In this document: piece after piece, positions 1 to 64,000 of the stretch
Numbering within the stretch: position 1 is the first letter of the stretch
Layout of the letters: each line of letters begins with the position of its first letter
From: an uncultured virus (IMG/VR IMGVR_UViG_3300017728_001586)
Lineage: Duplodnaviria > Heunggongvirae > Uroviricota > Caudoviricetes
Virus record (IMG/VR): IMGVR_UViG_3300017728_001586
DNA: 64,000 nucleotides
Reading direction: 5' to 3' (one strand)
The notes under the pieces: model-generated
What the model saw: only the letters and a program-made list of their open reading frames with translations
Database searches by the model: none
What the model was told of the DNA's origin: nothing
Made by a program: the position numbers and the translations under genes

Positions 1-411
1 ACTTTTCATGAAATTATCTTTTTCTACTAGACCCTTTGGAAAATATACAGCAGTCATTTTGGTAGAAACCGAACCCCTTATTTCGTTTTTTTTACTGTTA
101 TGAGTATGTGGAAAAGAAAATCCACCAGCTCCATGTATAAGATTAGCCCAACAGGCTGATACTTGCATCTCTTCTTCTAGGAGTAAATCGTCTATCTGAC
201 GAGTTAAAGTTCTAAAACTATGATAAGTATGTTGCATCTTAGTGTTCGATTGCCAAGTGTTATTGGGTGTAGAAGCAAAACTTCGTGTGTCACCATCTGG
301 CGCAAGGAGTTTTTCTTGTTCAATTTCATCAATCAAGTTTTTGTTTAACTCAGTGTTATCTGGAAATTTATGACTCAGAAAAGGAGTGTAAAATATTTTA
401 TCTAAATGCAT
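1..411 (-). CDS. Putative 2OG-Fe(II) oxygenase (TIGR02466-like), runs off window start
   Basis: Not in ORF track; translated by hand from ATG at 411: MHLDKIFYTPFLSHKFPD...WQSN...CWANLIHGAGGFSFPHTH...AVYFP; same WQS / W-N / P-H-x-H pattern as 40091..40801. Confidence 0.7.
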   Translation of the reverse strand, partial: MHLDKIFYTPFLSHKFPDNTELNKNLIDEIEQEKLLAPDGDTRSFASTPNNTWQSNTKMQHTYHSFRTLTRQIDDLLLEEEMQVSACWANLIHGAGGFSFPHTHNSKKNEIRGSVSTKMTAVYFPKGLVEKDNFMKS

Positions 412-1169
412 TTTATATCTGTAATTTTATCTAGGTGTTCTATATTTATTTGATTATCAAATACTCTATTTTCTATATCAAAAACAAAAACAGACGCAAC
501 ATCTCCTTCGTTATTGCCAACTAAAAGTTTTCCATTTCTTTTTGCTAAACCTCTACAGAAACCCTTATTAATGAAATATCTATCGTCATCAATGACTAGT
601 TCATAGGCACCTGTATCAATAGTATAGAAATGTTCATCAACAATTATGTTATGACATTTTCTTCCTAATTCCTTTATCTTAGTATCTCCTCTATAAAACT
701 CAGATGGTTTTAGATTTCTATTGTGAAATACATAGTATAACTCATCTTTAAAAAATAGACTGTTGCAATGAGATTTTTTAGGAAGAACTTTAAAGAATGA
801 ACTGCCGTCATCTAAATTATGTATACCAATTGAGTTTTCGTGTGTATTCGCAACATACATGATATTGTCTTTCTTTAATATTTGATGCGTGTTAAAAAAA
901 CTAGTAATAGGTAATAGACCTTTGAATGTGTAATCATTGATATCGTAGATACCTATTTTAGTATGATTTGCAATGTAAATATTATCTTCATCATAAGTTA
1001 TGCCAAAGGGTCTAAAGGTTGGTCTGGTGTTTTTGCCTGATTTCATTCCTTCAACTGACAAGTCATCTAATTCAGGAGTGTAGGGTTTGACCAATTGTAG
1101 TTCAAAATTATCATTGTATACAAGAAAAGATACTCTGTTATCTTTTTTTGTACCAGTTATTATTATCAT
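402..1169 (-). CDS. Hypothetical protein, probable beta-propeller
   Basis: ORF 402..1202; ATG at 1169 overlaps upstream stop (ATGA); repeated strand-like motifs PFGITYD, HCNSL, CHNI, CRGLA. Confidence 0.6.
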   Translation of the reverse strand: MIIITGTKKDNRVSFLVYNDNFELQLVKPYTPELDDLSVEGMKSGKNTRPTFRPFGITYDEDNIYIANHTKIGIYDINDYTFKGLLPITSFFNTHQILKKDNIMYVANTHENSIGIHNLDDGSSFFKVLPKKSHCNSLFFKDELYYVFHNRNLKPSEFYRGDTKIKELGRKCHNIIVDEHFYTIDTGAYELVIDDDRYFINKGFCRGLAKRNGKLLVGNNEGDVASVFVFDIENRVFDNQINIEHLDKITDIKCI

Positions 1170-1759
1170 CTTCTTCCACAGTTTTTTTCTGCTCTGTGCC
1201 ATACATTGTAGTTGTTGCCTACAACTAATGCCATTAAAAGATTTATATTATTCATAGTTTTTGGTTCTAGAGTCTGTCGTTCTATATCAGAATTGATTGC
1301 AGGTATGAGAACAAGTGTTTTAACAAGAAACATTTGTGGTACTGATGGTTGTTCACCAACAATTGGATTTATTTCATAAACACAATTGTATTTAAGTCCA
1401 CGATAAGTTGTATAGATATCTGCAAGTTGTAGTGTGGTAAATGTAATCCACTGCTTAGTTGTGATTGGGTCAGATAGTGTAAATTGTGACTTGTTCTGAT
1501 TTTCCTTTAACTGTAATTCTATCAACTCTAGTGAATGCTCTGTCTGGACATAGTTGATAAGTTCTTTCTGATAACAACAAGTCCACCCCATTATAATTTC
1601 TTGTTTGGCCTTCGAGTCTAGCGCCCAAGTTGACGGCATCTCCGATGACGGAATAGTCAAATCTAAGTTCGGAACCCATGTTTCCGACAATACATTCGCC
1701 TGAACTGATACCGATGCCCACATTAATAGGAGGCAGGTTAAGAGGTTTAAGTTCTTCAT
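1166..1759 (-). CDS. Secreted/membrane protein (DUF5658-like C-terminus) overlapping the cyclase gene
   Basis: AAGGA Shine-Dalgarno before ATG, signal-peptide-like start MKNLNLLTCLLLMWASVSVQA, LQLADIYTT..EINP motif, stop coupled to next gene. Confidence 0.6.
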   Translation of the reverse strand: MKNLNLLTCLLLMWASVSVQANVLSETWVPNLDLTIPSSEMPSTWALDSKAKQEIIMGWTCCYQKELINYVQTEHSLELIELQLKENQNKSQFTLSDPITTKQWITFTTLQLADIYTTYRGLKYNCVYEINPIVGEQPSVPQMFLVKTLVLIPAINSDIERQTLEPKTMNNINLLMALVVGNNYNVWHRAEKNCGRR

Positions 1760-3308
1760 TTAATTCCTTTGTTGCATCTAGGACTTCTAGTGCTGATTTT
1801 ACGGCAAGGTCTGCGTGGTTTTCACAATCAAGTGGTGCATTCCAAAAACTCATTATGCAATCCCCCATATACTTATCTATGGTTCCACTATTATTTAGTA
1901 TGATTTTAGTTTGCATATCTAAAAACTTATTAATGAGTTCTACTAAACCTTCTGGATCATCTTTCTGCATATAGTGTTCGCTTATGGGAGTGAATCCGAT
2001 TATGTCCATAAACATGAAAGTCATCTCTCTTCTATCTCCGCCAAGTCTAAGTTTACTTGGGTCTTTTTGTAGTTCTTCAATCATGTCAGGAGATAAATAC
2101 TTTTGGAACTGCTTCTTAATTTGTTCTTTGAGTTGGTAAGTAGTATAGTATTGGTTAAAAGAAGCGTGTCCGAAAACAACAACGGAGCTTAACGATGACC
2201 AGAAGATATCGAAAAGAACGAGATTGTAAAACCACAAATAGTGACTTAACCCCACCTGAAGTAAAACGAACCCTACAGAGACTATCGCCGAGAAGGCTGT
2301 GGGAAGTTTGTAGACCGATACCAGTATTCCTAGAAGGACTAACAGAAGAAGAAAAGTCTCGAGCATTTCAAGAGTCTCGGATACATGTATTTGAACTCCT
2401 GACGAAACGGTTTGGATTAGGTGTGCTTGAACTTCGTGAGGATACATTACACCCATTGGGGTTGAAACTGGAATAGATAACCCCTCAGCGGTTAGTCCAT
2501 AGACTAGAATCTTTCCTTCTATATCAGAATCTTGCAAGTCTGCAAATGAGATAGATTCGAATTCGTTCCAATACGAAATCATCAAGTCTGCACTTGATGT
2601 GGTCTCTATTGGTTTGTCTCTTCCCATTTTAACCCATTCAATACCTGCATCAGCAGTTACCCTAGTTTGATAATTGGGTTGGTCATAGTATGCTCTGAGA
2701 ACTTCGAATCCTAAACTTGGATATAATTGACCATTTGCCTGGATGACTAGCGGAATCGCTCTGTTTGTTCCGTCAAAATTTGGTGTATTCGCCACAGGTG
2801 GTGTGGCAACTGTCACGCCCATACCCCAAGCTGAGTTTTGTAATTCGGTTCGGGGACTTACTAAACCTGAAAAGTTCCATACATGGTCTTGTATATTACC
2901 ATCTCCGAATACAGATGTATTTACAAATGGTGCGTTGCCTGATTCTTTTTGAATTGTTGGTGCTGATGATAATATCGTTAATCTGTTTTCTAGTGCCTCT
3001 GCAAAGACTTCATCACCACCGAATCTATCTTCTTCTGCGAATAGTATATTGAATACATGAGTATTTGAGTGATGTGTTTCCCATAATGTATCTGCGTATA
3101 TGTCTCTAGGGAAAGGATATTGACCGTACTTCTCTATTGCCTTTTCATCTATGTTGACCAGTAGTATGTCATCTACTATCACTTTTTCTTTTTGTTGATG
3201 TAGAACATCGAAGTAAGACCATCTAACATTATCTATTAGATAAGGCGACCATATCTTTATGCCCACGAGTGCAATGATGGTTATAAGTACAGTTTTCCAA
3301 TTATACAT
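1470..3308 (-). CDS. CHASE2-domain membrane adenylate cyclase (class III)
   Basis: N-terminal TM, LVNIDE..YGQYPFPR CHASE2 motif, three TM helices, catalytic motifs FMDIIGFT, DKYMGDC, DYSVIGDAVNLGARLE. Confidence 0.92.
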   Translation of the reverse strand: MYNWKTVLITIIALVGIKIWSPYLIDNVRWSYFDVLHQQKEKVIVDDILLVNIDEKAIEKYGQYPFPRDIYADTLWETHHSNTHVFNILFAEEDRFGGDEVFAEALENRLTILSSAPTIQKESGNAPFVNTSVFGDGNIQDHVWNFSGLVSPRTELQNSAWGMGVTVATPPVANTPNFDGTNRAIPLVIQANGQLYPSLGFEVLRAYYDQPNYQTRVTADAGIEWVKMGRDKPIETTSSADLMISYWNEFESISFADLQDSDIEGKILVYGLTAEGLSIPVSTPMGVMYPHEVQAHLIQTVSSGVQIHVSETLEMLETFLLLLVLLGILVSVYKLPTAFSAIVSVGFVLLQVGLSHYLWFYNLVLFDIFWSSLSSVVVFGHASFNQYYTTYQLKEQIKKQFQKYLSPDMIEELQKDPSKLRLGGDRREMTFMFMDIIGFTPISEHYMQKDDPEGLVELINKFLDMQTKIILNNSGTIDKYMGDCIMSFWNAPLDCENHADLAVKSALEVLDATKELNEELKPLNLPPINVGIGISSGECIVGNMGSELRFDYSVIGDAVNLGARLEGQTRNYNGVDLLLSERTYQLCPDRAFTRVDRITVKGKSEQVTIYTI

Positions 3309-3374
3309 AGATATCTATCAGGTTACCCTTTTTCCATTCGAGTAGTCGATATCTCCTGTATCTGTTTTGTGGCA

Positions 3375-3554
3375 CTATTCAATTGTGGGCCACGCAAAAA
3401 AGAATATGTATAGACAAACACCAATGAGTGATATTGCAAGAACTGTTGACCAGAAACTTGACCACCATTGTTGTTTTTTCTTTCTACGATATTCGTTAAC
3501 CATTGCGATGGTCCTTTCTCGTGCATCTTTTGAAAATGGATTCGCTTCATTCAT
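3375..3554 (-). CDS. Small single-TM membrane protein (59 aa)
   Basis: Hand translation MNEANPFSKDARERTIAMVNEYRRKKKQQWWSSFWSTVLAISLIGVCLYIFFFAWPTIE; ATGA-coupled to upstream ORF. Confidence 0.6.
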   Translation of the reverse strand: MNEANPFSKDARERTIAMVNEYRRKKKQQWWSSFWSTVLAISLIGVCLYIFFFAWPTIE

Positions 3555-3652
3555 AATATTAAACCGATAATAAAACCTATGTTTAGTCCTAAAGAACAGA
3601 CTAAGATAAAGTCTTTTTTAAAAGAATACGGTATCATGTCGATTGTGTTCAT
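3551..3652 (-). CDS. Small hydrophobic peptide (33 aa)
   Basis: MNTIDMIPYSFKKDFILVCSLGLNIGFIIGLIL; ATGA overlaps at both ends. Confidence 0.5.
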   Translation of the reverse strand: MNTIDMIPYSFKKDFILVCSLGLNIGFIIGLIL

Positions 3653-3906
3653 GAGAATTTCTTCTGTATTCGTTTATAGATATAGTATATAGACAGTCCA
3701 TAAGTAGCGAGAACAGTCATTGTAAAACCTATGTAAATAAGTTCTATTGGTGTTAGGAAGAGAACTTGCCAAACGAAATCAGATGCAGCTTCTACATCAC
3801 CCAAAGATTCAGGCATGACCATATCGTTCTCTTCAAAGAGTTCTAATATGTCGTCATACTCTTCTTCAGTGAGACACTCGTAAAACTCAGGTGGACATTC
3901 ACTCAT
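3649..3906 (-). CDS. Small membrane protein, acidic N-terminus
   Basis: 85 aa ORF with C-terminal TM segment, ATGA coupling. Confidence 0.65.
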   Translation of the reverse strand: MSECPPEFYECLTEEEYDDILELFEENDMVMPESLGDVEAASDFVWQVLFLTPIELIYIGFTMTVLATYGLSIYYIYKRIQKKFS

Positions 3907-4673
3907 TGTTGGGTCACCGATGTACTACAACCACCGACTGTCATGCAATCGACTGATATAGTATAAGACTGAGTACCACTAGTACCAAATTGTAATAATG
4001 TTAAGTCTGTTCCATATAAACCATCAAGAGTTATATTTGCAGTGTGATTTGCACTAGTTCCTTTCTGACGGACATACACATCGTTATAATCATTGTAGAT
4101 TGTTAAGTTTGTAGTTTTTACACCATTGCCTTGTTGTTTGATTTGAACTTCGTTATGGTCACCTGCTAAATGCAAATCAAAGTTATGACCATCCCATGCA
4201 TTATGTTGATTTGTTTGTTGAACTGCTAATTTGTTATAGTCGCCATACATTGTAATGTCTATCTCGTGTCCGCCACCTTCACTACCATCATGACTCCAAT
4301 CTAAATTTGTTTCGGAGTCTAGTGAATCCCAAGTAATGCCTTGACCAAGTTTCATTTTGTTACCAGTACCACTGACCTCATCAAATACAATTGAGTTGGG
4401 ATAAGTATAACTTGATGATGTATTGTGTATGTTGTATTGAACCATATACACACCTAGACTAGAAGCATTAATATATGAATTAGCATCTAACATTTTAATT
4501 TCATTATCGAAACCAATTTGTTCTATACCTAGTTCAAAATTATCTCCGCTTTGTTCAATAGATATAACATTGTCATCAGCGTATACAGGAAATACCATGA
4601 GATAACAAGCACCCCATGGTAGTATCCAGTATTTGTAAAATTTATTTTTTAATTTGTTTAAAAAATCCACCAT
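3903..4673 (-). CDS. Curlin-repeat (CsgA/CsgB-like) secreted protein
   Basis: Repeats such as ISIEQSGDN, VQIKQQGNG, VYVRQKG, LLQFG; signal-like N-terminus; lies in csgF/csgG cluster. Confidence 0.75.
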   Translation of the reverse strand: MVDFLNKLKNKFYKYWILPWGACYLMVFPVYADDNVISIEQSGDNFELGIEQIGFDNEIKMLDANSYINASSLGVYMVQYNIHNTSSSYTYPNSIVFDEVSGTGNKMKLGQGITWDSLDSETNLDWSHDGSEGGGHEIDITMYGDYNKLAVQQTNQHNAWDGHNFDLHLAGDHNEVQIKQQGNGVKTTNLTIYNDYNDVYVRQKGTSANHTANITLDGLYGTDLTLLQFGTSGTQSYTISVDCMTVGGCSTSVTQQ

Positions 4674-4813
4674 AATAATAATCCTAAAATTAATCCCTCG
4701 GTGTATGACACCCATAACATTTCATATTCATCTAAACCAAAATAGTCGGCAACTTCCCATGTTAGGTTTTCATGCCATTGTCTTAGTTTAGTAAAGTCAA
4801 TATTTATGCTCAT
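4658..4813 (-). CDS. Small membrane protein
   Basis: Start MSINIDF after GGAGAG RBS; hydrophobic C-terminus. Confidence 0.55.
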   Translation of the reverse strand: MSINIDFTKLRQWHENLTWEVADYFGLDEYEMLWVSYTEGLILGLLLWWIF

Positions 4814-4823
4814 AAATCTCTCC

Positions 4824-5981
4824 TTAATCTTGTCGTATAACAATTGTAATTCCATCTCCATCTCCAAATGTCATGACACCTGAGTATCCTGGAACTTCGG
4901 CATCTATAATACCTGAACCACCACTTGTTATAATTATATTTATGACTCCTTGGACATCACGAAAGAAAACTAAGTCTCCGTCTTGTTCGAAAACATTAAA
5001 CTGAGAATCTTTGTTGAAACCTTGTGAGGCACCTTTAAGTGCAAACCCAGCTAATTCAGTACCCGAACTACTTTTGGAACCTAACGATACCGTGGTTCTC
5101 TCTAATTCTTCTATAACATCTAATAAGTCTTGTAAAAAATCCACATCCAAATAATCTATGTCCAACTCTGAAAATGATAAATCTTCAGTCGTATCGGCCA
5201 AAGCATCTCCCTCAAGTTCATTGAACTCTAAGAAGTCTACATCTAATAGACCTTGGTCATCATAGTTTTCATCTTGATAGGATTCTTCCATCGCATTTCG
5301 TATTTCCGAAGGCGGATTTACGATGAACATGTTGTCAATCAGACTCGGTGTAATACCTTGAACCGTGACTGCTGTAGTTGGTGATGAATCAAACGATGCA
5401 ACAGTAGTTGCCTGATATGGTTGATTTAAAACAACTTCACCACCGTCATTATAAACTAGTATTTCTCCAGATGATTCACCTGTATCTTCATCCGGAAGTA
5501 AGATTACCATAGTCCTTCCCAACTCATCAATGGTGGTTGTAAAATCTGTCCCTCTCATTGTGATATTGGCTGTAGGAGTAGATACATCTACATTTTGTTT
5601 TTTAATTCTTGAACCACCACCCGAGGCGAATCGTGCTGTGCCTCGTGCCATTCGTATTGACATTTTGGATAAACTTGGGTCGGGGTCGTAATATGCCTCG
5701 TCTATGTAAACGAGTGAGTTTTCTGTTAAACTCAATTTTTCATTATCTAAAAATTGTATGAGCATACGCCCATTGGCAGTCTCTGCTTCATCATACATGT
5801 TGATGTCTGTACCGACATCTGTTAGAATTCTGTCCTGCTCTCTTTTTACAGATGTGACACCTGTAGATTCAATTACACCGCCAATGGGCTCAGCCCAGCT
5901 GAACCCACCAGCGAATAATAAAAAGAAACTAACTATCGCTGCCGGAATCTTTTTGTGTAATCTGAATAATCGCATTGTCAC
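4824..5981 (-). CDS. FecR-domain secreted protein with acidic C-terminal region
   Basis: Signal peptide, ETANGR-x-FLD, VSTPTANITMRGTDF FecR motifs. Confidence 0.8.
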   Translation of the reverse strand: MTMRLFRLHKKIPAAIVSFFLLFAGGFSWAEPIGGVIESTGVTSVKREQDRILTDVGTDINMYDEAETANGRMLIQFLDNEKLSLTENSLVYIDEAYYDPDPSLSKMSIRMARGTARFASGGGSRIKKQNVDVSTPTANITMRGTDFTTTIDELGRTMVILLPDEDTGESSGEILVYNDGGEVVLNQPYQATTVASFDSSPTTAVTVQGITPSLIDNMFIVNPPSEIRNAMEESYQDENYDDQGLLDVDFLEFNELEGDALADTTEDLSFSELDIDYLDVDFLQDLLDVIEELERTTVSLGSKSSSGTELAGFALKGASQGFNKDSQFNVFEQDGDLVFFRDVQGVINIIITSGGSGIIDAEVPGYSGVMTFGDGDGITIVIRQD

Positions 5982-6663
5982 TGTTTACATTAAGATTGAC
6001 ATTTGCATTAGGTGTTGCACACCCTCCGCCAGAAGCTGCACATGTGCCTGATATCTGAGTGATATCAACATCAGCACTGTCTCCTGTAAAATCAAAATTA
6101 AGTGTTTGTGAACCATCTTTTTGCAATGTATTGAAATTAGAACTAGAACCAGTCACATCGAAATTCCATGTGACATCATCTGATTCCCAATCAATATCAA
6201 AAACATTACTACTTCCAATGAGAACTAAATCCGCATTTAATCTCTCTGCACTTGCAACAGCACCTTGGTCGATATCGAATGTATTCGAATCGCCTGTCAT
6301 TGCGAAATTGATGTCTGAATCATCTGAACTACCTGTAGAACCTATGTTCCAGTCAATAGCGTTAGAATCACCAGTCATCGATATAGCGTAGTTCGATGTA
6401 TCGGCAACGAGAGGTCCGAATAACAAGTTCTTGTTACCTATCATATCTATGTTGAAATCCAAAGTCACACCAGTAATGGTCATGTTTGAACCAGAACCAC
6501 TTGAAAAGTCGTTTAGTCCTACTTTGTTACCAAAACCAACTTGGTCAACATATAATTTTAGAGTATCACCAACTTGTGTTATCATAATCTCATTATCATC
6601 AGTTGCAGCTGCGAAAACGAATGGTGTCGACATTAGTAATAAAATACTTAAAATTTTATTCAT
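5929..6663 (-). CDS. Curlin-like beta-solenoid secreted protein
   Basis: Signal peptide; about 20-27 aa repeats of x-M/V-TGDSN-x-F-D-I; acidic. Confidence 0.75.
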   Translation of the reverse strand: MNKILSILLLMSTPFVFAAATDDNEIMITQVGDTLKLYVDQVGFGNKVGLNDFSSGSGSNMTITGVTLDFNIDMIGNKNLLFGPLVADTSNYAISMTGDSNAIDWNIGSTGSSDDSDINFAMTGDSNTFDIDQGAVASAERLNADLVLIGSSNVFDIDWESDDVTWNFDVTGSSSNFNTLQKDGSQTLNFDFTGDSADVDITQISGTCAASGGGCATPNANVNLNVNSDNAIIQITQKDSGSDS

Positions 6664-7621
6664 TTTCTTCTCCTTTTATTGAGTGTAAATCATTTACACC
6701 ATCACTATTGTGTGGGTGTCTATGACCTTCCTCTATTTTCCAAAAACCCCTATCATGCCCTTGGTAGATTAATTCCAGTACGGCAGCCTCAATAGCTGTT
6801 CGTACCGCATATGTCACTGACTCATTATTACCCACTCCGTCCTCGAACTCTATCAATTGTGTACCTTCTTCAATGAATCGGAATACATCGCCGCCTGAAC
6901 CATAAGAAAGGATAGTCTTTCTTGTTTGGACATTCAATAATACTTCACCTGTTAGAACTGAAACAGCTCTCATACTAACCGTGACAGCATCTTGACGATA
7001 CTGTCTACTAACTCCAATTCCTAGTGTCCTTGCGCCTCGACCACCAGTTAATAAATTGGAATCATAACCTATTATACCACCCTCTATTATCATACCTGCG
7101 AATAGTAAGGGTTGTAAATTTTGAAACTTGTCTTCGCCTTGTTGTTTAGCAAAGTCTTGTCTAGCAGAACGAATGATTTGTCTCTCTCTTACTAAGTTGT
7201 CTATGCCATGTCTTTCAACAACTCTAAACCATGTTCCTTTACCTGCCGTTTTAAGTGCATCAATAACCATTTCGGTTGCACCTTGTGTCACAGCAGTAGA
7301 AAATGATGCGAGATTATCTTCTGCCTTTCTTTGACCAGTCTTATCTATAAAATTATAAACTGCAACAGTAGGTCTTTCTTTTGCCTTAGGCAAATTCAGT
7401 AGTTCTAAATGTGAAGGTAGATTAATTACAGTAGCATTTTCTACACATATGTAATTTCTAGACCATGCCTTTGCGACACCTGTGACAACATCTCTGCCGA
7501 AACCCTCATCAAATCTTCCTGTCTCATAGGCACAATCTGCTGGGTTGTCTGACCACTTTGGAACAGATGCACATCCAGATAGTAAAAGTACGCAGGTGAG
7601 TAAATATTTAACCAGTTCCAT
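6656..7621 (-). CDS. csgG: Curli secretion channel lipoprotein CsgG
   Basis: Lipobox LSGC; VAVYNFIDKTGQRK, FSTAVTQG, WFRVVER, GGIIGYDSN, NESVT..V..AIEAAV motifs. Confidence 0.92.
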   Translation of the reverse strand: MELVKYLLTCVLLLSGCASVPKWSDNPADCAYETGRFDEGFGRDVVTGVAKAWSRNYICVENATVINLPSHLELLNLPKAKERPTVAVYNFIDKTGQRKAEDNLASFSTAVTQGATEMVIDALKTAGKGTWFRVVERHGIDNLVRERQIIRSARQDFAKQQGEDKFQNLQPLLFAGMIIEGGIIGYDSNLLTGGRGARTLGIGVSRQYRQDAVTVSMRAVSVLTGEVLLNVQTRKTILSYGSGGDVFRFIEEGTQLIEFEDGVGNNESVTYAVRTAIEAAVLELIYQGHDRGFWKIEEGHRHPHNSDGVNDLHSIKGEENE

Positions 7622-8096
7622 CTGAGTCTTGTCCAAAGTTTCCTGTTCCGATTGGTATCTCAATAACTGTTTCTGTTCCATCGGAATCAACAATTGTCAT
7701 TCGTATAAATTCTGAACCATCTTCGTTAGTCATTACTTCATATGTGACAACATTGCCCTCTAAACTAAATGAACCAAATCTAACTGAACCGTCATTCGAA
7801 AACATAGACTCAACCAATTGTTTTGCCATTTGAGCATAAATTCGTGATTCTAAATTACGAATAAATTTGGCCATGGTTGTATTGTCTTCTGCCCTTTCAG
7901 CTGCCTTTCTAGCAGATTCAAGTGCATCTTCTATTTCTTTTTTTCTTGTAAACTCTTGGTTCTCAACGGTTAGGTAATGTGATGCTGTGCCTATTCCACT
8001 GAAACTAGGGTTTTTAAATTTATGTTTTATATCAGCCTGTACGCTTTCGCTAATACAGAATACTGAAACTAAGAATATGATTTGTAATAATTTCAT
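7608..8096 (-). CDS. csgF: Curli assembly component CsgF
   Basis: Signal peptide then HKFKNPSFSG; ends TVIEIP; adjacent to csgG. Confidence 0.85.
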   Translation of the reverse strand: MKLLQIIFLVSVFCISESVQADIKHKFKNPSFSGIGTASHYLTVENQEFTRKKEIEDALESARKAAERAEDNTTMAKFIRNLESRIYAQMAKQLVESMFSNDGSVRFGSFSLEGNVVTYEVMTNEDGSEFIRMTIVDSDGTETVIEIPIGTGNFGQDSDGTG

Positions 8097-8350
8097 TTCT
8101 TTTTCACCTCTTCCTTTTTGGCATTCTCTTTCATCTCTAAAACTACATCTACTTTTTGTTGTAGTCTTATTAAGTCTTGGTCTAACATTCTTGTTTGGTC
8201 TATTACTTTAATTAATTGAAAGTGCATTTTTTCAATTTCGGGTTCTAGTTTTTCACCTACAAACCACCAAATGTAATATATGAAATAACCGAGTCCTACT
8301 GCCATCACAATGGGAAATCCGAAATCGGAGATTAATTGTGCAATGTCCAT
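8093..8350 (-). CDS. Small single-TM coiled-coil protein
   Basis: GFPIV TM segment then coiled coil; architecture like the neighbouring gene. Confidence 0.7.
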   Translation of the reverse strand: MDIAQLISDFGFPIVMAVGLGYFIYYIWWFVGEKLEPEIEKMHFQLIKVIDQTRMLDQDLIRLQQKVDVVLEMKENAKKEEVKKK

Positions 8351-8646
8351 CAGTCTCTCCTGACATCGAGCTTATCATCTTCTATGAAGTTTTCAGCTCT
8401 CGCAATTCTCTCTATGTCTGGTCTCAACTCTAAAGCACTTGATACAAGTAAATCTATCTTAATCATTTCGTTAGACATTGTTCTTGCTCGATTTTCTAAA
8501 GATTTACAGAACATTGTAAGTGTGGAAATAGAATCAACTACACCCTCAAGTATCTGTTTAATAACTATGAATATAAAGAACCCCATTACTACTGAACCAG
8601 CAATCGGAGCACCCACTTCACCTATTAGATTAAAAATCTCTTCCAT
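8350..8646 (-). CDS. Small single-TM coiled-coil protein
   Basis: GAPIA TM segment then coiled coil; first gene after late promoter. Confidence 0.7.
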   Translation of the reverse strand: MEEIFNLIGEVGAPIAGSVVMGFFIFIVIKQILEGVVDSISTLTMFCKSLENRARTMSNEMIKIDLLVSSALELRPDIERIARAENFIEDDKLDVRRD

Positions 8647-8651
8647 ACTGT

Positions 8652-8659
8652 TATTTATA
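8652..8659 (-). promoter_or_regulatory. T4-type late promoter TATAAATA heading the curli/cyclase cassette
   Basis: Exact TATAAATA on minus strand just before ATG at 8646 and just after a terminator. Confidence 0.75.
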
Positions 8660-8682
8660 CAAATTGTCTTTTCCTAAGGGCT

Positions 8683-8711
8683 AAAAAAAAGGGACTCTAA
8701 CGAGTCCCTTT
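8683..8711 (-). terminator. Rho-independent terminator
   Basis: AAAGGGACTC-loop-GAGTCCCTTT hairpin with T8 run on minus strand. Confidence 0.85.
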
Positions 8712-8733
8712 CGTGTCCTGGTAGGACTAATAA

Positions 8734-9063
8734 TTATTCTTCTTCGGTATCATCACCATCAGAATCATTATTATTTTTCAGTTGCGAGTGTATTTCGGTA
8801 ATTACAGCTGCTTTCGAACCACTTCTTTTTACTTTCAGTGATTTTTTATCAGCAAGTTCTAATAGTTGAACTTTAGTTAATGTCTTAAGTTCAGCCTTAG
8901 ATGTAATACCGTTATTGTTTTTATCTGCAACAACTTTTGGTTTCACTACTCTTGGTTTTCTAACCGGAGGTGGAGCCACCGTTGTTGTAGTTGTTTCGTT
9001 ATCTCTATTGAAATAAGCGTAAACAATAACAAATAACACTACAATTGCAATTGCGTATTCCAT
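8734..9063 (-). CDS. Membrane-anchored protein with Rho-N/HeH-like small domain
   Basis: N-terminal TM, Thr/Pro linker, LKTLTKVQLLELA...KAAVI motif. Confidence 0.6.
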   Translation of the reverse strand: MEYAIAIVVLFVIVYAYFNRDNETTTTTVAPPPVRKPRVVKPKVVADKNNNGITSKAELKTLTKVQLLELADKKSLKVKRSGSKAAVITEIHSQLKNNNDSDGDDTEEE

Positions 9064-9092
9064 AATATACTCCTATCAAATTATGAGACTCC

Positions 9093-9130
9093 AGTATATC
9101 GAAGTTTCGTGTATTTGTCTAGGGGGTTTT
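9093..9130 (-). promoter_or_regulatory. Sigma70-like promoter with upstream AAAACCCC box
   Basis: TAGACA-N17-TATACT. Confidence 0.6.
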
Positions 9131-9140
9131 ATAGAACTTT

Positions 9141-9314
9141 TTAGTCCTTTGCTTTACCAACATTTAATGCGACCCAATCAAGTACTTTGTAAGCTTTCTT
9201 GACTATGCCATCATCAACTGGTGTAGGTGTAAGAGCTGCAATTAATGATGCACCCATTACTAACCAGGGTAACACTTGTACCCAAGCAATTATCCATTGA
9301 AGAAATTCCAACAT
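9141..9314 (-). CDS. Small membrane protein, holin-like (57 aa)
   Basis: Hand translation MLEFLQWIIAWVQVLPWLVMGASLIAALTPTPVDDGIVKKAYKVLDWVALNVGKAKD; GGAG RBS. Confidence 0.6.
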   Translation of the reverse strand: MLEFLQWIIAWVQVLPWLVMGASLIAALTPTPVDDGIVKKAYKVLDWVALNVGKAKD

Positions 9315-9353
9315 ATAATACTCCTGTTATTAATTGATTTATAACAGAGGTAT

Positions 9354-9764
9354 TTATGATATGTTAGTGCCTATTGAGTACTTTTGTGTGAGTTTCCACT
9401 GTTGTTTCTCTTTGTAAGGTATAACCTTAATCTGAGAAAGTGGTGCTCTAGGTTCTTCAATTCTCTTTGGGTCAAGTACCTTGACAAGACTCCATTGTCT
9501 CAATAAATCGATTATGGTGTTGCGCCTTGCAACATCTGATTCGTCAAAGTTTGATTGTTTACCATCGAGTTTGAATAACTCTTTGAAGTGGACAATGTAA
9601 TACTTGCCCCTTTTGTGTAGTATGTGACATGACTGAAAAAGTTCTTTTTCTTTTCTTGACGCTACGCCAATTCTAGATAGGGTTTCTCTTATCTTTAAGA
9701 AGTCGTCCTTTTCAGGAAATGTTATTTCTACTAAATCTTTTACTGATTCTAAATTGTCATCCAT
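9354..9764 (-). CDS. regA: Translational repressor RegA
   Basis: DDFLKIRETLSRIGVAS, LFQSCHILHKRGKYYIVHFKELF; T4 order 45-44-62-regA. Confidence 0.95.
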   Translation of the reverse strand: MDDNLESVKDLVEITFPEKDDFLKIRETLSRIGVASRKEKELFQSCHILHKRGKYYIVHFKELFKLDGKQSNFDESDVARRNTIIDLLRQWSLVKVLDPKRIEEPRAPLSQIKVIPYKEKQQWKLTQKYSIGTNIS

Positions 9765-10149
9765 TATTCTTTCCACCAATTTTCATACTGTCTTTCAAGT
9801 CACGATACTGTTTATCATTTAAAAGTTCTAGATATTCTTTGGCTCGTTGTGAGGATACACCAAAGGCGTTCTTCACTGTATCTAATTTCTTACTCTCGTA
9901 AGGTTTATGCCATTTCGAAAATCTCTGCCTTTTTCTAAGAGTATTTATGAAAAACAAGTATTGAAGACGACCCTCAGTCGAATGTCTGGTGTTCATCTCG
10001 TTTACTAGAAAGACTGCATCTTGGTGGTAAGATAATGCCTTATTGATTAGGAAAGGTTGATATGCTTTCTCTTCGATATCATCAACCATGATATCTTTTT
10101 TGTCGTAAGAGACCGACTTAACGAAGTCGAATGGATTTCGTTTTGCCAC
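9757..10149 (-). CDS. gp62: Clamp loader small subunit gp62
   Basis: YQPFLINKALS, NEMN, RKRQRFSKW; synteny. Confidence 0.9.
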   Translation of the reverse strand: MAKRNPFDFVKSVSYDKKDIMVDDIEEKAYQPFLINKALSYHQDAVFLVNEMNTRHSTEGRLQYLFFINTLRKRQRFSKWHKPYESKKLDTVKNAFGVSSQRAKEYLELLNDKQYRDLKDSMKIGGKNNG

Positions 10150-10410
10150 TTAAGTGTTTCTTATGTAAGAGTCAACTAGTGCTTGACCAGTGAGAGCTTC
10201 ACCAAAGTAAATAATCTCACCACTTGACTTTATTGTTCTTTGCACAACACCGTTGTTATATTCAATGTCCATCACTGAACCATCATTGTTTCTGTTGTCG
10301 TACCACATTGAAGTAAAAGAATGTGCATGAATAGATTTAACACCACTTGACCATTTCTCTGCTTCTAATAACAGTCTTTGTCGTTCTACTCTCTCGTTAT
10401 GTTCTGTCAT
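10150..10410 (-). CDS. Hypothetical protein
   Basis: 86 aa ORF tightly packed in operon. Confidence 0.6.
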   Translation of the reverse strand: MTEHNERVERQRLLLEAEKWSSGVKSIHAHSFTSMWYDNRNNDGSVMDIEYNNGVVQRTIKSSGEIIYFGEALTGQALVDSYIRNT

Positions 10411-10510
10411 TGTCTCTACTCTCCCGCCATATTTTATCGGCTTGTCTTTGTAAACTTTTCTCTAAGTGGTAATCAAACCATCTTGCTAACCATTGTCTTA
10501 ATTTACCCAT
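10397..10510 (-). CDS. Small hypothetical protein (37 aa)
   Basis: MGKLRQWLARWFDYHLEKSLQRQADKIWRESRDNDRT fills the gap; start overlaps upstream stop. Confidence 0.5.
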   Translation of the reverse strand: MGKLRQWLARWFDYHLEKSLQRQADKIWRESRDNDRT

Positions 10511-10926
10511 TATGCTTCTTCGTTTGGATTCCAGATTGTTAGGTTTTTAGTTTTAAGTCTATTTACAACTAACTTATATCTACTTCTCTCTTCTTGCCAT
10601 TCTTTTAACCAATTAGAACCATCTCTCTCTGCATCAATAAAGATTGCATTGGTAAATGCCAAAGGTAATAGAATTGCACAATGTATAACAATACTTGCTA
10701 CTGTATTGTAGTTAAAGAAACCTAGATAGTTTGCCGCCAAGAAACCAAAAAACACTGACCATACAGTAAACAACACTAACATAAAGTAAGTTTGTAAACT
10801 TGGGTCAGGTATATACTTTAAAGGATTGTATCTTACATCCATAACTCTTCGCCACCCATTCACAAGGGCAAATGCAGTTCTTCTGAATAAACTTGGTTTT
10901 TTCATCATTGGTTGAATCTTACTCAT
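10510..10926 (-). CDS. Hypothetical two-TM membrane protein
   Basis: 138 aa ORF, GGAG RBS, two hydrophobic segments. Confidence 0.7.
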   Translation of the reverse strand: MSKIQPMMKKPSLFRRTAFALVNGWRRVMDVRYNPLKYIPDPSLQTYFMLVLFTVWSVFFGFLAANYLGFFNYNTVASIVIHCAILLPLAFTNAIFIDAERDGSNWLKEWQEERSRYKLVVNRLKTKNLTIWNPNEEA

Positions 10927-10927
10927 T

Positions 10928-11023
10928 TCATTCTCCGTTAAATCGTATGTATTCTTTTATCACATGAAGTCCTACTGACAACCATGTAATTACTATTAGA
11001 CTCCATATAAGTATTTCAATCAC
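10928..11023 (-). CDS. Small hydrophobic peptide (31 aa)
   Basis: GTG start overlapping gp44 stop (GTGA): (M)IEILIWSLIVITWLSVGLHVIKEYIRFNGE. Confidence 0.45.
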   Translation of the reverse strand: MIEILIWSLIVITWLSVGLHVIKEYIRFNGE

Positions 11024-11964
11024 TTAAATCTACACTCTGACATAATCTCGGTGAGACATGCAGTGAAGTTGATTTCTGAGTCCATTGCAAATGCAGCCTT
11101 GTATTGATAATCAGCAATGAACAAAACAGCTGCAGGTATAGAACTTGGTTCTAATCTTTGTTCAAGTGCATCGAAAACTTTACGATATAAACCATTGAAA
11201 TCATTATCAGAATTCTGAGCAACCCATTTTCTCATGGCAGTCCAGTTTTTCTTTTCAATCATATCAATGAGAGGTGTAAGTTTTTCTTCTGATAATGTCG
11301 CTAGTAGACCACTATCGATTACACCACTTGCACCATATCGTTGTACTTCATTGATGCATCGTCTGAAATCTGGAAAGAACTTTAGTATAAGTTCTACTAA
11401 TACCTTTTCATCATACTTGATACCCTCATTGTCACATATAGATTTTAATCTATCAAGACCACCCATTGCGAGTTTTTGTTTCTCACTCTTAGGTATAGAA
11501 AAATCGATTACAGTACATCTACTATGTAGAGGTGCAATGATTCTATTCTTGTAATTACATGTAAAGATAAATCTACAATTACTTGAGAACTCTTCTATGA
11601 AGTTTCTCAATGCCGGTTGAACTGAATCAGCAGATATATAATCTGCCTCATCAAGAATGACAACTTTAGGACCACCGGCAAGAGATACAGTAGATGCAAA
11701 GTTTTTGATTTTAGTTCGCAAAGTGTCGATAAGTCGGCCTTCGTCACTGCCATTGATAACAATGAAATCAGCGCCTAACTCATTACAGAGTGCCTTAGCG
11801 ACGGTTGTTTTGCCTGTTCCCTGTGAACCACAGAGCATCAGATTTGGTATTTCGTTATTAGAAACAAACTCTTTGAATGTTTTCTTAACGCCTTTTGGTA
11901 GTATAGTATCGTCAATGATAGTGGGACGATACTTTTCTACATATAAAAATTCATTTGTATTCAT
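11020..11964 (-). CDS. gp44: Clamp loader large subunit gp44
   Basis: VEKYRP, Walker A GSQGTGKT, DEAD, SRC motif. Confidence 0.95.
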   Translation of the reverse strand: MNTNEFLYVEKYRPTIIDDTILPKGVKKTFKEFVSNNEIPNLMLCGSQGTGKTTVAKALCNELGADFIVINGSDEGRLIDTLRTKIKNFASTVSLAGGPKVVILDEADYISADSVQPALRNFIEEFSSNCRFIFTCNYKNRIIAPLHSRCTVIDFSIPKSEKQKLAMGGLDRLKSICDNEGIKYDEKVLVELILKFFPDFRRCINEVQRYGASGVIDSGLLATLSEEKLTPLIDMIEKKNWTAMRKWVAQNSDNDFNGLYRKVFDALEQRLEPSSIPAAVLFIADYQYKAAFAMDSEINFTACLTEIMSECRFK

Positions 11965-12078
11965 AATTAAAGAGAACAAACCCCTCCGAGTGTTCGTGTA
12001 TTAGACCATTGATGATGAGATTCTAATACTCCCATGAAAGTAGCGGAGACTGGCGCTGTTTCACACATAATATATATG

Positions 12079-12744
12079 TTAAGCGCTGTAAGAACTATCT
12101 GGTTCTAAAGCAATAAAGTACTCTAAATCTACATCTTTATTCTTAAAGTGTGAGATGCCTTTAGAAGATACTGCAACTGTATAGTTGCCATCTAAAACTT
12201 TCAAGTTCTCAATCTTGAAGTTCATTGTGAATGTTGCACCATTGCCTTCGCCTACAGTTCTACTGAATGTATTTGAAGTTGTGTTCTTTTTATCAGTCAC
12301 TTGCATCTCGATTTTAGTACCATCGGATGTAAGAACTAAATCATTTACACCTAATACTGAAGCTGCCTTTTGCAATTCAGTTAGAAGTGTAGAAGTTAAG
12401 TCAATACTAATCTCTGCATCTGGCATGGTAATCATCTTCTCTGGTGAAGTGACCATACCCTCTGAGGCATAGAAATATGTTAGAGATGTATCAGCATCTG
12501 CAATCGCCAACGAAGCTTCGTTGAAGTTGAAGTCTGGATTCTCCATTAGACTTGTTGCACCTAGAAATTCTACTAGATTGTAGATACTAAATGACTTGTC
12601 GAATGTTTCTGGTATCGTTGCGACTGCCAGTATATTCTTCATGTTAGATATCGTCTTAAGTTGATTACCTGAATCAACTTTGATACCTGAATTAATAGTA
12701 GCGAAGTTTTTTAATATCGCCTTTGTTTCACTTGAAATTTTCAT
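12079..12744 (-). CDS. gp45: Sliding clamp gp45
   Basis: LKNFATINSGI start, YFIALE end; synteny. Confidence 0.93.
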   Translation of the reverse strand: MKISSETKAILKNFATINSGIKVDSGNQLKTISNMKNILAVATIPETFDKSFSIYNLVEFLGATSLMENPDFNFNEASLAIADADTSLTYFYASEGMVTSPEKMITMPDAEISIDLTSTLLTELQKAASVLGVNDLVLTSDGTKIEMQVTDKKNTTSNTFSRTVGEGNGATFTMNFKIENLKVLDGNYTVAVSSKGISHFKNKDVDLEYFIALEPDSSYSA

Positions 12745-13076
12745 TTCTTGTCTCCTTTATAGCCTGCTTCTTCAAGCATTAATTTATCGTGATTGTTCAA
12801 TGCAAGGAATCCATAATGAATTACCTTTAAAAGGTCGGCACGATTTTTCCCACCTTTTTTGCCATATCGTTGGGCATACTTTAAAATATTCCCAATACAG
12901 AAACCTTCACCGTGTCCTGCATCCATAATGAATTCAGTTGCCTGATATTTGTTCAGACTGTAGTGTTGGTCATATGTTGAGTCTACATAAGAAGAGAACT
13001 CCTTTAGAAGTTCTCCCTCATTGTATTTGTAGTCAATACCACTTTTGGTGTTAGTTGACTTAGTAAATAAACCCAT
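12741..13076 (-). CDS. DUF3310-like protein
   Basis: TYDQHY..GFCIGNILKYAQRYGKK..DLLKVIHY motif. Confidence 0.7.
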   Translation of the reverse strand: MGLFTKSTNTKSGIDYKYNEGELLKEFSSYVDSTYDQHYSLNKYQATEFIMDAGHGEGFCIGNILKYAQRYGKKGGKNRADLLKVIHYGFLALNNHDKLMLEEAGYKGDKK

Positions 13077-13077
13077 A

Positions 13078-14310
13078 TTAATCATTATACTCTGAAGACT
13101 CTGAATCGTCAACAGGGTTTTCTAAATGAACACCATCGTCAACTTTGGTGTAGAGGTCTAGAACAGCATTTCTAGTTTCTTCATCGAATCTTGAAATACA
13201 CATTGTAATCGCCTTGAGTTTGTCACCAAACATCTTGTAAGCACTGACAATGTGAACAAGTCTTCTTGTTGTAATCACATCATCAATGGCGCCTTCATAA
13301 TAAGTTTTTCTGATTATGTCAGCCCAATCAACTAGTTTCTTAACGAAGTCTTCATCGACATCGCCAGTCAAAGCCATTTCTTGTTTCAGAATATTTCTCT
13401 CAGTAGTCACTGGTGGATATTCTTGTTGCATAGTGATAGCGAATCTTTCAAGCATCGCCTCATTCATGATTTGAGTACCAATGAACTTGCCATCTTCAGA
13501 CCCTTGGCCCTTGGTGTTGGCAGTAGCGACAACAGTAAACCCTGGTGTCGGTGTGACCCACTCACCAGTTTTCTTGATAAGGTAACCTTTGCCCTCAAGA
13601 ACTGATTGTAGACACATCATTTTGTTAGACCCTAAGTCTACTTCGTCAAGAAGTAATACAGCGCCTTTTCTCATTGCCTTGATAACTGGACCTTCTCTGA
13701 AGATGATGTTACCATTCTGCAAAGTGTGACCACCCATTAGGTCGTCTTCGTCTGTCTCAATAGTGATATTGACTCTGAAGAGTTCTCTATTCAATTGAGC
13801 ACAAGTTTGTTCAATCATTAATGTTTTACCATTACCTGAAAGACCAGTCACAAAGAAAGGGAAGAACATTTTAGATTTGATTATGTTCTTGACATCTTTA
13901 GCATGACCAAACGGTACATAGTTTGGCATTTTTTCTGGAATGATTTTTACATTATCATCAATCATGTTGACCGAAGCAGTAGCAGCGGCAACTGGCATTT
14001 GTTGAACTTGAGGTGCAACTTTTGGAACTGTTAAAGGTTCTGGTTTAGAAACTGCAACAGTCGTACCGTTATTATCAATCGCAAGGATTGGTGTTAGATT
14101 GAAAACAGCACCATCTTTAAAATTGTACCTGTTTGATTTCAACCAGTATGGAAAATGGCCCAATGAATTGAACTGCTCTTTCGAGAATTGCAATTGATTC
14201 GGATATTTCTCCTTTAATGCCTGAATGAATTCTTTCCTGTCAGGTGTCAGGTGGAAATTTTTATCTCCCAGATTTATCGACTCTGTTGGGTCGTATGTCC
14301 ACTTACTCAT
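13078..14310 (-). CDS. cobS: CobS-like MoxR AAA+ ATPase
   Basis: GLSGNGKT, LLLDEVD, ATANTKGQG, NEAMLERF, TRRL. Confidence 0.85.
   Translation of the reverse strand: MSKWTYDPTESINLGDKNFHLTPDRKEFIQALKEKYPNQLQFSKEQFNSLGHFPYWLKSNRYNFKDGAVFNLTPILAIDNNGTTVAVSKPEPLTVPKVAPQVQQMPVAAATASVNMIDDNVKIIPEKMPNYVPFGHAKDVKNIIKSKMFFPFFVTGLSGNGKTLMIEQTCAQLNRELFRVNITIETDEDDLMGGHTLQNGNIIFREGPVIKAMRKGAVLLLDEVDLGSNKMMCLQSVLEGKGYLIKKTGEWVTPTPGFTVVATANTKGQGSEDGKFIGTQIMNEAMLERFAITMQQEYPPVTTERNILKQEMALTGDVDEDFVKKLVDWADIIRKTYYEGAIDDVITTRRLVHIVSAYKMFGDKLKAITMCISRFDEETRNAVLDLYTKVDDGVHLENPVDDSESSEYND
13084..13121 (-). promoter_or_regulatory. Sigma70-like promoter
   Basis: AAAACCCT-G-TTGACG-N17-TATAAT at the 3' end of the CobS-like gene. 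Confidence 0.65.
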
Positions 14311-14352
14311 AATTTGTCTCCGTTAAAGTAGTTTTATTTCTCATCAGTTATT

Positions 14353-14385
14353 ATCCTATCAAAAAGTTAGGGTCATTGTCAACCC
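14353..14385 (-). promoter_or_regulatory. Repeated early-type promoter, copy 1
   Basis: GGG-TTGACA-ATGACCCTAACTTTTTGA-TAGGAT. Confidence 0.75.
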
Positions 14386-14618
14386 TATTCAATTTCTTTT
14401 AGTAATCTTTCCATGTCAATTGCAATAGAGGTCTTCTGACCTTTTCTCATTGTGGTGTATGAGTCGTTGTTAACCCAAAACCTAAATGCCTTACATTCAA
14501 CCTCTTCTTCGCCACAAGCCTTTTGCCTAGGGCAATCAAACTTTACGCAAGGTCCTTTACCGACCTGTTGTATGGCGTCTTGAAATTTATCAATATTAAT
14601 AGTACCTATCATTTCCAT
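14385..14618 (-). CDS. Small Cys-rich hypothetical protein
   Basis: 77 aa, four Cys (C-x4-C-x5-C-x6-C). Confidence 0.6.
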   Translation of the reverse strand: MEMIGTINIDKFQDAIQQVGKGPCVKFDCPRQKACGEEEVECKAFRFWVNNDSYTTMRKGQKTSIAIDMERLLKEIE

Positions 14619-16996
14619 TATGCAATCTCCTTTATAAATTCGTTAGTTAGAAATCTTGATGTTGACTTGCCTTTCTGATTTCTTTTGAAAGCGGCAGTCA
14701 CTCTGTTTTTGTTTGCACCAATGAACTCTTCGCCAAGTTCATCTTCGCCTGTCGTAGCAAGATTAGATGCAGTGGTCAAGAACAATTTGTTGTAACCCTT
14801 GGTGTCAACTACTACACCTGATTTTCTCATATCTCTCCACAACCCATCAACTTCTTCCCAAAAGTTTGGTATAATGTATTCACCCATTTGTTGAAAGTCT
14901 CTTTTCTTGGTGAAGACAAAGTAACCAGTCACGGTCACATTACAAGTTTCTGATAACCACTCTAAGATGTTTTGAGTTTTCTCGAAGTCGTTTCTACCAT
15001 ATCTTGAATTAGTCGTGTAAAGGAAGTTCTTGTTGATGTATGGGTCAATGAAACTTCTCTCTCTCTGAGCAGACCAGTAGTAATCATCGCCTGCCTGAGC
15101 CTTATAGTCAGCAGACTCAACTTCTGATTCGTCAAAGAAGTCACTTCTGAAACTGAACCCATCGGTGATGATTGTTAGAATTGATTTCTCAATACCATAC
15201 TGTCTGTTGAACTCTGGTAAGAATTTTCTCATAGCAACTAAACATTCGTCAAGTGGTGTACCACCCAATCTGTAATTATCAGGACAGCAGTATCTTGAGA
15301 ATCTTGAATCACCCCAATATGAAGTACCTGATTCCCATTCTTGAATAGAACTGAATACTGAATTGTACTCTTCGATTAGTTTCTGACCTTTCGGTGAACC
15401 AGCCCAGCAATCATGAAGTTCATTGTGCATGTACCCAACAAGGATACAAGATAAGTAATCTAACATCTCTGAATATTTTCTATTAGATATTTCGTTAGAC
15501 ATAATCTCAACAAGTTTTGCCTTGCCACTTGAGTAGTCATATCTGTCTTGTCTTACAATAGAATCTGAGAAGAGATATACTCTGTAAGGAATGTTTACTT
15601 TTCTACAGAACTCTGAAAGTATAATTGATTGTTCTAACATGTCAGCAGCTTCGTTGTGAATAGAACCAGACCAGTCAAGTAAAACATTGACACCATGGTT
15701 CTTGCCATCTGGAATGTAAGTGACTCTTTTGAAGATATCATCTACAATCTGATACTTAGCAAGTCTATTCATATCAAGGTCACCACTAGTGCCTGTATAT
15801 GCCTTTGCACTTCTATGTGCATTTTGTCTTAACTCAAACTCTTTTGCCATATGGGCAACAATCTTTTTGTTTTTGTTTTGAAGATGTTTTCTGTAATGTT
15901 TACCAAGAACTAAAGTATTACTTCTCTCGTTGACAGTTTCTTGTTTTCTCTCTTCAGTGTAGTATCTTGGGTCTTCTTTTATCAACTTGTCATAGTCAAC
16001 ACCAGCAAACCAACTCTGCCAATCAGATGTAATTTGTTTGTTGTCATAAATCATTGCATCTATATCAGTACTTTTGAATCTAGTTCTCAAATCAATATTA
16101 GTTTTGATGTTTGCCTTTTCGTCAACAAAATCATCTTCATTATTATGTGCATAGTGTTCAGTGATTGACTCTCTGGCGCCATCTAATTCATCATATTTGC
16201 CATCGAACTTGCCACCCTTGGCGCCAGATTCTACAAGAGTCTCTTCAACTTTATCACCCTCTTCTTCTATGTCACCCTCTGTATTTGATTTGTATTCTTC
16301 TTCTTCACTCTCTGGTTCATCATCTGACTCTTCACCACTCATTGGAGATGATTCAGTCTCGTCTTCTTCATCGCCATCTTCTGATTCAGGTATTTGCATC
16401 TTAGAAAGTTTTTCGTCTTCTTCATCTCTCTCTTCATTTTCTTTAGAGTATTCGTAGATTGAATTTGCACATTCAACAACTTCTTCCCAAGTCTTACAGT
16501 CTTCTGCCATTTGCAAGAATTCTTGTTCGGTGTCATTTAGTTTGATGTTGACTCTAGAACCACACTTAGTAATAAGATTGATTTTGTCAATCAATGCAAG
16601 TTCTTGTAAGTTTCTACCCTTGATGCCGAAGAAGTTTTTTTCCATAAGTTCATTGTATGCCTTAAAGAAAGAAGTTCTCAACCCTTGATATTTTTGTTTG
16701 ATTGCCTTTTCGATTCTCACATCTTCTACAACATTAAGATAACCCTTAAGAGTTCTATTCTCAGTTAGTGTAGAGTGAAGTCCCTCGTAAGGAGTATTCA
16801 GTGCATGACCAACTTCGTGTCCCATGAACAAGTCATATAGTTCAGGAGAAATATCATCTTTGAAAGTAGGACAAGCAAGTACCCTATTCTTAACATCAAA
16901 GTATGCAGTCGGTATTTTTTTATGTACAATCGTAAGATTTTCTGTTGCCATTAATCTTGCGAGAGAGTCTTTTTGGTTTTTAAGTTTTTCTGTCAT
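14618..16996 (-). CDS. CobT-like metallopeptidase-motif/VWA protein, partner of CobS-like ATPase
   Basis: HEVGH, NVVEDVRIE, acidic linker, MIDAS-like DWSGS, GGTPL, ITDG. Confidence 0.8.
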   Translation of the reverse strand: MTEKLKNQKDSLARLMATENLTIVHKKIPTAYFDVKNRVLACPTFKDDISPELYDLFMGHEVGHALNTPYEGLHSTLTENRTLKGYLNVVEDVRIEKAIKQKYQGLRTSFFKAYNELMEKNFFGIKGRNLQELALIDKINLITKCGSRVNIKLNDTEQEFLQMAEDCKTWEEVVECANSIYEYSKENEERDEEDEKLSKMQIPESEDGDEEDETESSPMSGEESDDEPESEEEEYKSNTEGDIEEEGDKVEETLVESGAKGGKFDGKYDELDGARESITEHYAHNNEDDFVDEKANIKTNIDLRTRFKSTDIDAMIYDNKQITSDWQSWFAGVDYDKLIKEDPRYYTEERKQETVNERSNTLVLGKHYRKHLQNKNKKIVAHMAKEFELRQNAHRSAKAYTGTSGDLDMNRLAKYQIVDDIFKRVTYIPDGKNHGVNVLLDWSGSIHNEAADMLEQSIILSEFCRKVNIPYRVYLFSDSIVRQDRYDYSSGKAKLVEIMSNEISNRKYSEMLDYLSCILVGYMHNELHDCWAGSPKGQKLIEEYNSVFSSIQEWESGTSYWGDSRFSRYCCPDNYRLGGTPLDECLVAMRKFLPEFNRQYGIEKSILTIITDGFSFRSDFFDESEVESADYKAQAGDDYYWSAQRERSFIDPYINKNFLYTTNSRYGRNDFEKTQNILEWLSETCNVTVTGYFVFTKKRDFQQMGEYIIPNFWEEVDGLWRDMRKSGVVVDTKGYNKLFLTTASNLATTGEDELGEEFIGANKNRVTAAFKRNQKGKSTSRFLTNEFIKEIA

Positions 16997-17002
16997 GTTT
17001 AT

Positions 17003-17035
17003 ATCCTACTAAAAAGTGAAGGTCATTGTCAACCC
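17003..17035 (-). promoter_or_regulatory. Repeated early-type promoter, copy 2
   Basis: GGG-TTGACA-ATGACCTTCACTTTTTAG-TAGGAT. Confidence 0.75.
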
Positions 17036-17224
17036 CTACAGGTTGTCTACTGTTGATTCGATACTGTTTACGATTGATTCGATTGAACCCACATCACTTT
17101 CAAGTGAACTGACTTTGGAATCTATACTGTCTATTAAAGATTCTAATTGATTGAGCTTGCTCTCAAGATTGTCTCCAATCTCTATGAGTTTATTCATTAT
17201 TTGTGTTTCTGTTGGATGTCCCAT
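17036..17224 (-). CDS. Small acidic coiled-coil protein
   Basis: Heptad pattern; AGGAG RBS; own promoter. Confidence 0.65.
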   Translation of the reverse strand: MGHPTETQIMNKLIEIGDNLESKLNQLESLIDSIDSKVSSLESDVGSIESIVNSIESTVDNL

Positions 17225-17250
17225 TTCTTCTCCTTTTTTGATTCAGGAGT

Positions 17251-17283
17251 ATGGTAACAAAAAGTTAGGGTCGCTGTCAACCC
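17251..17283 (-). promoter_or_regulatory. Repeated early-type promoter, copy 3
   Basis: GGG-TTGACA-GCGACCCTAACTTTTTGT-TACCAT. Confidence 0.7.
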
Positions 17284-17865
17284 CTAGGTATTTCGAATAT
17301 TGTCTTCGTTTAGATTTAGGTCATCGACTGGATATAAAGGCATGGTTCTATCGATGTCTGTGGTGAACCACATTGCGACTGTATGTCGTGGGTGTCTTCT
17401 AACTTTCTCAACACCATGTGGAATGTAGATGCCTTGAAATAAAAGGCCTGAACCTGTTTCTGGTTCGTATACTTCTCCGTCTGGTATATAAGTTCTACCA
17501 CCCTTAAAATTATCATTGAGATAAAGAATACAAGTCCATTCTCTAGCAGGTTTCTCTTCGTGTGTTCCGGCGTTCATCTGTTGATTTGAATATGTATCTA
17601 AATGTGGTGCTTGAACTCCGCCTATTGGCCATTCATTAATACCCACCATTTCAGGAAATACAACTTGGTCTGATATCTTTCTTATTTCGCCTATGAGATT
17701 GACCATGACTTCGGCAATCCATTTTCTTATTAAATTATTCTGAATATGCATAAGTCTGATACCTGTGTAATCAGACCCATCACCAATTGCTGTTAAGTGT
17801 CTATGACTCTTGTGAAACTCTATCATCTGTTGACACTGTTCCTGTGTCATTAGATTCTGAATCAT
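17284..17865 (-). CDS. 2OG-Fe(II) oxygenase (prolyl-4-hydroxylase-like)
   Basis: HLD...ILYLNDNFKGG...HGV...R motif set. Confidence 0.85.
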   Translation of the reverse strand: MIQNLMTQEQCQQMIEFHKSHRHLTAIGDGSDYTGIRLMHIQNNLIRKWIAEVMVNLIGEIRKISDQVVFPEMVGINEWPIGGVQAPHLDTYSNQQMNAGTHEEKPAREWTCILYLNDNFKGGRTYIPDGEVYEPETGSGLLFQGIYIPHGVEKVRRHPRHTVAMWFTTDIDRTMPLYPVDDLNLNEDNIRNT

Positions 17866-18436
17866 CTTTGGTGGATTGCATTTCTTGGAAGTATCTTGCG
17901 AGTGCAATTCTTCTTTCATACTCTAACCTCTTCTTTCTTTCTTTTACTCTTGCCTTTTGAGCTCGTTCAAGTTTTAATCTAGATGCTCTCTGTAAAAATA
18001 GTATACCGTTCAAGTGGTCAATTTCGTGTTGAACACATCTTGCACCTATGCCTTCTAGTACAGCACTTTTCTCTTCACCTGTTTCATCTTGATATGTAAA
18101 TTCGATTGTCTTTGACCTTTTAATCATTAAGAATAAATCTGGAAAGGATAGACAACCCTCTTTCATTAAGTCCGTGTCTTGAGATACTCTAGTCAACTTA
18201 GGGTTGAAATAAGGAAGAACTTTAGACTCTTCGTCACCCTCGTGCATAGTTCTCATAACAAACAATCTATACGGTAAACCAACTTGATTTGCCGATAGAC
18301 CTAAACCACCAAACTTCTCCATTGCTTCTGCCAAGTTCTTGGTAATTTCTGCTGGGTCTTCTGGTGGATTTTCAAAGTCAAACTCCGGAGGTGGAGTTCT
18401 TAATACTTGTGATGCTTCTTCTATTAATTGATACAT
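17801..18436 (-). CDS. def: Peptide deformylase
   Basis: GLGLSANQVG, EGCLS, QHEIDHLNG. Confidence 0.95.
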   Translation of the reverse strand: MYQLIEEASQVLRTPPPEFDFENPPEDPAEITKNLAEAMEKFGGLGLSANQVGLPYRLFVMRTMHEGDEESKVLPYFNPKLTRVSQDTDLMKEGCLSFPDLFLMIKRSKTIEFTYQDETGEEKSAVLEGIGARCVQHEIDHLNGILFLQRASRLKLERAQKARVKERKKRLEYERRIALARYFQEMQSTKDDSESNDTGTVSTDDRVSQES

Positions 18437-18444
18437 AGTTTTAT

Positions 18445-20163
18445 TTATGAAATTGCGATACGGCTGAAGTTCTTGTGTTTCTCAAATCGAACCACTTCTT
18501 CAAACTTATCATATAGTTGGTCTCCTTTATGGGAGATAATAAATGCATTTGTCTTCTCATTCAGTGAGTTCAGTAATTTCAAGAAATCATCTGTACCCTG
18601 GGAATCTAAAGAAGAATCAAACACCTCGTCTAGTATAAGTATGTTGGTGTTTACTGAGTTTTTAATTCTTGCGACTGCTCTCCATGTGAACAACAACGAA
18701 AGGTCAATTCTCATCTTCTCTCCTTGTGAGAAGTTATCATACTTAAACACATCTCTAAATCTGGACTTGATTGTTTCTTCGAATGATTCATTCAATTCAA
18801 ATCCAACATAGAATTCTAAATTTGCAAGATACTTGTTAATCATCTTGTTCATTACTGGTACATACTGTTTGATGATTCTTTGTCTTACACCTTGGTCTCT
18901 CAATAGAGTTGTTGCAAGGTCAAAGTAATGTTGTCTATCTGTTAGACTTTCTTTCTTAGTATGTAGTTTATCTAAATCATCTTCAGCACTTGTAAGTCTA
19001 TCACTTACGCCAGAGTCAGCATTAATCTCACTTTGTAAATCCTTTACTTCGCCATTGAGTTTTTCTATGTACTTCTGATTAGATAAAACTTCTGTTTGAT
19101 GTAATCCAATCTTTCTTTGAATCTCTTCTATTTCTCCGATGACTGTTTGTATTTCCGCCATTCTATTTCTGGATGCTTCAATGGTTTCTCCAATTGAAAG
19201 AACTGCCGTCTTGAGCTCTGCAACCTTATCTGATTTTTCTTTAATGCATTTCGTCTTGTGGTCTTCATCTAATCCTTGTTTACATACTGGACAATCATCG
19301 TTGTTTTGATAGAACTCAATTTCTTTAAGTGCCTTCTTCTGAGAATCTTCAAGTCTCTTCTCTACATCTAAAGCTTGTTTGAGTCTATCTCCTTGTGGGT
19401 CTCTATCTGATATGGACTTCTGTTTATCTTTTACTTCGCCTTGTTTTACACCAATACTTTTCATAACAGAATTTATGTTATTCTGAGTTTCTTGTATTGT
19501 ATTTTCATACTTCGCAATCTTCTTGTCACGATTCTTTTGTAGTAGACTCATCTGTTCATTAAGACCACTAATTCTTTCTTCTAGTAATTCTGTTTCGTGT
19601 TTAGTTTCTCTGACATCTATATTATGTTGGGTGACTTTCTTCTTAAGTATATCTTGCATGGTAGAGAAGATACTAATGTCTAGTAAGTCTTCTACTAGTC
19701 TTCTTCTCTCTACTGACTTCAACTGCATAAAAGGAGTAAAGTTAGCAGAACCCAATACTGCAACTTGAGTAAATGAACGAAAGGACATCTTTAGAATGTT
19801 CTTCTCTAAGTGTTCTTGATAATCTCTAACTGTTGCATCTTGATTGAGCATTGTACCATTGACATATAACTCAAACTTATTTGGTTTAGCACCTCTTATA
19901 ACTTTGTATGATTTTCTACCAACTGTAAATTCTATCTCTACTAATAAGTCTTTCTGATTAATAGAGTTTACTAATAGGTCTTTTTTTAGATTACGAAATC
20001 CTTTTCCATATAGAACAAAACATAATGCATCTAATAAGGTAGATTTACCTGCACCATTGTCTCCAACAATCAATGTTGTTTGCGACCTGTCTAGGTCAAA
20101 GTTTGTAAATGTGTTTCCAGACGATAACAAATTCTTGTATCGTATCTTAGTAAAATTAATCAT
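18445..20163 (-). CDS. gp46: Recombination ATPase gp46 (Rad50-like)
   Basis: GDNGAGKS, CPVC zinc hook, FSQGEK, LDEVFD. Confidence 0.95.
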   Translation of the reverse strand: MINFTKIRYKNLLSSGNTFTNFDLDRSQTTLIVGDNGAGKSTLLDALCFVLYGKGFRNLKKDLLVNSINQKDLLVEIEFTVGRKSYKVIRGAKPNKFELYVNGTMLNQDATVRDYQEHLEKNILKMSFRSFTQVAVLGSANFTPFMQLKSVERRRLVEDLLDISIFSTMQDILKKKVTQHNIDVRETKHETELLEERISGLNEQMSLLQKNRDKKIAKYENTIQETQNNINSVMKSIGVKQGEVKDKQKSISDRDPQGDRLKQALDVEKRLEDSQKKALKEIEFYQNNDDCPVCKQGLDEDHKTKCIKEKSDKVAELKTAVLSIGETIEASRNRMAEIQTVIGEIEEIQRKIGLHQTEVLSNQKYIEKLNGEVKDLQSEINADSGVSDRLTSAEDDLDKLHTKKESLTDRQHYFDLATTLLRDQGVRQRIIKQYVPVMNKMINKYLANLEFYVGFELNESFEETIKSRFRDVFKYDNFSQGEKMRIDLSLLFTWRAVARIKNSVNTNILILDEVFDSSLDSQGTDDFLKLLNSLNEKTNAFIISHKGDQLYDKFEEVVRFEKHKNFSRIAIS

Positions 20164-21227
20164 AGATAGTTATGTTCTTCAAGTGCTTCATTATACAACG
20201 AAGTCATTAATTCGAGAAGTGGTTTTTTCTGACCTTGTATCTCAAGACCGTCTACATACTTCTCTAATATTGTAAGAGTGTCTTCTACACCCTCAATATC
20301 ATCATCGTCCATTAAGTCCATATGTTTGTGGTCATCTACAACTACAACATGCAAAGGATTAGCAGAATGTAATTTATCGACCATCGAATCGAACCAGTAT
20401 GGATTGTCTTTGTTTACTACGATAACTTTACAGAATTTACCTGTGTACTTTGAATAATCTTTATTACTGATTGTTTCAAATGTCTCTTTACTATCATCGT
20501 AAAATACTTTCTCGAACATCGTCAAAGGATTGTGTATTGGTTCCATCTCTCTAGTTTCAGTATCAAAGATATGGAAGTATTTGTTATCTCCATAATCTGA
20601 CCATGTGAATTCCATTTGAGAACCTAGATACTTGATGTTCTTAACTTCAGACTTTTGATGAAAGTGACCACTATAAACTTTATCAAATCGTTTTAGATAT
20701 GTGTGGTCTAGACCATGTTGACATGTCATGCCTGGCATCATCAATGCACCTTCAATTTCAAAGTGACCCATACATGTATCTGCATTTGCACTGAGTAGAA
20801 AATCTATACTATCGGCATAGTTCTCATTATTAATCCAAGGAACAAGTGCAAGATTAACTCCGTCAAATTCTTTTACAATGGGATGATGTATGATATTAAT
20901 CGAATCACTTTCGAATAGTAATAACTCTGGTGCATTTACTTCATTCGTATTCTTATAGTAGACATCATGATTACCCAATATCAAATCCATAGAGATGCCT
21001 CTCTCTAACATTGGATTGATGAAGTGGTCTCTATTTGCTTTTAGAGAGGCGAAGTTTACAAACTTTCTTCTGTCGAAGTAATCGCCCAAGTGTAATATGT
21101 GTTTGATGTCGTGTTCATCTAAGTATGGGAAGAATACTTCCTCATAGAATCTGCCTTGATATTTGGACATCTCCAACATATCGCCACGAACACCAGCATG
21201 TGTGTCGTTAAGAATCGCTATTTTCAT
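20160..21227 (-). CDS. gp47: Recombination nuclease gp47 (Mre11-like)
   Basis: DTH, LGDYFD, GNHD, GHF, SGHFH. Confidence 0.95.
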   Translation of the reverse strand: MKIAILNDTHAGVRGDMLEMSKYQGRFYEEVFFPYLDEHDIKHILHLGDYFDRRKFVNFASLKANRDHFINPMLERGISMDLILGNHDVYYKNTNEVNAPELLLFESDSINIIHHPIVKEFDGVNLALVPWINNENYADSIDFLLSANADTCMGHFEIEGALMMPGMTCQHGLDHTYLKRFDKVYSGHFHQKSEVKNIKYLGSQMEFTWSDYGDNKYFHIFDTETREMEPIHNPLTMFEKVFYDDSKETFETISNKDYSKYTGKFCKVIVVNKDNPYWFDSMVDKLHSANPLHVVVVDDHKHMDLMDDDDIEGVEDTLTILEKYVDGLEIQGQKKPLLELMTSLYNEALEEHNYL

Positions 21228-21766
21228 TCAGTAAATTTATCCAGACCTTTTTCTTTCTTTGTTTTTTCTCTTTTGGTTTTTCGTGGTTGATACTCAACAT
21301 GATTCATGTTGTCTTGCATCCACTCTACATTGGTATTGACCATTCCAGTTGTATCGCCGTCTATGGAATCCAGTGTTTCTTGTGTTATGTCTGATATGAC
21401 TTGTTGCTTAATGTAAACTTGTTTCTTTTCTTTCTGTATCCTTCTTAAGAAAGCGTAGTAGCAAATTTGCGTTATATAAGCAAAAGCATTGTTTGATTTT
21501 TCTACATTGAAGTTTTTGATATACTGTATGCAATTTTCTATGCCATCGCATATCATTTCATCTCTGTAGGTGTAGTTTATGAAATTTGGTCTAGTAGATA
21601 GTCGAGTAGCAATCTTATAGATACACTCTCCTATGTAGTTTGACATTTGTGGAGGGGTTCTACCCTCTTCTTCGGCGAGTTTTACACTTGCGTTGAACTC
21701 GGCGACAGCTGCTGTGAACTCTTTGTTGTTGACATAGTGTTCTTGTTGTTTTGCGTTTTTTGCCAT
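21224..21766 (-). CDS. gp55: Late sigma factor gp55
   Basis: HYVNNKEF, NFINYTYRDEMICDGIENC, AFAYITQICYYAFLRRIQKEK. Confidence 0.95.
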   Translation of the reverse strand: MAKNAKQQEHYVNNKEFTAAVAEFNASVKLAEEEGRTPPQMSNYIGECIYKIATRLSTRPNFINYTYRDEMICDGIENCIQYIKNFNVEKSNNAFAYITQICYYAFLRRIQKEKKQVYIKQQVISDITQETLDSIDGDTTGMVNTNVEWMQDNMNHVEYQPRKTKREKTKKEKGLDKFTE

Positions 21767-21881
21767 GATGTACTTATTATACTAGGTTAGTTGTTGTAAG
21801 GATAGTGGTTTTTTAAGTTAATTAATTTTAAATTAATTTCAAAACCCCCTTGTGGGAATCAGGAATAGTATGTTAAGATAA

Positions 21882-22058
21882 CTATGTCGCCAGGGTCAGG
21901 ATCCATATAAGAAGTAATCCTGGTATAACAGTAAAGATACTCCCTACCAATATTGCAATTATCAATACATTTAGATAGGTTACAGCAAACTCGTCTTCCT
22001 CTTTTCCTAATCCTAGTAAAAGTTTAAGAGTTGTTCTAAAATACGATACTATTGACAT
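21882..22058 (-). CDS. Small membrane protein (58 aa)
   Basis: Hand translation MSIVSYFRTTLKLLLGLGKEEDEFAVTYLNVLIIAILVGSIFTVIPGLLLIWILTLAT. Confidence 0.5.
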   Translation of the reverse strand: MSIVSYFRTTLKLLLGLGKEEDEFAVTYLNVLIIAILVGSIFTVIPGLLLIWILTLAT

Positions 22059-22242
22059 AAAACATAACTAACATCATTCCAAATACGACTATCTGTATGA
22101 CGGCGGGTATGACTACGAAAAGTTTCATAGCATCAAAATCCCCTTTCATAAAGAAATCATCTTCGTGCCACTTCTGAACTTCTTCAGGAGTTGCATCTCT
22201 ATTTTTATTTAGTGCGAGTGGAAGTTGGTGTTGATAACTCAT
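22036..22242 (-). CDS. Small membrane protein
   Basis: 68 aa ORF with C-terminal TM. Confidence 0.6.
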   Translation of the reverse strand: MSYQHQLPLALNKNRDATPEEVQKWHEDDFFMKGDFDAMKLFVVIPAVIQIVVFGMMLVMFYVNSIVF

Positions 22243-22337
22243 TGTGGTACTAGTGATACGATTGATATAATAAAGACGAACAGAAGTGTTGCCACCTCTG
22301 TTGCGTCCTTAAGTTTTTCTGTGGTTCTCTTTGACAT
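22239..22337 (-). CDS. Small membrane peptide (32 aa)
   Basis: MSKRTTEKLKDATEVATLLFVFIISIVSLVPQ; ATGA-coupled to next ORF. Confidence 0.5.
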   Translation of the reverse strand: MSKRTTEKLKDATEVATLLFVFIISIVSLVPQ

Positions 22338-22339
22338 TC

Positions 22340-22501
22340 TTACACGATGCCTTTCGACATGAATATAATAATCCAAGGTAATAAAACAGGAAGAGTCAAT
22401 AGTGTCATAAACTCAATTGCTTCTATGATGCTGGGTAGCACTTCTTTCAGGTCTTCGAATCGTCCCACCATGCTCTTCGCAATTCTAATTGCAGTTGACA
22501 T
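22340..22501 (-). CDS. Small membrane protein (53 aa)
   Basis: MSTAIRIAKSMVGRFEDLKEVLPSIIEAIEFMTLLTLPVLLPWIIIFMSKGIV; GGAG RBS. Confidence 0.6.
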   Translation of the reverse strand: MSTAIRIAKSMVGRFEDLKEVLPSIIEAIEFMTLLTLPVLLPWIIIFMSKGIV

Positions 22502-22586
22502 GGTTTCTCCAGTTTAATAATATTAATAATAATGATAAATGCATATAACTACTCGTTATACGCACTTATTTAGTTAAATTGAAAAC

Positions 22587-23054
22587 CTAATGAATTGTTT
22601 TTTCGATATCGAAGTCTTCATCGAAATCTTCAAGTTCTTCTTCAAAGGCAATGTCTTCTCTATATGAAGTCATCATCTCTTGCATCTTTCTTTGTAGGTT
22701 ATCTCTTACTTTATTCTCTTCTGCTGTTGCAAGTGGCACACTCTGATTTTCAATCATATCGAACCATCTTGCCGATGCATTATCATAATAGGGAATAAAT
22801 TGTGGGTTCATAGTATTTCTATGAACAACCTCAGTCTTAGGTAATTGTACTCTCTCATCTGAACTCAAGGGTGAGTATGGATAGAAAACTGCATTTGTTT
22901 TTGCAATTCCTGGTATGAGAGATAATTGACATATCATGGGTAAAGTTATTTCTAAGTAATCACCACAATCCTTTGTCATACCGACAAGTTCTGTACTGTC
23001 TTTGAGTCTTATAACTTCGTATCTACTTGGTGTTAAATCTGTTGGTCTTGTCAT
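22587..23054 (-). CDS. Conserved T4-like hypothetical protein (Sm-like fold likely)
   Basis: VIRLKDSTELVG start, acidic tail ending TIH; position just downstream of uvsW. Confidence 0.6.
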   Translation of the reverse strand: MTRPTDLTPSRYEVIRLKDSTELVGMTKDCGDYLEITLPMICQLSLIPGIAKTNAVFYPYSPLSSDERVQLPKTEVVHRNTMNPQFIPYYDNASARWFDMIENQSVPLATAEENKVRDNLQRKMQEMMTSYREDIAFEEELEDFDEDFDIEKTIH

Positions 23055-24469
23055 TTAAGGTCAAATTGTTTTAGTTCGTAAGAAAAGTTCTCCTCATTGT
23101 ATATATTTATCCTTTCCTTAAGGTGGTTTAGCGTATGATTTTCACATTGTAAATCATCTGCAATATCAAATAACCTCATCTCAGTCTTACCTTCTGCCTT
23201 ACGAAGACCACGACCAATAGACTGTAAGTTTCTTATTCTTGATTTTGACGGTGATGCGAATACTACATTATCTATCTTCTTAATGTTTACGCCTGTTGAG
23301 AATGTTCCGTATGACGCCAGTATGACATTATCACTTGCCTTTTCTACGACCTCTCTTACATTCTCTCTATCTTCTACATCTGTACCACCGAATACATAAT
23401 GCAGTTTATCTCCTAATCTATCAAACATTTTTTTATGTAGTAAGACTCCATGTTTCTCTACATACTGAAACAACACTAAAGTATTACCTTTCAGTGAATA
23501 TACTAGATTACATATAAATTCATTTCTATTTTCATGCGATACTAAGTAGTCCATCTCATCTTGATAGGACATTTTCTTTTGTTTAGTATGACGGAGTATG
23601 ACACAATCAATATTCAAATTTGCAATTGTGCCTTCTTCCATGAGTTGGTATGACGATACTACTTTCTTTACAGGACCAAATAGTCCTTCTAGTTGTAATC
23701 TATGTACTTCTGTTCCGTCTAGTGTACCTGTTAGACCTATTCTGATTGCAGTAGTTTTCATCTTCTCTAAGATGCCTTTGAGTGTTTGTGCCTTGAATAG
23801 ATGTGCCTCATCTCCGATAACCATATCGAATGATTGCATTACTTCTTTAGGTGCCTTGGCGAAACTCTGCCATGTTGTGACTGTAATTGGTGCATCGAAT
23901 ACTTCTTGACCACTATATATTTTGCATACTCTTTCTTTATATCCATATTCTTCAAAGTCTTTCGCCATTTGTTCTACGAGTGATGTAGTGGGTACAATTA
24001 TGATTGTTTTCTTATCATAGTATCTTGCCAACATATAGATGATTAGAGACTTGCCAGACGCCGTAGGAGACAAAAGAAGTTGTCTACCATACTGTATTGC
24101 AGTTTTAAATGCTTCGAGTTGGTAATCTCTAGGATTAAAAGGTAAGTCAAGGAGGTCAATCCATTCGTTTATCTTATTCGACTCATCTCTTTCTTTTACT
24201 CCTATTACATCTTCTATGCCATCGAAGTCGAATCCTCTTTCTCTACAAAACTCGTCAATGTAGGGTAGTAGACCTATGTATATCTTCTGAGTTTTTAGAG
24301 AGAAAAGTCTTACTTTACCATCCCACCATTTGTTTTTGTATGACGGCATGAACTTGGCGCCAGGTACAGTAAATGAAAAGAAATCGTATAAGTCTCTTGC
24401 TAGACCTTTATCACAATTTACTTTGAGAAAACATTCATCTACTTTAGAAACAGTGACTAGATTAGACAT
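23051..24469 (-). CDS. uvsW: DNA helicase UvsW
   Basis: SPTASGKS, DEAH, TGT, QSIGRGLR. Confidence 0.95.
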   Translation of the reverse strand: MSNLVTVSKVDECFLKVNCDKGLARDLYDFFSFTVPGAKFMPSYKNKWWDGKVRLFSLKTQKIYIGLLPYIDEFCRERGFDFDGIEDVIGVKERDESNKINEWIDLLDLPFNPRDYQLEAFKTAIQYGRQLLLSPTASGKSLIIYMLARYYDKKTIIIVPTTSLVEQMAKDFEEYGYKERVCKIYSGQEVFDAPITVTTWQSFAKAPKEVMQSFDMVIGDEAHLFKAQTLKGILEKMKTTAIRIGLTGTLDGTEVHRLQLEGLFGPVKKVVSSYQLMEEGTIANLNIDCVILRHTKQKKMSYQDEMDYLVSHENRNEFICNLVYSLKGNTLVLFQYVEKHGVLLHKKMFDRLGDKLHYVFGGTDVEDRENVREVVEKASDNVILASYGTFSTGVNIKKIDNVVFASPSKSRIRNLQSIGRGLRKAEGKTEMRLFDIADDLQCENHTLNHLKERINIYNEENFSYELKQFDLK

Positions 24470-25151
24470 AAGGATTGCCATGAAACCAACTGACTAAAGA
24501 TATTCTAGTACCTCTGGTAACTGGTGTGACTTGATGATGCACAAAAGAAGGAAATACAATTAGACTTCCTCTTTCTTTACCACTAAAGGGTACTGTTTTA
24601 ATATAATCGTCTACTGATACACTCTGAAGATTTTCATTATTTCTTAACAAATCAAACATGCCCTTTGGTTCTATCCATTGAAAGTTTCCACCTTCATAAT
24701 CATCCGGACTAGATAATTGAATTGTAGAACTTAACTTTCTATAACGACCACCATGAGATTGTTCTGAATCTCCTGAATCTGTATGCCATGTATAGAAGTC
24801 TCCTTGTACTCGTGCTTCTGGTCTATGCCTATATGTTGTGTATTGATGATGTTCTACATAATCCCATTGATGCAACCAATCTGCATCTACTGATGCCATG
24901 TTAATGCCATCTTCAATTTTTTTGGCAAGGTCTTCTGGAAACTCTTCGTGTATTAACCATCTGATATCTGATTGTCTGATACTATCATCAATCGTGCCTT
25001 GTTCTTGTACATCTGGCGCATCTAAATCGTCTGTTCTTTGACCTACACCGCCAATGACTTCTTCATATCTATTTGCAAATTGAACTATTCTATCGCACTC
25101 ATGTTCAGTGAAATAACTAGGATATATCATTGCATAGTTTCTTAGATTCAT
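24462..25151 (-). CDS. 2OG-Fe(II) oxygenase (PKHD-like)
   Basis: WHTD, RKLS, YEGG, FPSFVHHQVTPVTRGTRISLVSW. Confidence 0.9.
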   Translation of the reverse strand: MNLRNYAMIYPSYFTEHECDRIVQFANRYEEVIGGVGQRTDDLDAPDVQEQGTIDDSIRQSDIRWLIHEEFPEDLAKKIEDGINMASVDADWLHQWDYVEHHQYTTYRHRPEARVQGDFYTWHTDSGDSEQSHGGRYRKLSSTIQLSSPDDYEGGNFQWIEPKGMFDLLRNNENLQSVSVDDYIKTVPFSGKERGSLIVFPSFVHHQVTPVTRGTRISLVSWFHGNPYV

Positions 25152-25594
25152 TATTGACCTGCCATAAATTTACGCCACTCGATTGTATTCTTAATAGTTT
25201 GATGTCTCCAAGTGATATTATCCATGCATCTTTTTATAAAGTCTACAGTCACTTCTAAGTAATCAATCTTTGCCTTAAGTTTAACTAAATCTTCATCAGC
25301 GTTAAAAAAGTAATTGAAATCGTTCTTCATTATTTTAAGACCATCGAATGGGTCTGTTTGCCAACCAAGTTCTTGTATCTTATCATCGTCAAGTTTTCCA
25401 TTGAACCACATCCACTTATACTTAAGTAGTTGATTGTAGTCTTGGTTGTATTTCTTTAACAGTAAGATTTTACTTGTTAATAAGTCGGAATACTTTGCGT
25501 GTAGTTTGGGAACATGTAAAGATGCTGTATCTAATTCGATATCATCTATCTCACAATCCTTCACCCATTGTTCTTTCAATTGTTCTAAATTCAT
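25151..25594 (-). CDS. uvsY: Recombination mediator UvsY
   Basis: PKLHAKY, IKNTIEWRKFMAG; synteny with uvsW. Confidence 0.9.
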   Translation of the reverse strand: MNLEQLKEQWVKDCEIDDIELDTASLHVPKLHAKYSDLLTSKILLLKKYNQDYNQLLKYKWMWFNGKLDDDKIQELGWQTDPFDGLKIMKNDFNYFFNADEDLVKLKAKIDYLEVTVDFIKRCMDNITWRHQTIKNTIEWRKFMAGQ

Positions 25595-25625
25595 AATATA
25601 CCATTATACACCATATGGTGTAAAA

Positions 25626-26171
25626 TTACGAGGTGGTTTTAATTTCGTAATACGAGAATCTAAACGATACAGATACTATTGCCGGTTCGGCATCTGCACC
25701 AGATTCTAATTCAATTGACCCCAATGATACAGGAAATGCATCATGGAATCTTATGTACCTGTTGGGTACATTTTTGTTTGTGTTTATCACTAATGTGATA
25801 TCTGAGTATTGATTTCTATCATTGTCGATAGATGCAAGTATGTTAGTTCTATTCACAGCAGTATCAGTGTATGTGCCATACAATGCTGGGTCATTCAAAG
25901 GAACTATAGAGTCTATCCAATTGTATATCTCTGAGAAGTTCTCTAAGTCTTCGTCAACAATGAATGATACTTCTAATGTATCAAATGATGCCTTATCTCC
26001 TGGAAAGAAAGCATCTAGACCAACACCTGCTGATTGAACAGTTTCGCCAAATTGAACACCTGGTATGTTTACTGTTCTAACATAATACTCTACAGTAGGA
26101 ACTTTATCTATGAGTAGTCTAAAGTTATTTCTGTTTAGTATTGACTTGTTTATATCTGTTTTTATACCCAT
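25626..26171 (-). CDS. gp3: Tail tube terminator gp3
   Basis: FIVDEDLENF, FPVSLG; T4-like marine synteny 23-3-uvsY. Confidence 0.85.
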   Translation of the reverse strand: MGIKTDINKSILNRNNFRLLIDKVPTVEYYVRTVNIPGVQFGETVQSAGVGLDAFFPGDKASFDTLEVSFIVDEDLENFSEIYNWIDSIVPLNDPALYGTYTDTAVNRTNILASIDNDRNQYSDITLVINTNKNVPNRYIRFHDAFPVSLGSIELESGADAEPAIVSVSFRFSYYEIKTTS

Positions 26172-26186
26172 AATACTATTTATGCG

Positions 26187-26206
26187 AAAAGGGGACCGAA
26201 GTCCCC
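26187..26206 (-). terminator. Terminator with C(UUCG)G tetraloop
   Basis: GGGGAC-TTCG-GTCCCC-TTTT on minus strand. Confidence 0.8.
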
Positions 26207-26212
26207 AAAAGT

Positions 26213-26431
26213 TTACTTCTCGTTTACAAACTCATTCAATTCACTTGCAACAGAAATTATCTCCTGTGCATCGATTGATTTTGTTGGTAAAGGTTTCTTA
26301 TCATCTGGATGATTATCGTTGTGCGAGTAAACCGCATCAATCTTCCTTTGTAAGTTTTCGATTAGTATGGATTGCGCCATACTTAGTAAATCGGCTCTTA
26401 TTTCATAACCGCTCTTTCCTTGATTTGCCAT
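26213..26431 (-). CDS. Conserved small hypothetical protein
   Basis: KSGYEIRADLL..A motif; GGAGG RBS; own terminator. Confidence 0.7.
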   Translation of the reverse strand: MANQGKSGYEIRADLLSMAQSILIENLQRKIDAVYSHNDNHPDDKKPLPTKSIDAQEIISVASELNEFVNEK

Positions 26432-26494
26432 ATTTTCCTCCGTGTGTGTGTGTTTATGACTGTATCTTTATGATACAATAGTATTTAGTGCGCT

Positions 26495-26522
26495 AAAAAA
26501 AGGGTCTCGAAAGACCCTTTTT
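26495..26522 (-). terminator. Terminator after major capsid gene
   Basis: AAAAAGGGTCT-loop-AGACCCTTTTT hairpin with flanking A/T runs. Confidence 0.85.
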
Positions 26523-26550
26523 AATTCGATTAAAATCGAAACTACTAAGT

Positions 26551-27864
26551 TTACAGGATATTTGAAACTGCAATCTTTCTGTAGTATTGGTTTACACCAG
26601 CAGTACTTGACAAAGCGTCTGAAGGAGTAGCACCTACGAATGGATTTGCAACCATACCGTATCGTGTTTTGAAACCAATTTTCGGTTGGAATGTGTTCTC
26701 GCCAACTGCACGAACCATTTGTAATGGAACATACGGACAATAGAACATACCAGCGTCATAAGGGTTACTTCCTCTATAACCTACTGTCATGTAGTCTGAC
26801 CCAGCATATGGGTCGATGTATACTTTAACTCTTCCGTTTAGAAGACCAGCAAATGTATTGCCAGTATCGTCAACATTTAAAGAAGTTGAAAGTGCTGGAG
26901 CGTAATCTAATACGCCTGCCATTGAAAGAGCAGATGCAACATCACTAGAACATAGAATAAAGTTACCTTTACCTCTTCTTGTTTCTTTTGCAATCTTGTT
27001 TGATTCTCTTTCGATTTGGAATAATAAACCTTTGAACTTTTCAACTGACCATCTTCCGTTAGCGTCAACATCTAAGTTGAATGTACCAGCAGATGCAGTG
27101 CCTTCAGCACCAGTTTTTGCTTGTACATTTACACTTCTTACTACTTCCCTGTTGATTTCAGCAAGGATTTCAGAAGATAAGATGTTTGCTAACTCAGACT
27201 CAGCGTCAAGACCGTGGATAGCTTTTAAGTCTTGTGCAAGTTCTAGAGTGTATTCTGCTTTTAATGCTCTGGATACAGCTGTCACTGTTGATTTCTCAAT
27301 TGTGAAAGACATTTCAGCGAATTCATTTGTAGTTGCATCGCCTAATGCTTCAGCTTTATCTGTGCCCATACCAGTTGGAGTTGCATTTTTATATGCATTT
27401 GAACCGGCAAATGGATCGCCCTCTCTAGCACTGTATAATCCAGACTCACCGTCAACTCTTCCATGGTCGTGTGAAGCATCTTGTACTTCGTTTACGCCCA
27501 TAGCTTCTGTTGATTGAAGTCTAGTAGCACCTGTAGGGTAATCTTGATATCTTGCTTTCATAGCGAAGATAAGTCCTGTAGGACCAGTCATCGGTTGAAC
27601 ACCGCAAATGTCGTAAGCAACGAGATTTGGCATAGCTCTACGCACTAAACTAATTAGGATTGGATCCCAGTTAGAAATGGCAGAACCAGTAGCATTTAAA
27701 GGTGCAGCTTCTGAAAGAGTAGCTCTATCTTCGTTTAGGGCTTTCTCTTGGTTTTCAAGAATTACTGCTGTGACTGCTCTTTTGTAGTTGTCTTCGATTT
27801 TTGGCAAATCGGAGTGCTCTAGAATAGGGCTCCACTTTTCTTGTAAGTTTTCTGATAAAAACAT
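26551..27864 (-). CDS. gp23: Major capsid protein gp23
   Basis: VQPMTGPTGLIFAM, SRALKAEYTLELAQDLKAIHGLDAE, FQPKIGFKTRYG. Confidence 0.98.
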   Translation of the reverse strand: MFLSENLQEKWSPILEHSDLPKIEDNYKRAVTAVILENQEKALNEDRATLSEAAPLNATGSAISNWDPILISLVRRAMPNLVAYDICGVQPMTGPTGLIFAMKARYQDYPTGATRLQSTEAMGVNEVQDASHDHGRVDGESGLYSAREGDPFAGSNAYKNATPTGMGTDKAEALGDATTNEFAEMSFTIEKSTVTAVSRALKAEYTLELAQDLKAIHGLDAESELANILSSEILAEINREVVRSVNVQAKTGAEGTASAGTFNLDVDANGRWSVEKFKGLLFQIERESNKIAKETRRGKGNFILCSSDVASALSMAGVLDYAPALSTSLNVDDTGNTFAGLLNGRVKVYIDPYAGSDYMTVGYRGSNPYDAGMFYCPYVPLQMVRAVGENTFQPKIGFKTRYGMVANPFVGATPSDALSSTAGVNQYYRKIAVSNIL

Positions 27865-27892
27865 TTTTATTTCCTTTAAATAACCTTAGGGT

Positions 27893-29272
27893 TTATCCCA
27901 AAGGTTTAAGTTTACTAATAGCAGAAGCGTACTGATTCATTGCAGGGTCAAGTCTGACTTCATTCTCTTCTGAGAAATCACCAGTTCCTTCTTCTACTAC
28001 AGTTTCTTCTGCGATGTTTTCTTCTTTTGGAAAGTAAGCGTTCTTTAGTTCTTCAACTTTATCACTAAAGTCTTCAGCACTAACGAAATCTACACCTTCT
28101 GCAAGAGAAACCATCTTCTCTGTTTGTGATTCAGATAGGTCTTTACAGGCCTCTGAAATCACGGTGCCTCTTTTGAGTTGGTCGTTCTCTGCAACAACTT
28201 CCATATTTTTAGATACTTCGTTGTCTAGTTTCTCTTCCATCTCATCAAGACGATTTGCGAGTTCATCAATAACATTGTACTTATCTTCAGGCACTTCAAC
28301 ATAATGTTCTACGAACAATGCTTTCATACCTTCGATGAAGTTTTCTGTCATTTCTGACCTCAAACCTCTCTCAATTGCAAGTTCGTTTTCTTTCGTCCAC
28401 TCTTCTGCACAATACGATAGATACTTATCAACTGCTTCTGTTAGGTCGCCTTTGACAGTTTCTACTGAGGTTTTTAAATTTTCTGAATAAGTTGTTTCTA
28501 ACTCTTCTTTTATTTCTGCAACTTTTGAAGTGACAGCAGCCTTAAAGATAGTTCTTGCCTTTTCAGAATTTTCTTCTGATAAGTCTAGAGCTTCTGAAAT
28601 TTTTGATAGGTCGTCCTCTATCTCCATTTCAACGAGGTCTGAATCAATTTCTGAGGATTCTTTTACTTCTTCCTCATCATCTTCATCTTCATCATCTTCT
28701 TCGTCTTCTTTCTCTTCTTTAGTCTTAGCTTCAATAATTGAATTGTAAGTTTCTTCGACTGTTTCTTCGTCTGAACTCTTTAAGAATTCTACGATGTTTC
28801 TCGCAATCTCTGCTTTAGTCAAGGATTCGTCAACCTTCTTTGAGTCTTCGTCTTCATCTTCATCGTCAACTTTCTTCATTTCTGAATACATTGCTGATAA
28901 ATCTGATTTACTCATATCCTTCATAGCGTTGACCATAGCCTTGATAGTTTGCATCTTAGAAGGTTTCTCTGATTCGGAAACTTCTTCTTCTTTAACATTC
29001 TTCAACTTAGGTTGCTTCTCGGCAGGAGATTCGCCTTTCTGTTGTGGATCACCACTAACTTCTTTGGTTCCTTTCTCTGCGCTCTTAACTGATGCAACTG
29101 CTTTGTCAACAGGATTTTCTTCTGGTTTGACGACTTCAGCCTTACCACCATCTATTTTGGCGGCATCGGATGAACCTTGCTTAACAGGTTTTGAGTCACC
29201 TTTTTCGGCTTTCGAATTCGGCTGCATAGCCTCTGCGATTGCCTGTTCTAGGTTTTTTTCTAAATCTGCCAT
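27893..29272 (-). CDS. gp22: Prohead core scaffold gp22
   Basis: Acidic coiled coil, VDKYLSY, LFVEHYVEVPEDK; long acidic N-terminal region. Confidence 0.9.
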   Translation of the reverse strand: MADLEKNLEQAIAEAMQPNSKAEKGDSKPVKQGSSDAAKIDGGKAEVVKPEENPVDKAVASVKSAEKGTKEVSGDPQQKGESPAEKQPKLKNVKEEEVSESEKPSKMQTIKAMVNAMKDMSKSDLSAMYSEMKKVDDEDEDEDSKKVDESLTKAEIARNIVEFLKSSDEETVEETYNSIIEAKTKEEKEDEEDDEDEDDEEEVKESSEIDSDLVEMEIEDDLSKISEALDLSEENSEKARTIFKAAVTSKVAEIKEELETTYSENLKTSVETVKGDLTEAVDKYLSYCAEEWTKENELAIERGLRSEMTENFIEGMKALFVEHYVEVPEDKYNVIDELANRLDEMEEKLDNEVSKNMEVVAENDQLKRGTVISEACKDLSESQTEKMVSLAEGVDFVSAEDFSDKVEELKNAYFPKEENIAEETVVEEGTGDFSEENEVRLDPAMNQYASAISKLKPLG

Positions 29273-29307
29273 TTTTTTCTCCTGTTTGAGTTTTAGCTTA
29301 ACTCTTT

Positions 29308-29315
29308 TATTTATA
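29308..29315 (-). promoter_or_regulatory. Late promoter TATAAATA
   Basis: Exact motif upstream of gp22. Confidence 0.75.
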
Positions 29316-29317
29316 TA

Positions 29318-29971
29318 TTATAGGTTCTCTACGAACTTTTTCCACATGTTTAATTTGGTTTCTTCAAGTTTATTCATCTTTGCAGTCCTTAATTTGTTCT
29401 GCATAACTTCGATGTCTTGTGCTTTCAGTACACCAGATTCATAGACCCATTCTACACCTTCCATGATTCCTTCAACGAAGGCTTCTGGTGCGGAGGGGTC
29501 TGCAACGATATCAGCTGCGGTTGCAAGTTGAAAATCGCCTTTAACATATTGGGCACCACCTCTTTGTTCGAGCGAACCCAAACCTCTTGATGATACGCCA
29601 AGTTTTGCACCATCATTAATCAAATTTCTTACGATTTGACCGTTTGGGGTGCTTAAAATTTTTGCTCTTCCCATGAAATTAGAACCATCTTCTTCTAATT
29701 TTGTTATCATGTGAGATACTTTGTCTAAATTGATTGTTGGTCCGTCAGGATGTCCTAACTCACCAAATGCTCGTCCTTTCTCAACGAACTCTTTACAGTA
29801 GCGGTCTACTTCTTTTTTCATTACTTCTTTAGGATAAACTCTGCCGTTTCTGTTTTTAATGTCGGCCTGCATGAATACACCTTCGATGAAGTAATCTTTC
29901 TCGCCCTTTTCGTTTTCTTCTACGATTACTGGTTCAATTGCGTAATCAACAAATTCAGATATTAGTTTCAT
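29318..29971 (-). CDS. gp21: Prohead protease gp21
   Basis: NRNGRVYP, GELGHP, GVSSRGLGS, DPSAP. Confidence 0.95.
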   Translation of the reverse strand: MKLISEFVDYAIEPVIVEENEKGEKDYFIEGVFMQADIKNRNGRVYPKEVMKKEVDRYCKEFVEKGRAFGELGHPDGPTINLDKVSHMITKLEEDGSNFMGRAKILSTPNGQIVRNLINDGAKLGVSSRGLGSLEQRGGAQYVKGDFQLATAADIVADPSAPEAFVEGIMEGVEWVYESGVLKAQDIEVMQNKLRTAKMNKLEETKLNMWKKFVENL

Positions 29972-30263
29972 TTATAACTCCTAAAATTTCTTCTAATGAG
30001 ATGTCTTCTTCATTCATTTGTTTCATTACCATTTTAATATTCTTCATCTCTTTTTCAGCTTCTTTCATGTTTCTGTATGGGTCTCCCATTGAGACTGTAT
30101 TAACATAAACATGAATCTTGCCTCGTTTATCTTCGCCGAATCTTATGTCCAGTGTTTTACTGCCTACTTTTTCAGTAGACTTCTTAACTTCTTTCTGTCC
30201 TGACGGAAGTTTAAACTTCGCCTCATTAAGAATCGTTGTTATCTGGTCCCAAGTTTTCGCCAT
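29955..30263 (-). CDS. Probable prohead core protein (gp68 position)
   Basis: Synteny between gp20 and gp21 only. Confidence 0.5.
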   Translation of the reverse strand: MAKTWDQITTILNEAKFKLPSGQKEVKKSTEKVGSKTLDIRFGEDKRGKIHVYVNTVSMGDPYRNMKEAEKEMKNIKMVMKQMNEEDISLEEILGVINETNI

Positions 30264-30408
30264 TCATCCAATCAACTGACATTTCGACTCTTTTCATGTC
30301 GACCTGGTCAGCAGCCTTTTGTTTGATACCCTTGAAAATAGAATCTTGAGCATCTTGTAATTTACCGGACTCTATTTGGTCCACTATGTTTTTTGCTATT
30401 TCTGACAT
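30226..30408 (-). CDS. Probable prohead core protein (gp67 position)
   Basis: Small ORF immediately after portal gene. Confidence 0.55.
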   Translation of the reverse strand: MSEIAKNIVDQIESGKLQDAQDSIFKGIKQKAADQVDMKRVEMSVDWMNGENLGPDNNDS

Positions 30409-31937
30409 TAAAAGTCTTCTCCTTCTTCACTATGTCCCTCTGAATCTATTTCGCCTTGTATTCTAGCGATATCATCTTCTGAGAAACGAAGTATATGTTT
30501 TCTGACATAATCGTCTGAAAAATACTTACCAATAAATGATTCTGCCTGTGAAAGAATATCTAATCTTTCTCTGATAATCTCTCCCTCTTTTAACTCTTGG
30601 AAGTGATTGTCTGTTGCAAAATCATAATGTATAAAATCTTTCATTGCATCAAACTCAGCGCCTGATACAATATTTTTTAGAACCATTTGAGTTCTAAGTA
30701 AATCAGTAAAGAGTCTTGCAAACTTAGTTTGTAGTCTCTTAGTGAACTTATTAAATTTAAGTTCATCTCTACTAATTTCTGATGCCCTACCCATGTTGAA
30801 ACCATTATCTGCTTCAAGTCTAGATGTAGGTACATTGAGAGAACGATATAGTTTCTTTTTAAAGTATTCTATATCTTCTATCTCTGCAAGGTTCTGACCA
30901 CCTGGTAGTGTAGTAATCTCTGTTCCTCTACCACCTTCTCTTCTTGGTAACCAAAAGTCTTCTAACATTGACATGTGGCGTCTATCATCTTTGATTTCGC
31001 CTGTGTCTGCATTGTAAACAAGTTTATTTCTATACTTGTTCATTGTATCTGCAAGGTATTGTTCTGCCTTTACTTTAGGTAAATTACCAACATCAATATA
31101 GAAGATTCTTCTTTCTGGTGCCCTTGATATTCTGTAAATAACAAGTGCATCTTCCATCATTGATAACTGATTTGCAGTCTTCAATGCCTTATGCAAATAT
31201 CCGATTACAACATTCTTTGTGTAATCTAACATACCAGAAGTAGTATAACTTACTGCCTCTGGTGCAATCTTAACTGTGGCGCCTTCATTTGCGACACCTT
31301 TGTCGAATCCTTTGTCGTTAAACATATAGAATTCTTCAACTTTTTTGATTATATCTATTTTCGTTTTAGTGTCTTTTTCTTTTTCAACATTACGAACTTT
31401 CTTAATCTTTAATGGGTCAACATTTCTAATGTCAACCATGCCTTGTTGTGGTCTTTTAGAATCTACAATCTTATGAAAGTAAATACGACCATCAACATAC
31501 CATTTACGGAATAGTTCATGTGAATTTTGATGGAATTTCATCAAGGTTAGAATCACCTTGAATTCTTCGTGCATCTTTTGTTTGATGCTGTCGGACAATT
31601 CTACATCTCTTAAATCTAATGAGACTACTCTATCTTGGGTATCTGAAACTATACATTCATTTACTATATCTTCGATAGCAATATCACATTCTGGCACAAG
31701 AGATGTCTCTCTGTATCTTCTAATGAGTGCGACCTCATTCTTGATACCTCCTTCCATATCAACATAGGAACCATATGCCCCACCTGATATGAAACCACCT
31801 GGCGACTGTTGAACAATGGGAGTTCCATCATCCTCGGCCGGTGCTACAAAAGAAGTCGCTGACTTCTTCTGTATATCTACATCTCGTAATTCGTCTTTCA
31901 ACCCCTTACGATTTATTTCAAACCCAAAAATATCCAT
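30408..31937 (-). CDS. gp20: Portal protein gp20
   Basis: WYVDGR, YRISRAPERRIFYIDVGNLP, EDFWLPRREGGRGTEITTLPG. Confidence 0.98.
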   Translation of the reverse strand: MDIFGFEINRKGLKDELRDVDIQKKSATSFVAPAEDDGTPIVQQSPGGFISGGAYGSYVDMEGGIKNEVALIRRYRETSLVPECDIAIEDIVNECIVSDTQDRVVSLDLRDVELSDSIKQKMHEEFKVILTLMKFHQNSHELFRKWYVDGRIYFHKIVDSKRPQQGMVDIRNVDPLKIKKVRNVEKEKDTKTKIDIIKKVEEFYMFNDKGFDKGVANEGATVKIAPEAVSYTTSGMLDYTKNVVIGYLHKALKTANQLSMMEDALVIYRISRAPERRIFYIDVGNLPKVKAEQYLADTMNKYRNKLVYNADTGEIKDDRRHMSMLEDFWLPRREGGRGTEITTLPGGQNLAEIEDIEYFKKKLYRSLNVPTSRLEADNGFNMGRASEISRDELKFNKFTKRLQTKFARLFTDLLRTQMVLKNIVSGAEFDAMKDFIHYDFATDNHFQELKEGEIIRERLDILSQAESFIGKYFSDDYVRKHILRFSEDDIARIQGEIDSEGHSEEGEDF

Positions 31938-31942
31938 AATTA

Positions 31943-31950
31943 TATTTATA
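31943..31950 (-). promoter_or_regulatory. Late promoter TATAAATA
   Basis: Exact motif upstream of gp20. Confidence 0.75.
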
Positions 31951-31982
31951 ACACCCTAAATGGTGCTATTTTCACTTTATTT

Positions 31983-32480
31983 TTAAAGGACTCTTTCCCA
32001 ATGCGAATACTGGAATTCAACATCAAATGTCTCCAATGTGTCAACTGTCTCATAAGATAAGTCAATCGCACCAATACTAGTTGGAAACATGTTAAAGAAT
32101 TCGTATCTCGCAAGGACGGAATCATCTTTGTTTAATTGTTCAACAAATGCTCTGTCTACTAAGTAGTCAAGGTTTGTTTGTCCTTCACCACTGTCTAAGT
32201 CTTGAATGTCTGTTTGCCATCCTTCTAGTGCAGTTCTTGCTGAGAATTCTACATCATTAATAATTGTCACGGTCCAAGGTTCGAATGTTCTATCTCCTGC
32301 GAGTTTTAAAACATGTCCTCTGAACTGTTGTTCAACAACACCTAATGTAGCAGCAGGAATCTGTGCTGATTGACATAAGAATTCAATCTTATTACCTGTT
32401 CTAGGTATAAAAACTCTAAAACGGTTAGCTCTTGGGCCACCACCTAGAAGTTGTGCTTTGAATTGGTCTATACTTGCCAT
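31983..32480 (-). CDS. gp19: Tail tube protein gp19
   Basis: GGPRANRF, AGDRTFEPWTVTIIND. Confidence 0.93.
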   Translation of the reverse strand: MASIDQFKAQLLGGGPRANRFRVFIPRTGNKIEFLCQSAQIPAATLGVVEQQFRGHVLKLAGDRTFEPWTVTIINDVEFSARTALEGWQTDIQDLDSGEGQTNLDYLVDRAFVEQLNKDDSVLARYEFFNMFPTSIGAIDLSYETVDTLETFDVEFQYSHWERVL

Positions 32481-32491
32481 CTAATTACTCC

Positions 32492-34495
32492 TTATACTGC
32501 GCCGTAAATTTCTTCAAACTGAACACCACTTCTAGCAGCAACAAAGTTTAAAGTTATGTAGTTAATTGATTTAGAAGGTTTCAAGAAGATAGAACATACA
32601 AATTCGTTTCTATCTTGTACAGCGTCTGTATTGTTTGTTTCGTCACAAACGACTGAGAAATCTACTAATCCTCTTCTGTTTTTAACATCTCTTAAGAAAG
32701 GTTCTACAGCAGCCCTAAATTGAGCCCTTGTGAATGAATCGTTGAATTCAAACAATTGAGCCTTAGCAGCAGTTGAAATTGCCTTTTCTAAAGTGATGAA
32801 TAGTCTTCTTACATTTATTCTATCAAATGCGGAAGGTGATGTTAATGCAGTCTTATCTCCAAATAGTACTGTTCCCTGTCCTGGGAAGGTAACTACTGGA
32901 TTAATTCTTGCACGATATAGGTCATCTCTACTTGACTGTTTCGGATTGAAAGCAAGTTTAGTGATACCTAAGTATTGTCCTCTTGAGAACCCAGCAGGCG
33001 AGAACCATGGGTCTTGAAGTAAGTCACTTCTTGCCATAATTCCAGCAGTGTGTCCACATGCAGGTACCCAACAATATTTGTCATTGTACTTCTCGTATTG
33101 ATAAGTCCAACCACTGTCGAATACTGCGTAAGAACTAGATGTGCATGATGCGTAATCTGCCTTAACATTTGTTGATTGTGTTGACTCACTTGATACGCCA
33201 ACTACTGAGGCTCTTCTTGGAGATGCAACTACTAAACAGTCTTTTCTATTTTCTGCAATCTGTATTGCACTGTTTACTAGTGAATTGTGGTCTGCAAGAG
33301 TATCTTGAGCACCCTCTGAACCACCCCCAGCGTCACTGGATGTTGACCCAACGACTAAGAAAGCCATATCTATTGTTTCTGCATCTGAGAAATGTTTGTC
33401 CCATGCATCGGTCTTTTGACCAACTGTTGGGTTTGCACGACCATCTGCACCACCTGTTAGTGATGAGATTTCAGGAAGAGCAGGTCTTGTGAAGACATTA
33501 CCGACTGCAGCCTGTAATGTTCTGTTTTCTGCGACTGTTAAGTCTGTTGCAGTTGAGTGACCTGACCACCAAACATACTTTGATTCTCTTTCGATTACAT
33601 CTTTGTAGTAGTTTGAATTACCTGTAGAATTCTTTGCATCTGACCCTAGTGATACGAATGAGAATGACTCTAACACAGCGCCTTTAGTGCCTGTGAATAG
33701 ACCATCTTCATCTTCAACAACAAGGTGAATCTCATCATTTACTGCGCCAACTAATGTGGCCCCTGCTGATGTTCCTGGTGCTTTGTCGAATAATGCGTAA
33801 TGTTCCCAATATCTATCAACTGATTCATCATCAACAACAGCACTTGTAAGACCAGTACCTTCTGGTTGATTTAATGCCTTAAATGTCAATGTGTTTGTTG
33901 AAATACCAACTACTTGATAATGAGTTGTGTGATTTGCGAACTTAATGATGTCGCCAATTATAACAGCGGCGCCTGAATCTACTACAACTGATGTTGCTCC
34001 AATTGCGTAGCCTGACCCATTGTTGACTGCGGTAGCAGCGTCATTGAAATATGCGTTTGAAGAAGCACACATGTGAACTTTAATAGAATTACCTAAAGCC
34101 CCAGCGTGTCTTGCAACCCACTTACCGACTGTACCTGCTGCCCCACCTGATTTATAGGTGTTTACATAGTCGTCTGAATTTTTTAATAATGTTGCTGAGT
34201 TTCCTGTTTGGTTTGCGTTGAATAAACCAGTGTTAGAAATTCTAACTACTGATAATGAAGAACCATATCTCAAGAAAGACTCGGCAGTGTAGAAGTCTTC
34301 AACAGAGGCGTTATTGTCTGCTGGTTTGTAGAATTCTTCAACTAGTTGTTGTCCATCTGAAACTGTTTTTACTTCATCAACAGGTCCCCATTGGAATACG
34401 CCAGCGAATCCACCTCTTGTTGAGGATACTGCTGGAACAACATTCGATAAGTCAATCTCTTTGACCTGAACGCCTGGTGAAACTTGAAATGCCAT
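32492..34495 (-). CDS. gp18: Tail sheath protein gp18
   Basis: SPGVQVKEIDL, WFSPAGFSRG, FDRINVRRLF, FEFND. Confidence 0.97.
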   Translation of the reverse strand: MAFQVSPGVQVKEIDLSNVVPAVSSTRGGFAGVFQWGPVDEVKTVSDGQQLVEEFYKPADNNASVEDFYTAESFLRYGSSLSVVRISNTGLFNANQTGNSATLLKNSDDYVNTYKSGGAAGTVGKWVARHAGALGNSIKVHMCASSNAYFNDAATAVNNGSGYAIGATSVVVDSGAAVIIGDIIKFANHTTHYQVVGISTNTLTFKALNQPEGTGLTSAVVDDESVDRYWEHYALFDKAPGTSAGATLVGAVNDEIHLVVEDEDGLFTGTKGAVLESFSFVSLGSDAKNSTGNSNYYKDVIERESKYVWWSGHSTATDLTVAENRTLQAAVGNVFTRPALPEISSLTGGADGRANPTVGQKTDAWDKHFSDAETIDMAFLVVGSTSSDAGGGSEGAQDTLADHNSLVNSAIQIAENRKDCLVVASPRRASVVGVSSESTQSTNVKADYASCTSSSYAVFDSGWTYQYEKYNDKYCWVPACGHTAGIMARSDLLQDPWFSPAGFSRGQYLGITKLAFNPKQSSRDDLYRARINPVVTFPGQGTVLFGDKTALTSPSAFDRINVRRLFITLEKAISTAAKAQLFEFNDSFTRAQFRAAVEPFLRDVKNRRGLVDFSVVCDETNNTDAVQDRNEFVCSIFLKPSKSINYITLNFVAARSGVQFEEIYGAV

Positions 34496-34545
34496 ACTTT
34501 TCTCCTGTTAATGTATTTTTACATTGTAAAAGTTGTTTACACTTT

Positions 34546-34561
34546 TATTTATATATTTATA
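34546..34561 (-). promoter_or_regulatory. Tandem late promoters (2 x TATAAATA)
   Basis: Two adjacent exact motifs upstream of gp18. Confidence 0.75.
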
Positions 34562-34565
34562 ATAT

Positions 34566-36149
34566 CTAAGAACCCTTAGAGTACCATCTGTCGCCACTAG
34601 CGTCAACAAATGATTCGACTTCGCCTTGGTCCCCAAATACTCCCGCTGGTAACATGTCATCCTCTATCATTTTCTGTTGTTCAGAATATAATAAATCTTT
34701 AACAGCGGTGTCTGTTAAGTGTGTGAAGAACTCTGTGGTTACAAACCACGCAAAGAGTACACAATTCATTACCATGTCGTCATGATAACCTCTGTCTGCC
34801 TCGAATGAAGAACCTTTATTAACAAATGTCATAAGTTCTGTAATCGTTGCTCTATCTACTACAGATAGTCTGTTTTCTTCTAGTAGTTCCTTTAAAGTGG
34901 AACAACCAACTCTCTTAATCTTTCTAGACATTGTGATACCAATGTCTTTCGCATGTGTCATACCTTGCACAAAGACATTTGGATATTCTATGTCATAGTG
35001 CAATTGTGTAGCGACCATTGAACCCTCTGCATTGTTTTCTATTATTACAAGTGCTTCATTATATCTACTACAGTACTTATTTATTAAATCCGGAAACAGC
35101 ATGGGGCTAATCATGTTATCTCTGTATGTACAAACCTGTTTAAATGGTCTTTGAGACACATCAAAGATACTAAAAGTAGAATAGTCGAACCCTCTACCTT
35201 GTGATACATCAACGGTTACAACATAGTTATGGTCTTGTTTTGGCGTATCATATACTATTAAACCATCTTTTTTCCATTCGCCATCTACTGCTCTCATACC
35301 CAATAATGTATCTGCATTGATAAGAGTATTACCAGTACCTAAGAAACTGTTGCCATATTCTTGTTCAAACTGTGCCTCTGAGGTGTTTGCAATAGTCTGT
35401 TTCTTCCACTCTTCATCACGACCTGGCACATCTTGCCAACCAATAGTGAATGATTTATACTCTGATTGGTCATGTATAGCACTTTCGTATATCTTATGAA
35501 ACATATTACCCACACCATTTGCAGTAGATGTGATAATAACTTTTGAATCTTTACCAGATGTGACAACAGGATATGTAGCAGTATAAAATGTCTCTGCATC
35601 TTCTACGAAAGCAAACTCATCAAGGTACAACATGTTAATTGACATACCACGAATGGACGATGAAGATGTGGCAGCTGCGACCAGTTTACTATCATTGCCG
35701 AACTCGATGTTTCCTTTGTTTAGAATCTTTACGCCTGGTTGTAAGAAGAATGGCACGGTCTCCAACATGGTTACAATACGAGACACCATCTCTCTGGCAA
35801 TCGCACCTTTGTTCGCCAGAATCGCTGTGGTGACTTCTGGAGTGAACAATAGATACCATAAAAGATATGCACATGATGTAATTGATTTACCACTCTGTCT
35901 GGCGGCAAGAATGACACTGAATCTATTGTCATTAAAATGATTTATGAGTTTATCTTGATATCCACGAAGTTTAAACGGTACTAGACCTTCATCTAGTGAT
36001 ATAATCTGACAATAATTTTGTATAAAGTGGCAAGGATCCTCAGAACATTTTTGATATTCTGCTATCTCTTCTGGTGTATACTTTGTTTCTACACCTGCTC
36101 TTTTGATTAAATTGTTACCTAAGTAACCTTCGTTCTTCGCTTGAACCAT
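34566..36149 (-). CDS. gp17: Terminase large subunit gp17
   Basis: ARQSGKS, LDEFAF, STANG, DVSQG, HDDMVM. Confidence 0.97.
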   Translation of the reverse strand: MVQAKNEGYLGNNLIKRAGVETKYTPEEIAEYQKCSEDPCHFIQNYCQIISLDEGLVPFKLRGYQDKLINHFNDNRFSVILAARQSGKSITSCAYLLWYLLFTPEVTTAILANKGAIAREMVSRIVTMLETVPFFLQPGVKILNKGNIEFGNDSKLVAAATSSSSIRGMSINMLYLDEFAFVEDAETFYTATYPVVTSGKDSKVIITSTANGVGNMFHKIYESAIHDQSEYKSFTIGWQDVPGRDEEWKKQTIANTSEAQFEQEYGNSFLGTGNTLINADTLLGMRAVDGEWKKDGLIVYDTPKQDHNYVVTVDVSQGRGFDYSTFSIFDVSQRPFKQVCTYRDNMISPMLFPDLINKYCSRYNEALVIIENNAEGSMVATQLHYDIEYPNVFVQGMTHAKDIGITMSRKIKRVGCSTLKELLEENRLSVVDRATITELMTFVNKGSSFEADRGYHDDMVMNCVLFAWFVTTEFFTHLTDTAVKDLLYSEQQKMIEDDMLPAGVFGDQGEVESFVDASGDRWYSKGS

Positions 36150-36152
36150 ATT

Positions 36153-36548
36153 TTAGTCTTTGTTCTTCTTAAGGAACTTTTGTAATTCAGAAGTTGACCC
36201 AACATACAAATGATTGTGTTGTTGTCCTATCTTCTGTTGTTCTTCGCCCTCTAACTTCTTCAATTTACTCTGTAAATCTATAAGTTTCTCTGCTGTTTCA
36301 CCTACTGTTTTAATTAACTGACCTGCAACTTCGTATGCACGAGGGTGTTCTGTTTCTTTTGATAATTGTAGTATGCCTTCGATTGCATCTTGTCCTCTTT
36401 CTACGAGTCCATACAGATTTTCTCTAGCGTATTTGTAATCTGTTTCCATGTTCTCATGTCGAGAAGGAAGTTTAACTATCTTTGTTTCTTCTTTGATGTC
36501 CGATTCTATATTTAAAAGGTCATCTAATTTTTCATCTATATCATTCAT
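36153..36548 (-). CDS. gp16: Terminase small subunit gp16
   Basis: DYKYARENL, HPRAYEVAGQLIK, YVGSTSELQK. Confidence 0.9.
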   Translation of the reverse strand: MNDIDEKLDDLLNIESDIKEETKIVKLPSRHENMETDYKYARENLYGLVERGQDAIEGILQLSKETEHPRAYEVAGQLIKTVGETAEKLIDLQSKLKKLEGEEQQKIGQQHNHLYVGSTSELQKFLKKNKD

Positions 36549-37045
36549 GTTATTGCCTCGAAATAGTCTATATTCAGTACATGTCTATATTTTTTACTAC
36601 ATGTATTGGTTGTACCTGTGTGTTGTGTATGTCCATCAAACATCAATATTCTATTCGCAACACTATCAATACATTCTATTTCATCTGATTCTTTTAGCAT
36701 AGTATATCCATTATTTGTATTTAAGTATAACAATGCAGTTTTTAAATTTTTTGGTGCAGTCTCAATGTCCACATGAAATTCATTTTTTATAATTGTATCA
36801 GTTCTTGGCAACATATTAAGTTTACATCGCACTAAAGAACAAACATTTAATTTATCTAATAATGGTTCAATCCACTCATATGCATCACTCTGAGGTTGAT
36901 TGTCAAAGTATAATGCATGTACAAATTGTATCTCATCACCATCTCTATTGACTGTATTTAAAAAATATGGAAAAGTTGGATGAGTAAATTTATCTACTAG
37001 TTCATTAAAGTAGTTTTGGTCTAATGCATTATCTATTATTTTCAT
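36545..37045 (-). CDS. 2OG-Fe(II) oxygenase-like protein
   Basis: FHVD, LYLNTNNGYT, NRILMFDG..H, R..LN. Confidence 0.75.
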   Translation of the reverse strand: MKIIDNALDQNYFNELVDKFTHPTFPYFLNTVNRDGDEIQFVHALYFDNQPQSDAYEWIEPLLDKLNVCSLVRCKLNMLPRTDTIIKNEFHVDIETAPKNLKTALLYLNTNNGYTMLKESDEIECIDSVANRILMFDGHTQHTGTTNTCSKKYRHVLNIDYFEAIT

Positions 37046-37060
37046 CTATTTCATTCATAA

Positions 37061-38098
37061 TTAACTATTGTCTTCTTCACTGTAATCATCTTTGACACCA
37101 TCGTCATAGAAAGATACATTCTCTGCAACAACGAAAGTATCGTCTGCATCGACTGAACCAACAAAGAGTAATTTATTACTAGCATCGGTCATGTTCACAG
37201 CAGCCGAAACTGTTATTTGTTCTCTGTTAGTTGCAATTGTGGTTATTGTGGGATTGGTATCTAAGTTGGTACCAAATACTTCATCTCCTACACTTATCTT
37301 ACTATTTATTGCACTAGGGAAGGTGATTATGTTTAGGTCACTTACTGCATTTGATAACTCTTGGAATGCAGGTTCATAGTGTTTAACTTCTTTAACAAGT
37401 CCTGATACACCTATATTTGATGATGTAAATGTTTTATTGCCATCTCCAATATAAGTTCTTTCAATAACATTCTTAATGATATTGCCTGTATAGATAGGAC
37501 CAAAGAAGTATGTCTTCATTGTAAAGTCTAAAGTATATTCTATAACTCTTCTATCTTCCATTGAACCCTCATAGTCATCTTGAAATGATACTGAGTTTAA
37601 TATTATGGGTACATCTCTATGGTCTGCCATATCATCAACCATCTTCATGGTGACTGTATATTCTGGTTGAAAGTAAGGTAGTATCTGTTCTACGATTTGC
37701 AATGCATCATTCATATTCTTAGTTAGAATAGTTAATGTAAAGTTTAGATTGTAAGGTGCAGGTGCGTATTGAAAACCTTTTTTACCATTTGTTTCCATTA
37801 TAGGTTTGACTGCCCTTATGAGTTTGTTCTGTTGTCTCTGTACATCATATTCAAAACCTGTCAATTCAAATGCCATCCTTGGCAACGATATTGCACTCCT
37901 ATTTCTATCTGATAGATTCGCCTCTTCAGCAATTCTATCTAAAAACTTTTGTTTAGGACCATATGATATTGGTACCATAGGAGAAGATAAGACTGTTCCG
38001 TCTGATTTGATTTTCTTGAATTGAATGTTATTAAACATTGTACCAAATACTGATACGCATCGTTTAATAGTTTCATTGTAAAAATATGTACCGAACAT
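37061..38098 (-). CDS. gp15: Tail sheath terminator gp15 with C-terminal extension
   Basis: PISYGPKQKFL, LPRMAFE, QIVEQILPYFQP. Confidence 0.92.
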   Translation of the reverse strand: MFGTYFYNETIKRCVSVFGTMFNNIQFKKIKSDGTVLSSPMVPISYGPKQKFLDRIAEEANLSDRNRSAISLPRMAFELTGFEYDVQRQQNKLIRAVKPIMETNGKKGFQYAPAPYNLNFTLTILTKNMNDALQIVEQILPYFQPEYTVTMKMVDDMADHRDVPIILNSVSFQDDYEGSMEDRRVIEYTLDFTMKTYFFGPIYTGNIIKNVIERTYIGDGNKTFTSSNIGVSGLVKEVKHYEPAFQELSNAVSDLNIITFPSAINSKISVGDEVFGTNLDTNPTITTIATNREQITVSAAVNMTDASNKLLFVGSVDADDTFVVAENVSFYDDGVKDDYSEEDNS

Positions 38099-38949
38099 TA
38101 TGGTTCACCAAATGGGTTTGTTTCTGATAAGTCTAAGTATGATGAATCTTTATTCTCAAAGTCTAAGTTCTGAGCGGCTGCATCATTGTTGAATGTCATT
38201 CTATCGTCTATAGATGAGATAGTAAATGTTGCGCCATTGGCACCATTTAATACATCGCCAACTTGTAGTGTTGTTGTGATATCTTTTGCGAGAAGTTTAC
38301 TTGTCGGTTGATTCCAAGATACAACTTCTGCAACAACTGTACCATTGAGTGCGAGAGTTTCATTCGCAATATAGTCTGTTGCATTACCATTGTTCATTGT
38401 CATATTCAATGAGTATGCTTGTTCATCTTCTATCAAGTCTATGTCACCAATTCCAGTATCGAAATCTTCTTGACTGTATTCAAACAGTTCACATCTTAGT
38501 TTAAATACAAACAGTTTACCTACTTGATAGAAAGGGTCTTCATGTTCTACAAATTTAATTTCAAACATAGAACCACTAAGAGGGAAGTAGATTAAATCTC
38601 CTTCGTTTGGTCTAAATGATGTTGCGAGATTTGAGTCTAGTGAGATGAATCTTTCCCAACTTCTTAATGATATAACAAAGGTCGCCTGGTCTCTAATCTG
38701 TAAACCAAACTTAGACATAAGGTCGCCTTCGCCTTCGAAACCATCTGTATTCTCAATGTACATTTCAACTGAGTATGCATCACCAAATTTAGATTGCACA
38801 TCTTCATTGAGTATACTATCCTCTTCGATAACTTGTCGAGGTAGATACATTGTCTCGTGACCATACATTCTTAAAGACTCAACAACTAAATCTTCATAGA
38901 GATGTTGTTCAGAATTTACTGCATGATTAAAAAATACATTTGTTGCCAT
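38098..38949 (-). CDS. gp14: Neck protein gp14
   Basis: YLPR, SKFGL, RPNEGDLIYFP, PFYQVGK, NPFG end. Confidence 0.92.
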   Translation of the reverse strand: MATNVFFNHAVNSEQHLYEDLVVESLRMYGHETMYLPRQVIEEDSILNEDVQSKFGDAYSVEMYIENTDGFEGEGDLMSKFGLQIRDQATFVISLRSWERFISLDSNLATSFRPNEGDLIYFPLSGSMFEIKFVEHEDPFYQVGKLFVFKLRCELFEYSQEDFDTGIGDIDLIEDEQAYSLNMTMNNGNATDYIANETLALNGTVVAEVVSWNQPTSKLLAKDITTTLQVGDVLNGANGATFTISSIDDRMTFNNDAAAQNLDFENKDSSYLDLSETNPFGEP

Positions 38950-38955
38950 AATTTA

Positions 38956-39771
38956 TTAGCCCATCATGTCCATGGGTAACATGTCATGATTTAGTCTTGC
39001 CTCTTCTTCGAGTCTTGTTATTTCTTCTTGTGCCTCTTGTTTCATCTGTTGTCCATCTAGTGTCACACCACCTGGTAATGCGATACCTGAGAATTTAGAT
39101 AAGTTCTCTCCCCACTGATATTTACATAATGCAGTTGCATATTTTTTTAACCACATGTCATTGTATACATCTGTAAAGTTATTTGGGTCTATCTTTCTAT
39201 AACATTCAATAACAATATACTCACCTTCATGTACAAAGTTTGAGTCCATGTGTAAGTATAATCTGTTTTGATGTTGATTGTAATTGATTGGTGTTCTACC
39301 AATAAGAATGTGATTCATTGTTTGAATCTGTTGTTGAACCATTTCATAGTGCAACATGTTAGTAGCGTTCATACTATATAAATCATTTAATCTTAACTGA
39401 TATCTAATGTCCCACATGTTGAGCGCTGACTTATCATTGAATGGAAATATGTTCATAACTGCCATAACAAACTCTGGAAGAACAATGTAATTTTGTTGTT
39501 GTTTGAATTGTTCGTCTGTATATGCGTGAGTACCAGCTGCGCTTTCAGTGAATGATTCATCACTCTTCATTGTTTGTTTTTTGGTACCTGTCATCTGATG
39601 TTTTAGATAACATTTAATCGTTCCATCGTAATGATAATTGTAGAAGTATTGAAGTGCTTCGTCTATTCTATCATCAAACTGGTCTTCATCGATGTTGATT
39701 TCCAGAACAGGTGCACCAAGTTTTCTTTTGATGTACTCTTTGAATGTTGCTTTACTGTTTGGAGTTGCCAT
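38956..39771 (-). CDS. gp13: Neck protein gp13
   Basis: LGAPVLEIN, WLKKYATAL, QWGENLSKF, LPGGVTLDG. Confidence 0.92.
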   Translation of the reverse strand: MATPNSKATFKEYIKRKLGAPVLEINIDEDQFDDRIDEALQYFYNYHYDGTIKCYLKHQMTGTKKQTMKSDESFTESAAGTHAYTDEQFKQQQNYIVLPEFVMAVMNIFPFNDKSALNMWDIRYQLRLNDLYSMNATNMLHYEMVQQQIQTMNHILIGRTPINYNQHQNRLYLHMDSNFVHEGEYIVIECYRKIDPNNFTDVYNDMWLKKYATALCKYQWGENLSKFSGIALPGGVTLDGQQMKQEAQEEITRLEEEARLNHDMLPMDMMG

Positions 39772-39795
39772 AGTAGTATTTCCTGTTTATACTAC

Positions 39796-39803
39796 TATTT
39801 ATA
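39796..39803 (-). promoter_or_regulatory. Late promoter TATAAATA
   Basis: Exact motif upstream of gp13. Confidence 0.75.
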
Positions 39804-39809
39804 TGAATT

Positions 39810-40070
39810 CTAATCTTGGAAAAAAGTTTTTGTTTGTAGTCTATCTATCTTCTCATCTATACGCTCTATAGAATCGATAATTCTCTGAAAAGACTTCTCC
39901 ATCTGTTCTCTAGTGACATAATCCTTGGCGATTTCTTCTCTTGTTTTATTGATAAGAATATCCATTCTCTTTTGTTCAGCAAAGATTCCTCGAATCATCC
40001 ATCCGACAGGAACTACTACAACAGTAAGAACAATATTCCAAAGTAAGTGTGGGTCTATGACTATATCCAT
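39810..40070 (-). CDS. Single-TM coiled-coil protein
   Basis: N-terminal TM, YVTRE, C-terminal heptads. Confidence 0.65.
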   Translation of the reverse strand: MDIVIDPHLLWNIVLTVVVVPVGWMIRGIFAEQKRMDILINKTREEIAKDYVTREQMEKSFQRIIDSIERIDEKIDRLQTKTFFQD

Positions 40071-40090
40071 ATTGTTATTTATGAATATGA

Positions 40091-40801
40091 CTACTGTATC
40101 AACTTACCAAATCTATCTGTTCTGAACACTAAACCCATGTTTTCTTTATGCCATTCTTCGCCATTCTCTTCAATAAGAGTTTCTCCATCGGGATGTTGAA
40201 TCTCTATATTAAACGATATACTATATCTATCTTTATCTGTCGTGTTTGGTTCAACCATATGCATGGTGCCACTAGGAAATAAAAGTATGTCTCCAGTTTT
40301 TGGTTGCCAACCCCAAGATTCTTCCATTCTAGGTGAAGATAGAGCCATTCCAACATAGTGTTTAGTTGTTTCTATAAACTTAATATCTCCCTCGTCTCCG
40401 TCTGCCCTAATATAACATGCACCAGAATAAGTACAACCATTATGTAAATGTGGTGCATTATATCCACCTGGATAGTTTATGTTTCCCCATGAGTTATGCA
40501 TAACACATTGAGCAGTTCCTTTTTCAAATCCACAATAACCCATAATCTCTTCCGTCACTGTTCTTTTAATTTGTCTCATCAACTTATTGAATATGGGATT
40601 GTTATCGATACCATCGTTTGATTGCCAACCGAGACCTTTATTAGACCTTCTTCTACCTTCACGGTCTCTAGTTCTCATAGCGTCCATTTCATCCTTCAAC
40701 ATTTGAAAATACTCTGGCGTCAATCCTTCCACTTTGTCTTCTGGATTATATAACCATTCTCTAATACAAATTACTGCTGGACTAAATAATTTAATCGCCA
40801 T
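40091..40801 (-). CDS. 2OG-Fe(II) oxygenase (TIGR02466-like)
   Basis: GWQS, WGNIN, PHLH, SGACY, LFPS..H.V.PN, RYSISFN. Confidence 0.88.
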   Translation of the reverse strand: MAIKLFSPAVICIREWLYNPEDKVEGLTPEYFQMLKDEMDAMRTRDREGRRRSNKGLGWQSNDGIDNNPIFNKLMRQIKRTVTEEIMGYCGFEKGTAQCVMHNSWGNINYPGGYNAPHLHNGCTYSGACYIRADGDEGDIKFIETTKHYVGMALSSPRMEESWGWQPKTGDILLFPSGTMHMVEPNTTDKDRYSISFNIEIQHPDGETLIEENGEEWHKENMGLVFRTDRFGKLIQ

Positions 40802-41627
40802 CTATTTCTCCTTTATGAAATGGACACTCTGGTGGAGGTTCCATTTCTTTGAAATTCTTACCTTTTTGTTTCCAATGTCCTTCACTTCTATATGCACCCA
40901 TATTGTTGGGTTTCTCTTTTAATAGTTTATCGTACTTCTCTCTGTTTACTTGGTCCATGCTAGGAAGTTCTTGTACTCTTTCTTCGGTTCTATCTTTGTG
41001 CCATCCAGCAGTGTCTTTTAACTGATAAGTCGATACCCATTCTTCTCTTTTAAAAGGTATAACTTGAACTAGGGGAGTTCCTTTTGGTATAACAAACGAA
41101 TGACTAACTTTAGGATAGAAAATAATTTGTGAATTGTCTTGATTGATATTAAAGTCATCTGTATCTATAACACCTTGCCATGTTGCAAAATGATTGTTTT
41201 GAAATAAAAAGGGGTCTAAATAGAAACAAGAATAACCTTTTGGCGTTATTATATTCCAAGCATTTCTCATTTTAAATGCATCTTTAATTGGACCTTCTTC
41301 CCCCAAATAACTGAATGAGTGTGCAAACTGAGCTGCAGGATGAGAAGGAGATGCTTGAGATTGTGAAACCTCTTTGCCAAATTCTTGAGTATATGTTTTG
41401 CCGTTATCAAAAACAACTTCCATATCTCTATTTGCAAGAATATACCAACCAGATTTTAACCAATCATCCATTGCCGGACAAGCACGAATAGTCTGTATTC
41501 TTTGTCCTCTATCGTGTTGAAAGACTTTCATCTTTTTCCACCAATCAGGACTTAACGATTTAGCAAGAACTGGTTTCCAGTCTCTAAGACTCTCTTCGTT
41601 AAATGTAGTGAAATCTATCGTTGGCAT
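40791..41627 (-). CDS. DUF6065-like protein
   Basis: TIRACP, W-x-I-x-TPKGYS, GVIDTD, IPKGTPLVQVIPFKRE. Confidence 0.65.
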   Translation of the reverse strand: MPTIDFTTFNEESLRDWKPVLAKSLSPDWWKKMKVFQHDRGQRIQTIRACPAMDDWLKSGWYILANRDMEVVFDNGKTYTQEFGKEVSQSQASPSHPAAQFAHSFSYLGEEGPIKDAFKMRNAWNIITPKGYSCFYLDPFLFQNNHFATWQGVIDTDDFNINQDNSQIIFYPKVSHSFVIPKGTPLVQVIPFKREEWVSTYQLKDTAGWHKDRTEERVQELPSMDQVNREKYDKLLKEKPNNMGAYRSEGHWKQKGKNFKEMEPPPECPFHKGEIDGD

Positions 41628-42333
41628 TATATAATTCTTCCTTATCTACTAGTTCTATCTCGTCACCCCTAAGTACGATAGAACATCTATCTGCATATCG
41701 AGCTCGTTCTGTTGGTGCATCTGCACCATGTGGTATTCTTCCATCAAACATTAACAATCTGTTTGGTTTAAACTCTATACTTCCTATAGAATGTTTTTCT
41801 ATGTGTTCTTCTCTTCCATCTAAACCGGCTTGATAAACACCTTTATCATAAAATCTTAAATCTCCACCCCATGCAGGATTCCAGAATTTATTGTAGTAAT
41901 ATAGAAATGATAGGTTCCATTCATCTTGTTCATCACAATCACAATGAGTTGTACCATGTTGACCATGAGTTTGAGAATTGGTTCCCATATACTGAAATCT
42001 TTTCCATTTAAAACCAAAGTCTGTACATATTCTTCTGTTCAACCATCTAGCGTGTTCTACACTTTCGGTTGTTTCTCCATATTCCATTTCTGGATTACCA
42101 TAATCATCTGTTTTAAAGAATGATGCACCCCAAAGTTGATGATGAGGTAAACCTGTGGGATGTTGTGCGTTTACTTGATTTTGTTTAGCCCACCTAGGAC
42201 CTTCAGAAGTTTTACGATGAATCCATCGATGTATAGAAGTCTCTAAGTAATCATCGATTACATAGACTTTATTTCCTAAAGGAAAGTCTTTAATAGTAAA
42301 AGGTTTATCTACCTTGACTATTTCTAGGGACAT
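41599..42333 (-). CDS. 2OG-Fe(II) oxygenase (prolyl-hydroxylase-like)
   Basis: HCD, WNPAWGGDL, KPNRLLMFDGRIPH, R.S. Confidence 0.88.
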   Translation of the reverse strand: MSLEIVKVDKPFTIKDFPLGNKVYVIDDYLETSIHRWIHRKTSEGPRWAKQNQVNAQHPTGLPHHQLWGASFFKTDDYGNPEMEYGETTESVEHARWLNRRICTDFGFKWKRFQYMGTNSQTHGQHGTTHCDCDEQDEWNLSFLYYYNKFWNPAWGGDLRFYDKGVYQAGLDGREEHIEKHSIGSIEFKPNRLLMFDGRIPHGADAPTERARYADRCSIVLRGDEIELVDKEELYNANDRFHYI

Positions 42334-42336
42334 AAA

Positions 42337-42888
42337 CTACTCTATTAATGCTTTTTGTGGAGGTGGGAATCTATTAATATATTCTTCTACATCTGGAAGT
42401 AAATCTTCTCTAGTTGATTTTACATCATTCATAACATTTACATAGATGTTCCACAGTACATCATAGTATTCCAATACTCTTCTTGCATCTGACCTTAAAG
42501 GATGATTTGAACCATCTCTACCTGCAGCCATAACATCTACCAGACTTTCAAATCCATAAGATTGAATTTGTTGGTCTAAGTAATTTCTACCAACATCATT
42601 AATTTGTTGACTGTATTGATTGGATAATGTCACATCGGAAGGTGGAACAGAATTTTCAATGTAGTTTTCGATTGCATCTAACTCAACATCTGTTAATGAA
42701 ATTTTTTCTTGTTCATCAAACTGAACATTGTCTTTCCATTCCATAATCTTGACTTCGATGTCATCATAGATAAGAACATCATACTCAAACCCCAAATTAG
42801 GTTTATCGACATTATCATGTCTCCATTCTAGGCCATTTGGTTTTCTAATAGTGAGATGACCATTCTCACAATAAATTAACATATTCAT
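42337..42888 (-). CDS. Hypothetical protein, resembles tail-fibre accessory/chaperone proteins
   Basis: LD..QSYGFES...W......LP C-terminal pattern. Confidence 0.5.
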   Translation of the reverse strand: MNMLIYCENGHLTIRKPNGLEWRHDNVDKPNLGFEYDVLIYDDIEVKIMEWKDNVQFDEQEKISLTDVELDAIENYIENSVPPSDVTLSNQYSQQINDVGRNYLDQQIQSYGFESLVDVMAAGRDGSNHPLRSDARRVLEYYDVLWNIYVNVMNDVKSTREDLLPDVEEYINRFPPPQKALIE

Positions 42889-42902
42889 AACAACTCCATA
42901 AT

Positions 42903-44450
42903 TTAGTTTTGATGTTTGTTTTTAAATCTTTCATACATATTTAGGTGTTCTATTTCAGAAGTATCCATACCTTCAATCCAAGGACCGCCTCTAGTATAAT
43001 GTATAGCACAAGCACGCCACTTTTCTTCTTGTGTATCATGCCCCTCAGTTATAACATACCATTCTGGTATTTCTGATATCTTATCTGTCCATTCAAATTG
43101 ATGTAGATATTTACCACTTTCAGTATTGATAACTTCTGGTGTAAGTTTTTTACAGTCTTCATGACCATTATTAAATATCATTAATGATGACCAAAGTTTT
43201 TTAGGATAAGATACATTCTTTTCACCGTTAAATTTTGTTTCAGCATAAGTATCAAAATCATACTGAACACATGCAACTGCATCATCTAAATCTAAGTAGT
43301 AGAACATTGGTAAGATACTTTCATTGAATAGTATATCATCATCAATAAAAATACTAAATCCTTCATAGTTTTCTAAGTAAGGAATTAAGAATCTACTATA
43401 TGTGAACTCTGTTGATTGAGCTGCATACTCTCTATTATACTCTGGAATCTTTGATATGTCAAGAAACTTTATCTCAGGAGTCCAATCTCCTAATATATCA
43501 TGTACATCACCACGACCTGCTCCAAATAATATACTACTCTTAAGACATTTAGCACTTAGTTCTGCAATGTCTTTGTGTCTACTATCATATCCGACATAGA
43601 TTGTCAAGGGTTTGCCAGCAGAAAGTTTATTTACTTTTTTATTGAAGTCTGTCACATCTCCTCTGAAGTTCATCTTCAATAAGTCACTATGTATTTCTAA
43701 ATATCCACGAGTGAATGAAAACGACATTGAGTAGTGGGCTGCATTTCTTTCTACAAGTTGCGACTTCATTTCCTCAATCATTTCATCTATGGGTGTTTCT
43801 GGAAGAGGTATAGCATCGTGGTCATCCCATATCCATAAATCTAAGTCTGGGTCATCCATAGTTTCGAAAACACCTGAACGAACAGAACCTGGATGTATAG
43901 ATAACTGATACATTCGTTCATCTCTGGAGTTCATACCTGCTGTAGCTACAGTACCTTGAATTGCATTCCATAGACCTTCTTTTCTGATACTATCGACTAA
44001 CCAATGTGCCTTTGCACCATGATAATATACAGCATTAAGACTACCATCTTGTTGTTCGCTTAACTTAGTACCTGTAAATTCTTCTATCTTTTGATATTCA
44101 TCATTTGAATTTTTAAAATCCATACCTGCAATTCCTGGTTTTGGATTTTCGGGTGGTGCAGTGTATCCTTTAGAAAGAAAGTAATGATATGCCCATGAAT
44201 GAGATTGTAGTTTGTTCCAACCAAGAAACTTTTGTTCCTTGATTAACTTAGTCATATCACCCCATTTGACCTGTTTTAATTTTCCTGTTTTGTTCGCTGT
44301 CACCCATTTTAAAGATTTATATGCTTCTGTTTCTTTATAATCTTTTGATACATCAAAAGAACCCAACTGAACATGTGTGTTCTTATCTGTTGGATCCCAA
44401 TCTTTGAGAAGTTCCTTTGTGTGCTCGAGTGAGTCTGATTTTACGCTCAT
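42903..44450 (-). CDS. Two-domain protein: unknown (ParB/Srx-like) N-terminus + GT-A glycosyltransferase
   Basis: IYVGYDSR, STEFTYSRFLIPYL, DxD motif FIDDDIL, YPKKLWSSLMIFN, LHQFEW, HYTRGGPW. Confidence 0.85.
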   Translation of the reverse strand: MSVKSDSLEHTKELLKDWDPTDKNTHVQLGSFDVSKDYKETEAYKSLKWVTANKTGKLKQVKWGDMTKLIKEQKFLGWNKLQSHSWAYHYFLSKGYTAPPENPKPGIAGMDFKNSNDEYQKIEEFTGTKLSEQQDGSLNAVYYHGAKAHWLVDSIRKEGLWNAIQGTVATAGMNSRDERMYQLSIHPGSVRSGVFETMDDPDLDLWIWDDHDAIPLPETPIDEMIEEMKSQLVERNAAHYSMSFSFTRGYLEIHSDLLKMNFRGDVTDFNKKVNKLSAGKPLTIYVGYDSRHKDIAELSAKCLKSSILFGAGRGDVHDILGDWTPEIKFLDISKIPEYNREYAAQSTEFTYSRFLIPYLENYEGFSIFIDDDILFNESILPMFYYLDLDDAVACVQYDFDTYAETKFNGEKNVSYPKKLWSSLMIFNNGHEDCKKLTPEVINTESGKYLHQFEWTDKISEIPEWYVITEGHDTQEEKWRACAIHYTRGGPWIEGMDTSEIEHLNMYERFKNKHQN

Positions 44451-44487
44451 AATATAGTTCCTTAATTTCTACACTAATATTTAGTGA

Positions 44488-45954
44488 TTAGGAATTAACA
44501 GGTGTTCCTGGCCATGTTTGTGACAATGAACCATCCCAACGGATAACAGGTGTTTGACCTTGTCTAGCATATGTACTAGGTGACCTATGTTGATAAGTCG
44601 TTGGTGTCTGACCTTGTCTAGCATATGTAGAAGGACTTCTATGTTGATAAGTCGTTGGTGTTTGACCTTGTCTAGCATATGTAGAAGGACTCTGATGTTG
44701 ATATGTAAGAGGTGTCTGACTATTTGCAGGATTTCTGTAAGTAAACGGACTTCTATGGTCATATGTTAAAGGAGACCTGTGGTCATATGTCAACGGACTT
44801 CTATGGTCATATGTAAATGGAGTCTGATTATTTCTTATAAACGGATTCTGAGCATTTACAGGATTCTGATAGTTCGCTGTTGTTTGTCTGTTTCTAATAT
44901 TAGGTTCTTGTTGAGCTCTAATATTAGGTTCTTGTTGTGACCTTATGTTTGGTTCTTGAGCATTTCTAATAAACGGATTTTGTGCATTAGCAATATACGG
45001 AGATTGTGCATTTCTAATATTAGGTTCTTGCGTTACCGTTTGACCTGAACGAATATTAGGTTCTTGTTTTGCCCTAATATTAGGTTGTTGAGCATTACTA
45101 GGTGATTGAGCATCTCTAATATTAGGTTCTTGTTGATTCTTAATAGTAGGTTGTTGAGCACTCTGCTGTTTGTTTCTAATATTAGGTTCTTGTTGTGACC
45201 TTATGTTTGGTTCTTGTGCTGACTGTTGCGCTGAACGAATATTAGGTTCTTGTTGTGACCTTATGTTTGGTTCTTGTGCATTTGAAGTGGTTTGTGCGTT
45301 TGCAATATAAGGTGTTTGTCTGTTTCTAATATTAGGTTCTTGTGCATTTGCAGTGTTTTGTCTGTTTGCAATATAAGGTGTTTGTGCATTTCTGATATTA
45401 GGTTCTTGAGCTGCACTAGCCCCTTGTGCATTAGCAATGTAAGGAGTCTGAAAGTTTCTGATATTTGGTTCTTGAGCAGACTGTTGAGAATCTCTTATAT
45501 TAGGTTCTTGTTTGTTCTTAATTGTAGGTTGCTGAGCATTACTAGGTGACTGAGCATCTCTAATATTAGGTTCTTGTTGGTTTCTAATATTAGGTTGTTG
45601 TATGCTTCTAATATTGGGTTGCTGATTGTTCCTTATATTAGGTTCTTGATTATTCGCAATGTATGGACTCTGGAAAGTATAAGGTTGTTGACCAGTATAA
45701 GGAGTCTGACCATTCTTAATAGTAGGTTGTTGATTATTTCTAATATTAGGTTGTTGATTATTCGCAATATAAGGACTCTGGAAAGTATAAGGAGTCTGAC
45801 CAGTATAAGGAGTCTGACCAGATGCAATATATGGCGACTGATATGTAAATGGTTGTTGACCAGTATAAGGTTGCTGGCCATTAGCAATAGACGGAGTTTG
45901 CACATTAGAAGTGCTTGGCGATTGAGCGATGCCAATTAGAGGTTGCTGTGGCAT
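44488..45954 (-). CDS. Repeat protein B1 (QEPNIR-rich; mirror partner of 45995..48097)
   Basis: 488 aa of 4/6/8/10-residue Pro-anchored units; GGGAG RBS. Confidence 0.85.
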   Translation of the reverse strand: MPQQPLIGIAQSPSTSNVQTPSIANGQQPYTGQQPFTYQSPYIASGQTPYTGQTPYTFQSPYIANNQQPNIRNNQQPTIKNGQTPYTGQQPYTFQSPYIANNQEPNIRNNQQPNIRSIQQPNIRNQQEPNIRDAQSPSNAQQPTIKNKQEPNIRDSQQSAQEPNIRNFQTPYIANAQGASAAQEPNIRNAQTPYIANRQNTANAQEPNIRNRQTPYIANAQTTSNAQEPNIRSQQEPNIRSAQQSAQEPNIRSQQEPNIRNKQQSAQQPTIKNQQEPNIRDAQSPSNAQQPNIRAKQEPNIRSGQTVTQEPNIRNAQSPYIANAQNPFIRNAQEPNIRSQQEPNIRAQQEPNIRNRQTTANYQNPVNAQNPFIRNNQTPFTYDHRSPLTYDHRSPLTYDHRSPFTYRNPANSQTPLTYQHQSPSTYARQGQTPTTYQHRSPSTYARQGQTPTTYQHRSPSTYARQGQTPVIRWDGSLSQTWPGTPVNS

Positions 45955-45994
45955 TAGATTTTACTCCCTAATCTTAATTTAATTATCATCTTCA

Positions 45995-48097
45995 TTATTT
46001 TTGCCCAATTGGTAGACCTTGGTTGTTAAAGTTATGTGCTAACATTCCATTAACAAAGAAGTTCGAGTTATCTTCAATATCAGTTAAGTTATAAACTTCC
46101 ATTTCTGAATGTTCTTCTACTGATACTATCTCTAGTCCCATTTCATCTTGTCTATCAAACATTATTCCATCTAACATACTGAATACACTATCTCCAACTG
46201 TAAGTTCATGTGTTTCTATATCTTCCATCCAACTATGTTCTTTGACTGATTTCTCAACATCAAATGCACCCCATTCGCCATTTGGTAGCATCAATGGGTG
46301 AGTATCAGTCATCTGTAGAATTCTACCATCTGAGAATGTTATATCCCATATAGAACTGATTGGTTGAGGATTAATTTGTTGTATTCTCTTAGGTTCAAGT
46401 AATTTAGTACTTTCGTTCCAAGACATGACCCATTGACCAATAACACATGACTCGATAGGTGCATGTGAACCATCGCCTAACCATATCATTGAACCTGGAG
46501 CGAAGCAACCTCCGCCTCCTCCTCCACCACCAAAGGTAAACGGATTTCTGTATCCATAAGATGCAGGAGACTGATTGTTTGCAATCGAAGGCGTTCTATG
46601 TTGATAAGTGAAAGGATTTCTTCCACTAAATGGGTTTCTAGCAGAGTTTGGTTGTCTTGCCTGATAAGTGAACGGTTGTCTTGCACTAAATGGTTGTCTA
46701 GCACTATTCGGTTGTCTTGCCTGATATGTACTAGGTGACCTGTGATTATATGAACTAGGCGACCTATGGTCGTATGTAAATGGTTGTCTTGCACTAAATG
46801 GGTTTCTAGCAGCGTTAGGTTGTCTTGCCTGATATGTACTAGGTGACCTATGTTGATATGTACTAGGCGACCTATGGTCATATGTATATGGTGACCTGTG
46901 ATTATATGTAGTAGGTGACCTATGGTTGTAAGTAAACGGATTACGATATGTAAACGGTGACCTATGGTCATATGTAAATGGCGACCTATGTTGATAAGTA
47001 AACGGACTTCTATAAGGTGACCTATGGTCATATGTACCAGGTTGTCTATTGTTGTAAGTACTAGGATTCTGGTAAATACTTGGCGACTGATGCTGATAAC
47101 TACTAGGTTGTCTGTTCTGATAGGTACTCGGATTCTGGTAAATACTTGGCGACTGATGCTGATAAGTACTAGGTTGTCTGTTCTGATAGGTACTTGGATT
47201 CTGATAGATACTCGGTGACTGATGTTGATAAGTCAACGGACTTCTATGCTGATAAGTGAACGGACTTCTATAAGGCGACCTATGGTCATATGTCAACGGA
47301 CTTCTATGGTCATATGTAAACGGACTTCTATAAGGTGACCTATGGTCATATGTTAAAGGAGACCTGTGATTATAAGTAAACGGATTACGATATGTAAACG
47401 GTGACCTATGGTCATATGTAAATGGTGACCTATGTTGATAGATGAACGGACTTCTATAAGGCGACCTATGGTCATATGTATTAGGTTGTCTATTACTATA
47501 TGTAGAAGGTGACCTATGGTCATATGTAAATGGTGACCTATGTTGATATGTCAACGGACTTCTATGTTGATATGTCAACGGACTTCTATGATTATATGTA
47601 GAAGGATCCTGATATGTTCTAGGGTCTCTATATGTAGAAGGCGACCTATGTTGATATGTGCCAGGTTGTCTAGCATTTCTAATATTAGGTTCTTGTTGTG
47701 ACCTAATATTTGGTTCTTGTTGATTTCTAATATTAGGTTCTTGTGCATTTACTGGATTTTGATAAATCGCAGGTTGTCTTCTATCTCTAATATTAGGTTC
47801 TTGTGCATTAGCAATATAAGGATAAGGATTCTGTTTGTTTCTTATATTAGGTTCTTGTGCATTAGCAATATAAGGATAAGGATTCTGTCTGTTTCTTATA
47901 TTGGGTTCTTGTGCGTTTGCGATATAAGGATAAGGTTGTTGAACACTCTGTTGTCCAGAAGCATTATTCCAACCGGTAGGCGTCTTTACATAAATCTGGT
48001 CTGCAGCTTTCCATGTGCCTGAGTCTGTTTTTACCCATGCACCTCGGGTTGCATTCCAACCGGTTGGTGTTTTTACCTTTTGTGAGCCTGTCGCCAT
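45995..48097 (-). CDS. Repeat protein A1 (YxHRSP-rich) with C-terminal Gly8-Hint domain
   Basis: N-terminal VK-x-x-x-G-W hairpin motifs, long Tyr/His/Arg/Ser/Pro repeat, then CFAPG...TDTHP...NFFVNGMLAHN. Confidence 0.88.
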   Translation of the reverse strand: MATGSQKVKTPTGWNATRGAWVKTDSGTWKAADQIYVKTPTGWNNASGQQSVQQPYPYIANAQEPNIRNRQNPYPYIANAQEPNIRNKQNPYPYIANAQEPNIRDRRQPAIYQNPVNAQEPNIRNQQEPNIRSQQEPNIRNARQPGTYQHRSPSTYRDPRTYQDPSTYNHRSPLTYQHRSPLTYQHRSPFTYDHRSPSTYSNRQPNTYDHRSPYRSPFIYQHRSPFTYDHRSPFTYRNPFTYNHRSPLTYDHRSPYRSPFTYDHRSPLTYDHRSPYRSPFTYQHRSPLTYQHQSPSIYQNPSTYQNRQPSTYQHQSPSIYQNPSTYQNRQPSSYQHQSPSIYQNPSTYNNRQPGTYDHRSPYRSPFTYQHRSPFTYDHRSPFTYRNPFTYNHRSPTTYNHRSPYTYDHRSPSTYQHRSPSTYQARQPNAARNPFSARQPFTYDHRSPSSYNHRSPSTYQARQPNSARQPFSARQPFTYQARQPNSARNPFSGRNPFTYQHRTPSIANNQSPASYGYRNPFTFGGGGGGGGCFAPGSMIWLGDGSHAPIESCVIGQWVMSWNESTKLLEPKRIQQINPQPISSIWDITFSDGRILQMTDTHPLMLPNGEWGAFDVEKSVKEHSWMEDIETHELTVGDSVFSMLDGIMFDRQDEMGLEIVSVEEHSEMEVYNLTDIEDNSNFFVNGMLAHNFNNQGLPIGQK
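46031..46507 (-). other. Hint (intein-like) autoprocessing domain, 159 aa
   Basis: Cys1 (CF), block B TxxH, terminal His-Asn followed by Phe; no endonuclease insert. Confidence 0.85.
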
Positions 48098-48129
48098 ATT
48101 ATATAGTCCTTAAAATACTATTCTATTTA

Positions 48130-50784
48130 TTAAGAGTAAAGAACCCATAAATCGCCAACTGCGCCATCACTTCCGCCTGGTGCTGATGTTGACTGATATA
48201 TGTTTCTCGCTGTGCCACCACTGTTTGTTGCATTTGTAATTGTCAATGCGCCAGTGTTTACTGCACTTGGGGTAATCGTTAAATCACCTGTTGATGCACC
48301 TGTAAATGTTCCTGTTCCGAATGTGACTGCATCAGCACTTTCGTCCCAACCAATAAATACATTGGCATCACTTCCTCTTTCGATAACAAAACCTGAATCG
48401 CCTGAAGCAGAACCACTATTACCTGTCCCTAACTCTATAAGTTGGTCTTCGATAGTTGTATTTGTTGCCGAATTGGTTACTGTTGAACCATTAACTGTTA
48501 AGTCGCCTGTGAGAACTAAGTTTCCAAATTGAACATTACTTGATGTTCCAACTGCCTGTCCAATAGAGATTGTTGCGGTTGCACCTTCTCCAGAACCACT
48601 TACTGAGACACCAGTTCCTTGACTTACACCTGCAATATAATTACCTGTTGTGTCTGTTCCAAGTGCGACTGAGTTAGCAGCGACTGTAGTAGAGATACTA
48701 ACATCACCTAAATTGGTCATTGTAGCAGAACCTGTCACATCGCCTGTCAAGGATATTGTTGGGTCACTAACATTCAAATCAATTGTGCCATCTGCATCTT
48801 GATATGTTGCAGTAATACCACTTTCAGTATTACTTGAGAACATCGCCCCAGCGATATCTTGTACATTCTCTGTTGATAATTGAGTGTTAGTTGTTGTGAC
48901 TGAACCACCCAATGCAACTGATTGACCATCAATTGTTATCGTACTATTAGCAAGTTTTGCATTTGTAATTGAACCTGCAAGTTTGGATTGATTGATTGAC
49001 CCTGCCAACATGGCATTAGTAATGTCGTTATCACCAATAACAAAGTCAAGATTACCATTTGTATCATCGTATGATACTGAGATACCTGTTTCGGTACCAT
49101 CTAACATACCACCAACAATGTCTTCGACTTGTTCTGTTGTTAATTGTGTATTTGTTGTAGTTATATTACCACCAAGTGATACTGCTGTACCATCAATAGT
49201 GATTGAAGAATTAGCAAGTTTTGCGTTTGTAATACCACCTGCAAGTTTGCCTTCATTGATAGACCCTGCCAACATGGCATTTGTGACACCAAGTGCTTTT
49301 ACTTGAACTGCATCTGAATCTAATTCGATTGAACTATCGTCAACCCCTACTGCAAGAACACCACTTGAGAATGAAAGACCATTACCAGCGACTGAAGAAG
49401 ACAATGCGATATCATTTGCGTTTGCAGTAATACCGTCTCCCCCAATAACATTAACTGTCACATCACCAGAAGTTCCCCCACCAGTCATACCAGTTCCAGC
49501 AACTACTGAAGAAATATCACCAGCATCGTTTGTGAAACTAATTACACCAGTTGAACTGTTGTATGATAAGTCACCACCAGCAGATATTAAACCTCTAACA
49601 TGTGATGTTGATACTGCAAGGTCGATTGCACCATCGTTTGCATCGTCATAAGATGCAGTAAGACCTGTATGTGTACCATTGGTTGCAATTTGAGCACCAA
49701 CTGTATCTTGTATATTCTCGTAAGGTACTCTAATCTCTAAACTTCCATTTGCATCGTCATATGTCATAGCGACATTGACACCAGAAGTTAGTAGAGCATC
49801 TACTCTATCGTCTACTCTTTCGTTTGTGAAGTATAGGTTACTTGAACCTTCTGTAATCTCGTCTGTATTATCTTTACCTGCAACTGAAGAGTCTACATAT
49901 GCCTTGATTGATTGTTGCGTTGCAAGATGAGTATTACTATTAGAAGCCATATTGTCTTGGTCTAAGACAGCAGTACCCGAAACTGTTCCATTTAGAATTG
50001 GAGTCGTTATTGTTTTGTTTGTTAAGTTTTGTGCAGTAGTTAAATCTGCTGTTATCGAAGTATCGATTGTCACATCGTTTGCATTTGCGATAAGACCATT
50101 ACCTGCAACAACATTTACAGTGACATCGCCACTTGTTCCGCCACCTGTTAGACCAGTTCCTGAGACTACACTTGTTATGTCTCCAGTTGGAACTGTTGCA
50201 ACTTGAGCGTCAACATATGCTTTAACTGATTGCTGACTTGGAAGTTTAGTAGCACTATTACTAGACATATCATCTTCATCAACTAATGCGTTTGTAATTC
50301 TTGCATCTGCTCTTGTATTTGTGAAGTATAAATTACTTGAACCTTCTGTAATCTCGTCTGTATTGTCTTTTGTTAGAATACTTGCATCTACATATGCTTT
50401 AATTGATTGTTGAGTAGCGGCATGAGTTGCTGAGTTTGAAGACATGTCATCTTCATCTTTGAAGTTGACTGCAATATCGTCTGCATTTACAGTAATACCT
50501 GTACCAGCACCAATGTTTAGTGTTGCATCACCTGAACTTGCAGTACCAGTTAAACCAGCACCAGCGTTCACACCTGTGATGTCACCTTGTTGTCCGTTAA
50601 TTGTTAGTGTGCCAGCAGCGTCATCATATGTTAATGAGATACCTGTTCCAGCAGTTAGTAGAGAATCAACTCTATCGTCAACTGCCTCGTTGACAGCGGC
50701 GCCAGTAATTAAACCAGCAGATGTTATGACCTCAGTAGTTCCTACTGTTAGACCATTTTTGATTATGAAATTTTTACTTGTCAT
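48130..50784 (-). CDS. Modular tail-fibre-like virion protein
   Basis: Repeated modules: DEDDMSSNSAT..QQS.KAYVD x3, TDEITEGSSNLYFT x2, GDIT.V.AG.G..G x3, TNAMLAGSI x2; C-terminal STSAP..G..GDLWV. Confidence 0.8.
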   Translation of the reverse strand: MTSKNFIIKNGLTVGTTEVITSAGLITGAAVNEAVDDRVDSLLTAGTGISLTYDDAAGTLTINGQQGDITGVNAGAGLTGTASSGDATLNIGAGTGITVNADDIAVNFKDEDDMSSNSATHAATQQSIKAYVDASILTKDNTDEITEGSSNLYFTNTRADARITNALVDEDDMSSNSATKLPSQQSVKAYVDAQVATVPTGDITSVVSGTGLTGGGTSGDVTVNVVAGNGLIANANDVTIDTSITADLTTAQNLTNKTITTPILNGTVSGTAVLDQDNMASNSNTHLATQQSIKAYVDSSVAGKDNTDEITEGSSNLYFTNERVDDRVDALLTSGVNVAMTYDDANGSLEIRVPYENIQDTVGAQIATNGTHTGLTASYDDANDGAIDLAVSTSHVRGLISAGGDLSYNSSTGVISFTNDAGDISSVVAGTGMTGGGTSGDVTVNVIGGDGITANANDIALSSSVAGNGLSFSSGVLAVGVDDSSIELDSDAVQVKALGVTNAMLAGSINEGKLAGGITNAKLANSSITIDGTAVSLGGNITTTNTQLTTEQVEDIVGGMLDGTETGISVSYDDTNGNLDFVIGDNDITNAMLAGSINQSKLAGSITNAKLANSTITIDGQSVALGGSVTTTNTQLSTENVQDIAGAMFSSNTESGITATYQDADGTIDLNVSDPTISLTGDVTGSATMTNLGDVSISTTVAANSVALGTDTTGNYIAGVSQGTGVSVSGSGEGATATISIGQAVGTSSNVQFGNLVLTGDLTVNGSTVTNSATNTTIEDQLIELGTGNSGSASGDSGFVIERGSDANVFIGWDESADAVTFGTGTFTGASTGDLTITPSAVNTGALTITNATNSGGTARNIYQSTSAPGGSDGAVGDLWVLYS

Positions 50785-51002
50785 TAGATAGTGCCTCCAT
50801 CAATGGTGGCGTTAGATAGTCTCGTATCAAATGAAGAGTTGAATCTTGAAGTAGTCATATACAGGTTAGTTGAACCTTCTGTTATATCGTCTGAATCCAC
50901 ATTGGATAACGCACCTGGTACGATTTTTCCACTTGAATTTATGACTTCAGATGACCCTACTGATAACCCATACTCGATTACAAATGTTTGTGTTGTTGCC
51001 AT
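50784..51002 (-). CDS. Small fibre-module protein
   Basis: Shares GLSVG..EVI.SSG and DDITEGSTNLY modules with next gene; ends DGGTI. Confidence 0.7.
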   Translation of the reverse strand: MATTQTFVIEYGLSVGSSEVINSSGKIVPGALSNVDSDDITEGSTNLYMTTSRFNSSFDTRLSNATIDGGTI

Positions 51003-51043
51003 TGCTTGTGTCCTTTTGTAAAAGTATTAGTAATTAATACTAT

Positions 51044-51051
51044 TATTTATA
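51044..51051 (-). promoter_or_regulatory. Late promoter TATAAATA
   Basis: Exact motif upstream of 51002. Confidence 0.7.
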
Positions 51052-51111
51052 GATTGGTGTCGTTCTAAAGACCTCATTTTCCCTAATAAAATTCAATTAG
51101 TTATAACTATT

Positions 51112-51930
51112 TTATACAGCGTGGTCTATTCGCTTAAAATTATAAACTGTGGAGTTTGTACTGGCAGAAGTGACTCTCAATCTGAGATTGCCTGAGTTGA
51201 TATCTACTGAGAAACTTCCTAACTCACTAGATGTACCTTGTAGGACTGTACCAAACTGCGTTATACTTGCGTTAGTACCGTCGTGTATTACATGAACCTC
51301 TGTTATCTCATAATCACCACCAGTAGCGTCTGAGACTGTTATAGTATACTTTGCACCTCTATAACTTGCAATCGCCATTGTATCTAAATTTGTGATAGTA
51401 GTCGATGTTGTAGTCACTGTACCAGAAGTAAGTCCTGAACCAGCATCTTGAAAAGATAAAGTACCAGAACCATTAGTCATTAAGACTTGGTTGTTAGAAC
51501 CATCTGAAGTTGGATATAATAATCCACCTGCTGTTAGTGTTGAAGAAGTTAAATCTCCAAGTTTTAAATCAGCAAGTGCATAACCAGAACCACTAGTATT
51601 AACTGTAGTTCCTGGTTCTACCTCTAAACCATCGAATAATGTCCATGTAGAATCCGATGCATCTCTGAATAGACCTGTGTACTCAGATGCACCACCATCT
51701 GATAAACCATCGTTGTAGTTTCCGTAGAAACCAATATCGATTAGGTCTGAACTAGTATTTTGATTTGCGAACTCAAACATTGAGTCGCCAACAGATGTCG
51801 TTGTAGAATTGACTGTTAAAGTTGTCCCTGTAACCGTTAAGTCACCTGCAACTGTTAAATCGCCATCTACTTGGGTGTTTAGTTTTGACTGTACACCTAA
51901 ATCTGCGAAAAATTTTACTTTCGATGCCAT
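51112..51930 (-). CDS. Virion structural/fibre protein
   Basis: GDLTVTGT..VNSTT, PTSDGS..QVL.TNGSG; C-terminal YRGAKY..HDG..QFG domain. Confidence 0.75.
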   Translation of the reverse strand: MASKVKFFADLGVQSKLNTQVDGDLTVAGDLTVTGTTLTVNSTTTSVGDSMFEFANQNTSSDLIDIGFYGNYNDGLSDGGASEYTGLFRDASDSTWTLFDGLEVEPGTTVNTSGSGYALADLKLGDLTSSTLTAGGLLYPTSDGSNNQVLMTNGSGTLSFQDAGSGLTSGTVTTTSTTITNLDTMAIASYRGAKYTITVSDATGGDYEITEVHVIHDGTNASITQFGTVLQGTSSELGSFSVDINSGNLRLRVTSASTNSTVYNFKRIDHAV

Positions 51931-51959
51931 GGTGTTATTTATGTAACTTATCTACCGAC

Positions 51960-51990
51960 AAAAAAAAGGGGACTCTAAAGTCCCCCTTTT
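51960..51990 (-). terminator. Rho-independent terminator
   Basis: GGGGACT-loop-AGTCCCC with T8 run on minus strand. Confidence 0.85.
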
Positions 51991-52008
51991 CATAATATAT
52001 TACTGAAT

Positions 52009-52419
52009 TTAAGCTTCGACTGTAGTTCTGTTAAACTTAATAACCGTTGAGTTTGTACCCGCCGGTGTACATAGTAGTCTAACATTGTCTCCATTAATGT
52101 CTGCATCAAATGTCGCTAAGTTAGTATCTTTAAGCGTTCCGTATTGTGTTAATGTCACGGTAGAACCGTCATGTACTAACATTATCTCTGTTGAGTGGAA
52201 ATTACTTCCCTCTGACATCGCCACGATATATCTCGCAGCTCTATAGGTAGCATGAGCAAAGTTATCAAGTGAGAATTCAGTAGTAGCAGTTTTAGTGATA
52301 CCACCTGTTGTTGTATTCTCGTCTTGAATCTCTTTACCTGTTTCTATTCTATCTGTACTAGAGTTATAAGACATGTGACGGATGAATTCAGCGAGTTTAA
52401 AACTTCTTGTTATAGCCAT
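52009..52419 (-). CDS. Virion structural protein (paralogous C-terminal domain)
   Basis: YRAARY..HDG..TQYG..ADING.N.RL. Confidence 0.72.
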   Translation of the reverse strand: MAITRSFKLAEFIRHMSYNSSTDRIETGKEIQDENTTTGGITKTATTEFSLDNFAHATYRAARYIVAMSEGSNFHSTEIMLVHDGSTVTLTQYGTLKDTNLATFDADINGDNVRLLCTPAGTNSTVIKFNRTTVEA

Positions 52420-52430
52420 TTTCTATCCCC

Positions 52431-53255
52431 CTATGATTGTCTTATTTGGAAAGTATTAACCGTTGTGTTGGTGTTAGCAGGTGTACATAAGAGTCTCATG
52501 TTTCCTGAATTAACATCAGCTGTCAACGAAAATAATGAAGCAGTACTGAATATATCGCCATATTGAACGAAATATGCATTGGATCCATCATTGATTAATA
52601 ATACTTCGGCTGAATGTGTTCCTGCACTCGCATGAGTGGCAGTAATAACATATTTAATACCTTTATTAGATACTGCATTACTTGATAATACTTGATTAGC
52701 AGTAGTTGCACTAAAGACACTATTTGTATAGTATCCTTGTACTAAATTAGCAGCGGTAACTGCTACTACTTCTAATGTATCACCTGCAATTGCATTTTCT
52801 TCCAGTGTGATTGTTGTGGTGTTGGTTGCAGTATAATCTGCACCAGCATCAACTAACTTAACACCATTAAGGAATACTTGTTCTGAACCTACAGTGTAAG
52901 ACAATGCATTACTGTCATCATCGTTACCTGTAAATACAGTTTGGTTACCCGAAACGGTGTATTTGTAAATTGAAACACCTGAACCACCTAAAGTTGCAAA
53001 TGAAACTGTTCCTGAACCATTGGTTTGAAGAACTTGTCCATTTGAACCATCACTGGTTGGAAATGTTATAGCGTCATTAATCTGTAGAGATGTTGGGTTA
53101 GACCCAATCTCTACAACAGCAGCAGAACCATCATTCTTCTCGGTATAAAATCTACCGTGATAAGTATTGACAGCCAATTCCCCTAGTGATAAATCACCAG
53201 TACCAGGAACTGCGTTCTGAGTCGAACTTCTTTTAAACTGTATAACTGTTGCCAT
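52431..53255 (-). CDS. Virion structural/fibre protein
   Basis: MATVIQFKRS..GELAVN N-terminus; VFLNGVKL..DYTA module; shared C-terminal domain. Confidence 0.75.
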   Translation of the reverse strand: MATVIQFKRSSTQNAVPGTGDLSLGELAVNTYHGRFYTEKNDGSAAVVEIGSNPTSLQINDAITFPTSDGSNGQVLQTNGSGTVSFATLGGSGVSIYKYTVSGNQTVFTGNDDDSNALSYTVGSEQVFLNGVKLVDAGADYTATNTTTITLEENAIAGDTLEVVAVTAANLVQGYYTNSVFSATTANQVLSSNAVSNKGIKYVITATHASAGTHSAEVLLINDGSNAYFVQYGDIFSTASLFSLTADVNSGNMRLLCTPANTNTTVNTFQIRQS

Positions 53256-53292
53256 TTCTATCTCCTATTGAAAGTGTGTTAAAGAATATTAA

Positions 53293-54927
53293 TTAAAATG
53301 TTCCACCGTCAATAGCAGTAATGGTAACTGCACCACTTGATACTGTAAAGTTAGCACTAGCAAAACTAGCGATACCTTTATTAGATGTCGTTGCATCTTC
53401 TCCAGTAATGGTTGCTGTACCACCTGAGTACGCTACATCCATACCTTCGCCAGCAGCGACAATTACAGAACCTAAGTTAGAAGCAGTTGATACTTCAGCA
53501 GCAATCGTAATTGCACCTGCACCATTAGTGATATCAATACCATCACCAGCAGTAAGAGTAGCAGCATCCATTAAACCTGAAGATGTGTCACCAATTAAGA
53601 TTTGACCATCTGTAGGAGCTGAACCTGCATAACTGTCAATACTTCCACTCATACTTGCGTTAGCAAGAGTTAAGTTTCCGAATTTACCTGCCATAGCAGT
53701 TCCAGAGAATACTGAAGAACTATCTGTTGCACTTGTTAGAGCGACAAAAGAACCATCTGTATCATCCATACCAAAGAAACCAATTTTAGCACCACCGGAG
53801 TTGTACTTAAATTTAATACCTCTGTCTAGGTTATCGTCTGAACTATCTGAACCAATTTCGAATACAGGGTCAGCGATATTTACTGTTGTTGAGTTTACTG
53901 TTGTTGTAGTACCATTAACTGCCAAGTTTCCTGTGACTGTTAAGTTACCAGATGTTGTTAAAGTTGCAGTTGTAATATCGTCTGATATTAAGTTTCCTGA
54001 AACTGTTAAGTTATTTGCGACTGTCACATTGTTTGGAAGACCAACTGTTAAAGTTTGTCCTGACATTGATGTTTCAATCTCGTTTGCTGTACCAGCGATT
54101 GTTAGTGACTGAGAGTCTAAGTCTACTGCACCTGTTCCACTGTCACCAGCCATATCTAAGTCTGAAGCGGTTACACTACTGTCTACATATGCTTTTACTG
54201 ATTGTTGAGAAGGAACTTTAACTGCTGAGTTAGAAGCCATGTTGTCTTCGTCTACAAAGAAGTTAATCTTATCTAATGTCACATTACTATCTAAGATAGC
54301 TGCAGTATCTACTGCATCATCTGCTAATTTAGCAGCGTTGATAGCGTTGTTTGCGATTGTCATAACACCTGTGTCGGCCATAGTGGCGTCACCAGACATT
54401 ACATTGTCAATCCATTTTGATGTTCCTGTATCATATAATAACATCGCACCATCACCTGCGGATGTGATGTTTACATCACTACCACCAGCAAGGGTTGAAG
54501 TTGTTGAAGCGAAAGAAAGATTTCCTGAACCATCTGTTGCTATAACTTGGTTAGCAGAACCGTCTGCGGTAGGCAGCGTGAAGGTTACTGAAGAACCAAG
54601 AGTATCTGCAGCTTTAAGACCAACGAAGTTTGTTCCGTTATCGGAATCTTCCATGATTTGTAAAGTTGCACCAGCAGTAGAACCATTACCAACTTTAAAG
54701 TTAGCAGGTGTTGCTGAAGAACCAGCAAGCATATCAGTATAATACTTACCACCAATCGCATGGATTAGGGCTGTAGAATTATCTGAATCTACTGATTCGA
54801 TGAATAGTTTAGCAGATGCACCAGAATTACTTCTATCTTGTACATACGCCAATTCACCTTCCGATAAATCTGATATCGCCGGAGCAGATGCGCCTGTACT
54901 TCTTTTGATTTGAATTACTGTTGCCAT
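53293..54927 (-). CDS. Tail-fibre-like virion protein
   Basis: MATVIQIKRS..GELAY N-terminus; fibre modules; ends DGGTF. Confidence 0.78.
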   Translation of the reverse strand: MATVIQIKRSTGASAPAISDLSEGELAYVQDRSNSGASAKLFIESVDSDNSTALIHAIGGKYYTDMLAGSSATPANFKVGNGSTAGATLQIMEDSDNGTNFVGLKAADTLGSSVTFTLPTADGSANQVIATDGSGNLSFASTTSTLAGGSDVNITSAGDGAMLLYDTGTSKWIDNVMSGDATMADTGVMTIANNAINAAKLADDAVDTAAILDSNVTLDKINFFVDEDNMASNSAVKVPSQQSVKAYVDSSVTASDLDMAGDSGTGAVDLDSQSLTIAGTANEIETSMSGQTLTVGLPNNVTVANNLTVSGNLISDDITTATLTTSGNLTVTGNLAVNGTTTTVNSTTVNIADPVFEIGSDSSDDNLDRGIKFKYNSGGAKIGFFGMDDTDGSFVALTSATDSSSVFSGTAMAGKFGNLTLANASMSGSIDSYAGSAPTDGQILIGDTSSGLMDAATLTAGDGIDITNGAGAITIAAEVSTASNLGSVIVAAGEGMDVAYSGGTATITGEDATTSNKGIASFASANFTVSSGAVTITAIDGGTF

Positions 54928-55069
54928 TTTTATTTTCCTATAAAAATTAAATTAATTGTTGTGACTCAGCACTCCTGAGTCGTGAATACATAATATAAAA
55001 CTGTCCTCTCACAATGAGGGTCGTTGTCTCACTGGTCGACAACCTTGATTTGTACTATTATTTAGTGTT

Positions 55070-55312
55070 TTAGAATGTTCCGCCGTCTATCGTAGTGGTG
55101 GTTGTCCACTTATCAGTTGACTGGTCATATGAGAGAAGACCATCATCTGTTTCAGATGCGTTTACATCTGCAAGTTCATTGATAGATTTAGCAGATAAGT
55201 CTGTTGCACCGCCTGGGTTACCAACAGTCACTTGTTTTGCTCTTAGATTTGTTGTGTTAGATAATACGCCACCTATGGTAGCGACTCTTGATACTACGCC
55301 TTTTATTGCCAT
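55070..55312 (-). CDS. Small virion protein
   Basis: ELADVN..DGLLSYD..KW module; ends DGGTF. Confidence 0.7.
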   Translation of the reverse strand: MAIKGVVSRVATIGGVLSNTTNLRAKQVTVGNPGGATDLSAKSINELADVNASETDDGLLSYDQSTDKWTTTTTIDGGTF

Positions 55313-55644
55313 TATCTGGTTACTCCTGGTGTGACTATTGCTTGACCTTCTACAACTCTTGTTGTTATACCACCAGCACTTGTTATGTTCATATCATACA
55401 CATATCTTCCAGGTTCTAATGCTGATGTTTGAGTATCAGTCAAAGATAATGTCACTTTACCGGTAACATTCTCATTACTGGTAGTGAATGTGGCAGATAT
55501 GGTTGAAGAACCATAGGTCTTTCTTATTTGTCCTGCTGATGTATAACCAGAGAGATTTAAAACCTGTCCTGTTGAATCGGAAACATCTACAGCAACTTGA
55601 AAGTCTGTTCCCTGGTCGATAAATAAATTTGCGATTATAGCCAT
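55312..55644 (-). CDS. Ig/BppU-like virion adaptor protein
   Basis: ANLFIDQGTDF, GRYVYD, RVVEG..VTPGVT. Confidence 0.65.
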   Translation of the reverse strand: MAIIANLFIDQGTDFQVAVDVSDSTGQVLNLSGYTSAGQIRKTYGSSTISATFTTSNENVTGKVTLSLTDTQTSALEPGRYVYDMNITSAGGITTRVVEGQAIVTPGVTR

Positions 55645-55661
55645 ATTACTATTTAGTCATC

Positions 55662-56756
55662 CTATTCGTCAAACGGCAAAGCAGGTACCTGATGAATTTT
55701 CTCAACTGTTGAACTATCTTTCTTAACAAAGACTTTAGTTGAAGCTTTTACAACACCATCACTATCTTTTATAAAGACTCCTTTCACTTTTGCAACTGGC
55801 GTTATTGGTCGATTAGAGTTCTCTGTTGCTTGAAATATAAACGGAGACCTGAATCCATATGGTTGTTGTCTGTTTTGTTGAAAACTATAAGACGCCTGAC
55901 CTTGTGCAATATATGGTTGTCGACCAATAGTAGGATTTCTGTAAATAGAAGGACTTCTATATGAGAAAGGATATGTAAATGGTTGCCTTCTAATAACAGG
56001 GTCTTGTCTATTGTGAGTATTAAGATATTGTGCGTTATGTGCTGAAGGTGTTCTCTTATTTCTAATATTAGGTTCTTGTTGACTTCTAATATTAGGTTGT
56101 TGTTTATTTTTAAGCGCTTGTCTAATAGAAGGTGTTTGTGCGCTTCTAATATTAGGTTCTTGTTGACTCGCTGGTGTTCTTGTTATAGAAGGAGTTTGTT
56201 TACTCGCTTGATAAGCAGACTGTTTGTTTCTTATAACAGATTCCTGTTTATTTTTAATAGTAGGTTGTTGTTGATTTCTAATAAAAGGATTCTGCGTATT
56301 CGCTTGTGCATCTGCGGTGTAAGGACTTTGAGCGCTTCTAATATTAGGTTCTTGAGCAGTCTGTTGGGCGCTTCTTATACTAGGCGCCTGTTTGTCTCTA
56401 ATAACAGGTTCTTGTGCGTTTGCAGTATACGGAGTTTGATGAGCTCTTTCAAACGGATTTTGTCTGTTTCTAATATTAGGTTCTTGTTGATTTCTAATAT
56501 TAGGTTGTTGATTACTTTCCTGCTGATTTCTTTCAAACGGATGTTGTTTGTTTCTAATATTAGGTTGTTGATTACTTTCCTGCTGATTTCTTTCAAACGG
56601 ATGTTGTTTGTTTCTAATAACAGGTTGCTGTGCCTGATGCTGTCGATTTCTTTCAAACGGATGTTGTTTGTTTCTAATAACAGGTTGTTGCGCTGGTTGT
56701 TGCACCTGTGTAGCAATAGGATGTTGGTATATGGATGGTTGTTGTCCTACTGGCAT
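55662..56756 (-). CDS. Repeat protein B2 (QxPxIR-rich; mirror partner of 56763..58364)
   Basis: 364 aa; QQPVIRNKQHPFERN units; C-terminal VKGVFIK..KVFVK motif. Confidence 0.85.
   Translation of the reverse strand: MPVGQQPSIYQHPIATQVQQPAQQPVIRNKQHPFERNRQHQAQQPVIRNKQHPFERNQQESNQQPNIRNKQHPFERNQQESNQQPNIRNQQEPNIRNRQNPFERAHQTPYTANAQEPVIRDKQAPSIRSAQQTAQEPNIRSAQSPYTADAQANTQNPFIRNQQQPTIKNKQESVIRNKQSAYQASKQTPSITRTPASQQEPNIRSAQTPSIRQALKNKQQPNIRSQQEPNIRNKRTPSAHNAQYLNTHNRQDPVIRRQPFTYPFSYRSPSIYRNPTIGRQPYIAQGQASYSFQQNRQQPYGFRSPFIFQATENSNRPITPVAKVKGVFIKDSDGVVKASTKVFVKKDSSTVEKIHQVPALPFDE
56490..56690. repeat. 60-bp tandem repeat x3 (coding)
   Basis: Consecutive 60-nt lines nearly identical; boundaries approximate. 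Confidence 0.85.
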
Positions 56757-56762
56757 ATCACA

Positions 56763-58364
56763 TTACTCCTGGTTATTATCATCGTTTTCATCGTCTTCTG
56801 GTTCTTCGTTTTCGTAATACAGAGTCACTTTTAGCGATATTGTATGAGTTCCCATATTAGCATCTGGACTTGTAAATGTAAATGTATTAGTTGTCTCGTA
56901 CTCCTTAACATCTCCACCGCTAGCATTATCACATTTCCACTTGGTAAAAGTACCATTAGTTGTACCAAAACTCCAAGAAGTGCTAGTTATTGCAGTGCCT
57001 GTAGAAATGTTTCCGCTCAGAGTACCCTCATTGAAGGTACCATGAGTAGAGGTACTTCTAGCAACAGAATAATTAGTTCCAGCATCGTCTATTTTGTATA
57101 GAAGAATAGCACTATTTGCATTAATGCTTTGCTGCTGACCATTTTGAGTACCGCCGGTATTTGTTTCTTCCAGATATGCATCAGCATTCTGTCCAGGTGG
57201 TATACCATCAGATGAAGCATAAACATATACATTAACATCATTACTTGATTCAACACAATATAATACAATCCAAGGTTCTAGACCGCTATGGTCCGAAACT
57301 GAAACCTCACAATGAACTTCAGTATATGGAGCAGTCGTAGTACCAATGTTTTGCTGTTGTAATTCACTAAAGATAAACGGTGTTCGTGCATTTCTTGAGT
57401 TTTGTGTATTGACAATTACTGGAGTTGTAAATGGTGACCTATGTTGGTAAATACTCGGCGATTGATGCTGATAAATTGACGGACTTCTAAATGGTGACCT
57501 ATGCTGATAAGTACTTGGCGATTGATGCTGATAAATTGACGGACTTCTAAATGGCGACTGATGCTGATAAGTACTTGGCGATTGATGCTGATAAATTGAC
57601 GGACTTCTAAATGGCGACTGATGCTGATAAATCAACGGACTTCTATGGTCATAAGTGTCTGGACTTCTATGTTGATAGATACTAGGTTCTCTATTATCGT
57701 ATGTAGAAGGTGACCTATGGTCATAGGTAAATGGTGACCTATGTTGATAAGTAAACGGACTTCTATAAGGCGACCTATGGTCATATATTAAAGGTTCTCT
57801 ATTTTGATATGTAGAAGGTGTTCGAGAAGGACTTTGGTGGTTATATGTTGAAGGACTTCTGTGGTCATATGTAAAAGGACTTCTATGTTCATATGTTAAA
57901 GGTTGTCTATTTGTATAGATGCTAGGCGTTCTAGTCTGAGTCGGTGTACGATATATCAAAGGACTTCTATGTTGATATGTAGAAGGTTCTCTATGTTGAT
58001 AATTTAACTGATAAGTAAACGGTGACCTATGTTGATATGTCAACGGACTTCCATGTTGATATGTAGAAGGTGTTTGAATATTGTATATTGAAGGCGCCCT
58101 ACTTGTGTATATAGCAGGCGACCTGTGATTATAGGTTTTTTGTGCGACACCTTGAGCAATTATTGGATTTTGTGCATTACTAGGCGTCTGAACATTTGTA
58201 GGTGTTCTACTTTGATATGTAAATGGTTGTGTTCCTTGAGTAGTAACCTGATAAATTCTTTGTGCGATATTCGGTTGTTGACCGGCTGCAGGTACTCTGG
58301 CTAAAAAGGGTTGCTGAAAAGTTCCACCATTCTTATCATGTTTTATAAAAATATCGTCTGACAT
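56763..58364 (-). CDS. Repeat protein A2 (YxHRSP-rich) with globular C-terminal domain
   Basis: 533 aa; about 300 aa of repeat followed by about 190 aa non-repetitive domain. Confidence 0.85.
   Translation of the reverse strand: MSDDIFIKHDKNGGTFQQPFLARVPAAGQQPNIAQRIYQVTTQGTQPFTYQSRTPTNVQTPSNAQNPIIAQGVAQKTYNHRSPAIYTSRAPSIYNIQTPSTYQHGSPLTYQHRSPFTYQLNYQHREPSTYQHRSPLIYRTPTQTRTPSIYTNRQPLTYEHRSPFTYDHRSPSTYNHQSPSRTPSTYQNREPLIYDHRSPYRSPFTYQHRSPFTYDHRSPSTYDNREPSIYQHRSPDTYDHRSPLIYQHQSPFRSPSIYQHQSPSTYQHQSPFRSPSIYQHQSPSTYQHRSPFRSPSIYQHQSPSIYQHRSPFTTPVIVNTQNSRNARTPFIFSELQQQNIGTTTAPYTEVHCEVSVSDHSGLEPWIVLYCVESSNDVNVYVYASSDGIPPGQNADAYLEETNTGGTQNGQQQSINANSAILLYKIDDAGTNYSVARSTSTHGTFNEGTLSGNISTGTAITSTSWSFGTTNGTFTKWKCDNASGGDVKEYETTNTFTFTSPDANMGTHTISLKVTLYYENEEPEDDENDDNNQE
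57440..57630. repeat. 60-bp tandem repeat x3 (coding)
   Basis: ggacttctaaatgg..gatgctgataa lines repeat with 60-nt period; boundaries approximate. Confidence 0.85.
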
Positions 58365-58374
58365 ATTTTGTTCA

Positions 58375-60807
58375 CTATATTAAAAAGAAAAGATGACCTA
58401 TCTCTTTTCCACTACCACTAGGAAGACCACTAGATAAATCTGAGTCTGTTATCACACTATAATCTAACTCTATGTCGTTACCATCTAGAGTGATACCATT
58501 ACTCACTGAAGCTTCTAATGTTATCTCACCATCTGTAGTTGTATTAGTACCACCGTCTGGATTATCATTGTAGGTGAGTTTTATACCTTTATTTAGTTCA
58601 ACATTTGCAGTACCATTTTGAGCTATTGTTCCATCACCACTTGCATCGAACTTAAATTGTTTAGCGACTCTGTTGTCTGTAAAGAACACAGCAGAAGCGT
58701 CTTCAGTTAAATTACTAGTACTACCAGCTTGGTCACCAGGGTTCCAAGCAGAACCACTCCATATTAGTATTTGACCAGTACTTGCACCACTATTGACATT
58801 TGCTAAATCTTCTAAGTCGATTGATGGTAAGTCTGATAGAGTTAAAGCAGTAAGAGTAGTTGCAATAGATACATTACCCTTTGCAGTCTGAGTCTGGGTA
58901 CCAGTGACTGCACCTGTTAATGTGAAAGTTGAATTTGCAATTGTTAAATCTATTGTACCATCAGCGTCATCGTCATTGTAAGTTGCTGTAAGACCTGTAT
59001 GTGTACCATTGGTTGCAATCTGAGCACCAGTAATGTCTTGTACTTTCTCGGTGAGTGTGACATTTGACCATGAAGAACCAGTTTGAACTAAAATTTGGTC
59101 ATTAGTATTGTTTGCATCTGAAACATCGTATAAGTCATTTAGAGCAAGTTCGGTAGAAGTAATATCTCCTTTAGTCAAAGCTCTAAGAGTAGTTGCAATT
59201 GTCAAATTACCTTTTGCAGTCTGAGTAGCAGTACCTGTGACTCCACCTGTTAATGTGAAAGTTGAATTGTCTACTACTAGATTTGTTTTGCCTGTATCAT
59301 CGTTGTATGTGACTGATAGACCTGTTTCAGTATTACCAGCGAACATTGCACCAGCGATATCTTCAACTCTTTCTCGCATGGGTGTGTTTTCCCATTGGTC
59401 TGTGGTATCATTATACAGTAAAACATGGTCTTCTGCAAGCGCAATAGGATGGTCTACATTTGCAAGATAATCTATATTCTTTAATGCGATTCTAGCGTCT
59501 GCTCTTGCATCTGTATAATATAGATTAGAATTATGTTCTGTTAAGTTTTGTGTTGTGTGGTTTGCAATACTTGAAACTGTACCAGTCAAAGAACCTGCGT
59601 TTGCATTACTGTCGTGGTCAGATGTTGTATCTAGTATTGTGTGAGTACCAGCAAAGTTTTTAATGTTATTAACTACAGAACTACCTGATTTGAATACTGA
59701 GTTAGTATCACCTGTTATATCATCGACACTTGTAATGTCGCCACCAGTGATATTCAATGTACCATCTGTTAGAGTTCCTACTGTTGCAGTTCCTGATACA
59801 TTTGATAAGTTTGAATATACATTTGACCATCTCTTTGATGTTAAACCCAATGAATATGTATTAGTTGTTTCTGGTCTTAGATGAGAGTTTGCATAACCTG
59901 TGAATGTAATTGTATCACTAGCGGCATTACCTAATGTTGTGTTTCCGTCTACTGTAAGGTTTGCATTTAAGGTTGTATTATCAACTACTTGAAGTGTTGA
60001 TTGCATATGCACATCACCATCAATGTCTACAGCATCTAAATGAGATGTACCATTTACATCGATGTCGCCTTCGATATCTAAGAATCCTGAGAATGTTCCG
60101 TTGACTGCGCCTGTTATAGAACCACTGTTGATACTCATTGTAGAATCAGTGATAGTAGGTGCAGTTAGTGTCTTGCCTGTTGTGAGTAAGATATCATCTT
60201 CTGCAAATGTCTTACCTGCAAGTTGTATTGTATATCCAGATTCTAGTAGAGTTGTTGGTGATGAACTATCTCCATTTATAATAACACCGTTTGCATTGGT
60301 GTTATAGATTGTGTTCTCAACTGTTTTCTGGAAGAATGATGCAACTGAGTTTGCAATATTTGTTCCTACAAATGCACCAGTGTATGAGTATACATGAAGT
60401 CTATCGTTAGTAGACATTGCATTTGCTTGACCAGATGCATAAGTACCTGTTAGTGTGATACCCTCATGCGAACCTGTACCAGTAGGATTAGAAATAATGA
60501 AATCTACATCTTCTATCAAATGTCTTTCGTTTTTAAATACTTGAATCTTATCTTTTACAAAAATTAAGTTATTTGCAAACTCATCGTTACCTGTAAATAG
60601 TGTTTGGTTTGTTGATGCAACGAATACGAACTCTTGGAAGAAAAACTGTTTGTCTTCTAAAACATTGACAGCATCAACTAGTGTTCCGTTGTTTCCAGAT
60701 TTTAATCCTTCTCTTAGACCAGAAACTTCACCCACATCATATGCGAGTTCGTTATAGGTAGTTCTAAAGTCTTCAATTGTTGCGAAGTTGTCTACTGTTT
60801 TAGCCAT
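58375..60807 (-). CDS. Modular tail-fibre-like virion protein
   Basis: NLYYTDARAD, VEDIAGAM..NTETG, TFTLTG.VTG x2; C-terminal LPSG..GHLFF. Confidence 0.78.
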   Translation of the reverse strand: MAKTVDNFATIEDFRTTYNELAYDVGEVSGLREGLKSGNNGTLVDAVNVLEDKQFFFQEFVFVASTNQTLFTGNDEFANNLIFVKDKIQVFKNERHLIEDVDFIISNPTGTGSHEGITLTGTYASGQANAMSTNDRLHVYSYTGAFVGTNIANSVASFFQKTVENTIYNTNANGVIINGDSSSPTTLLESGYTIQLAGKTFAEDDILLTTGKTLTAPTITDSTMSINSGSITGAVNGTFSGFLDIEGDIDVNGTSHLDAVDIDGDVHMQSTLQVVDNTTLNANLTVDGNTTLGNAASDTITFTGYANSHLRPETTNTYSLGLTSKRWSNVYSNLSNVSGTATVGTLTDGTLNITGGDITSVDDITGDTNSVFKSGSSVVNNIKNFAGTHTILDTTSDHDSNANAGSLTGTVSSIANHTTQNLTEHNSNLYYTDARADARIALKNIDYLANVDHPIALAEDHVLLYNDTTDQWENTPMRERVEDIAGAMFAGNTETGLSVTYNDDTGKTNLVVDNSTFTLTGGVTGTATQTAKGNLTIATTLRALTKGDITSTELALNDLYDVSDANNTNDQILVQTGSSWSNVTLTEKVQDITGAQIATNGTHTGLTATYNDDDADGTIDLTIANSTFTLTGAVTGTQTQTAKGNVSIATTLTALTLSDLPSIDLEDLANVNSGASTGQILIWSGSAWNPGDQAGSTSNLTEDASAVFFTDNRVAKQFKFDASGDGTIAQNGTANVELNKGIKLTYNDNPDGGTNTTTDGEITLEASVSNGITLDGNDIELDYSVITDSDLSSGLPSGSGKEIGHLFFLI

Positions 60808-61021
60808 GTAATTTCTCTACTATATCTTTTAATAAGTCTTTAATTTCTGTTACCTCTTTCTTAAGAGTATTTATTTCATTCTTTTGAGTTTTTAAAAACT
60901 CTCTTCTTCTCATTGTCAACCTATACTGTTCTTCGTTAGTATTGATAATGGCATGAGAGGATTCATCCCTAATTAGGTCTGAAAATCCTTCCACTTTATG
61001 TACTATCTTACGCAAGAGCAA
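60800..61021 (-). CDS. Conserved small coiled-coil protein (start uncertain)
   Basis: KVEG..DL.RD..S.AIIN motif and C-terminal heptads. Confidence 0.6.
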   Translation of the reverse strand: MLLRKIVHKVEGFSDLIRDESSHAIINTNEEQYRLTMRRREFLKTQKNEINTLKKEVTEIKDLLKDIVEKLHG

Positions 61022-64000
61022 TACACCTCAATGCAGTCACTAGTGGTACAATCGAAGTATTACTTGATTGACCAACTATCTTAACTACAAAACCTGTGAA
61101 CTCTGGTAAACCTTCAGCAGTATATTCATACTCTTTAAAGTTTCTTGCATCTTTTTCGGTCACCACATCTGGTTCTCCATCTCCATTGAAGTATTCGAAC
61201 CCTAAGTCATCGATAGGTGTTGTCTCGTCATTCTTTAATATCTTAAACATGAATTTTAAATCAGATTCAGGTGGTCTATAGTTATCTGCAATAACTTTCA
61301 ATGTAGTTGCAGGATTCTTAAGATTCACTTTTCTAGTGATATAGACCATGGCGTTATTATCGCCATCTGGATCAGTTGAAGGCACATGAATCATAGAACC
61401 AGTTGAACCACCAGGTAGGTCATTAGCAGAATCAATATTATTGATTCTATTCATGATACCCAAACAACCAATCGTACCAATATCAATTACTGGAGATAAG
61501 TTCTGGTTAGCACTAGTAAACTGTAATCTACATTCAAATGATTTATTATTTGTGCCACCAGTCTGTTCTTCTGATTCATTAATACTCGATGCGATAATAC
61601 TAGGTCTTTCGAAATAGTTATTGTCATTTAATGTAATGAATTCATTCTTTGAGCGTAATGTAAATGTTGAATCTAAATTATTATCTTCAGGTGAATTAGT
61701 TCCTGTTCTTCTAACACTTGACAATAATGTTGTGTCTTTATATGTTAAAGAAGGTATCATTGTATGCAATACATCATAGTACATGTTAGTAGTTGCATAT
61801 GCTTGGTCACCACCAGCAATAGTTGATTCAACTGCATTGGTATATGATAAGTGATATGATGATAAGTCTGGTGTACATGCAAATGAGTCGATACCATAAT
61901 TATTGATACTACTGAATACTTTATTAATTGAATCTACAGGGAAACCACCCAATGTATCTCCAACACTTGATAATGTTATAGTTGCATTGTTTGAACCATC
62001 ATAGTTATTAATAGTGATAGATTCGTTTGCAGTATAACCTACACCTGGGTCTTTGATTGTCACTGAACTAATTTGATTTCCACTATTAACTGTTATTGTA
62101 TCAATCTTAAGTCCTGTACCAGTACCACTGTAGGTATATCCTGTGGAATCCCAATTGGCGCCACTATTGTTATATGTACCAGCAGTTGGAGTTCCTGTTG
62201 TTGAACCTGCTACAGTTAATACACCATTCTTCTTATCTCCTTCTACGCCATATATAACAACATTCGATTGATTGTCGTACATACCATGTGAGTAAGAGTA
62301 TACTCTAAAGAATGATTGATTAGAAAAAGTTTCTATTGAATTATTCTGCAATTTCTTAGGTGGTAAATGTGCGTTGTTAAACACGATGTTTGCAGCTGTA
62401 GTTGTATTAAACTTAGCGACTCTCATATTAAACTTCAAGTCATCTGTTTGTTCTGCTGTCCATGTAGATGCGTTCTGAGACATGAACAATGAACCAGCGT
62501 ATGGTTGTCCTGATATTGTCTGTCCAGTAATTAAATCTGTTTCGCCCATTCTGGAAATGAAACACTCGTAATCTGTTGAGTTAGTATACACAACAAAACA
62601 ATATTCATGTTTGTCTTCTAGGTATACAGGTGACTCAAATGTAAATGTAGTTGCGGATGAACCATCATCTGAAGTATTGACTTCATCTGGATTCTTTGTC
62701 ACAATTGAGAATGGTATAGTTGTCTGTCCTGGATATCCATTTATCATATTTCTGATTTCTACTGATACAGGTAAACTAGTTGCCTTACTCTTAAAGAATA
62801 CATCTATAGATGTTAGGAACATACCGCCATCAGATTCTACCATGAATGATTCTGCTAATGGGTCTTGCCAACCTCTTGGTTCTACTGGAATATCAAAGTC
62901 AAATATTCTTCTGTCTTCTCTTGGAAGAACCATTAAATCAGCGGGTGGGAACCTTGGAGGTAATGGTACAGGAGGTGGTACAGGAACAGGCACCGGCGGT
63001 GTAGGCACAGGCACAGGTACCGGAACTGGTACAGGGACTGGCACAGGCACAGGCACCGGATTCGGCACTGGCACATATACCGGAGTTGGTGGCATAGGTG
63101 GTGGTGTCGGTGGTATTGGTGGAGGCGGCGCAATAGGTGGTGGTGGGGGTGGTAATGAACCATCTCCTGTCACATTTAATCTTTCACCTCTTCTTGTAAT
63201 TGTTCTTTCGCCTGATAATCTTTCTGTCACCACTCTACCATTTCTAGTAGATACTATTTCTGTTTGTGAACTATTTAAGAGACCTTGTGCTTGATAAATC
63301 TCTGCACCCATTGAATCTGGATTACTTTGATTCGATGACTGAGATGTTATCTTTAATTCTCTTTGTCCTGTTGGGAATCTTTGGAAGTTGTCATTAGGTA
63401 TTAAGAACTTACATTCTACTTTACCATTACCATTTGTTTTTATTCCAACACCCTTGTTTGTTGTTCCGTCTTGTGAGAAGTCAGCACTACTAGGTGTGAC
63501 ATAACCATCTACTCTGATACCATCAAAGTATACAAAGTGTTTTGTGTTTGGTTTTAAGTTAGTTCCTACTGCGGTTATCTCTCTACTTCTAATGAAAGGT
63601 ATAACACTGACACTAACAACTCTATCGTTTCTTGTTTCTACAAAGTCTTCAACTACTGAAGTATTAACACCTTGTCTTGATTGAATTTCTGGTGTTTCGG
63701 TAATCTCTGTTGTTATGATTGTACCTTGAACCCATTCACCACCTTGAGCAGGGTCACCAGACCAATTGCCAGGAACAGCTGCATCTACTGAAGAACTAAC
63801 TACGGTTGGTTCACCAACCCATGTTGTCTGCCAGTTATTCCATATTGTTCCAAGTGAGTTTTGATTCTCTGCAAGAACAGCGTCAAAGTTTCCTTCTCTG
63901 TTGATTCTAACTTCTGGTAATTGTTCTGTATCATTCCATATATCAGAACCAGGAGTTAATTTGACATTACCTATAAATGCAAATACATGATATGGATTAA
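61008..64000 (-). CDS. Large virion protein (DUF4815/VrlC-like), 5' end outside window
   Basis: Frame continues to window edge (NPYHVFAFIGNVKLTPGSDIWND); DPLAESF, GSLFMSQNASTW..Q..DLKF, RCIALA end. Confidence 0.85.
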   Translation of the reverse strand, partial: NPYHVFAFIGNVKLTPGSDIWNDTEQLPEVRINREGNFDAVLAENQNSLGTIWNNWQTTWVGEPTVVSSSVDAAVPGNWSGDPAQGGEWVQGTIITTEITETPEIQSRQGVNTSVVEDFVETRNDRVVSVSVIPFIRSREITAVGTNLKPNTKHFVYFDGIRVDGYVTPSSADFSQDGTTNKGVGIKTNGNGKVECKFLIPNDNFQRFPTGQRELKITSQSSNQSNPDSMGAEIYQAQGLLNSSQTEIVSTRNGRVVTERLSGERTITRRGERLNVTGDGSLPPPPPPIAPPPPIPPTPPPMPPTPVYVPVPNPVPVPVPVPVPVPVPVPVPTPPVPVPVPPPVPLPPRFPPADLMVLPREDRRIFDFDIPVEPRGWQDPLAESFMVESDGGMFLTSIDVFFKSKATSLPVSVEIRNMINGYPGQTTIPFSIVTKNPDEVNTSDDGSSATTFTFESPVYLEDKHEYCFVVYTNSTDYECFISRMGETDLITGQTISGQPYAGSLFMSQNASTWTAEQTDDLKFNMRVAKFNTTTAANIVFNNAHLPPKKLQNNSIETFSNQSFFRVYSYSHGMYDNQSNVVIYGVEGDKKNGVLTVAGSTTGTPTAGTYNNSGANWDSTGYTYSGTGTGLKIDTITVNSGNQISSVTIKDPGVGYTANESITINNYDGSNNATITLSSVGDTLGGFPVDSINKVFSSINNYGIDSFACTPDLSSYHLSYTNAVESTIAGGDQAYATTNMYYDVLHTMIPSLTYKDTTLLSSVRRTGTNSPEDNNLDSTFTLRSKNEFITLNDNNYFERPSIIASSINESEEQTGGTNNKSFECRLQFTSANQNLSPVIDIGTIGCLGIMNRINNIDSANDLPGGSTGSMIHVPSTDPDGDNNAMVYITRKVNLKNPATTLKVIADNYRPPESDLKFMFKILKNDETTPIDDLGFEYFNGDGEPDVVTEKDARNFKEYEYTAEGLPEFTGFVVKIVGQSSNTSIVPLVTALRCIALA

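Follow-up and report, generated by a model that had tools for sequence, protein, structure and literature searches.

In an uncultured marine T4-like phage, two adjacent genes, A1 and B1, encode repeat proteins, and the first-pass annotation of this DNA had claimed that the order of the units in A1, read from the N to the C terminus, is that of B1 read from the C to the N terminus, along essentially all of B1. The question raised by the locus is whether the two proteins are indeed mirror images of each other and, if so, what kind of structure this would indicate. The features concerned, in the window (the whole stretch of 64,000 nucleotides that was analysed), are as follows.

40091..40801, minus strand: second 2OG-Fe(II) oxygenase (PF13759), conserved downstream cassette
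41599..42333, minus strand: 2OG-Fe(II) oxygenase (PF13640), conserved downstream cassette
42903..44450, minus strand: downstream gene with a glycosyltransferase family 8 (GT8) domain, directly after B1; Pfam PF01501 at cutoff
44488..45954, minus strand: B1 gene, 488 aa, all of it repeat arm; mirrors A1 aa 36-523
44491..44553, minus strand: B1 C-terminal tail PVIRWDGSLSQTWPGTPVNS, opposite A1 aa 36-56
45955..45994, minus strand: A1-B1 spacer, 40 nt; GGGAG at 45964..45968, 9 nt before the B1 ATG; no terminator-like site on the minus strand
45995..48097, minus strand: A1 gene, 700 aa; N-terminal cap domain, repeat arm, Gly8, Hint/BIL-like domain and 11-aa tail, from the ORF and its architecture
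45998..46030, minus strand: A1 tail after His-Asn, 11 aa (FNNQGLPIGQK); +1 is Phe, not Cys/Ser/Thr
46031..46507, minus strand: A1 Hint / type A BIL-like mini-intein domain, aa 531-689; Cys1, block-B His-Pro, terminal His-Asn
46508..46531, minus strand: A1 Gly8 linker, aa 523-530; first Gly opposite B1 Met1
46532..47992, minus strand: repeat arm of A1 (aa 36-522), the part mirrored in B1; Pro-anchored units, 2, 4, 6 or 8 residues long
47942..48097, minus strand: A1 N-terminal domain, aa 1-52; VKTPTGWN motif repeated
48130..50784, minus strand: 884-aa fibre-like protein, directly upstream of A1; PHROG tail fibre and structural matches, synteny
55662..56756, minus strand: B2 gene, 364 aa; mirrors A2 except for 29 C-terminal residues that overhang
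56763..58364, minus strand: A2 gene (sister pair), 533 aa; repeat arm aa 1-335, then a non-repeat C-terminal domain of ~200 aa

When reversed B1 was laid on A1 residues 36-523 without gaps (A1 residue a + B1 residue b = 524, 1-based), all 488 B1 residues were covered and 56 of the 59 B1 prolines fell opposite an A1 proline. The next best mirror offset gave 44 coincidences and the best forward, non-mirror offset 32. Shuffling the unit order of B1, the control set beforehand, gave a mean of 20.1 (sd 3.0, maximum 33 in 5000 shuffles), so that the true order lies far above the shuffles (z = 11.9) and the claimed mirror stands. Its particulars hold in the same alignment: three 18-aa repeats at the start of A1 lie opposite three at the end of B1, three QEPNIR opposite three YDHRSP, three 22-aa repeats opposite three of equal length, the YRSP inserts of A1 opposite 4-residue inserts of B1, and 6-mers opposite 6-mers. 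Split at proline, the unit lengths of A1 from N to C are those of B1 from C to N once the proline-free inserts of B1 are counted. Twelve A1 prolines in the mirrored span have no B1 partner and lie opposite such inserts; one of them belongs to the cap, and the others are additional prolines in YRSP, YQNP, YQDP and PYP units. The proposed unit-type code also holds, HRSP lying opposite PNIR and NRQP/ARQP opposite PYIA. Both types occur in both proteins, so that the rule is one of opposite types facing each other, and not of one type belonging to A1 and the other to B1. The sister pair A2/B2 is also mirrored (31/39 prolines, z 10), and the four cross combinations between the window's two pairs gave only 15-21 coincidences, against 56 and 31 in the cognate pairs.

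Among 60 related loci a complete adjacent pair was present in 47, corresponding to 28 distinct pairs. The ungapped mirror was found in all 28 (z 7.1-12.5), with the downstream (B-type) gene ranging from 240 to 540 aa in length. Two loci held out from another collection gave 24/27 (L062, z 9.1) and, despite reversed gene order, 24/26 (L063, z 9.4). In an all-against-all comparison of 18 pairs the cognate partner was best in 16/18 rows and 16/18 columns, the misses being near-orthologues. The further claim, that duplications and indels in one gene are matched at mirror positions in the other, was borne out by co-occurring indels and equal arm lengths in homologous pairs. Between L001 and L014 the A-type protein differs by -14, -12 and +4, and by +6 near the far end, and the B-type protein at the facing places by -14, -8 and -4, +4, and a net +6. 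From L028 to L027 both arms lose 88 aa, and the A-type C-terminal tail loses one further residue. In class 1, the length of the A-type arm, measured from residue 36 to the Gly junction, tracks that of the B-type protein (r = 0.97), and in 16/21 pairs the two differ by no more than 3 aa. Exceptions are four near-identical variants in which the mirror is broken: L018 (B-type -44 aa), L051 (A-type -88), L020 (A-type -18) and L012 (1-aa shift); these may be assembly collapses or a sign that mismatches are tolerated. The divergent pair L064 gave 29/64 ungapped (z 4.9) and 52/64 gapped, the latter a figure without a null.

The ends of the arms and the surroundings of the genes are likewise conserved. 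The A1 N-terminal domain is kept in all class-1 partners, with 55 invariant columns in an alignment of 16 sequences; in the mirror alignment its residues 1-35 overhang the pairing and residues 36-52 lie opposite the B1 C-terminal tail. This tail is also kept in class-1 partners, with invariant R, W, D, W, P and P in the alignment. Synteny is kept in 23/23 class-1 and 5/5 class-2 loci. The neighbours are fibre-like by PHROG matches, and the locus is flanked by a VrlC-like gene on one side and a gp14-like neck gene on the other, the interval named the 'host recognition cluster' of pelagimyophages in an excerpt of PMC7029224.

At its other end, A1 carries a terminal intein-like domain, missed in the first-pass annotation, exactly where the B1 N terminus arrives. 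It matches Pfam PF14890 (E 2e-7; the Pfam scores are below the curated cutoffs) and, by sequence in the PDB, the NpuDnaB intein (4o1r). In all eight aligned Hint sequences Cys directly follows the Gly run, and the block-B His-Pro (TxxH-type motif; TDTHP, TDSHP or GGHP) and the terminal His-Asn are invariant; the +1 residue after Asn is F, F, F, F, G, A, G and M, a Cys/Ser/Thr nucleophile in 0/8. An AF2 model of the domain (pLDDT 81, pTM 0.79) gave 58 PDB matches at E <= 0.001 in Foldseek; BIL2 (6tmm, E 1.6e-9, TM 0.71/0.80, and 6y75) and the NpuDnaB intein (4o1r) matched best, and a C. thermocellum BIL (2lwy) was also among the matches. According to the sections of PMC4031507 consulted, type A BILs and inteins end in His-Asn, and BILs differ from canonical inteins in having no Cys/Ser/Thr at +1 after Asn. 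As far as these sections and parts of PMC8616854 (Tetrahymena BUBL BIL2) describe type A BILs and mini-inteins, A1 aa 531-689 shares with them Cys1, the block-B His, His-Asn and the Hint fold, and likewise lacks the +1 nucleophile. Unlike BILs, the A1 domain ends a phage structural repeat protein, between a Gly run and a tail of 4-12 residues; a literature search combining bacterial intein-like, phage and tail fiber found no paper with all three. Many class-1 A-type partners have no Hint domain.

The composition of the arms bears on their conformation. Inter-proline distances are even (2, 4, 6 or 8) in 2722/2809 cases (97%), and in 66/67 in the A1 arm; such spacing suggests arms built from beta strands, which have a two-residue period. 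A proline about every 8 residues excludes long helices, and a collagen-like triple helix was rejected, since no arm has a run of at least 4 G-x-y triplets and the proline spacings are even. Mutual information between facing positions is ~1.0 bit at the true register, 0.3-0.4 when shifted by one anchor and 0.14 (maximum 0.21) with random anchors. Some off-diagonal positions across the chains reach 1.31 and 1.40, so that the diagonal is no higher than these, and the cross-chain information equals that within chains; the facing of unit types is therefore fixed by the data and residue contacts are not. The arms are rich in Pro, Tyr, Ser and Thr. Both are strongly basic (R+K minus D+E is +38 in the A1 arm and +18 in B1), so that charge is no help to pairing.

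We consider it probable, though well short of certain, that A1 and B1 form an antiparallel duplex that serves as the shaft of a virion appendage made in the host-recognition cluster, with self-processing by the Hint domain. A1 residues 36-522 would run one way and the whole of B1 beside them in the opposite direction, the register being set by the facing unit types (HRSP-PNIR, NRQP-PYIA) and by unit lengths that are always equal. The duplex would most likely consist of extended beta-type strands and form the thin shaft of a fibre or whisker. The A1 N-terminal domain and the B1 C-terminal tail would lie together at one end, probably attached to the virion; at the other, the B1 N terminus would meet the Gly8 linker and the type A BIL-like Hint domain. 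As predicted from its sequence and model, this domain probably forms a thioester at Gly530/Cys531 and removes itself. A 1:1 two-stranded heterodimer is only one of several stoichiometries that fit, a trimer of hairpins (A3B3) being equally good.

Several other explanations of the mirror have to be weighed. An inverted duplication of DNA gives mirror unit order, and the pair might be the relic of an ancient one, or an assembly artefact, in either case with no present function. Complementarity does reach 34% in one of the 24 phases compared (mean 25%), but at the mirror register it is absent (24-28% Watson-Crick against 25% background), the longest match between A1 and B1 in minus-strand blastn is 13 nt with none below E 1, and both coding strands are C-rich. 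An antisense or inverted-repeat gene pair was rejected for the same lack of reverse-complementarity between the coding sequences. Compensating indels in recent orthologues would be impossible for a relic. The identical A1/B1 pair occurs in 8 separate viral contigs, and 15 DNA runs contain 93-94% of the words sampled from the stretch. This explanation is thus close to refuted. As the coding strands are not complementary, the constraint acts on the proteins and, with an origin at the DNA level excluded, selection for antiparallel protein pairing is the sole fitting explanation found. The two proteins could still not touch each other, if both bound, in opposite directions, to one and the same third periodic structure (a further fibre, the tail or a polysaccharide) or if the same processive modifying enzyme patterned each. 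Matched lengths would also be expected then, and basic arms could bind an acidic polymer, although nothing specific speaks for it. Such a model does not account for the complementary unit types and needs an additional partner with the identical irregular unit order in every phage; given cognate specificity within one genome, two different templates would be required. We regard it as highly improbable.

Homo-oligomeric half-fibres joined end to end, the A1 C terminus to the B1 N terminus, would make the mirror a matter of two symmetric, equal halves. The long tail fibres of T4 do have two half-fibres that meet at a knee, and in every pair the B1 N terminus falls exactly where the A1 arm ends. 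Left unexplained, however, are the constant facing of opposite unit types, the indels of 2-14 residues matched at mirror positions and the joint conservation of the A1 N-terminal domain and the B1 C-terminal tail, which makes this arrangement very unlikely. Another alternative accepts the antiparallel pair and places it elsewhere, as a basic Pro/Tyr/Arg-rich matrix or coat, hydroxylated and glycosylated by the downstream enzymes, and either produced inside the infected cell or deposited on the capsid or the host surface. The strongly basic arms and their richness in Pro, Tyr, Ser and Thr fit this, as does the GT8-domain gene that, with two 2OG-Fe(II) oxygenase genes, follows every class-1 pair (23/23 loci); with the Hint domain removed, class-1 pairs would moreover have no receptor-binding tip. 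Yet the adjacency of the cassette is inherited within one lineage and so is not independent evidence, both pairs lie amid fibre-like genes of a structural operon, and the class-2 A-type partner has an end domain of ~200 aa, like a fibre tip. A matrix or coat is accordingly judged unlikely.

The shaft proposed here differs from known systems. Neither cultured phages nor Pfam, PHROGs or the PDB yielded a homologue of the repeat arms or of B1, nor was any paper found: PDB chains gave nothing below E 0.4 for B1 and nothing at all for the A1 arm, and neither Pfam nor PHROG placed a family on the repeat arms or on B1. The phage fibres known to us are parallel homotrimers. Long stalks such as the coiled coils of SMC, Rad50 and MukB or the stalk of streptococcal antigen I/II fold back on themselves and pair antiparallel within one chain. 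As proposed for A1/B1, they join distant antiparallel segments, so that lengths and interruptions must co-vary; they are alpha-helical, or an alpha-helix with a polyproline helix, whereas here the spacings are even, two genes are involved and several unit lengths give an irregular 'address'. Heterodimeric coiled-coil zippers consist of alpha-helices with a heptad repeat, tens of residues in length and in most cases parallel. They too carry partner and register in a short periodic residue code, with two orthogonal pairs in the present case, but have no variable-length units. Phage tailspikes and fibres (endosialidases, T5 pb1) carry self-cleaving C-terminal intramolecular chaperone domains on parallel trimers. 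By analogy the A1 Hint domain, also C-terminal, could aid assembly or register and then cut itself off; its fold and chemistry (a Hint thioester) are different, and its absence from many class-1 partners is a further difference. The T4 gp37 needle, with iron and His-x-His, is far shorter than the arms here, and His-x-His occurs 0 times in the A1 arm, B1, the A2 arm and B2. A gp37-type needle by similarity was rejected, there being no PDB, Pfam or PHROG match and the Atlas lead gp37_trimer (0.80) being at chance level. In the needle domain at the tip of the T4 long tail fibre, as related in part of PMC9659904 (Bartual et al., 2010), strands run out and back antiparallel. To the extent covered there, out-and-back strands with a distal domain at the turn would be shared with the proposed shaft, and in class-2 pairs (A2/B2) the non-repeat domain sits at that place. 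However, gp37 is one gene forming a homotrimer with six strands, whereas in the present system each direction has its own gene, 240-540 residues long and made of Pro-anchored units.

The sequences thus point to a long fibre of two antiparallel chains, an architecture for which no precedent was found. If the arms pair, they would form an addressable antiparallel duplex with the register coded by unit type and length, of which no description was found. It would evolve by paired indels, as RNA helices do by paired substitutions, would add a heteromeric antiparallel architecture to phage fibres, and would provide a modular zipper for protein design that is not helical and is orthogonal by construction. 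The proteins belong to the hypervariable host-recognition cluster of a lineage whose sequence is present in marine metagenome runs from 18 studies, and the twofold range of their lengths may bear on how scarce hosts are reached. With the intein-like domain at the end where the hairpin would close, self-processing or ligation during virion assembly becomes testable.

A bolder interpretation, which we think unlikely, is that of a protein analogue of the nucleic-acid duplex, orthogonal within each virion (A1/B1, A2/B2), in which the Hint thioester is resolved by the B1 N-terminal amine to give a covalent hairpin. Register and choice of partner would be written in a small alphabet of complementary units, in chains of up to about 160 nm if fully extended. 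The Hint domain would do more than detach: the zipper would hold the B1 N terminus beside its thioester, and A1 and B1 would be joined through the Gly8 turn in a templated protein ligation. BIL domains are reported, in the available portions of PMC4031507 and PMC8616854, to pass their N-flank to a free amine, even that of another protein. One relative (L065), the sole fused, single-gene form, has both end caps; its only modest self-mirror (z 4.1 ungapped, z 0.7 gapped) counts against the pairing.

When A1 and B1, the Pro-anchored repeat proteins encoded by two adjacent genes of the window, are cut after each proline, the order of the units in A1 is that of B1 read backwards.

45995..48097, minus strand: A1, ORF of 700 aa
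44488..45954, minus strand: B1, ORF of 488 aa

The A1 units comprise 2, 4, 6 or 8 residues and the B1 units 6, 8, 10, 12 or 14, the longer B1 units being 8-mers with proline-free inserts of 4 or 6 residues. Once these inserts are split off, the unit-length series of A1 and of reversed B1 are identical. Reversed B1 was slid along A1 without gaps and the Pro-Pro coincidences were counted. At the best offset 56 of the 59 B1 prolines fell on A1 prolines, over all 488 residues, compared with 44 at the runner-up mirror offset and 32 at the best forward offset. Shuffling the order of the B1 units 5000 times gave a mean of 20.1 coincidences (sd 3.0) and a maximum of 33, so the mirror order proposed in the first-pass annotation goes beyond what shuffled units produce. 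The correspondences it had read by eye are all seen in the printed alignment: three 18-aa repeats at the A1 start lie opposite three at the B1 end, three QEPNIR 8-mers in A1 opposite three YDHRSP 8-mers in B1, three 22-aa repeats opposite three 22-aa repeats, the A1 YRSP inserts opposite 4-residue B1 inserts, and 6-mers opposite 6-mers. In this register the numbers of facing A1 and B1 residues sum to 524, which places B1 Met1 opposite the first glycine of the A1 Gly8 run and the last residue of B1 opposite A1 Tyr36. The two ORFs are co-oriented and separated by a 40-nt spacer, with GGGAG 9 nt 5′ of the B1 ATG; no terminator-like site was found between them on their own strand.

The mirror recurs in relatives. 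Viral contigs scanned with B1 yielded 60 loci, 47 of which carry a complete adjacent pair of an upstream, A1-like gene (U) and a downstream, B1-like gene (D). Of the remaining 13, all but L040 are truncated at contig ends; L040 was excluded because its U gene is split into two frames. The 47 loci represent 28 distinct sequence pairs, many of them closely related and ∼17 substantially different. All 28 showed the ungapped mirror (z 7.1–12.5), with D lengths of 240–540 aa. As an independent measure, the length of the U repeat region (arm) from residue 36 to the Gly-rich junction differed from the D length by no more than 3 residues in 16 of 21 class-1 pairs, those like A1/B1 (r = 0.97). Four further loci from another collection (L062–L065), on contigs binned in MAGs of four phyla and probably mis-binned phage, served as a hold-out set. 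The mirror was present in L062 (24/27, z 9.1) and in L063 (24/26, z 9.4), the latter despite a reversed gene order, indicating that gene order is not essential; in L063 (3420..5212, plus strand) a 190-aa D-type gene precedes a 404-aa U-type gene with a Hint domain, the type A BIL-like end domain of A1. L064 has divergent, proline-poor units and scored 29/64 ungapped (z 4.9) and 52/64 with even-sized gaps, the z value applying to the ungapped score and the gapped score being given without a null.

A sister pair in the same window allowed the specificity of the match to be compared.

56763..58364, minus strand: A2, 533 aa, second pair
55662..56756, minus strand: B2, 364 aa, second pair

Here 31 of the 39 B2 prolines fell on A2 prolines (shuffles 12.3 ± 1.9, maximum 21), and the cross combinations A1/B2, A2/B1, A1/A2 and B1/B2 gave only 15–21 coincidences. 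When the 17 substantially different pairs and A2/B2 were compared all against all (18 × 18), the cognate partner scored best in 16 of the 18 rows and in as many columns, and two near-orthologous couples accounted for the misses. The A2 N-terminus and the reversed B2 C-terminus have D, I and K columns in common.

Insertions and deletions in one arm were found to be matched in the other, as the first-pass annotation had expected of homologous pairs. Between L001, which is identical to A1/B1, and L014 (∼70% identity), U differs by −14 at 314–328, −12 at 349–361, +4 at 415 and +2/+2/+2 at 483–507, and D, in facing U coordinates, by −14 at 321–334, −8 and −4 at 344–366, +4 at 417 and a net +6 at 484–511. 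Between L028 and L027 each arm differs by 88 residues, with one residue more in the U C-terminal tail. Uncompensated differences occur only among sequences otherwise >99% identical: D of L018 lacks 44 aa, U of L051 lacks 88 aa and U of L020 lacks 18 aa. The exception is L012, ∼90% identical to A1/B1, with a one-residue shift. All four changes lie within tandem arrays and may be recent events or real intermediates, or else collapsed short-read assemblies. Mismatches among near-identical sequences and none among diverged ones are as purifying selection on pairing would give.

Could the mirror instead reside in the nucleic acid, as an inverted repeat, an RNA duplex or an assembly chimera? The two genes share one strand, and GC skew and base counts show each coding strand to be C-rich. 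Watson-Crick complementarity of the coding sequences at the mirror register was 24%–28%; over 61 shifts it averaged 25%, with 34% at the best phase. In blastn of A1 against B1, no minus-strand match had E below 1; the longest was 13 nt, and matches of this class mostly centre on AATATT, the palindrome formed by Asn-Ile codons. On the plus strand, matches joined like units with like units only. With complementarity at background and these blastn results, all three explanations were rejected. The identical A1/B1 pair occurs in 8 separate viral contigs, fifteen DNA runs each contain 93%–94% of the sampled words of the stretch, and the 20 runs with all or part of the stretch represent 18 studies. 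Contigs from three RNA libraries of three studies (1426, 822 and 358 nt) cover the A1-B1 junction; they were not counted as proof of expression, since RNA libraries can contain DNA and these contigs are without transcript ends. Long antisense ORFs (45292..45939 and 47717..48022, plus strand) read ...SNIRFL... and, as the Asn-Ile codons AATATT are palindromic, are regarded as by-products of the repeats and not as genes.

The ungapped mirror, the facing of opposite unit types, the cognate specificity, the matched indels and the lack of a nucleotide signal all point to two arms lying side by side and antiparallel in the mature structure, the sole explanation found to cover these five observations together. 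Even inter-proline distances prevail in the paired regions (2722 of 2809; A1, 66/67; B1, 55/58), and every unit of both proteins follows the pattern P-x-[T/I]...[R/Q]-x-P. Even spacing with a two-residue period is a signature of extended β strands; a collagen or polyproline helix, with its period of 3, does not fit this spacing, and an α-helix is excluded by a proline about every 8 residues. Residues facing each other around paired prolines were pooled over 17 pairs.

Facing residues around paired prolines (17 pairs, 1336 observations)
P−3 opposite P+3: A·Y 332, H·R 207, G·Y 149
P−2 opposite P+2: Q·T 443, R·I 348, R·T 130
P−1 opposite P+1: S·N 229, Q·F 197, E·F 100, T·Y 95

Pairing of an aromatic with a small residue across strands is known from antiparallel sheets. 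Mutual information at odd offsets was ∼1.0 bit at the true register, 0.3–0.4 when shifted by one anchor and 0.14 with random anchors (maximum 0.21 in 200 trials). Some off-diagonal position pairs equal or exceed the diagonal (1.31, 1.40) and within-chain values are similar, so these data establish facing unit types, not residue contacts. Charge is not the driver of pairing, since both arms are net basic (A1 arm +38, with 57 R+K and 19 D+E; B1 +18, with 41 and 23). The A1 arm contains 26 His, one per HRSP unit, and no Cys is present in the A1 arm or B1.

As the assembly, a 1:1 ribbon would fit, and so would a bundle of hairpins. At the strand geometry of ∼0.33 nm per residue, 488 fully extended residues would span ∼160 nm. 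A hairpin bundle would resemble the six-stranded gp37 needle, as far as it is presented in the available text of PMC9659904. Complex prediction of A1 residues 1–141 with B1 residues 383–488 from 16-sequence alignments gave an ipSAE of 0.00 in both runs, with partner pLDDT below 50, and counts neither for nor against pairing. We infer β-type strands, a fibre role and self-removal of the Hint domain, with strength decreasing in that order.

The end domains differ between classes, and in every class the first residue of D falls where the U arm ends.

Architectures of the pairs
Class 1a, U: N-terminal domain, arm, Gly run, Hint domain of 158–171 aa, tail of 4–12 aa; D: without overhang
Class 1b, U: as 1a, ending ∼10 residues past the Gly-rich turn, without Hint domain; D: without overhang
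Class 2 (A2 and five loci), U: without N-terminal overhang, non-repeat C-terminal domain of 150–230 aa; D: C-terminal overhang of 29–36 aa

Class 1a comprises A1, L012, L014, L016, L035, L041, L043, L053 and the hold-outs L062–L064. The best conserved parts in 16 sequences are the U N-terminal domain (55 invariant columns) and the D C-terminal tail (34), which face each other. In A2/B2 (55662..58364, minus strand), the N-terminal overhang is absent, the ∼200-aa A2 C-terminal domain is Ser/Thr/Asn/Gly-rich with an acidic tail at its end, and the B2 overhang is 29 aa and Lys-rich.

In the Hint domain, Cys1, the block-B His-Pro and the terminal His-Asn are invariant (8/8), and Cys, Ser or Thr at +1 past the domain was found in 0/8. 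The domain can be aligned to the NpuDnaB mini-intein, and its predicted fold (pLDDT 81) matches those of Tetrahymena BIL2, of mini-inteins and of a Clostridium BIL with TM 0.7–0.85. It thus bears the features of a type A BIL and is predicted to be a self-processing module. Type A BIL domains mostly cleave, and ligation of the flanks is possible through attack of a free amine on the thioester, according to the available text of PMC4031507; BIL2 is reported, in that of PMC8616854, to pass its N-flank to other proteins at a lysine amine. The Hint domain was present in 6 of 7 full-length proteins with the U N-terminal domain in a representative protein library. Its absence from class 1b indicates that it is not needed for pairing as such. 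One library protein of class-2 type (P0109, 663 aa) has an A2-like start, an arm, a non-repeat domain and a Hint-like domain at the end, so that the self-processing module occurs behind a tip domain too.

The remaining hold-out, L065 (4001..5137, plus strand), looks like a natural fused form of the class-1 pair: a single 378-aa gene with the U N-terminal domain at its start, the D C-terminal tail at its end, four 10-mers behind the first cap and four ahead of the second. Without gaps it mirrors itself to a modest degree (12 Pro-Pro pairs, z 4.1), and with gaps the self-mirror was not significant (z 0.7). A single-sequence AF2 model had a pLDDT of 45, with only the N-terminal cap hairpin at 70–81. 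A GG-PP turn lies near the middle, and a GT8-like gene follows directly. A search among proteins of 855–2440 aa for fused, longer B1 relatives found none, and a self-mirror scan of all repeat ORFs of the 60 loci gave none above z 5.3. The A-type N-terminal profile retrieved 122 matches, the long ones being unrelated low-complexity eukaryote-like proteins. P0086 (636 aa), with an A2-like start and a B2-like end, was rejected as a fused form (ungapped self-mirror z 1.8). In P0094 (119 aa) and P0120 (99 aa) a class-2 type N-terminus is joined to a class-1 type C-terminal tail (RWDG...WP..P); possible readings are mini-hairpins and gene calls that are chimeric or partial.

As far as these searches reach, the arms appear to be without a family, solved structure or cultured-phage relative. 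Among 50,697 cultured-phage records nothing matched the locus DNA, B1, the A2 end domain or the A1 N-terminal domain; a lone A1 match, in Vibrio phage F23s1, was dismissed as a low-complexity stretch on the strand opposite to the annotated feature. NCBIfam, PHROGs, Pfam and PDB sequence searches gave no match on the arms, and Atlas matches were all <0.85. No description of such pairs was found in the literature within the search scope, outside which most subscription journals lie.

The window belongs to a T4-like myophage and encodes the sheath, portal, major head protein, terminase, gp15 and a gp14-like neck protein; the portal is 54%–55% identical to those of Methylophilales phage Melnitz and Pelagibacter phage Mosig. 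Class-1 loci share one gene order in 23 of 23 cases (fibre-like gene, U, D, GT8-domain gene, ORF, 2OG oxygenase, ORF, 2OG oxygenase), with the neck gene next in 19 of 23, where the fetched stretch extends that far; class-2 loci (5/5) read fibre-like gene, U, D, fibre-like gene. The class-1 pair sits roughly where T4 has its whisker gene wac. Both A1/B1 and A2/B2 fall within an interval bounded by a VrlC-like gene and the neck gene and described as the hypervariable 'host recognition cluster' of pelagimyophages (PMC7029224), in the searched text of which the mirror proteins are not mentioned.

61008..63311, minus strand: VrlC-like protein (phrog_358)
58375..60807, 53293..54927 and 48130..50784, minus strand: three large fibre-like proteins
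40091..44450, minus strand: GT8-domain protein, ORF, 2OG-Fe(II) oxygenase PF13640, ORF, 2OG-Fe(II) oxygenase PF13759

The cassette enzymes might hydroxylate or glycosylate the Pro/Ser/Thr-rich arms. Directly upstream of each mirror pair is one large fibre-like protein gene, whose product could be the structure to which the pair attaches. The three fibre-like proteins have in common a repeated motif, …DEDDMSSNSAT.(L/A)..QQS(I/V)KAYVD…, and Gly/Thr-rich repeats. The VrlC-like protein starts Pro-rich, with a PPPPPP run followed by (PV)n repeats.

Follow-up and report, generated by a model that had tools for sequence, protein, structure and literature searches.

What is a Hint (Hedgehog/intein) domain doing at the predicted tip of a phage fibre chain, and does it stay there? 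The question is raised by gene A1 of an uncultured marine T4-like phage, which lies in the window, i.e. the whole stretch of 64,000 nucleotides that was analysed. The reading that we favour, at a probability of about 0.45, is that a type-A BIL-like Hint sits in the A-chain overhang of a two-chain, antiparallel, length-matched repeat fibre and would excise itself, most likely with transfer in cis. A1 consists of, in order, an N-terminal adaptor of ~46 aa, repeats of the QEPNIR and HRSPxTY types, a run of eight glycines (Gly8), the Hint domain and an 11-aa tail:

45995..48097, minus strand: gene A1, 700 aa, translated from the minus strand of the window
47960..48097, minus strand: A1 residues 1–46, N-terminal adaptor (MATGSQKVKTPTGWN...), kept in homologues
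46508..46531, minus strand: Gly523–Gly530 linker, with the predicted scissile bond (Gly530–Cys531) at its C-terminal end
46031..46507, minus strand: Hint domain, C531–N689, 159 aa, type-A BIL-like
46505–46507, minus strand: Cys531, the N-terminal nucleophile of the Hint
46298–46309, minus strand: TxxH motif T597-D-T-H600, block B of the Hint
46031–46036, minus strand: His688-Asn689, the terminal HN of the Hint
45998..46030, minus strand: tail F690–K700 (FNNQGLPIGQK), in which the +1 residue is the non-nucleophile Phe690
45998–46000, minus strand: Lys700, the C-terminal residue of A1 and a family-wide conserved feature of the tail

The preliminary description had read the end of A1 as Gly8 followed by a 159-aa Hint with TxxH and a terminal HN, then Phe and ten more residues. 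The translation bears this out, positions 45995–46531 being the last 178 codons of A1 and the stop. The Pfam profile Intein_splicing (PF14890) matches A1 with an E-value of 2.1e-7 at 31.3 bits, below the curated cut-off of 35.8, the Pfam profile Hint (PF01079) matches residues 529–608 (E 2.4e-4), and the NCBIfam profile intein_Cterm (TIGR01443) scores 16.0 bits with a cut-off of 15.6. The AlphaFold2 model of the domain is confident (mean pLDDT 89.5). Foldseek against the PDB gave 61 matches at E ≤ 0.001, and among the matches listed (ranks 1–50) 46 of 46 have the Hint fold. The best match is Tetrahymena BIL2 (6y75/6tmm; E 2.8e-10, TM 0.71/0.84), which is not separated from the NpuDnaB intein (7.8e-10). 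No substitution of C531, T597, H600, H688 or N689 occurs in any of 14 close homologues, Gly occupies position −1 of the Hint in all family members listed, and five pairwise sequence comparisons show the domain under purifying selection (dN/dS 0.18–0.26). Such conservation of catalytic residues is expected both of a useful domain and of a tolerated insertion that must leave. The fold, the Cys nucleophile and the TxxH motif confirm that the C-terminal domain of A1 belongs to the Hint superfamily. The Hint query found a single locus in the 114-kb record.

Sequence and fold also agree with the earlier view that this is a genuine Hint in which canonical splicing is excluded because the +1 residue, Phe690, is non-nucleophilic. 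Class-1 mini-inteins (Npu/Ssp DnaB; PDB 4o1r, 1mi8) have the same fold and conserved blocks (the 4o1r match has an E-value of 2e-4 by sequence and 7.8e-10 by fold), and Hint-less alleles with contiguous flanks, a mini-intein trait, exist in the A1 family: the Hint-less protein L156 is 83% identical to the Hint-bearing L152 up to the Gly run, after which it diverges. Unlike those inteins, which need Cys, Ser or Thr at +1, the family carries Phe, Gly or Met there, so that no branched ester intermediate can form, and the insertion lies in a hypervariable protein, outside a conserved catalytic site. A canonical class-1 intein was rejected on account of Phe690. Hedgehog/Hog domains (PDB 1at0, 6tyy; Foldseek ranks 23 and 33) share the PF01079 match, the Gly-Cys-Phe junction and the C-terminal position in which the N-terminal part is the product, and they pass their thioester to a non-protein or non-+1 nucleophile. 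They differ from the A1 Hint, which has an intein-type His-Asn end, and were rejected, as there is no sterol (adduct)-recognition region and 11 residues follow Asn689. The pretoxin-HINT (PF07591) of polymorphic toxins was rejected as well, with no PF07591 match in A1 and no domain after the Hint. Peptidase_S74-type C-terminal intramolecular chaperone domains of phage tailspikes and fibres self-cleave after assembly by means of a serine–lysine dyad in the trimer; they too are C-terminal fibre-protein domains that remove themselves, but their fold and chemistry are unrelated, and A1 has no Pfam match to this family.

Type-A BIL domains (Amitai 2003, Dassa 2004, as summarised in the available text of PMC4031507 and PMC7765530) end in His-Asn, lack a +1 nucleophile and combine an N-terminal thioester with Asn cyclisation and attack by an amine (PMC4031507). 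The A1 Hint is like them in Cys1, TxxH, the C-terminal His-Asn and the absence of a +1 nucleophile. It is also mini-sized (159 aa), has no endonuclease and lies within a hypervariable, non-conserved protein, and the Clostridium thermocellum BIL (PDB 2lwy) is Foldseek rank 14 (E 2.7e-7). It is unlike them in its carrier, a fibre chain of a phage virion, where it stands behind a poly-Gly run and is followed by 11 residues up to the C-terminus, and in the Lys conserved in the tails of its family. We read the A1 Hint as having the type-A BIL features, in a setting where Pfam and NCBIfam, as searched, contain no BIL-specific profile and structural ranks do not split BILs from mini-inteins. The best structural match, BIL2 of the BUBL1 polyubiquitin-like locus of Tetrahymena thermophila, likewise follows a Gly C-terminus and, in the part of PMC8616854 that was available, has its thioester resolved on a Lys ε-amine; the A1 family keeps a Lys in its C-flank. 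BIL2 is, unlike the A1 Hint, eukaryotic and lies between folded ubiquitin-like domains, whereas the C-flank of the A1 family is a peptide of 1–16 residues; the two Hints are ~20% identical in sequence, and for the A1 family we only infer an isopeptide.

Sequence and fold, the conserved catalytic residues, purifying selection, the place at the tip, the Hint-less alleles and the tail Lys are observed; each chemical step that we build on them is inferred. In the folded domain, Cys531 would attack the carbonyl of Gly530 (N–S acyl shift) to give a thioester, and Asn689 would cyclise, cutting the Asn689–Phe690 bond, so that the Hint would leave the fibre tip by its own action. It is very probable that the Hint removes itself through such a Gly–Cys thioester, and the predicted C-terminal peptide of A1 after cleavage would be ...NPFTFGGGGGGGG. 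The Gly acyl group would most likely pass in cis to the 11-residue tail of A1 itself; hydrolysis by water may also occur. The acceptor in cis would be either the ε-amine of the conserved tail Lys, as in Tetrahymena BIL2, which makes a Lys-ε isopeptide with a C-terminal carboxyl independently of ATP (PMC8616854, section 2.4, in the text available), or the α-amine of Phe690 once it is free, a route that has been proposed for type-A BILs. Re-joining of the flanks in cis after excision has somewhat less than an even chance. The cis-ligated product would resemble the Gly-run and short-tail end of Hint-less alleles.

The earlier reading had passed over the tail. Short as it is in A1, it is no meaningless stub: every one of the 32 distinct tails in the family has a Lys, where the Lys frequency of the domains predicts 7.7, although the count of 32 overstates independence because the tails are related by descent. 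This Lys is among the last three residues in 30 of the 32 (controls: 12 of 61 non-Hint relatives and 7 of 58 window ORFs). A wider representative set has Lys in 33 of 38 distinct tails, with 10.8 expected. At +1, 31 of the 32 have a residue that is no nucleophile (F 11, G 11, I 2, K 2, L 2, M 2, R 1), the sole exception being one Ser. The tail Lys could have another role, e.g. in promoting Asn cyclisation or in docking the tail. Many tails are too short, at 1–6 residues (K, GEKK, MNKR), to be homologues of the longer ends of Hint-less chains, and restoring such an end is therefore excluded as a general purpose of the domain.

An alternative, which we hold to be somewhat unlikely, is cleavage only. 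The thioester would be hydrolysed and the Hint discarded together with the tail, the Hint serving as a removable cap over a sticky aromatic tip, which would stay soluble or unpaired up to the zipping of A and B. Such a cap would resemble in its working the self-cleaving chaperone domains of some phage tailspikes and fibres. Type-A BILs yield mostly cleavage products in vitro (PMC4031507, in the text available), and the carriers on which the Hint stands behind a flexible run of Gly differ widely. In 58 of the best 149 representatives it lies at most 12 residues from the C-terminus, in many of them with a one-residue tail, and the C-flank can therefore be dispensable. Cleavage alone, however, leaves the retention of both His-Asn and the tail Lys unexplained. 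The cap is further called into question by Hint-less A/B pairs.

The partner of A1 is encoded next to it:

44488..45954, minus strand: gene B1, the antiparallel partner chain of A1, 488 aa, with the N-terminus MPQQP facing the Gly run of A1

In the antiparallel register x + y = 524, 56 of the 59 prolines of B1 coincide with a proline of A1, compared with 32 when the best parallel offset is taken and no more than 29 in any of 500 shuffles. The orientation rests on this test of position coincidence, which was used in place of a comparison of inter-proline spacings: the ungapped spacing comparison (35 vs 30, shuffles up to 35; some units have two prolines) makes no orientation call. Residue 1 of B1 faces A1 G523 and its Pro2 faces F522, and in 27 of 28 related pairs the first residue of B likewise lies opposite the beginning of the Gly-rich segment. 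The proposal that a mirror register brings the Gly run of A1 beside the B1 N-terminus thus holds in A1–B1 and in nearly all the related pairs. The N-terminal adaptor of A1 has no counterpart in the B chain. Across 28 distinct pairs the length of A minus the Hint correlates with that of B (r = 0.993), with a median difference of 46.5, in keeping with the unmatched adaptor; the Hint is additional length, unmatched in B.

The preliminary description had proposed three outcomes, ligation of A1 to B1, attachment of a small molecule or a role as assembly chaperone. The geometry would suit the ligation, in which the B1 N-terminal amine, held nearby by the antiparallel rod, attacks the Gly530 thioester to give a covalently closed hairpin. 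In every B chain the second residue, after the initial M, is P, A or V. Met before these residues is a methionine aminopeptidase substrate, and its removal would leave a free amine. BIL2 is, moreover, able to transfer an acyl group to other proteins (PMC8616854, in the text available). Against this stand the B N-termini themselves, which are alike in Hint-bearing and Hint-less pairs (e.g. MAQGQAIV in L152 and MAQGQAIF in L156), with no acceptor signature that co-varies with the Hint; a Pro N-terminus is, in addition, a secondary amine. Hint-less pairs need no weld, and as they are common and their B N-termini do not differ, the ligation is the less economical reading. The conserved tail Lys also occurs on carriers that have no evident B-type partner, which points to a carrier-independent mechanism. 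We regard A1–B1 ligation as very unlikely.

The Hint-less relatives place the domain within the fibre. By sequence comparison, the Hint is an insertion in the Gly-rich overhang that ends the A chain, at the end where the B chain begins. Hint-less A1-type proteins end in a Gly run and 3–11 residues (e.g. GGGGGGGG-FFPQQLK, GGGG-EEP), and the C-termini of A-chain relatives vary. Three Hint tails look like the ends of Hint-less chains (FETGFVPLKR and GTGFNPLTK; ...QPGFNEKL and PPGFNPGDLK; IPMQQKGEEP and GGEEP), and the tail of A1 itself, FNNQGLPIGQK, is only loosely similar to such ends. Hint-less A/B pairs of the same architecture, with the same length rule and Gly-rich overhang, are common, and the fibre can therefore form without a cap, which argues against the cleavage-only reading. 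A protein end of the type GGGGGCF-stop is real (L086 and L087, from the metagenome scan). A split or frameshifted Hint behind such ends was considered and rejected: at these two loci the stop codon is where the B gene begins, with no Hint downstream, a check of such proteins found no relatives in viral contigs, and a pattern scan for the DNA behind the motif returned 70 loci, all of them out-of-frame chance matches.

A second pair in the window bears on what else may occupy the tip:

56763..58364, minus strand: gene A2, 533 aa, repeats followed by a non-Hint C-terminal domain
~56766–57359, minus strand: C-terminal domain of A2, ~198 aa, non-repeat, beginning just after residue 335 (SELQQ...)
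55662..56756, minus strand: gene B2, 364 aa, antiparallel to A2

Of the 39 B2 prolines, 31 coincide with those of A2 in the antiparallel register, vs 21 in the best parallel offset, and B2 residue 1 faces A2 residue 335, where the globular domain of A2 starts. The ~198-aa part has no Pfam match, and its AlphaFold2 model (pLDDT 42) is too low to use. An unrelated domain at the same position in pair 2, as the preliminary description had it, is thus found, and its idea of an exchangeable tip stands insofar as other domains occur at this position. It fails insofar as the Hint is inserted after a Gly run that Hint-less chains also have, and in the relative P0269 the Hint stands behind a globular tip domain, not in its place.

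The same facts bear on the reading in which the Hint is kept on the virion, either as an armed thioester for a nucleophile of the host surface or a small molecule, or as a non-cleaving knob. The Hint does occupy the place of globular, presumably receptor-facing domains in relatives, and the Hedgehog Hint thioester can be passed to a small molecule (PMC7765530, in the text available). We consider such retention highly improbable in view of P0269, of the 11 residues after the Hint, which offer no sterol-recognition-like or other adduct-binding region, and of the retention of all cleavage residues. Linear Hint thioesters are also short-lived. Discharge of a Gly thioester at the distal tip in trans, on the B1 N-terminal amine (closed hairpin) or on a host-surface amine (covalent phage–host bond), is taken together quite unlikely; if true, virion assembly or adsorption would include a step of protein ligation that occurs naturally and without an enzyme.

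Among GenBank phages, megablast of 44400–48200 and tblastn of the N-terminal 116 aa of A1 gave no match, tblastn of the Hint found only helicase inteins of Vibrio phages (24–26% identity), and PHROGs has no family for A1 or B1. The stretch is widespread: 20 public runs from 16 studies have it in their contigs, and 14 of these may include the source sample. Contigs span 45700–46739 unbroken in three runs (X15, X10, X7) and as two overlapping pieces in a fourth (X17), with 0–1 differences. No joint removing the Hint from this interval was found in contigs of two RNA-library and two DNA runs, and contigs cannot show transcription. Two weak joints between repeats in one DNA run, with sides of 24–28 letters, were disregarded.

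Literature searches and the available text of the pelagimyophage paper (PMC7029224) yielded no phage fibre described as bearing a Hint or BIL domain. The carrier, A1, lies in the hypervariable host-recognition cluster (PMC7029224). Although BIL domains have been known for two decades, a concrete biological setting exists for few of them. The present BIL-like family is large and lies at a defined site in marine phages that are abundant, namely at the tip of a fibre made of two chains and encoded in the host-recognition cluster, with natural Hint-less alleles as built-in controls and a conserved tail Lys that points to a specific chemistry, isopeptide or peptide re-ligation. If confirmed, Hint self-excision would join the known routes of phage fibre maturation, and the family could be a source of small self-cleaving or self-ligating modules that tolerate poly-Gly, for use in protein engineering.

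The fibre chain A1 and its partner B1, the next gene downstream, consist of repeats of the same two types. All long ORFs surrounding the Gly8-Hint segment, in which a Hint domain (hedgehog/intein self-processing fold) follows a glycine run, lie on the minus strand:

45995–48097, minus strand: A1, 700 aa by translation
47960–48097, minus strand: conserved N-terminal segment of A1 (adaptor), ~46 aa, beginning MATGSQKVKTPTGWN
A1 after this segment: QEPNIR-type repeats, then a long run of HRSPxTY-type repeats
45995–46531, minus strand: exactly the Gly run, Hint domain, tail and stop codon of A1
A1 residues 523–530: run of eight glycines
A1 residues 531–689: Hint domain, 159 aa, CFAPG...LAHN
A1 tail: FNNQGLPIGQK, then the stop codon
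44488–45954, minus strand: B1, 488 aa, starting MPQQP

Residues 531–689 are a Hint domain, and Pfam, NCBIfam, the fold and the catalytic residues agree on the one that the preliminary description placed at the fibre end. A1 matches Pfam Intein_splicing (PF14890) with an E-value of 2.1e-7 and 31.3 bits, under the curated 35.8, and Pfam Hint (PF01079) with 2.4e-4. NCBIfam intein_Cterm reaches its cut-off (16.0 versus 15.6 bits), and a PDB sequence search matches the NpuDnaB mini-intein (4o1r) at 2e-4. The AlphaFold2 model of the domain, computed from 29 sequences, has a mean pLDDT of 89.5. Its top Foldseek match in the PDB is BIL2, encoded at the Tetrahymena BUBL1 locus (6y75/6tmm, E-value 2.8e-10, TM 0.71/0.84), followed by the NpuDnaB intein (7.8e-10) and other mini-inteins, with the C. 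thermocellum bacterial intein-like domain (BIL) at rank 14 and Hedgehog at ranks 23 and 33; BILs and mini-inteins cannot be told apart by these scores. C531, T597, H600, H688 and N689 are invariant in 14/14 close homologues, dN/dS is 0.18–0.26 in five comparisons, and the G+C content of the domain (0.36) is that of the phage.

The residue after Asn689 (+1) is Phe, and a non-nucleophile starts 31 of the 32 distinct tails (the residues after the terminal Asn) in the family of Hint-bearing A1 relatives. The earlier reading of this position thus holds, canonical splicing is excluded as a stable family trait, and a decaying intein is ruled out. The domain matches the published definition of a type-A BIL by its C-terminal His-Asn, the missing +1 nucleophile and a hypervariable carrier protein, taken together. 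A Hog domain was rejected because there is no sterol-recognition-like region, and a pretoxin-HINT because no toxin domain follows.

In the preliminary description, a mirror register (an antiparallel alignment of A and B) placed Gly8 beside the B1 N-terminus and a globular domain at the same place in the second pair. At the register x+y=524, an A1 proline lies opposite 56 of the 59 B1 prolines, compared with 32 at the best parallel offset; when the B1 spacings were shuffled 500 times, the coincidences averaged 20.2 and never exceeded 29. B1 residue 1 is then opposite G523, Pro2 opposite F522 and the last B1 residue opposite A1 residue 36. In pair 2 (A2, 56763–58364, and B2, 55662–56756, both on the minus strand), 31 of 39 prolines coincide antiparallel versus 21 at the best parallel offset, and B2 residue 1 is opposite A2 residue 335, the boundary between repeats and globular domain. 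Across 28 distinct A/B pairs (A of 247 to 700 aa) the antiparallel fit is always the better one, and in 27 the Gly-rich segment starts opposite B residue 1. The length of A minus the Hint follows that of B (r=0.993) with a median difference of 46.5, the size of the N-terminal adaptor; the exceptions are loci L146 (difference 2) and L152. The register, the lengths and the 28 pairs therefore support the proposed geometry.

Indels in A are offset by indels in B in mirror order. Relative to L014, locus L012 has 10 extra aa at 365–374 and 20 at 435–454 in A, and 20 at 55–74 and 10 at 133–142 in B; relative to L012, the window has 14 at 315–328 and 12 at 350–361 in A, and 4+8 at 157–179 and 14 at 189–202 in B. 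More such pairs exist, but L152 breaks the pattern. Set against L148, L159 and L156, L152 (A 436 aa, B 242 aa) combines a short-type A with a 20-aa-longer B; its difference is 34, not about 50, B residue 1 maps within the Hint, and the locus may have arisen by recent recombination. The ~46-aa adaptor, with (V/I)K..G.W...(Y/F)VK hairpin-like motifs, forms the A N-terminus in pair 1 (47960–48097) and the B2 C-terminus in pair 2 (55662–55800, KVKGVFIK...KVFVKK...EKIHQ). These are the same physical end of an antiparallel rod and so fit the register independently.

Comparison of alleles indicates that the Hint is inserted in an overhang also present in its absence. In A1-type chains lacking the Hint, 10–13 residues (24 in one case) lie past the point facing B residue 1, with ends such as GGGGGGFFPQQLK, GGFQFGGGGEEP and PGFGTGFNPLTK. 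Hint-less L156 is 83% identical to Hint-bearing L152 up to the Gly run, some Hint tails resemble Hint-less ends (FETGFVPLKR and GTGFNPLTK; ...QPGFNEKL and PPGFNPGDLK; IPMQQKGEEP and GGEEP), and B N-termini are alike in both kinds of pair. The Hint can also come after a globular tip domain, as in P0269 (GGG followed by CF...HNK). Where relatives have globular tips, the chain often finishes with a Gly run and two or three residues, e.g. GGGGPL or GGGGGCF. A2-type chains of this kind (P0249, P0250, P0254, P0264, P0217, P0222) end in GGGGGCF, GGGCF or GGGGGCY and a stop at which the B gene begins (L086 447–1718, L087 3001–4518). A Hint behind the Gly run begins with these two residues, CF or CY; such ends may have been left by Hint loss or may mark a common recombination point.

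The tail itself is under selection. It varies from 1 to 16 residues and at all positions other than a lysine, which occurs in 32/32 distinct family tails (7.7 expected) and among the last three residues in 30/32; in a wider representative set it occurs in 33/38 (10.8 expected), all counts being of tails that share descent and are not independent. In the controls, 12/61 non-Hint relatives and 7/58 window ORFs have a lysine among the last three residues.

Passages in PMC4031507 and PMC7765530 give the accepted type-A BIL chemistry as an N-terminal thioester and Asn cyclisation. We infer the corresponding steps here, namely thioester formation, self-removal and acyl transfer: most likely, a Gly530-Cys531 thioester would form and the Hint would then leave the fibre tip. 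The preferred outcome is that the acyl group would be resolved in cis onto the chain's own tail, because the tail lysine is conserved and BIL2, the best structural match, sets a precedent. According to passages in PMC8616854, the BIL2 thioester is resolved by a lysine epsilon-amine to an isopeptide, with no need for ATP, and other proteins can also act as acceptors. The main rival is plain hydrolysis of the Gly530 thioester; type-A BILs are described as yielding mostly cleavage products, with amine attack sometimes ligating the flanks (passages in PMC4031507, PMC7765530). The geometry would suit ligation of A1 to B1, but that reaction has no specific support, and the fibre family as a whole has no need of it.

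Metagenome proteins of the same build carry Hints 58–74% identical, a Gly3–8 run ahead of CF and tails of 6–12 residues. Among 1.84 billion representatives there are 2020 matches at E<=0.001 and 288 at E<=1e-10. In the best 149 of the 2020, the last His-Asn lies <=12 residues from the C-terminus in 58, and many near-terminal Hints stand behind a Gly run in differing carriers (fibre-like, small globular and Cys-rich proteins). A viral structure library includes numerous uncharacterised 'Hint domain containing' proteins of phages, among them one with a collagen-repeat annotation. In a large family, some proteins (P0024, P0052, P0067 and others) have 3–9 tandem Hints with spacers of only 1–3 residues (...VHNK followed by CF...), and many end in ...VHNK and a stop. 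A 1.2-kb stretch of this region recurs in contigs of 20 public runs, spread over 16 studies (14 DNA runs, which may include the source, and 6 RNA libraries). Positions 45700–46739 are covered by one contig each in RNA-library run X15 and DNA runs X10 and X7 and by two overlapping pieces in RNA-library run X17; no joint deleting the Hint occurs in the contigs of these four runs, and contigs cannot prove transcription.

The window comes from a T4-like marine myophage (gp23, gp20, gp18, gp19, gp15, gp13/14-type neck proteins, terminase), and by gene content, including a CsgG/CsgF/curlin cluster reported as a pelagimyophage hallmark (passages in PMC7029224), it is probably a pelagimyophage. One block at 402–8096 (minus strand) encodes a CHASE2-adenylate/guanylate cyclase, a FecR-like protein, two curlin-repeat proteins, CsgG and CsgF; it corresponds to the pelagimyophage curli cluster, extended by a cyclase. 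Passages in PMC7029224 place the hypervariable 'host recognition cluster' of these phages between VrlC and gp14; the word "intein" does not occur in that paper. P0008 (61008–63998, minus strand), a large structural protein with ~75 residues of almost pure Pro/Pro-Val repeats (PPPPPPIAPPPPIPPTPPP...PVPVPVPVPV), is probably the VrlC-like protein bounding this cluster. A Hint query finds a single place in the matching 114-kb IMG/VR record, which has an estimated completeness of 63%.

Related loci keep the order fibre-like protein, A(Hint), B, GT8-like transferase, 183-aa protein, 2OG oxygenase, 278-aa protein, 2OG oxygenase, gp13, gp14. Long fibre-like proteins precede both A/B pairs (48130–50784, 884 aa, and 58375–60807, 810 aa, both minus strand) and share a similar hydrophobic end motif (GDLWVLYS and GHLFFLI, respectively), so that fibre, A and B look like a repeated three-gene module. 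Directly downstream of B1 are a GT8-like glycosyltransferase (42903–44450) and 2OG-Fe(II) oxygenases (40091–40801, 41599–42333), all on the minus strand, in an order that recurs in all five related loci examined (L009, L011–L014). These enzymes may hydroxylate or glycosylate the Pro/Ser/Thr/Tyr-rich A/B repeats rather than host LPS.

Such a setting was not found in the portions of the literature covered on bacterial intein-like domains and phage, or on Hint domains and tail fibers, the texts consulted on the latter dealing with true inteins or their absence. The type-A BIL chemistry class is already known. A Hint placed at the end of an antiparallel phage fibre made of two chains appears to be undescribed, as do the poly-Gly junction, the near-terminal position of the Hint, the conserved tail lysine and the natural Hint-less alleles.

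Follow-up and report, generated by a model that had tools for sequence, protein, structure and literature searches.

The question raised by this locus is why two adjacent viral genes should encode repeat proteins whose unit orders read as mirror images of each other, and what such proteins might build. The window analysed here is a stretch of 64,000 nucleotides from an uncultured virus (IMG/VR record IMGVR_UViG_3300017728_001586), in which the original prediction had placed a mirrored pair, A2 (56763..58364) and B2 (55662..56756). Both ORFs were found at these positions, on the minus strand. A2 encodes 533 amino acids (aa), beginning with an N-terminal strand (MSDDIFIK...) that is followed by an alpha-type array, a non-repetitive C-terminal domain and an acidic tail. 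B2 (364 aa) consists of a beta-type array and then a conserved C-terminal motif (AKVKGVFIKD...). A gap of 6 nt separates the stop codon of A2 from the B2 start, and an AGGAG Shine-Dalgarno-like site (56766..56770, minus strand) lies within the last A2 codons, 9 nt before the B2 ATG; translation of the two genes is probably coupled. Their neighbours match tail-fibre PHROGs. Just downstream of B2, a 110-aa gene (55312..55644, minus strand) matches phrog_3304 ('L-shaped tail fiber protein assembly', E 2.7e-24) and phrog_1084 (E 1.5e-26); it adjoins B2-like genes in relatives L006 and L020 as well, and may encode a fibre assembly or accessory protein. A further pair of such genes, pair 1, was used as a replicate and cross-pair control. 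Its A1 (45995..48097, minus strand, 700 aa) carries beta-type units, then alpha-type units and a G8-Cys and Hint-like C-terminal domain, and its B1 (44488..45954, minus strand, 488 aa) carries beta-type and then alpha-type units, mirroring A1 at K=517.

The register of A2 and B2 was examined using the tyrosine of Y..[RQG].P in A2 and the proline of P.[IET][RKA] in B2 as anchors. Results showed that all 22 B2 units (22/22) lie on a single ungapped antiparallel register with A2 units, on which the Y and P positions sum to 329 (0-based). This register takes in the 4- and 12-residue inserts and all three YxNRxP/PY[TQ]A variant pairs; the N-type A2 units with Y at 221, 185 and 149 lie opposite B2 PYTA at 108, PYTA at 144 and AYQA at 180. 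The unit strings originally given for A2 and B2 agree with this parse, but the true match is longer than had been claimed. Since A2 PNIA (30) also faces B2 YGFRSP (299) and A2 YQSRTP (49) faces B2 PYIA (280), approximately residues 31-313 of A2 (57426..58274, minus strand) lie gap-free opposite residues 17-300 of B2 (55857..56708, minus strand). The facing is symmetric at the same constant, with alpha units on A meeting beta units on B and beta units on A meeting alpha units on B. To this stretch A2 contributes TYxHRSPx units (8 aa), YxNRxP variants, and 4-aa (RSPx) and 12-aa inserts, and B2 contributes QxPNIRxx units (8 aa), PY[TQ]A variants, 4-aa inserts (QQTA, QESN...) and 6+6-aa inserts. 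Tandem Repeats Finder located a 60-bp tandem repeat in each gene, corresponding to the 3 x 20 aa triplications described previously. In A2 it lies at the distal end of the array (57421..57630; 3.5 copies, 94% matches), opposite the one at the start of the B2 array (56484..56690; 3.5 copies, 90% matches).

Pair 2 follows the same code as pair 1 in a different pattern, as had been proposed: H-type units face PxI[RK], N-type units face PY[IT]A, and inserts of 4, 6 and 12 residues face inserts. In pair 1, 33 of 34 A1/B1 units lie on the cognate antidiagonal, and the ungapped alignment spans about 460 residues, compared with about 283 in pair 2. The register is specific to the cognate partners. Cross-pair antidiagonals, which were expected to fail, held at most 10 units for A1/B2 and 12 for A2/B1, and parallel diagonals at best 15-16; the best cross-pair segments measured 89-91 aa versus 270 and 460 aa for the cognates. 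Pairs 1 and 2 share unit types and have no long common register.

The mirror rule is also conserved. Other viral contigs supplied 29 distinct adjacent pairs, in which a median of 0.85 of the anchors fell on one antidiagonal, with 13 pairs reaching at least 0.9. The register constants of these pairs took 21 distinct values, from 219 to 591, and the rule mostly persists in relatives across 21 different array lengths. When a facing matrix was trained on nothing but the cognate pairs of this window, it ranked the cognate B first for 26 of 31 A proteins, the exceptions being L051, L057, L059, L062 and L070. Because of this training the window pairs' own scores on the matrix are circular; the anchor test is free of circularity. 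Fewer than 0.6 of the anchors share one antidiagonal in L059 and L062, and lengths are mismatched in L047 (497/540 aa) and L042 (585/496 aa). These exceptional pairs could be tolerated mismatches, or metagenome assembly errors in repeats. The difference between L034 (585/540 aa) and L050 (496/452 aa) looks like a matched co-deletion of approximately 88 aa. At one triplet, orthologue L028 has TYDHRSPF/TYDHRSPS/QSPF in A facing PNIR/PVIR in B; at the same triplet, the window and L027 pair YQHQSPS/I with PFER. These pairings, along with the triplications that face each other with unrelated DNA, count in favour of a mirror that would be actively maintained. Differences between A2 and its L027 orthologue are distributed over the codon positions as 22/15/47, mostly third.

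Could such a match arise without any pairing of the proteins? Two regular 8-residue repeats might produce one by chance or by composition, and antidiagonals shifted by 8 do score well in regular stretches (14/22). Irregular inserts and variant units, however, fix a single register, the cross-pair and parallel controls fail, and none of 20000 shuffles of the spacing order in B reached the observed counts (maxima 19 and 22), as expected from the earlier view that chance was unlikely. With the pattern replicated independently, a chance origin of the match is refuted, and an artefact of this kind has next to no probability. The mirror might instead be the relic of an inverted duplication, with B derived from the antisense of an A-like gene, or with the two genes forming an RNA hairpin or a palindrome in DNA that has since diverged; in either case the proteins would not pair. 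Inversion would yield reversed unit order and mirrored indels, and the best complementarity (offset +11 nt, 35-37%, the highest value on any antidiagonal) does lie on the codon-to-codon register i+j=K+3, with Arg AGG opposite Pro CCT. Yet the peaks between A and the reverse complement of B are 36.7% and 34.8%, and 37% is about the best expected of 24 phases for two AT-rich 24-mers. Facing units share 8.98 of 24 complementary bases, barely above the 8.79 +/- 0.11 obtained with partners permuted inside the unit class. With G-U pairs allowed, RNA pairing rises to 43% at most, no inverted repeat exceeds 16 nt, and B read in antisense gives SNIRLL rather than an alpha unit. Further, the recent 60-bp triplications (94% and 90% internal identity) face one another although their DNA is unrelated in either orientation, in line with the original prediction (best cyclic identity 27 and 25 of 60, where shuffled sequences averaged 24.8 and reached 30 at most), and the match has been kept through many length changes in relatives. 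The mirror register is independent of DNA. Inverted duplication is largely refuted as an explanation for its maintenance, and we regard a mere relic as very improbable.

Spacing between anchors of the same type is even in 123/123 cases in the window and in 1321/1323 over 69 proteins, and spacing from alpha-Y to beta-P is odd in 431/432. The excess in mutual information is greatest at register offset +3, an odd value. Alpha position +6 and beta position -3 share 0.9 bit (F-A 123, L-Q 72, F-G 38, S-A 32), a value that is inflated by shared ancestry and unit-type mixing and is informative on register. The strict two-residue periodicity and the positions of the prolines fit a long, two-stranded antiparallel beta-ribbon. 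We consider it fairly probable that co-translated A2 and B2 form an in-register antiparallel duplex, probably a proline-edged two-stranded beta-ribbon shaft. A complex prediction for A2 146-313 with B2 18-185 (one 1:1 job with 3-row alignments) scored 0.00 in two runs, with partner pLDDT <50, an outcome that counts neither for nor against binding.

We propose that A2 and B2 serve an uncultured marine phage of T4-like type as structural proteins, made together from adjacent genes of the tail-fibre cluster. About 283 residues of A2 and about 284 of B2 would lie antiparallel to each other in a single unbroken register. Within it, each 8-residue alpha unit (TYxHRSPx) would sit opposite one beta unit (QxPNIRxx), variant units opposite their own partner types, and short inserts opposite inserts of equal length. 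The ribbon prolines would all occupy the outward, non-hydrogen-bonded edge, and the co-varying pairs Y-R, H-N, S-E and F/L/S-A/Q/K would share one face. At 3.3-3.4 Angstrom per residue the shaft would measure approximately 95 nm. A lone two-stranded ribbon of that length would be unusually thin for a phage fibre, and several ribbons may be bundled. With regard to polarity, we infer that the virion-side end is formed by the A2 N-terminus and the conserved B2 motif (residues 317-364; 55665..55808, minus strand), which lies in register opposite that N-terminus and has columns invariant across seven relatives. The distal tip would then comprise the B2 N-terminus and the C-terminal domain of A2 (residues 314-533, with the acidic tail last; 56766..57425, minus strand). 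This domain appears to be swappable: in the 90%-identical L027 orthologue, unrelated sequence replaces it after approximately residue 330, and a search of 5.8 billion proteins returned only its own cluster. Since the domain could not be modelled (the AF2 model from a 2-row alignment had a mean pLDDT of 36.6 and was unusable), the swap is the one observation behind its putative tip role.

The thinness of a lone ribbon, the small conserved gene after B2 and the fact that phage fibres are usually trimers would each suit an arrangement in which A and B are not in direct contact. They would instead follow a third component such as a trimeric core, or be part of a larger bundle that might contain several copies of either chain, running in opposite directions and with the same length pattern. 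We think this unlikely, as the unit types of A and B correspond one to one, with the same symmetry for alpha-beta as for beta-alpha, covariation of facing positions occurs at a single register, and only four ORFs in the window carry these units, with no third gene of matching repeat pattern among its ORFs. If the two chains do pair directly, the meaning of the unit order has to be considered. Its function as a barcode joining A1 with B1 and A2 with B2, as the original prediction had it, is plausible. Alternatively, the mirror pattern would matter for pairing and would reflect compensated drift rather than a barcode, with discrimination arising as a by-product or from the terminal domains. Each pair would drift to its own pattern because an indel in one chain must be matched in the other, and partner-matched indels would be neutral. 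The free variation of patterns among relatives, with their 21 register constants, the apparently mismatched intermediates L047 and L042, and the distinct conserved motifs at the pair ends all suit such drift. Against it stand the shared unit types of the two pairs in this phage and the short reach of their cross-pair segments, which are barcode-like but no proof of selection. We give compensated drift a substantial chance, somewhat below even. The two pairs would be kept from mixing as a consequence of pattern drift, or possibly by selection.

More tentatively, and with slightly less than even confidence, the arrays may represent a modular 'base-pairing' code for proteins. In such a code at least four unit types would pair specifically on antiparallel strands, and unit order would address a proline-edged beta-ribbon duplex, allowing several orthogonal fibres within a single cell and length change through matched unit gain or loss. 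On this reading H-type alpha units of 8 aa would pair with PxIR beta units, N-type alpha units with PYIA, 6-aa with 6-aa units, and 4-aa with 4-aa inserts. If the chains do zip by code, the fibre would be built on a new principle, as a two-gene antiparallel duplex with register and partner choice readable from sequence. It would explain how fibres lengthen, shorten and diversify without loss of assembly, and why paralogous fibres do not mix. For protein design, nature would then offer short modules for beta-strand pairing that are orthogonal to one another.

The proposed duplex can be compared with several known systems. The C-terminal needle of T4 gp5 is a triple-stranded beta-helix, a parallel homotrimer built from octapeptide VxGxxxxx repeats of one gene. 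The arrays would resemble it as a phage tail structure of 8-residue repeats in extended beta conformation, with chains predicted to interlock in register over a long distance. They differ in being two genes in antiparallel register, with about 1% Gly and one Pro per unit; V.G does not occur in any of the four arrays, where Gly makes up 0.7-2.4%. The needle domain of gp37, at the tip of the T4 long tail fibre, is also a parallel homotrimer, and its HxH motifs hold iron. It would have in common with A2/B2 a thin, histidine-lined shaft of short repeats, predicted here from a T4-like tail-fibre gene cluster. In contrast, H.H is absent from all four arrays, His occurs once every 8 residues in just one of the chain types, and two complementary chains are involved. 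Collagen-like Gly-X-Y was likewise not seen, as G..G..G does not occur and the periodicity is 2 and 8, not 3. Heterodimeric coiled coils such as leucine zippers are alpha-helical, with partner choice coded in heptads, no proline and a register that is not set by matched indels. Lengthwise pairing of two chains, partner choice in a short repeat code and orthogonal pairs in one cell would be shared with them, whereas the 8-residue period, strict two-residue alternation and proline in every unit of A and B are incompatible with a helix. The stalk of streptococcal antigen I/II is a single folded-back chain in which an Ala-rich helix meets a Pro-rich polyproline helix, with 82- and 39-residue repeats. 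Like the predicted duplex, it pairs two repeat types, one proline-rich, antiparallel along a long thin stalk; unlike that helix/PPII pair, A and B are two chains with 8-residue units and even-only periodicity.

Neither A2 nor B2 matched a Pfam family at cut-off; the 17-bit match of A2 to Bflower_3 (PF21786, E 0.0058) is below the gathering cut-off of 34. A search of PHROGs (hmmscan, E 0.001 or better) returned no family for A1, B1, A2 or B2, and phmmer against all PDB chains (E up to 1) returned no match for A2 or B2. In the ESM Atlas the one match, at 0.77, was to an unnamed viral cluster and serves as no more than a lead. In the searches of phage records and the PDB, proteins of this kind were not encountered in any cultured phage, virion proteome or structure. 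Among 50,697 phage records no match was obtained by megablast of 55000-59500 or by tblastn of A2 and B2, searches in which the BLAST low-complexity filter may mask repeats. Judged by a VrlC-like neighbour, the nearest cultured relatives are Methylophilales phage Melnitz (37%), Pelagibacter phage Mosig and cyanomyophages, and the Melnitz fibre region contains no such ORF. Nothing on such proteins or motifs appeared in the portion of the literature reached by full-text searching, and the pairing code seems to be undescribed. The C-terminal part of A1 resembles Intein_splicing (31.3 bits, cut-off 35.8, E 2.1e-7) and Hint (21.2 bits, cut-off 29.7, E 2.4e-4), both below cut-off; a Cys follows its G8 run, and TDTHP and NGMLAHN motifs are present.

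A profile search of 1.84 billion representatives yielded 187 matches at E<=1e-3, 100 at 1e-10 and 23 at 1e-30, counts that are upper bounds because the list includes unrelated low-complexity proteins (P0065, P0150, P0080). A fused hairpin form was sought, and four longer relatives were found, of which P0004 alone has an internal self-complementary stretch (78 aa). No more were seen in a scan of 154 proteins of at least 250 aa, and the locus of P0004 itself was not found among viral contigs. Contigs assembled from RNA libraries (4 runs, 3 studies) span the stretch, and one of them, 768 nt long, crosses from A2 into B2; such contigs are no proof of transcription, and libraries of this kind may contain DNA. 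Near-identical DNA is present in at least 14 runs from 14 studies, and this phage group is widespread in seawater.

The A2/B2 relationship described in the original prediction, two arrays of short repeats mirroring each other unit by unit, proved correct in detail. As anchors we used the Y of Y..[RQG].P for the eight-residue alpha unit of A-type proteins (TYxHRSPx; variant YxNRxP) and the P of P.[IET][RKA] for the beta unit of B-type proteins (QxPNIRxx; variant PY[TQ]A). All 22 of the 22 B2 anchors sum with an A2 anchor to 329, a register constant that defines a single ungapped antiparallel register, and the three YxNRxP units of A2 stand opposite PYTA, PYTA and AYQA in B2. The register spans about residues 31-313 of A2 and 17-300 of B2, further than originally described, and sets the A2 N-terminus against a conserved C-terminal motif of B2. 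The 60-bp tandem repeats of A2 (57421-57630; 94% matches) and B2 (56484-56690; 90% matches) were located and are, as predicted, unrelated as DNA in both orientations (27 and 25 of 60 positions; shuffle mean 24.8, maximum 30). The same pairing rule was confirmed in pair 1, formed by A1 (45995..48097, minus strand) and B1 (44488..45954, minus strand), where 33 of 34 anchors sum to 517 and the N-terminal beta units of A1 lie opposite the C-terminal alpha units of B1 on the same constant. In the cross-pair control set beforehand, A1/B2 and A2/B1 failed to match, with only 10-12 units on the best register. Parallel registers gave at most 15-16 units, and none of 20000 shuffles of the spacing order attained as many anchors as observed.

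An inverted duplication would leave units in reverse order and indels mirrored, and the pattern was therefore tested at the DNA level. A DNA palindrome, an RNA hairpin and a sense/antisense reading were all rejected as keepers of the pattern, since A matches the reverse complement of B at no more than 36.7% (pair 2) and 34.8% (pair 1), against a mean of 25-26% over all antidiagonals; inverted repeats longer than 16 nt are absent; complementarity between units that face each other amounts to 8.98 of 24 bases, close to the 8.79 +/- 0.11 obtained with partners permuted within unit class; and the antisense strand of B yields SNIRLL instead of an alpha unit. RNA pairing between A and B, including G-U pairs, peaked at 43%. 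A weak complementarity peak (offset +11 nt, 35-37%; 55857-58274 and 44488-48097) falls in the codon register i+j=K+3, where K is the register constant, with Arg AGG opposite Pro CCT. Residue covariation prefers this same register; the agreement may be a coincidence (about 1 in 24) or a weak vestige of an ancient sense/antisense origin.

The facing triplications are young, with 90-94% internal identity. Since they consist of unrelated DNA, the two genes expanded separately and ended matched. In an orthologous locus (L028; 86% and 89% identical), homogenisation has turned the A triplet into TYDHRSPF/TYDHRSPS/QSPF and the B triplet opposite it into PNIR/PVIR; YQHQSPS|I opposite PFER is retained in the window and in a second orthologous locus, L027. 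Three scans of viral contigs yielded 35 distinct adjacent repeat-ORF pairs, of which six fall in the same group as the window. For the remaining 29, a median of 0.85 of the anchors fall on a single antidiagonal (at least 0.9 in 13 pairs, below 0.6 in L059 and L062), and 21 different register constants occur, ranging from 219 to 591. The patterns of distant pairs (32-52% identity), L008, L012, L030 and L031 among them, differ a great deal, some interleaving alpha and beta units in both chains, and their whole arrays still align ungapped. A facing-residue matrix trained solely on the window placed the cognate B at the top for 26 of 31 A proteins, but not for L051, L057, L059, L062 and L070. Among pair-1-like loci, the matched L034 (585/540 aa) and L050 (496/452 aa) look like the outcome of a matched loss of about 88 aa in both genes. 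The length mismatches in L047 (497/540; 88 aa) and L042 (585/496; 44 aa) may represent genuine intermediates or recombinants, or errors in assembling the repeats.

Pairs 1 and 2 have unit types in common but lack an extended shared register. Segments aligned across pairs reach at most 89-91 aa versus 270 and 460 aa for the cognates, on which the matrix used was trained, and an untrained anchor test gave 10-12 versus 22-33. Such a lack of a long common register is what a barcode would need, and unit order may plausibly serve this function. Compensated drift would give the same picture.

Spacings between anchors of the same type are even (123/123 in the window; 1321/1323 across 69 proteins) and 431 of 432 steps from alpha Y to beta P are odd, which implies a strict two-residue alternation through all units and inserts (4, 6, 8, 10 and 12 residues). 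Such an alternation is characteristic of an extended, two-faced beta strand; a helix or polyproline helix does not fit it. All array prolines share the same parity. Covariation between facing positions peaks at a register offset of +3 (alpha +6 versus beta -3, 0.9 bit; mainly F-A, L-Q, F-G and S-A, then H-N and S-E), an odd offset at which the proline-bearing positions of the two chains face each other. By textbook beta-sheet geometry, a two-stranded antiparallel ribbon would place every proline at a non-hydrogen-bonded, outward-pointing site, and would thereby also block lateral sheet growth. One face of this ribbon would carry Y-R, H-N, S-E and F/L/S-A/Q/K, and the other x-I, R-P, P-Q and T-N; in sample rows of the variant pair, N-Y takes the place of H-N and Y-A that of Y-R. 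The arrays contain about 1% Gly and no Cys, Trp, Met, HxH, V.G or Gly triplets. With 3.3-3.4 Angstrom for each residue, the shaft of pair 2 would measure about 95 nm.

Our searches found no cultured phage, solved structure, or Pfam or PHROG family carrying A2/B2-like proteins, and the search results of a literature survey listed no publication on them. Heterodimeric coiled coils are functionally alike as zippers with coded partner choice, while the gp5 octapeptide beta-helix and the gp37 needle are architecturally alike as beta-structured phage shafts. However, the arrays lack the defining sequence features of each, and the A/B pairs differ from all three in being two-gene, antiparallel and matched in their indels. 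Based on these differences, we treat them as a new kind.

The window comes from an uncultured marine T4-like phage. All of its large ORFs lie on the minus strand, and the repeat units are confined to four of them, A1, B1, A2 and B2. A2 (56763..58364, minus, 533 aa) and B2 (55662..56756, minus, 364 aa) are separated by 6 nt, with AGGAG 9 nt upstream of the B2 ATG; if translationally coupled, the two genes would yield their chains in a 1:1 ratio. Surrounding genes match tail-fibre PHROGs. Directly after B2, a 110-aa gene (55312-55644, minus) matches phrog_3304, 'L-shaped tail fiber protein assembly' (E 2.7e-24), and may encode an assembly factor for the A2/B2 fibre; the gene is also kept beside B2-like genes in L006 and L020. 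A VrlC-like structural protein (61008-63998, minus) shares 37% identity with that of Methylophilales phage Melnitz and about 34-37% with those of Pelagibacter phage Mosig and cyanomyophages. Its sequence is ordinary apart from a long proline-rich stretch in mid-protein, PPPPPPIAPPPPIPPTPPPMPP..., followed by PVPVPV repeats. DNA near-identical to 55300-58400 (at least 0.94 of sampled words) turned up in no fewer than 14 runs of seawater or marine metagenomes, drawn from 14 studies (2014-2025), so the phage lineage is widespread. RNA-library contigs from three studies cover A2 and B2, which by themselves do not prove transcription.

The conserved AKVKGVF... motif of B2 stands opposite the MSDDIFIK start of A2 in all B2-like pairs, and we infer that this end would face the virion. 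At the other end, the A2 orthologue of L027 (2888-4486, equal to L006:6001-7602) is 90% identical in its array to about residue 330 and then continues into an unrelated C-terminal domain of similar length, a domain swap where the fibre tip presumably lies. Exchange of a C-terminal domain on a conserved array is typical of receptor-binding tips. The A2 C-terminal domain had no relatives beyond its own cluster. The C-terminus of A1 (45995-46510, minus) consists of G8-Cys and a Hint/intein-like domain, with Pfam matches below cut-off. Four longer A2-type relatives (P0002-P0005) have an acidic linker and Cys-Cys, together with a C-terminal domain of weak similarity (BLASTP E 8e-4) that is not called as Hint by Pfam. 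A2 itself ends right at the acidic tail. This suggests a self-cleaving C-terminal domain that is either taken off A-type proteins or has been lost by them. An A1-like relative in L079 ends just past GGGGNFCEP. In the A2-like P0004, an alpha array leads through a 16-residue linker into a beta array, and residues 236-313 complement the preceding 78 residues (142-219) without gaps; this partial fusion of the two halves doubles back on itself.
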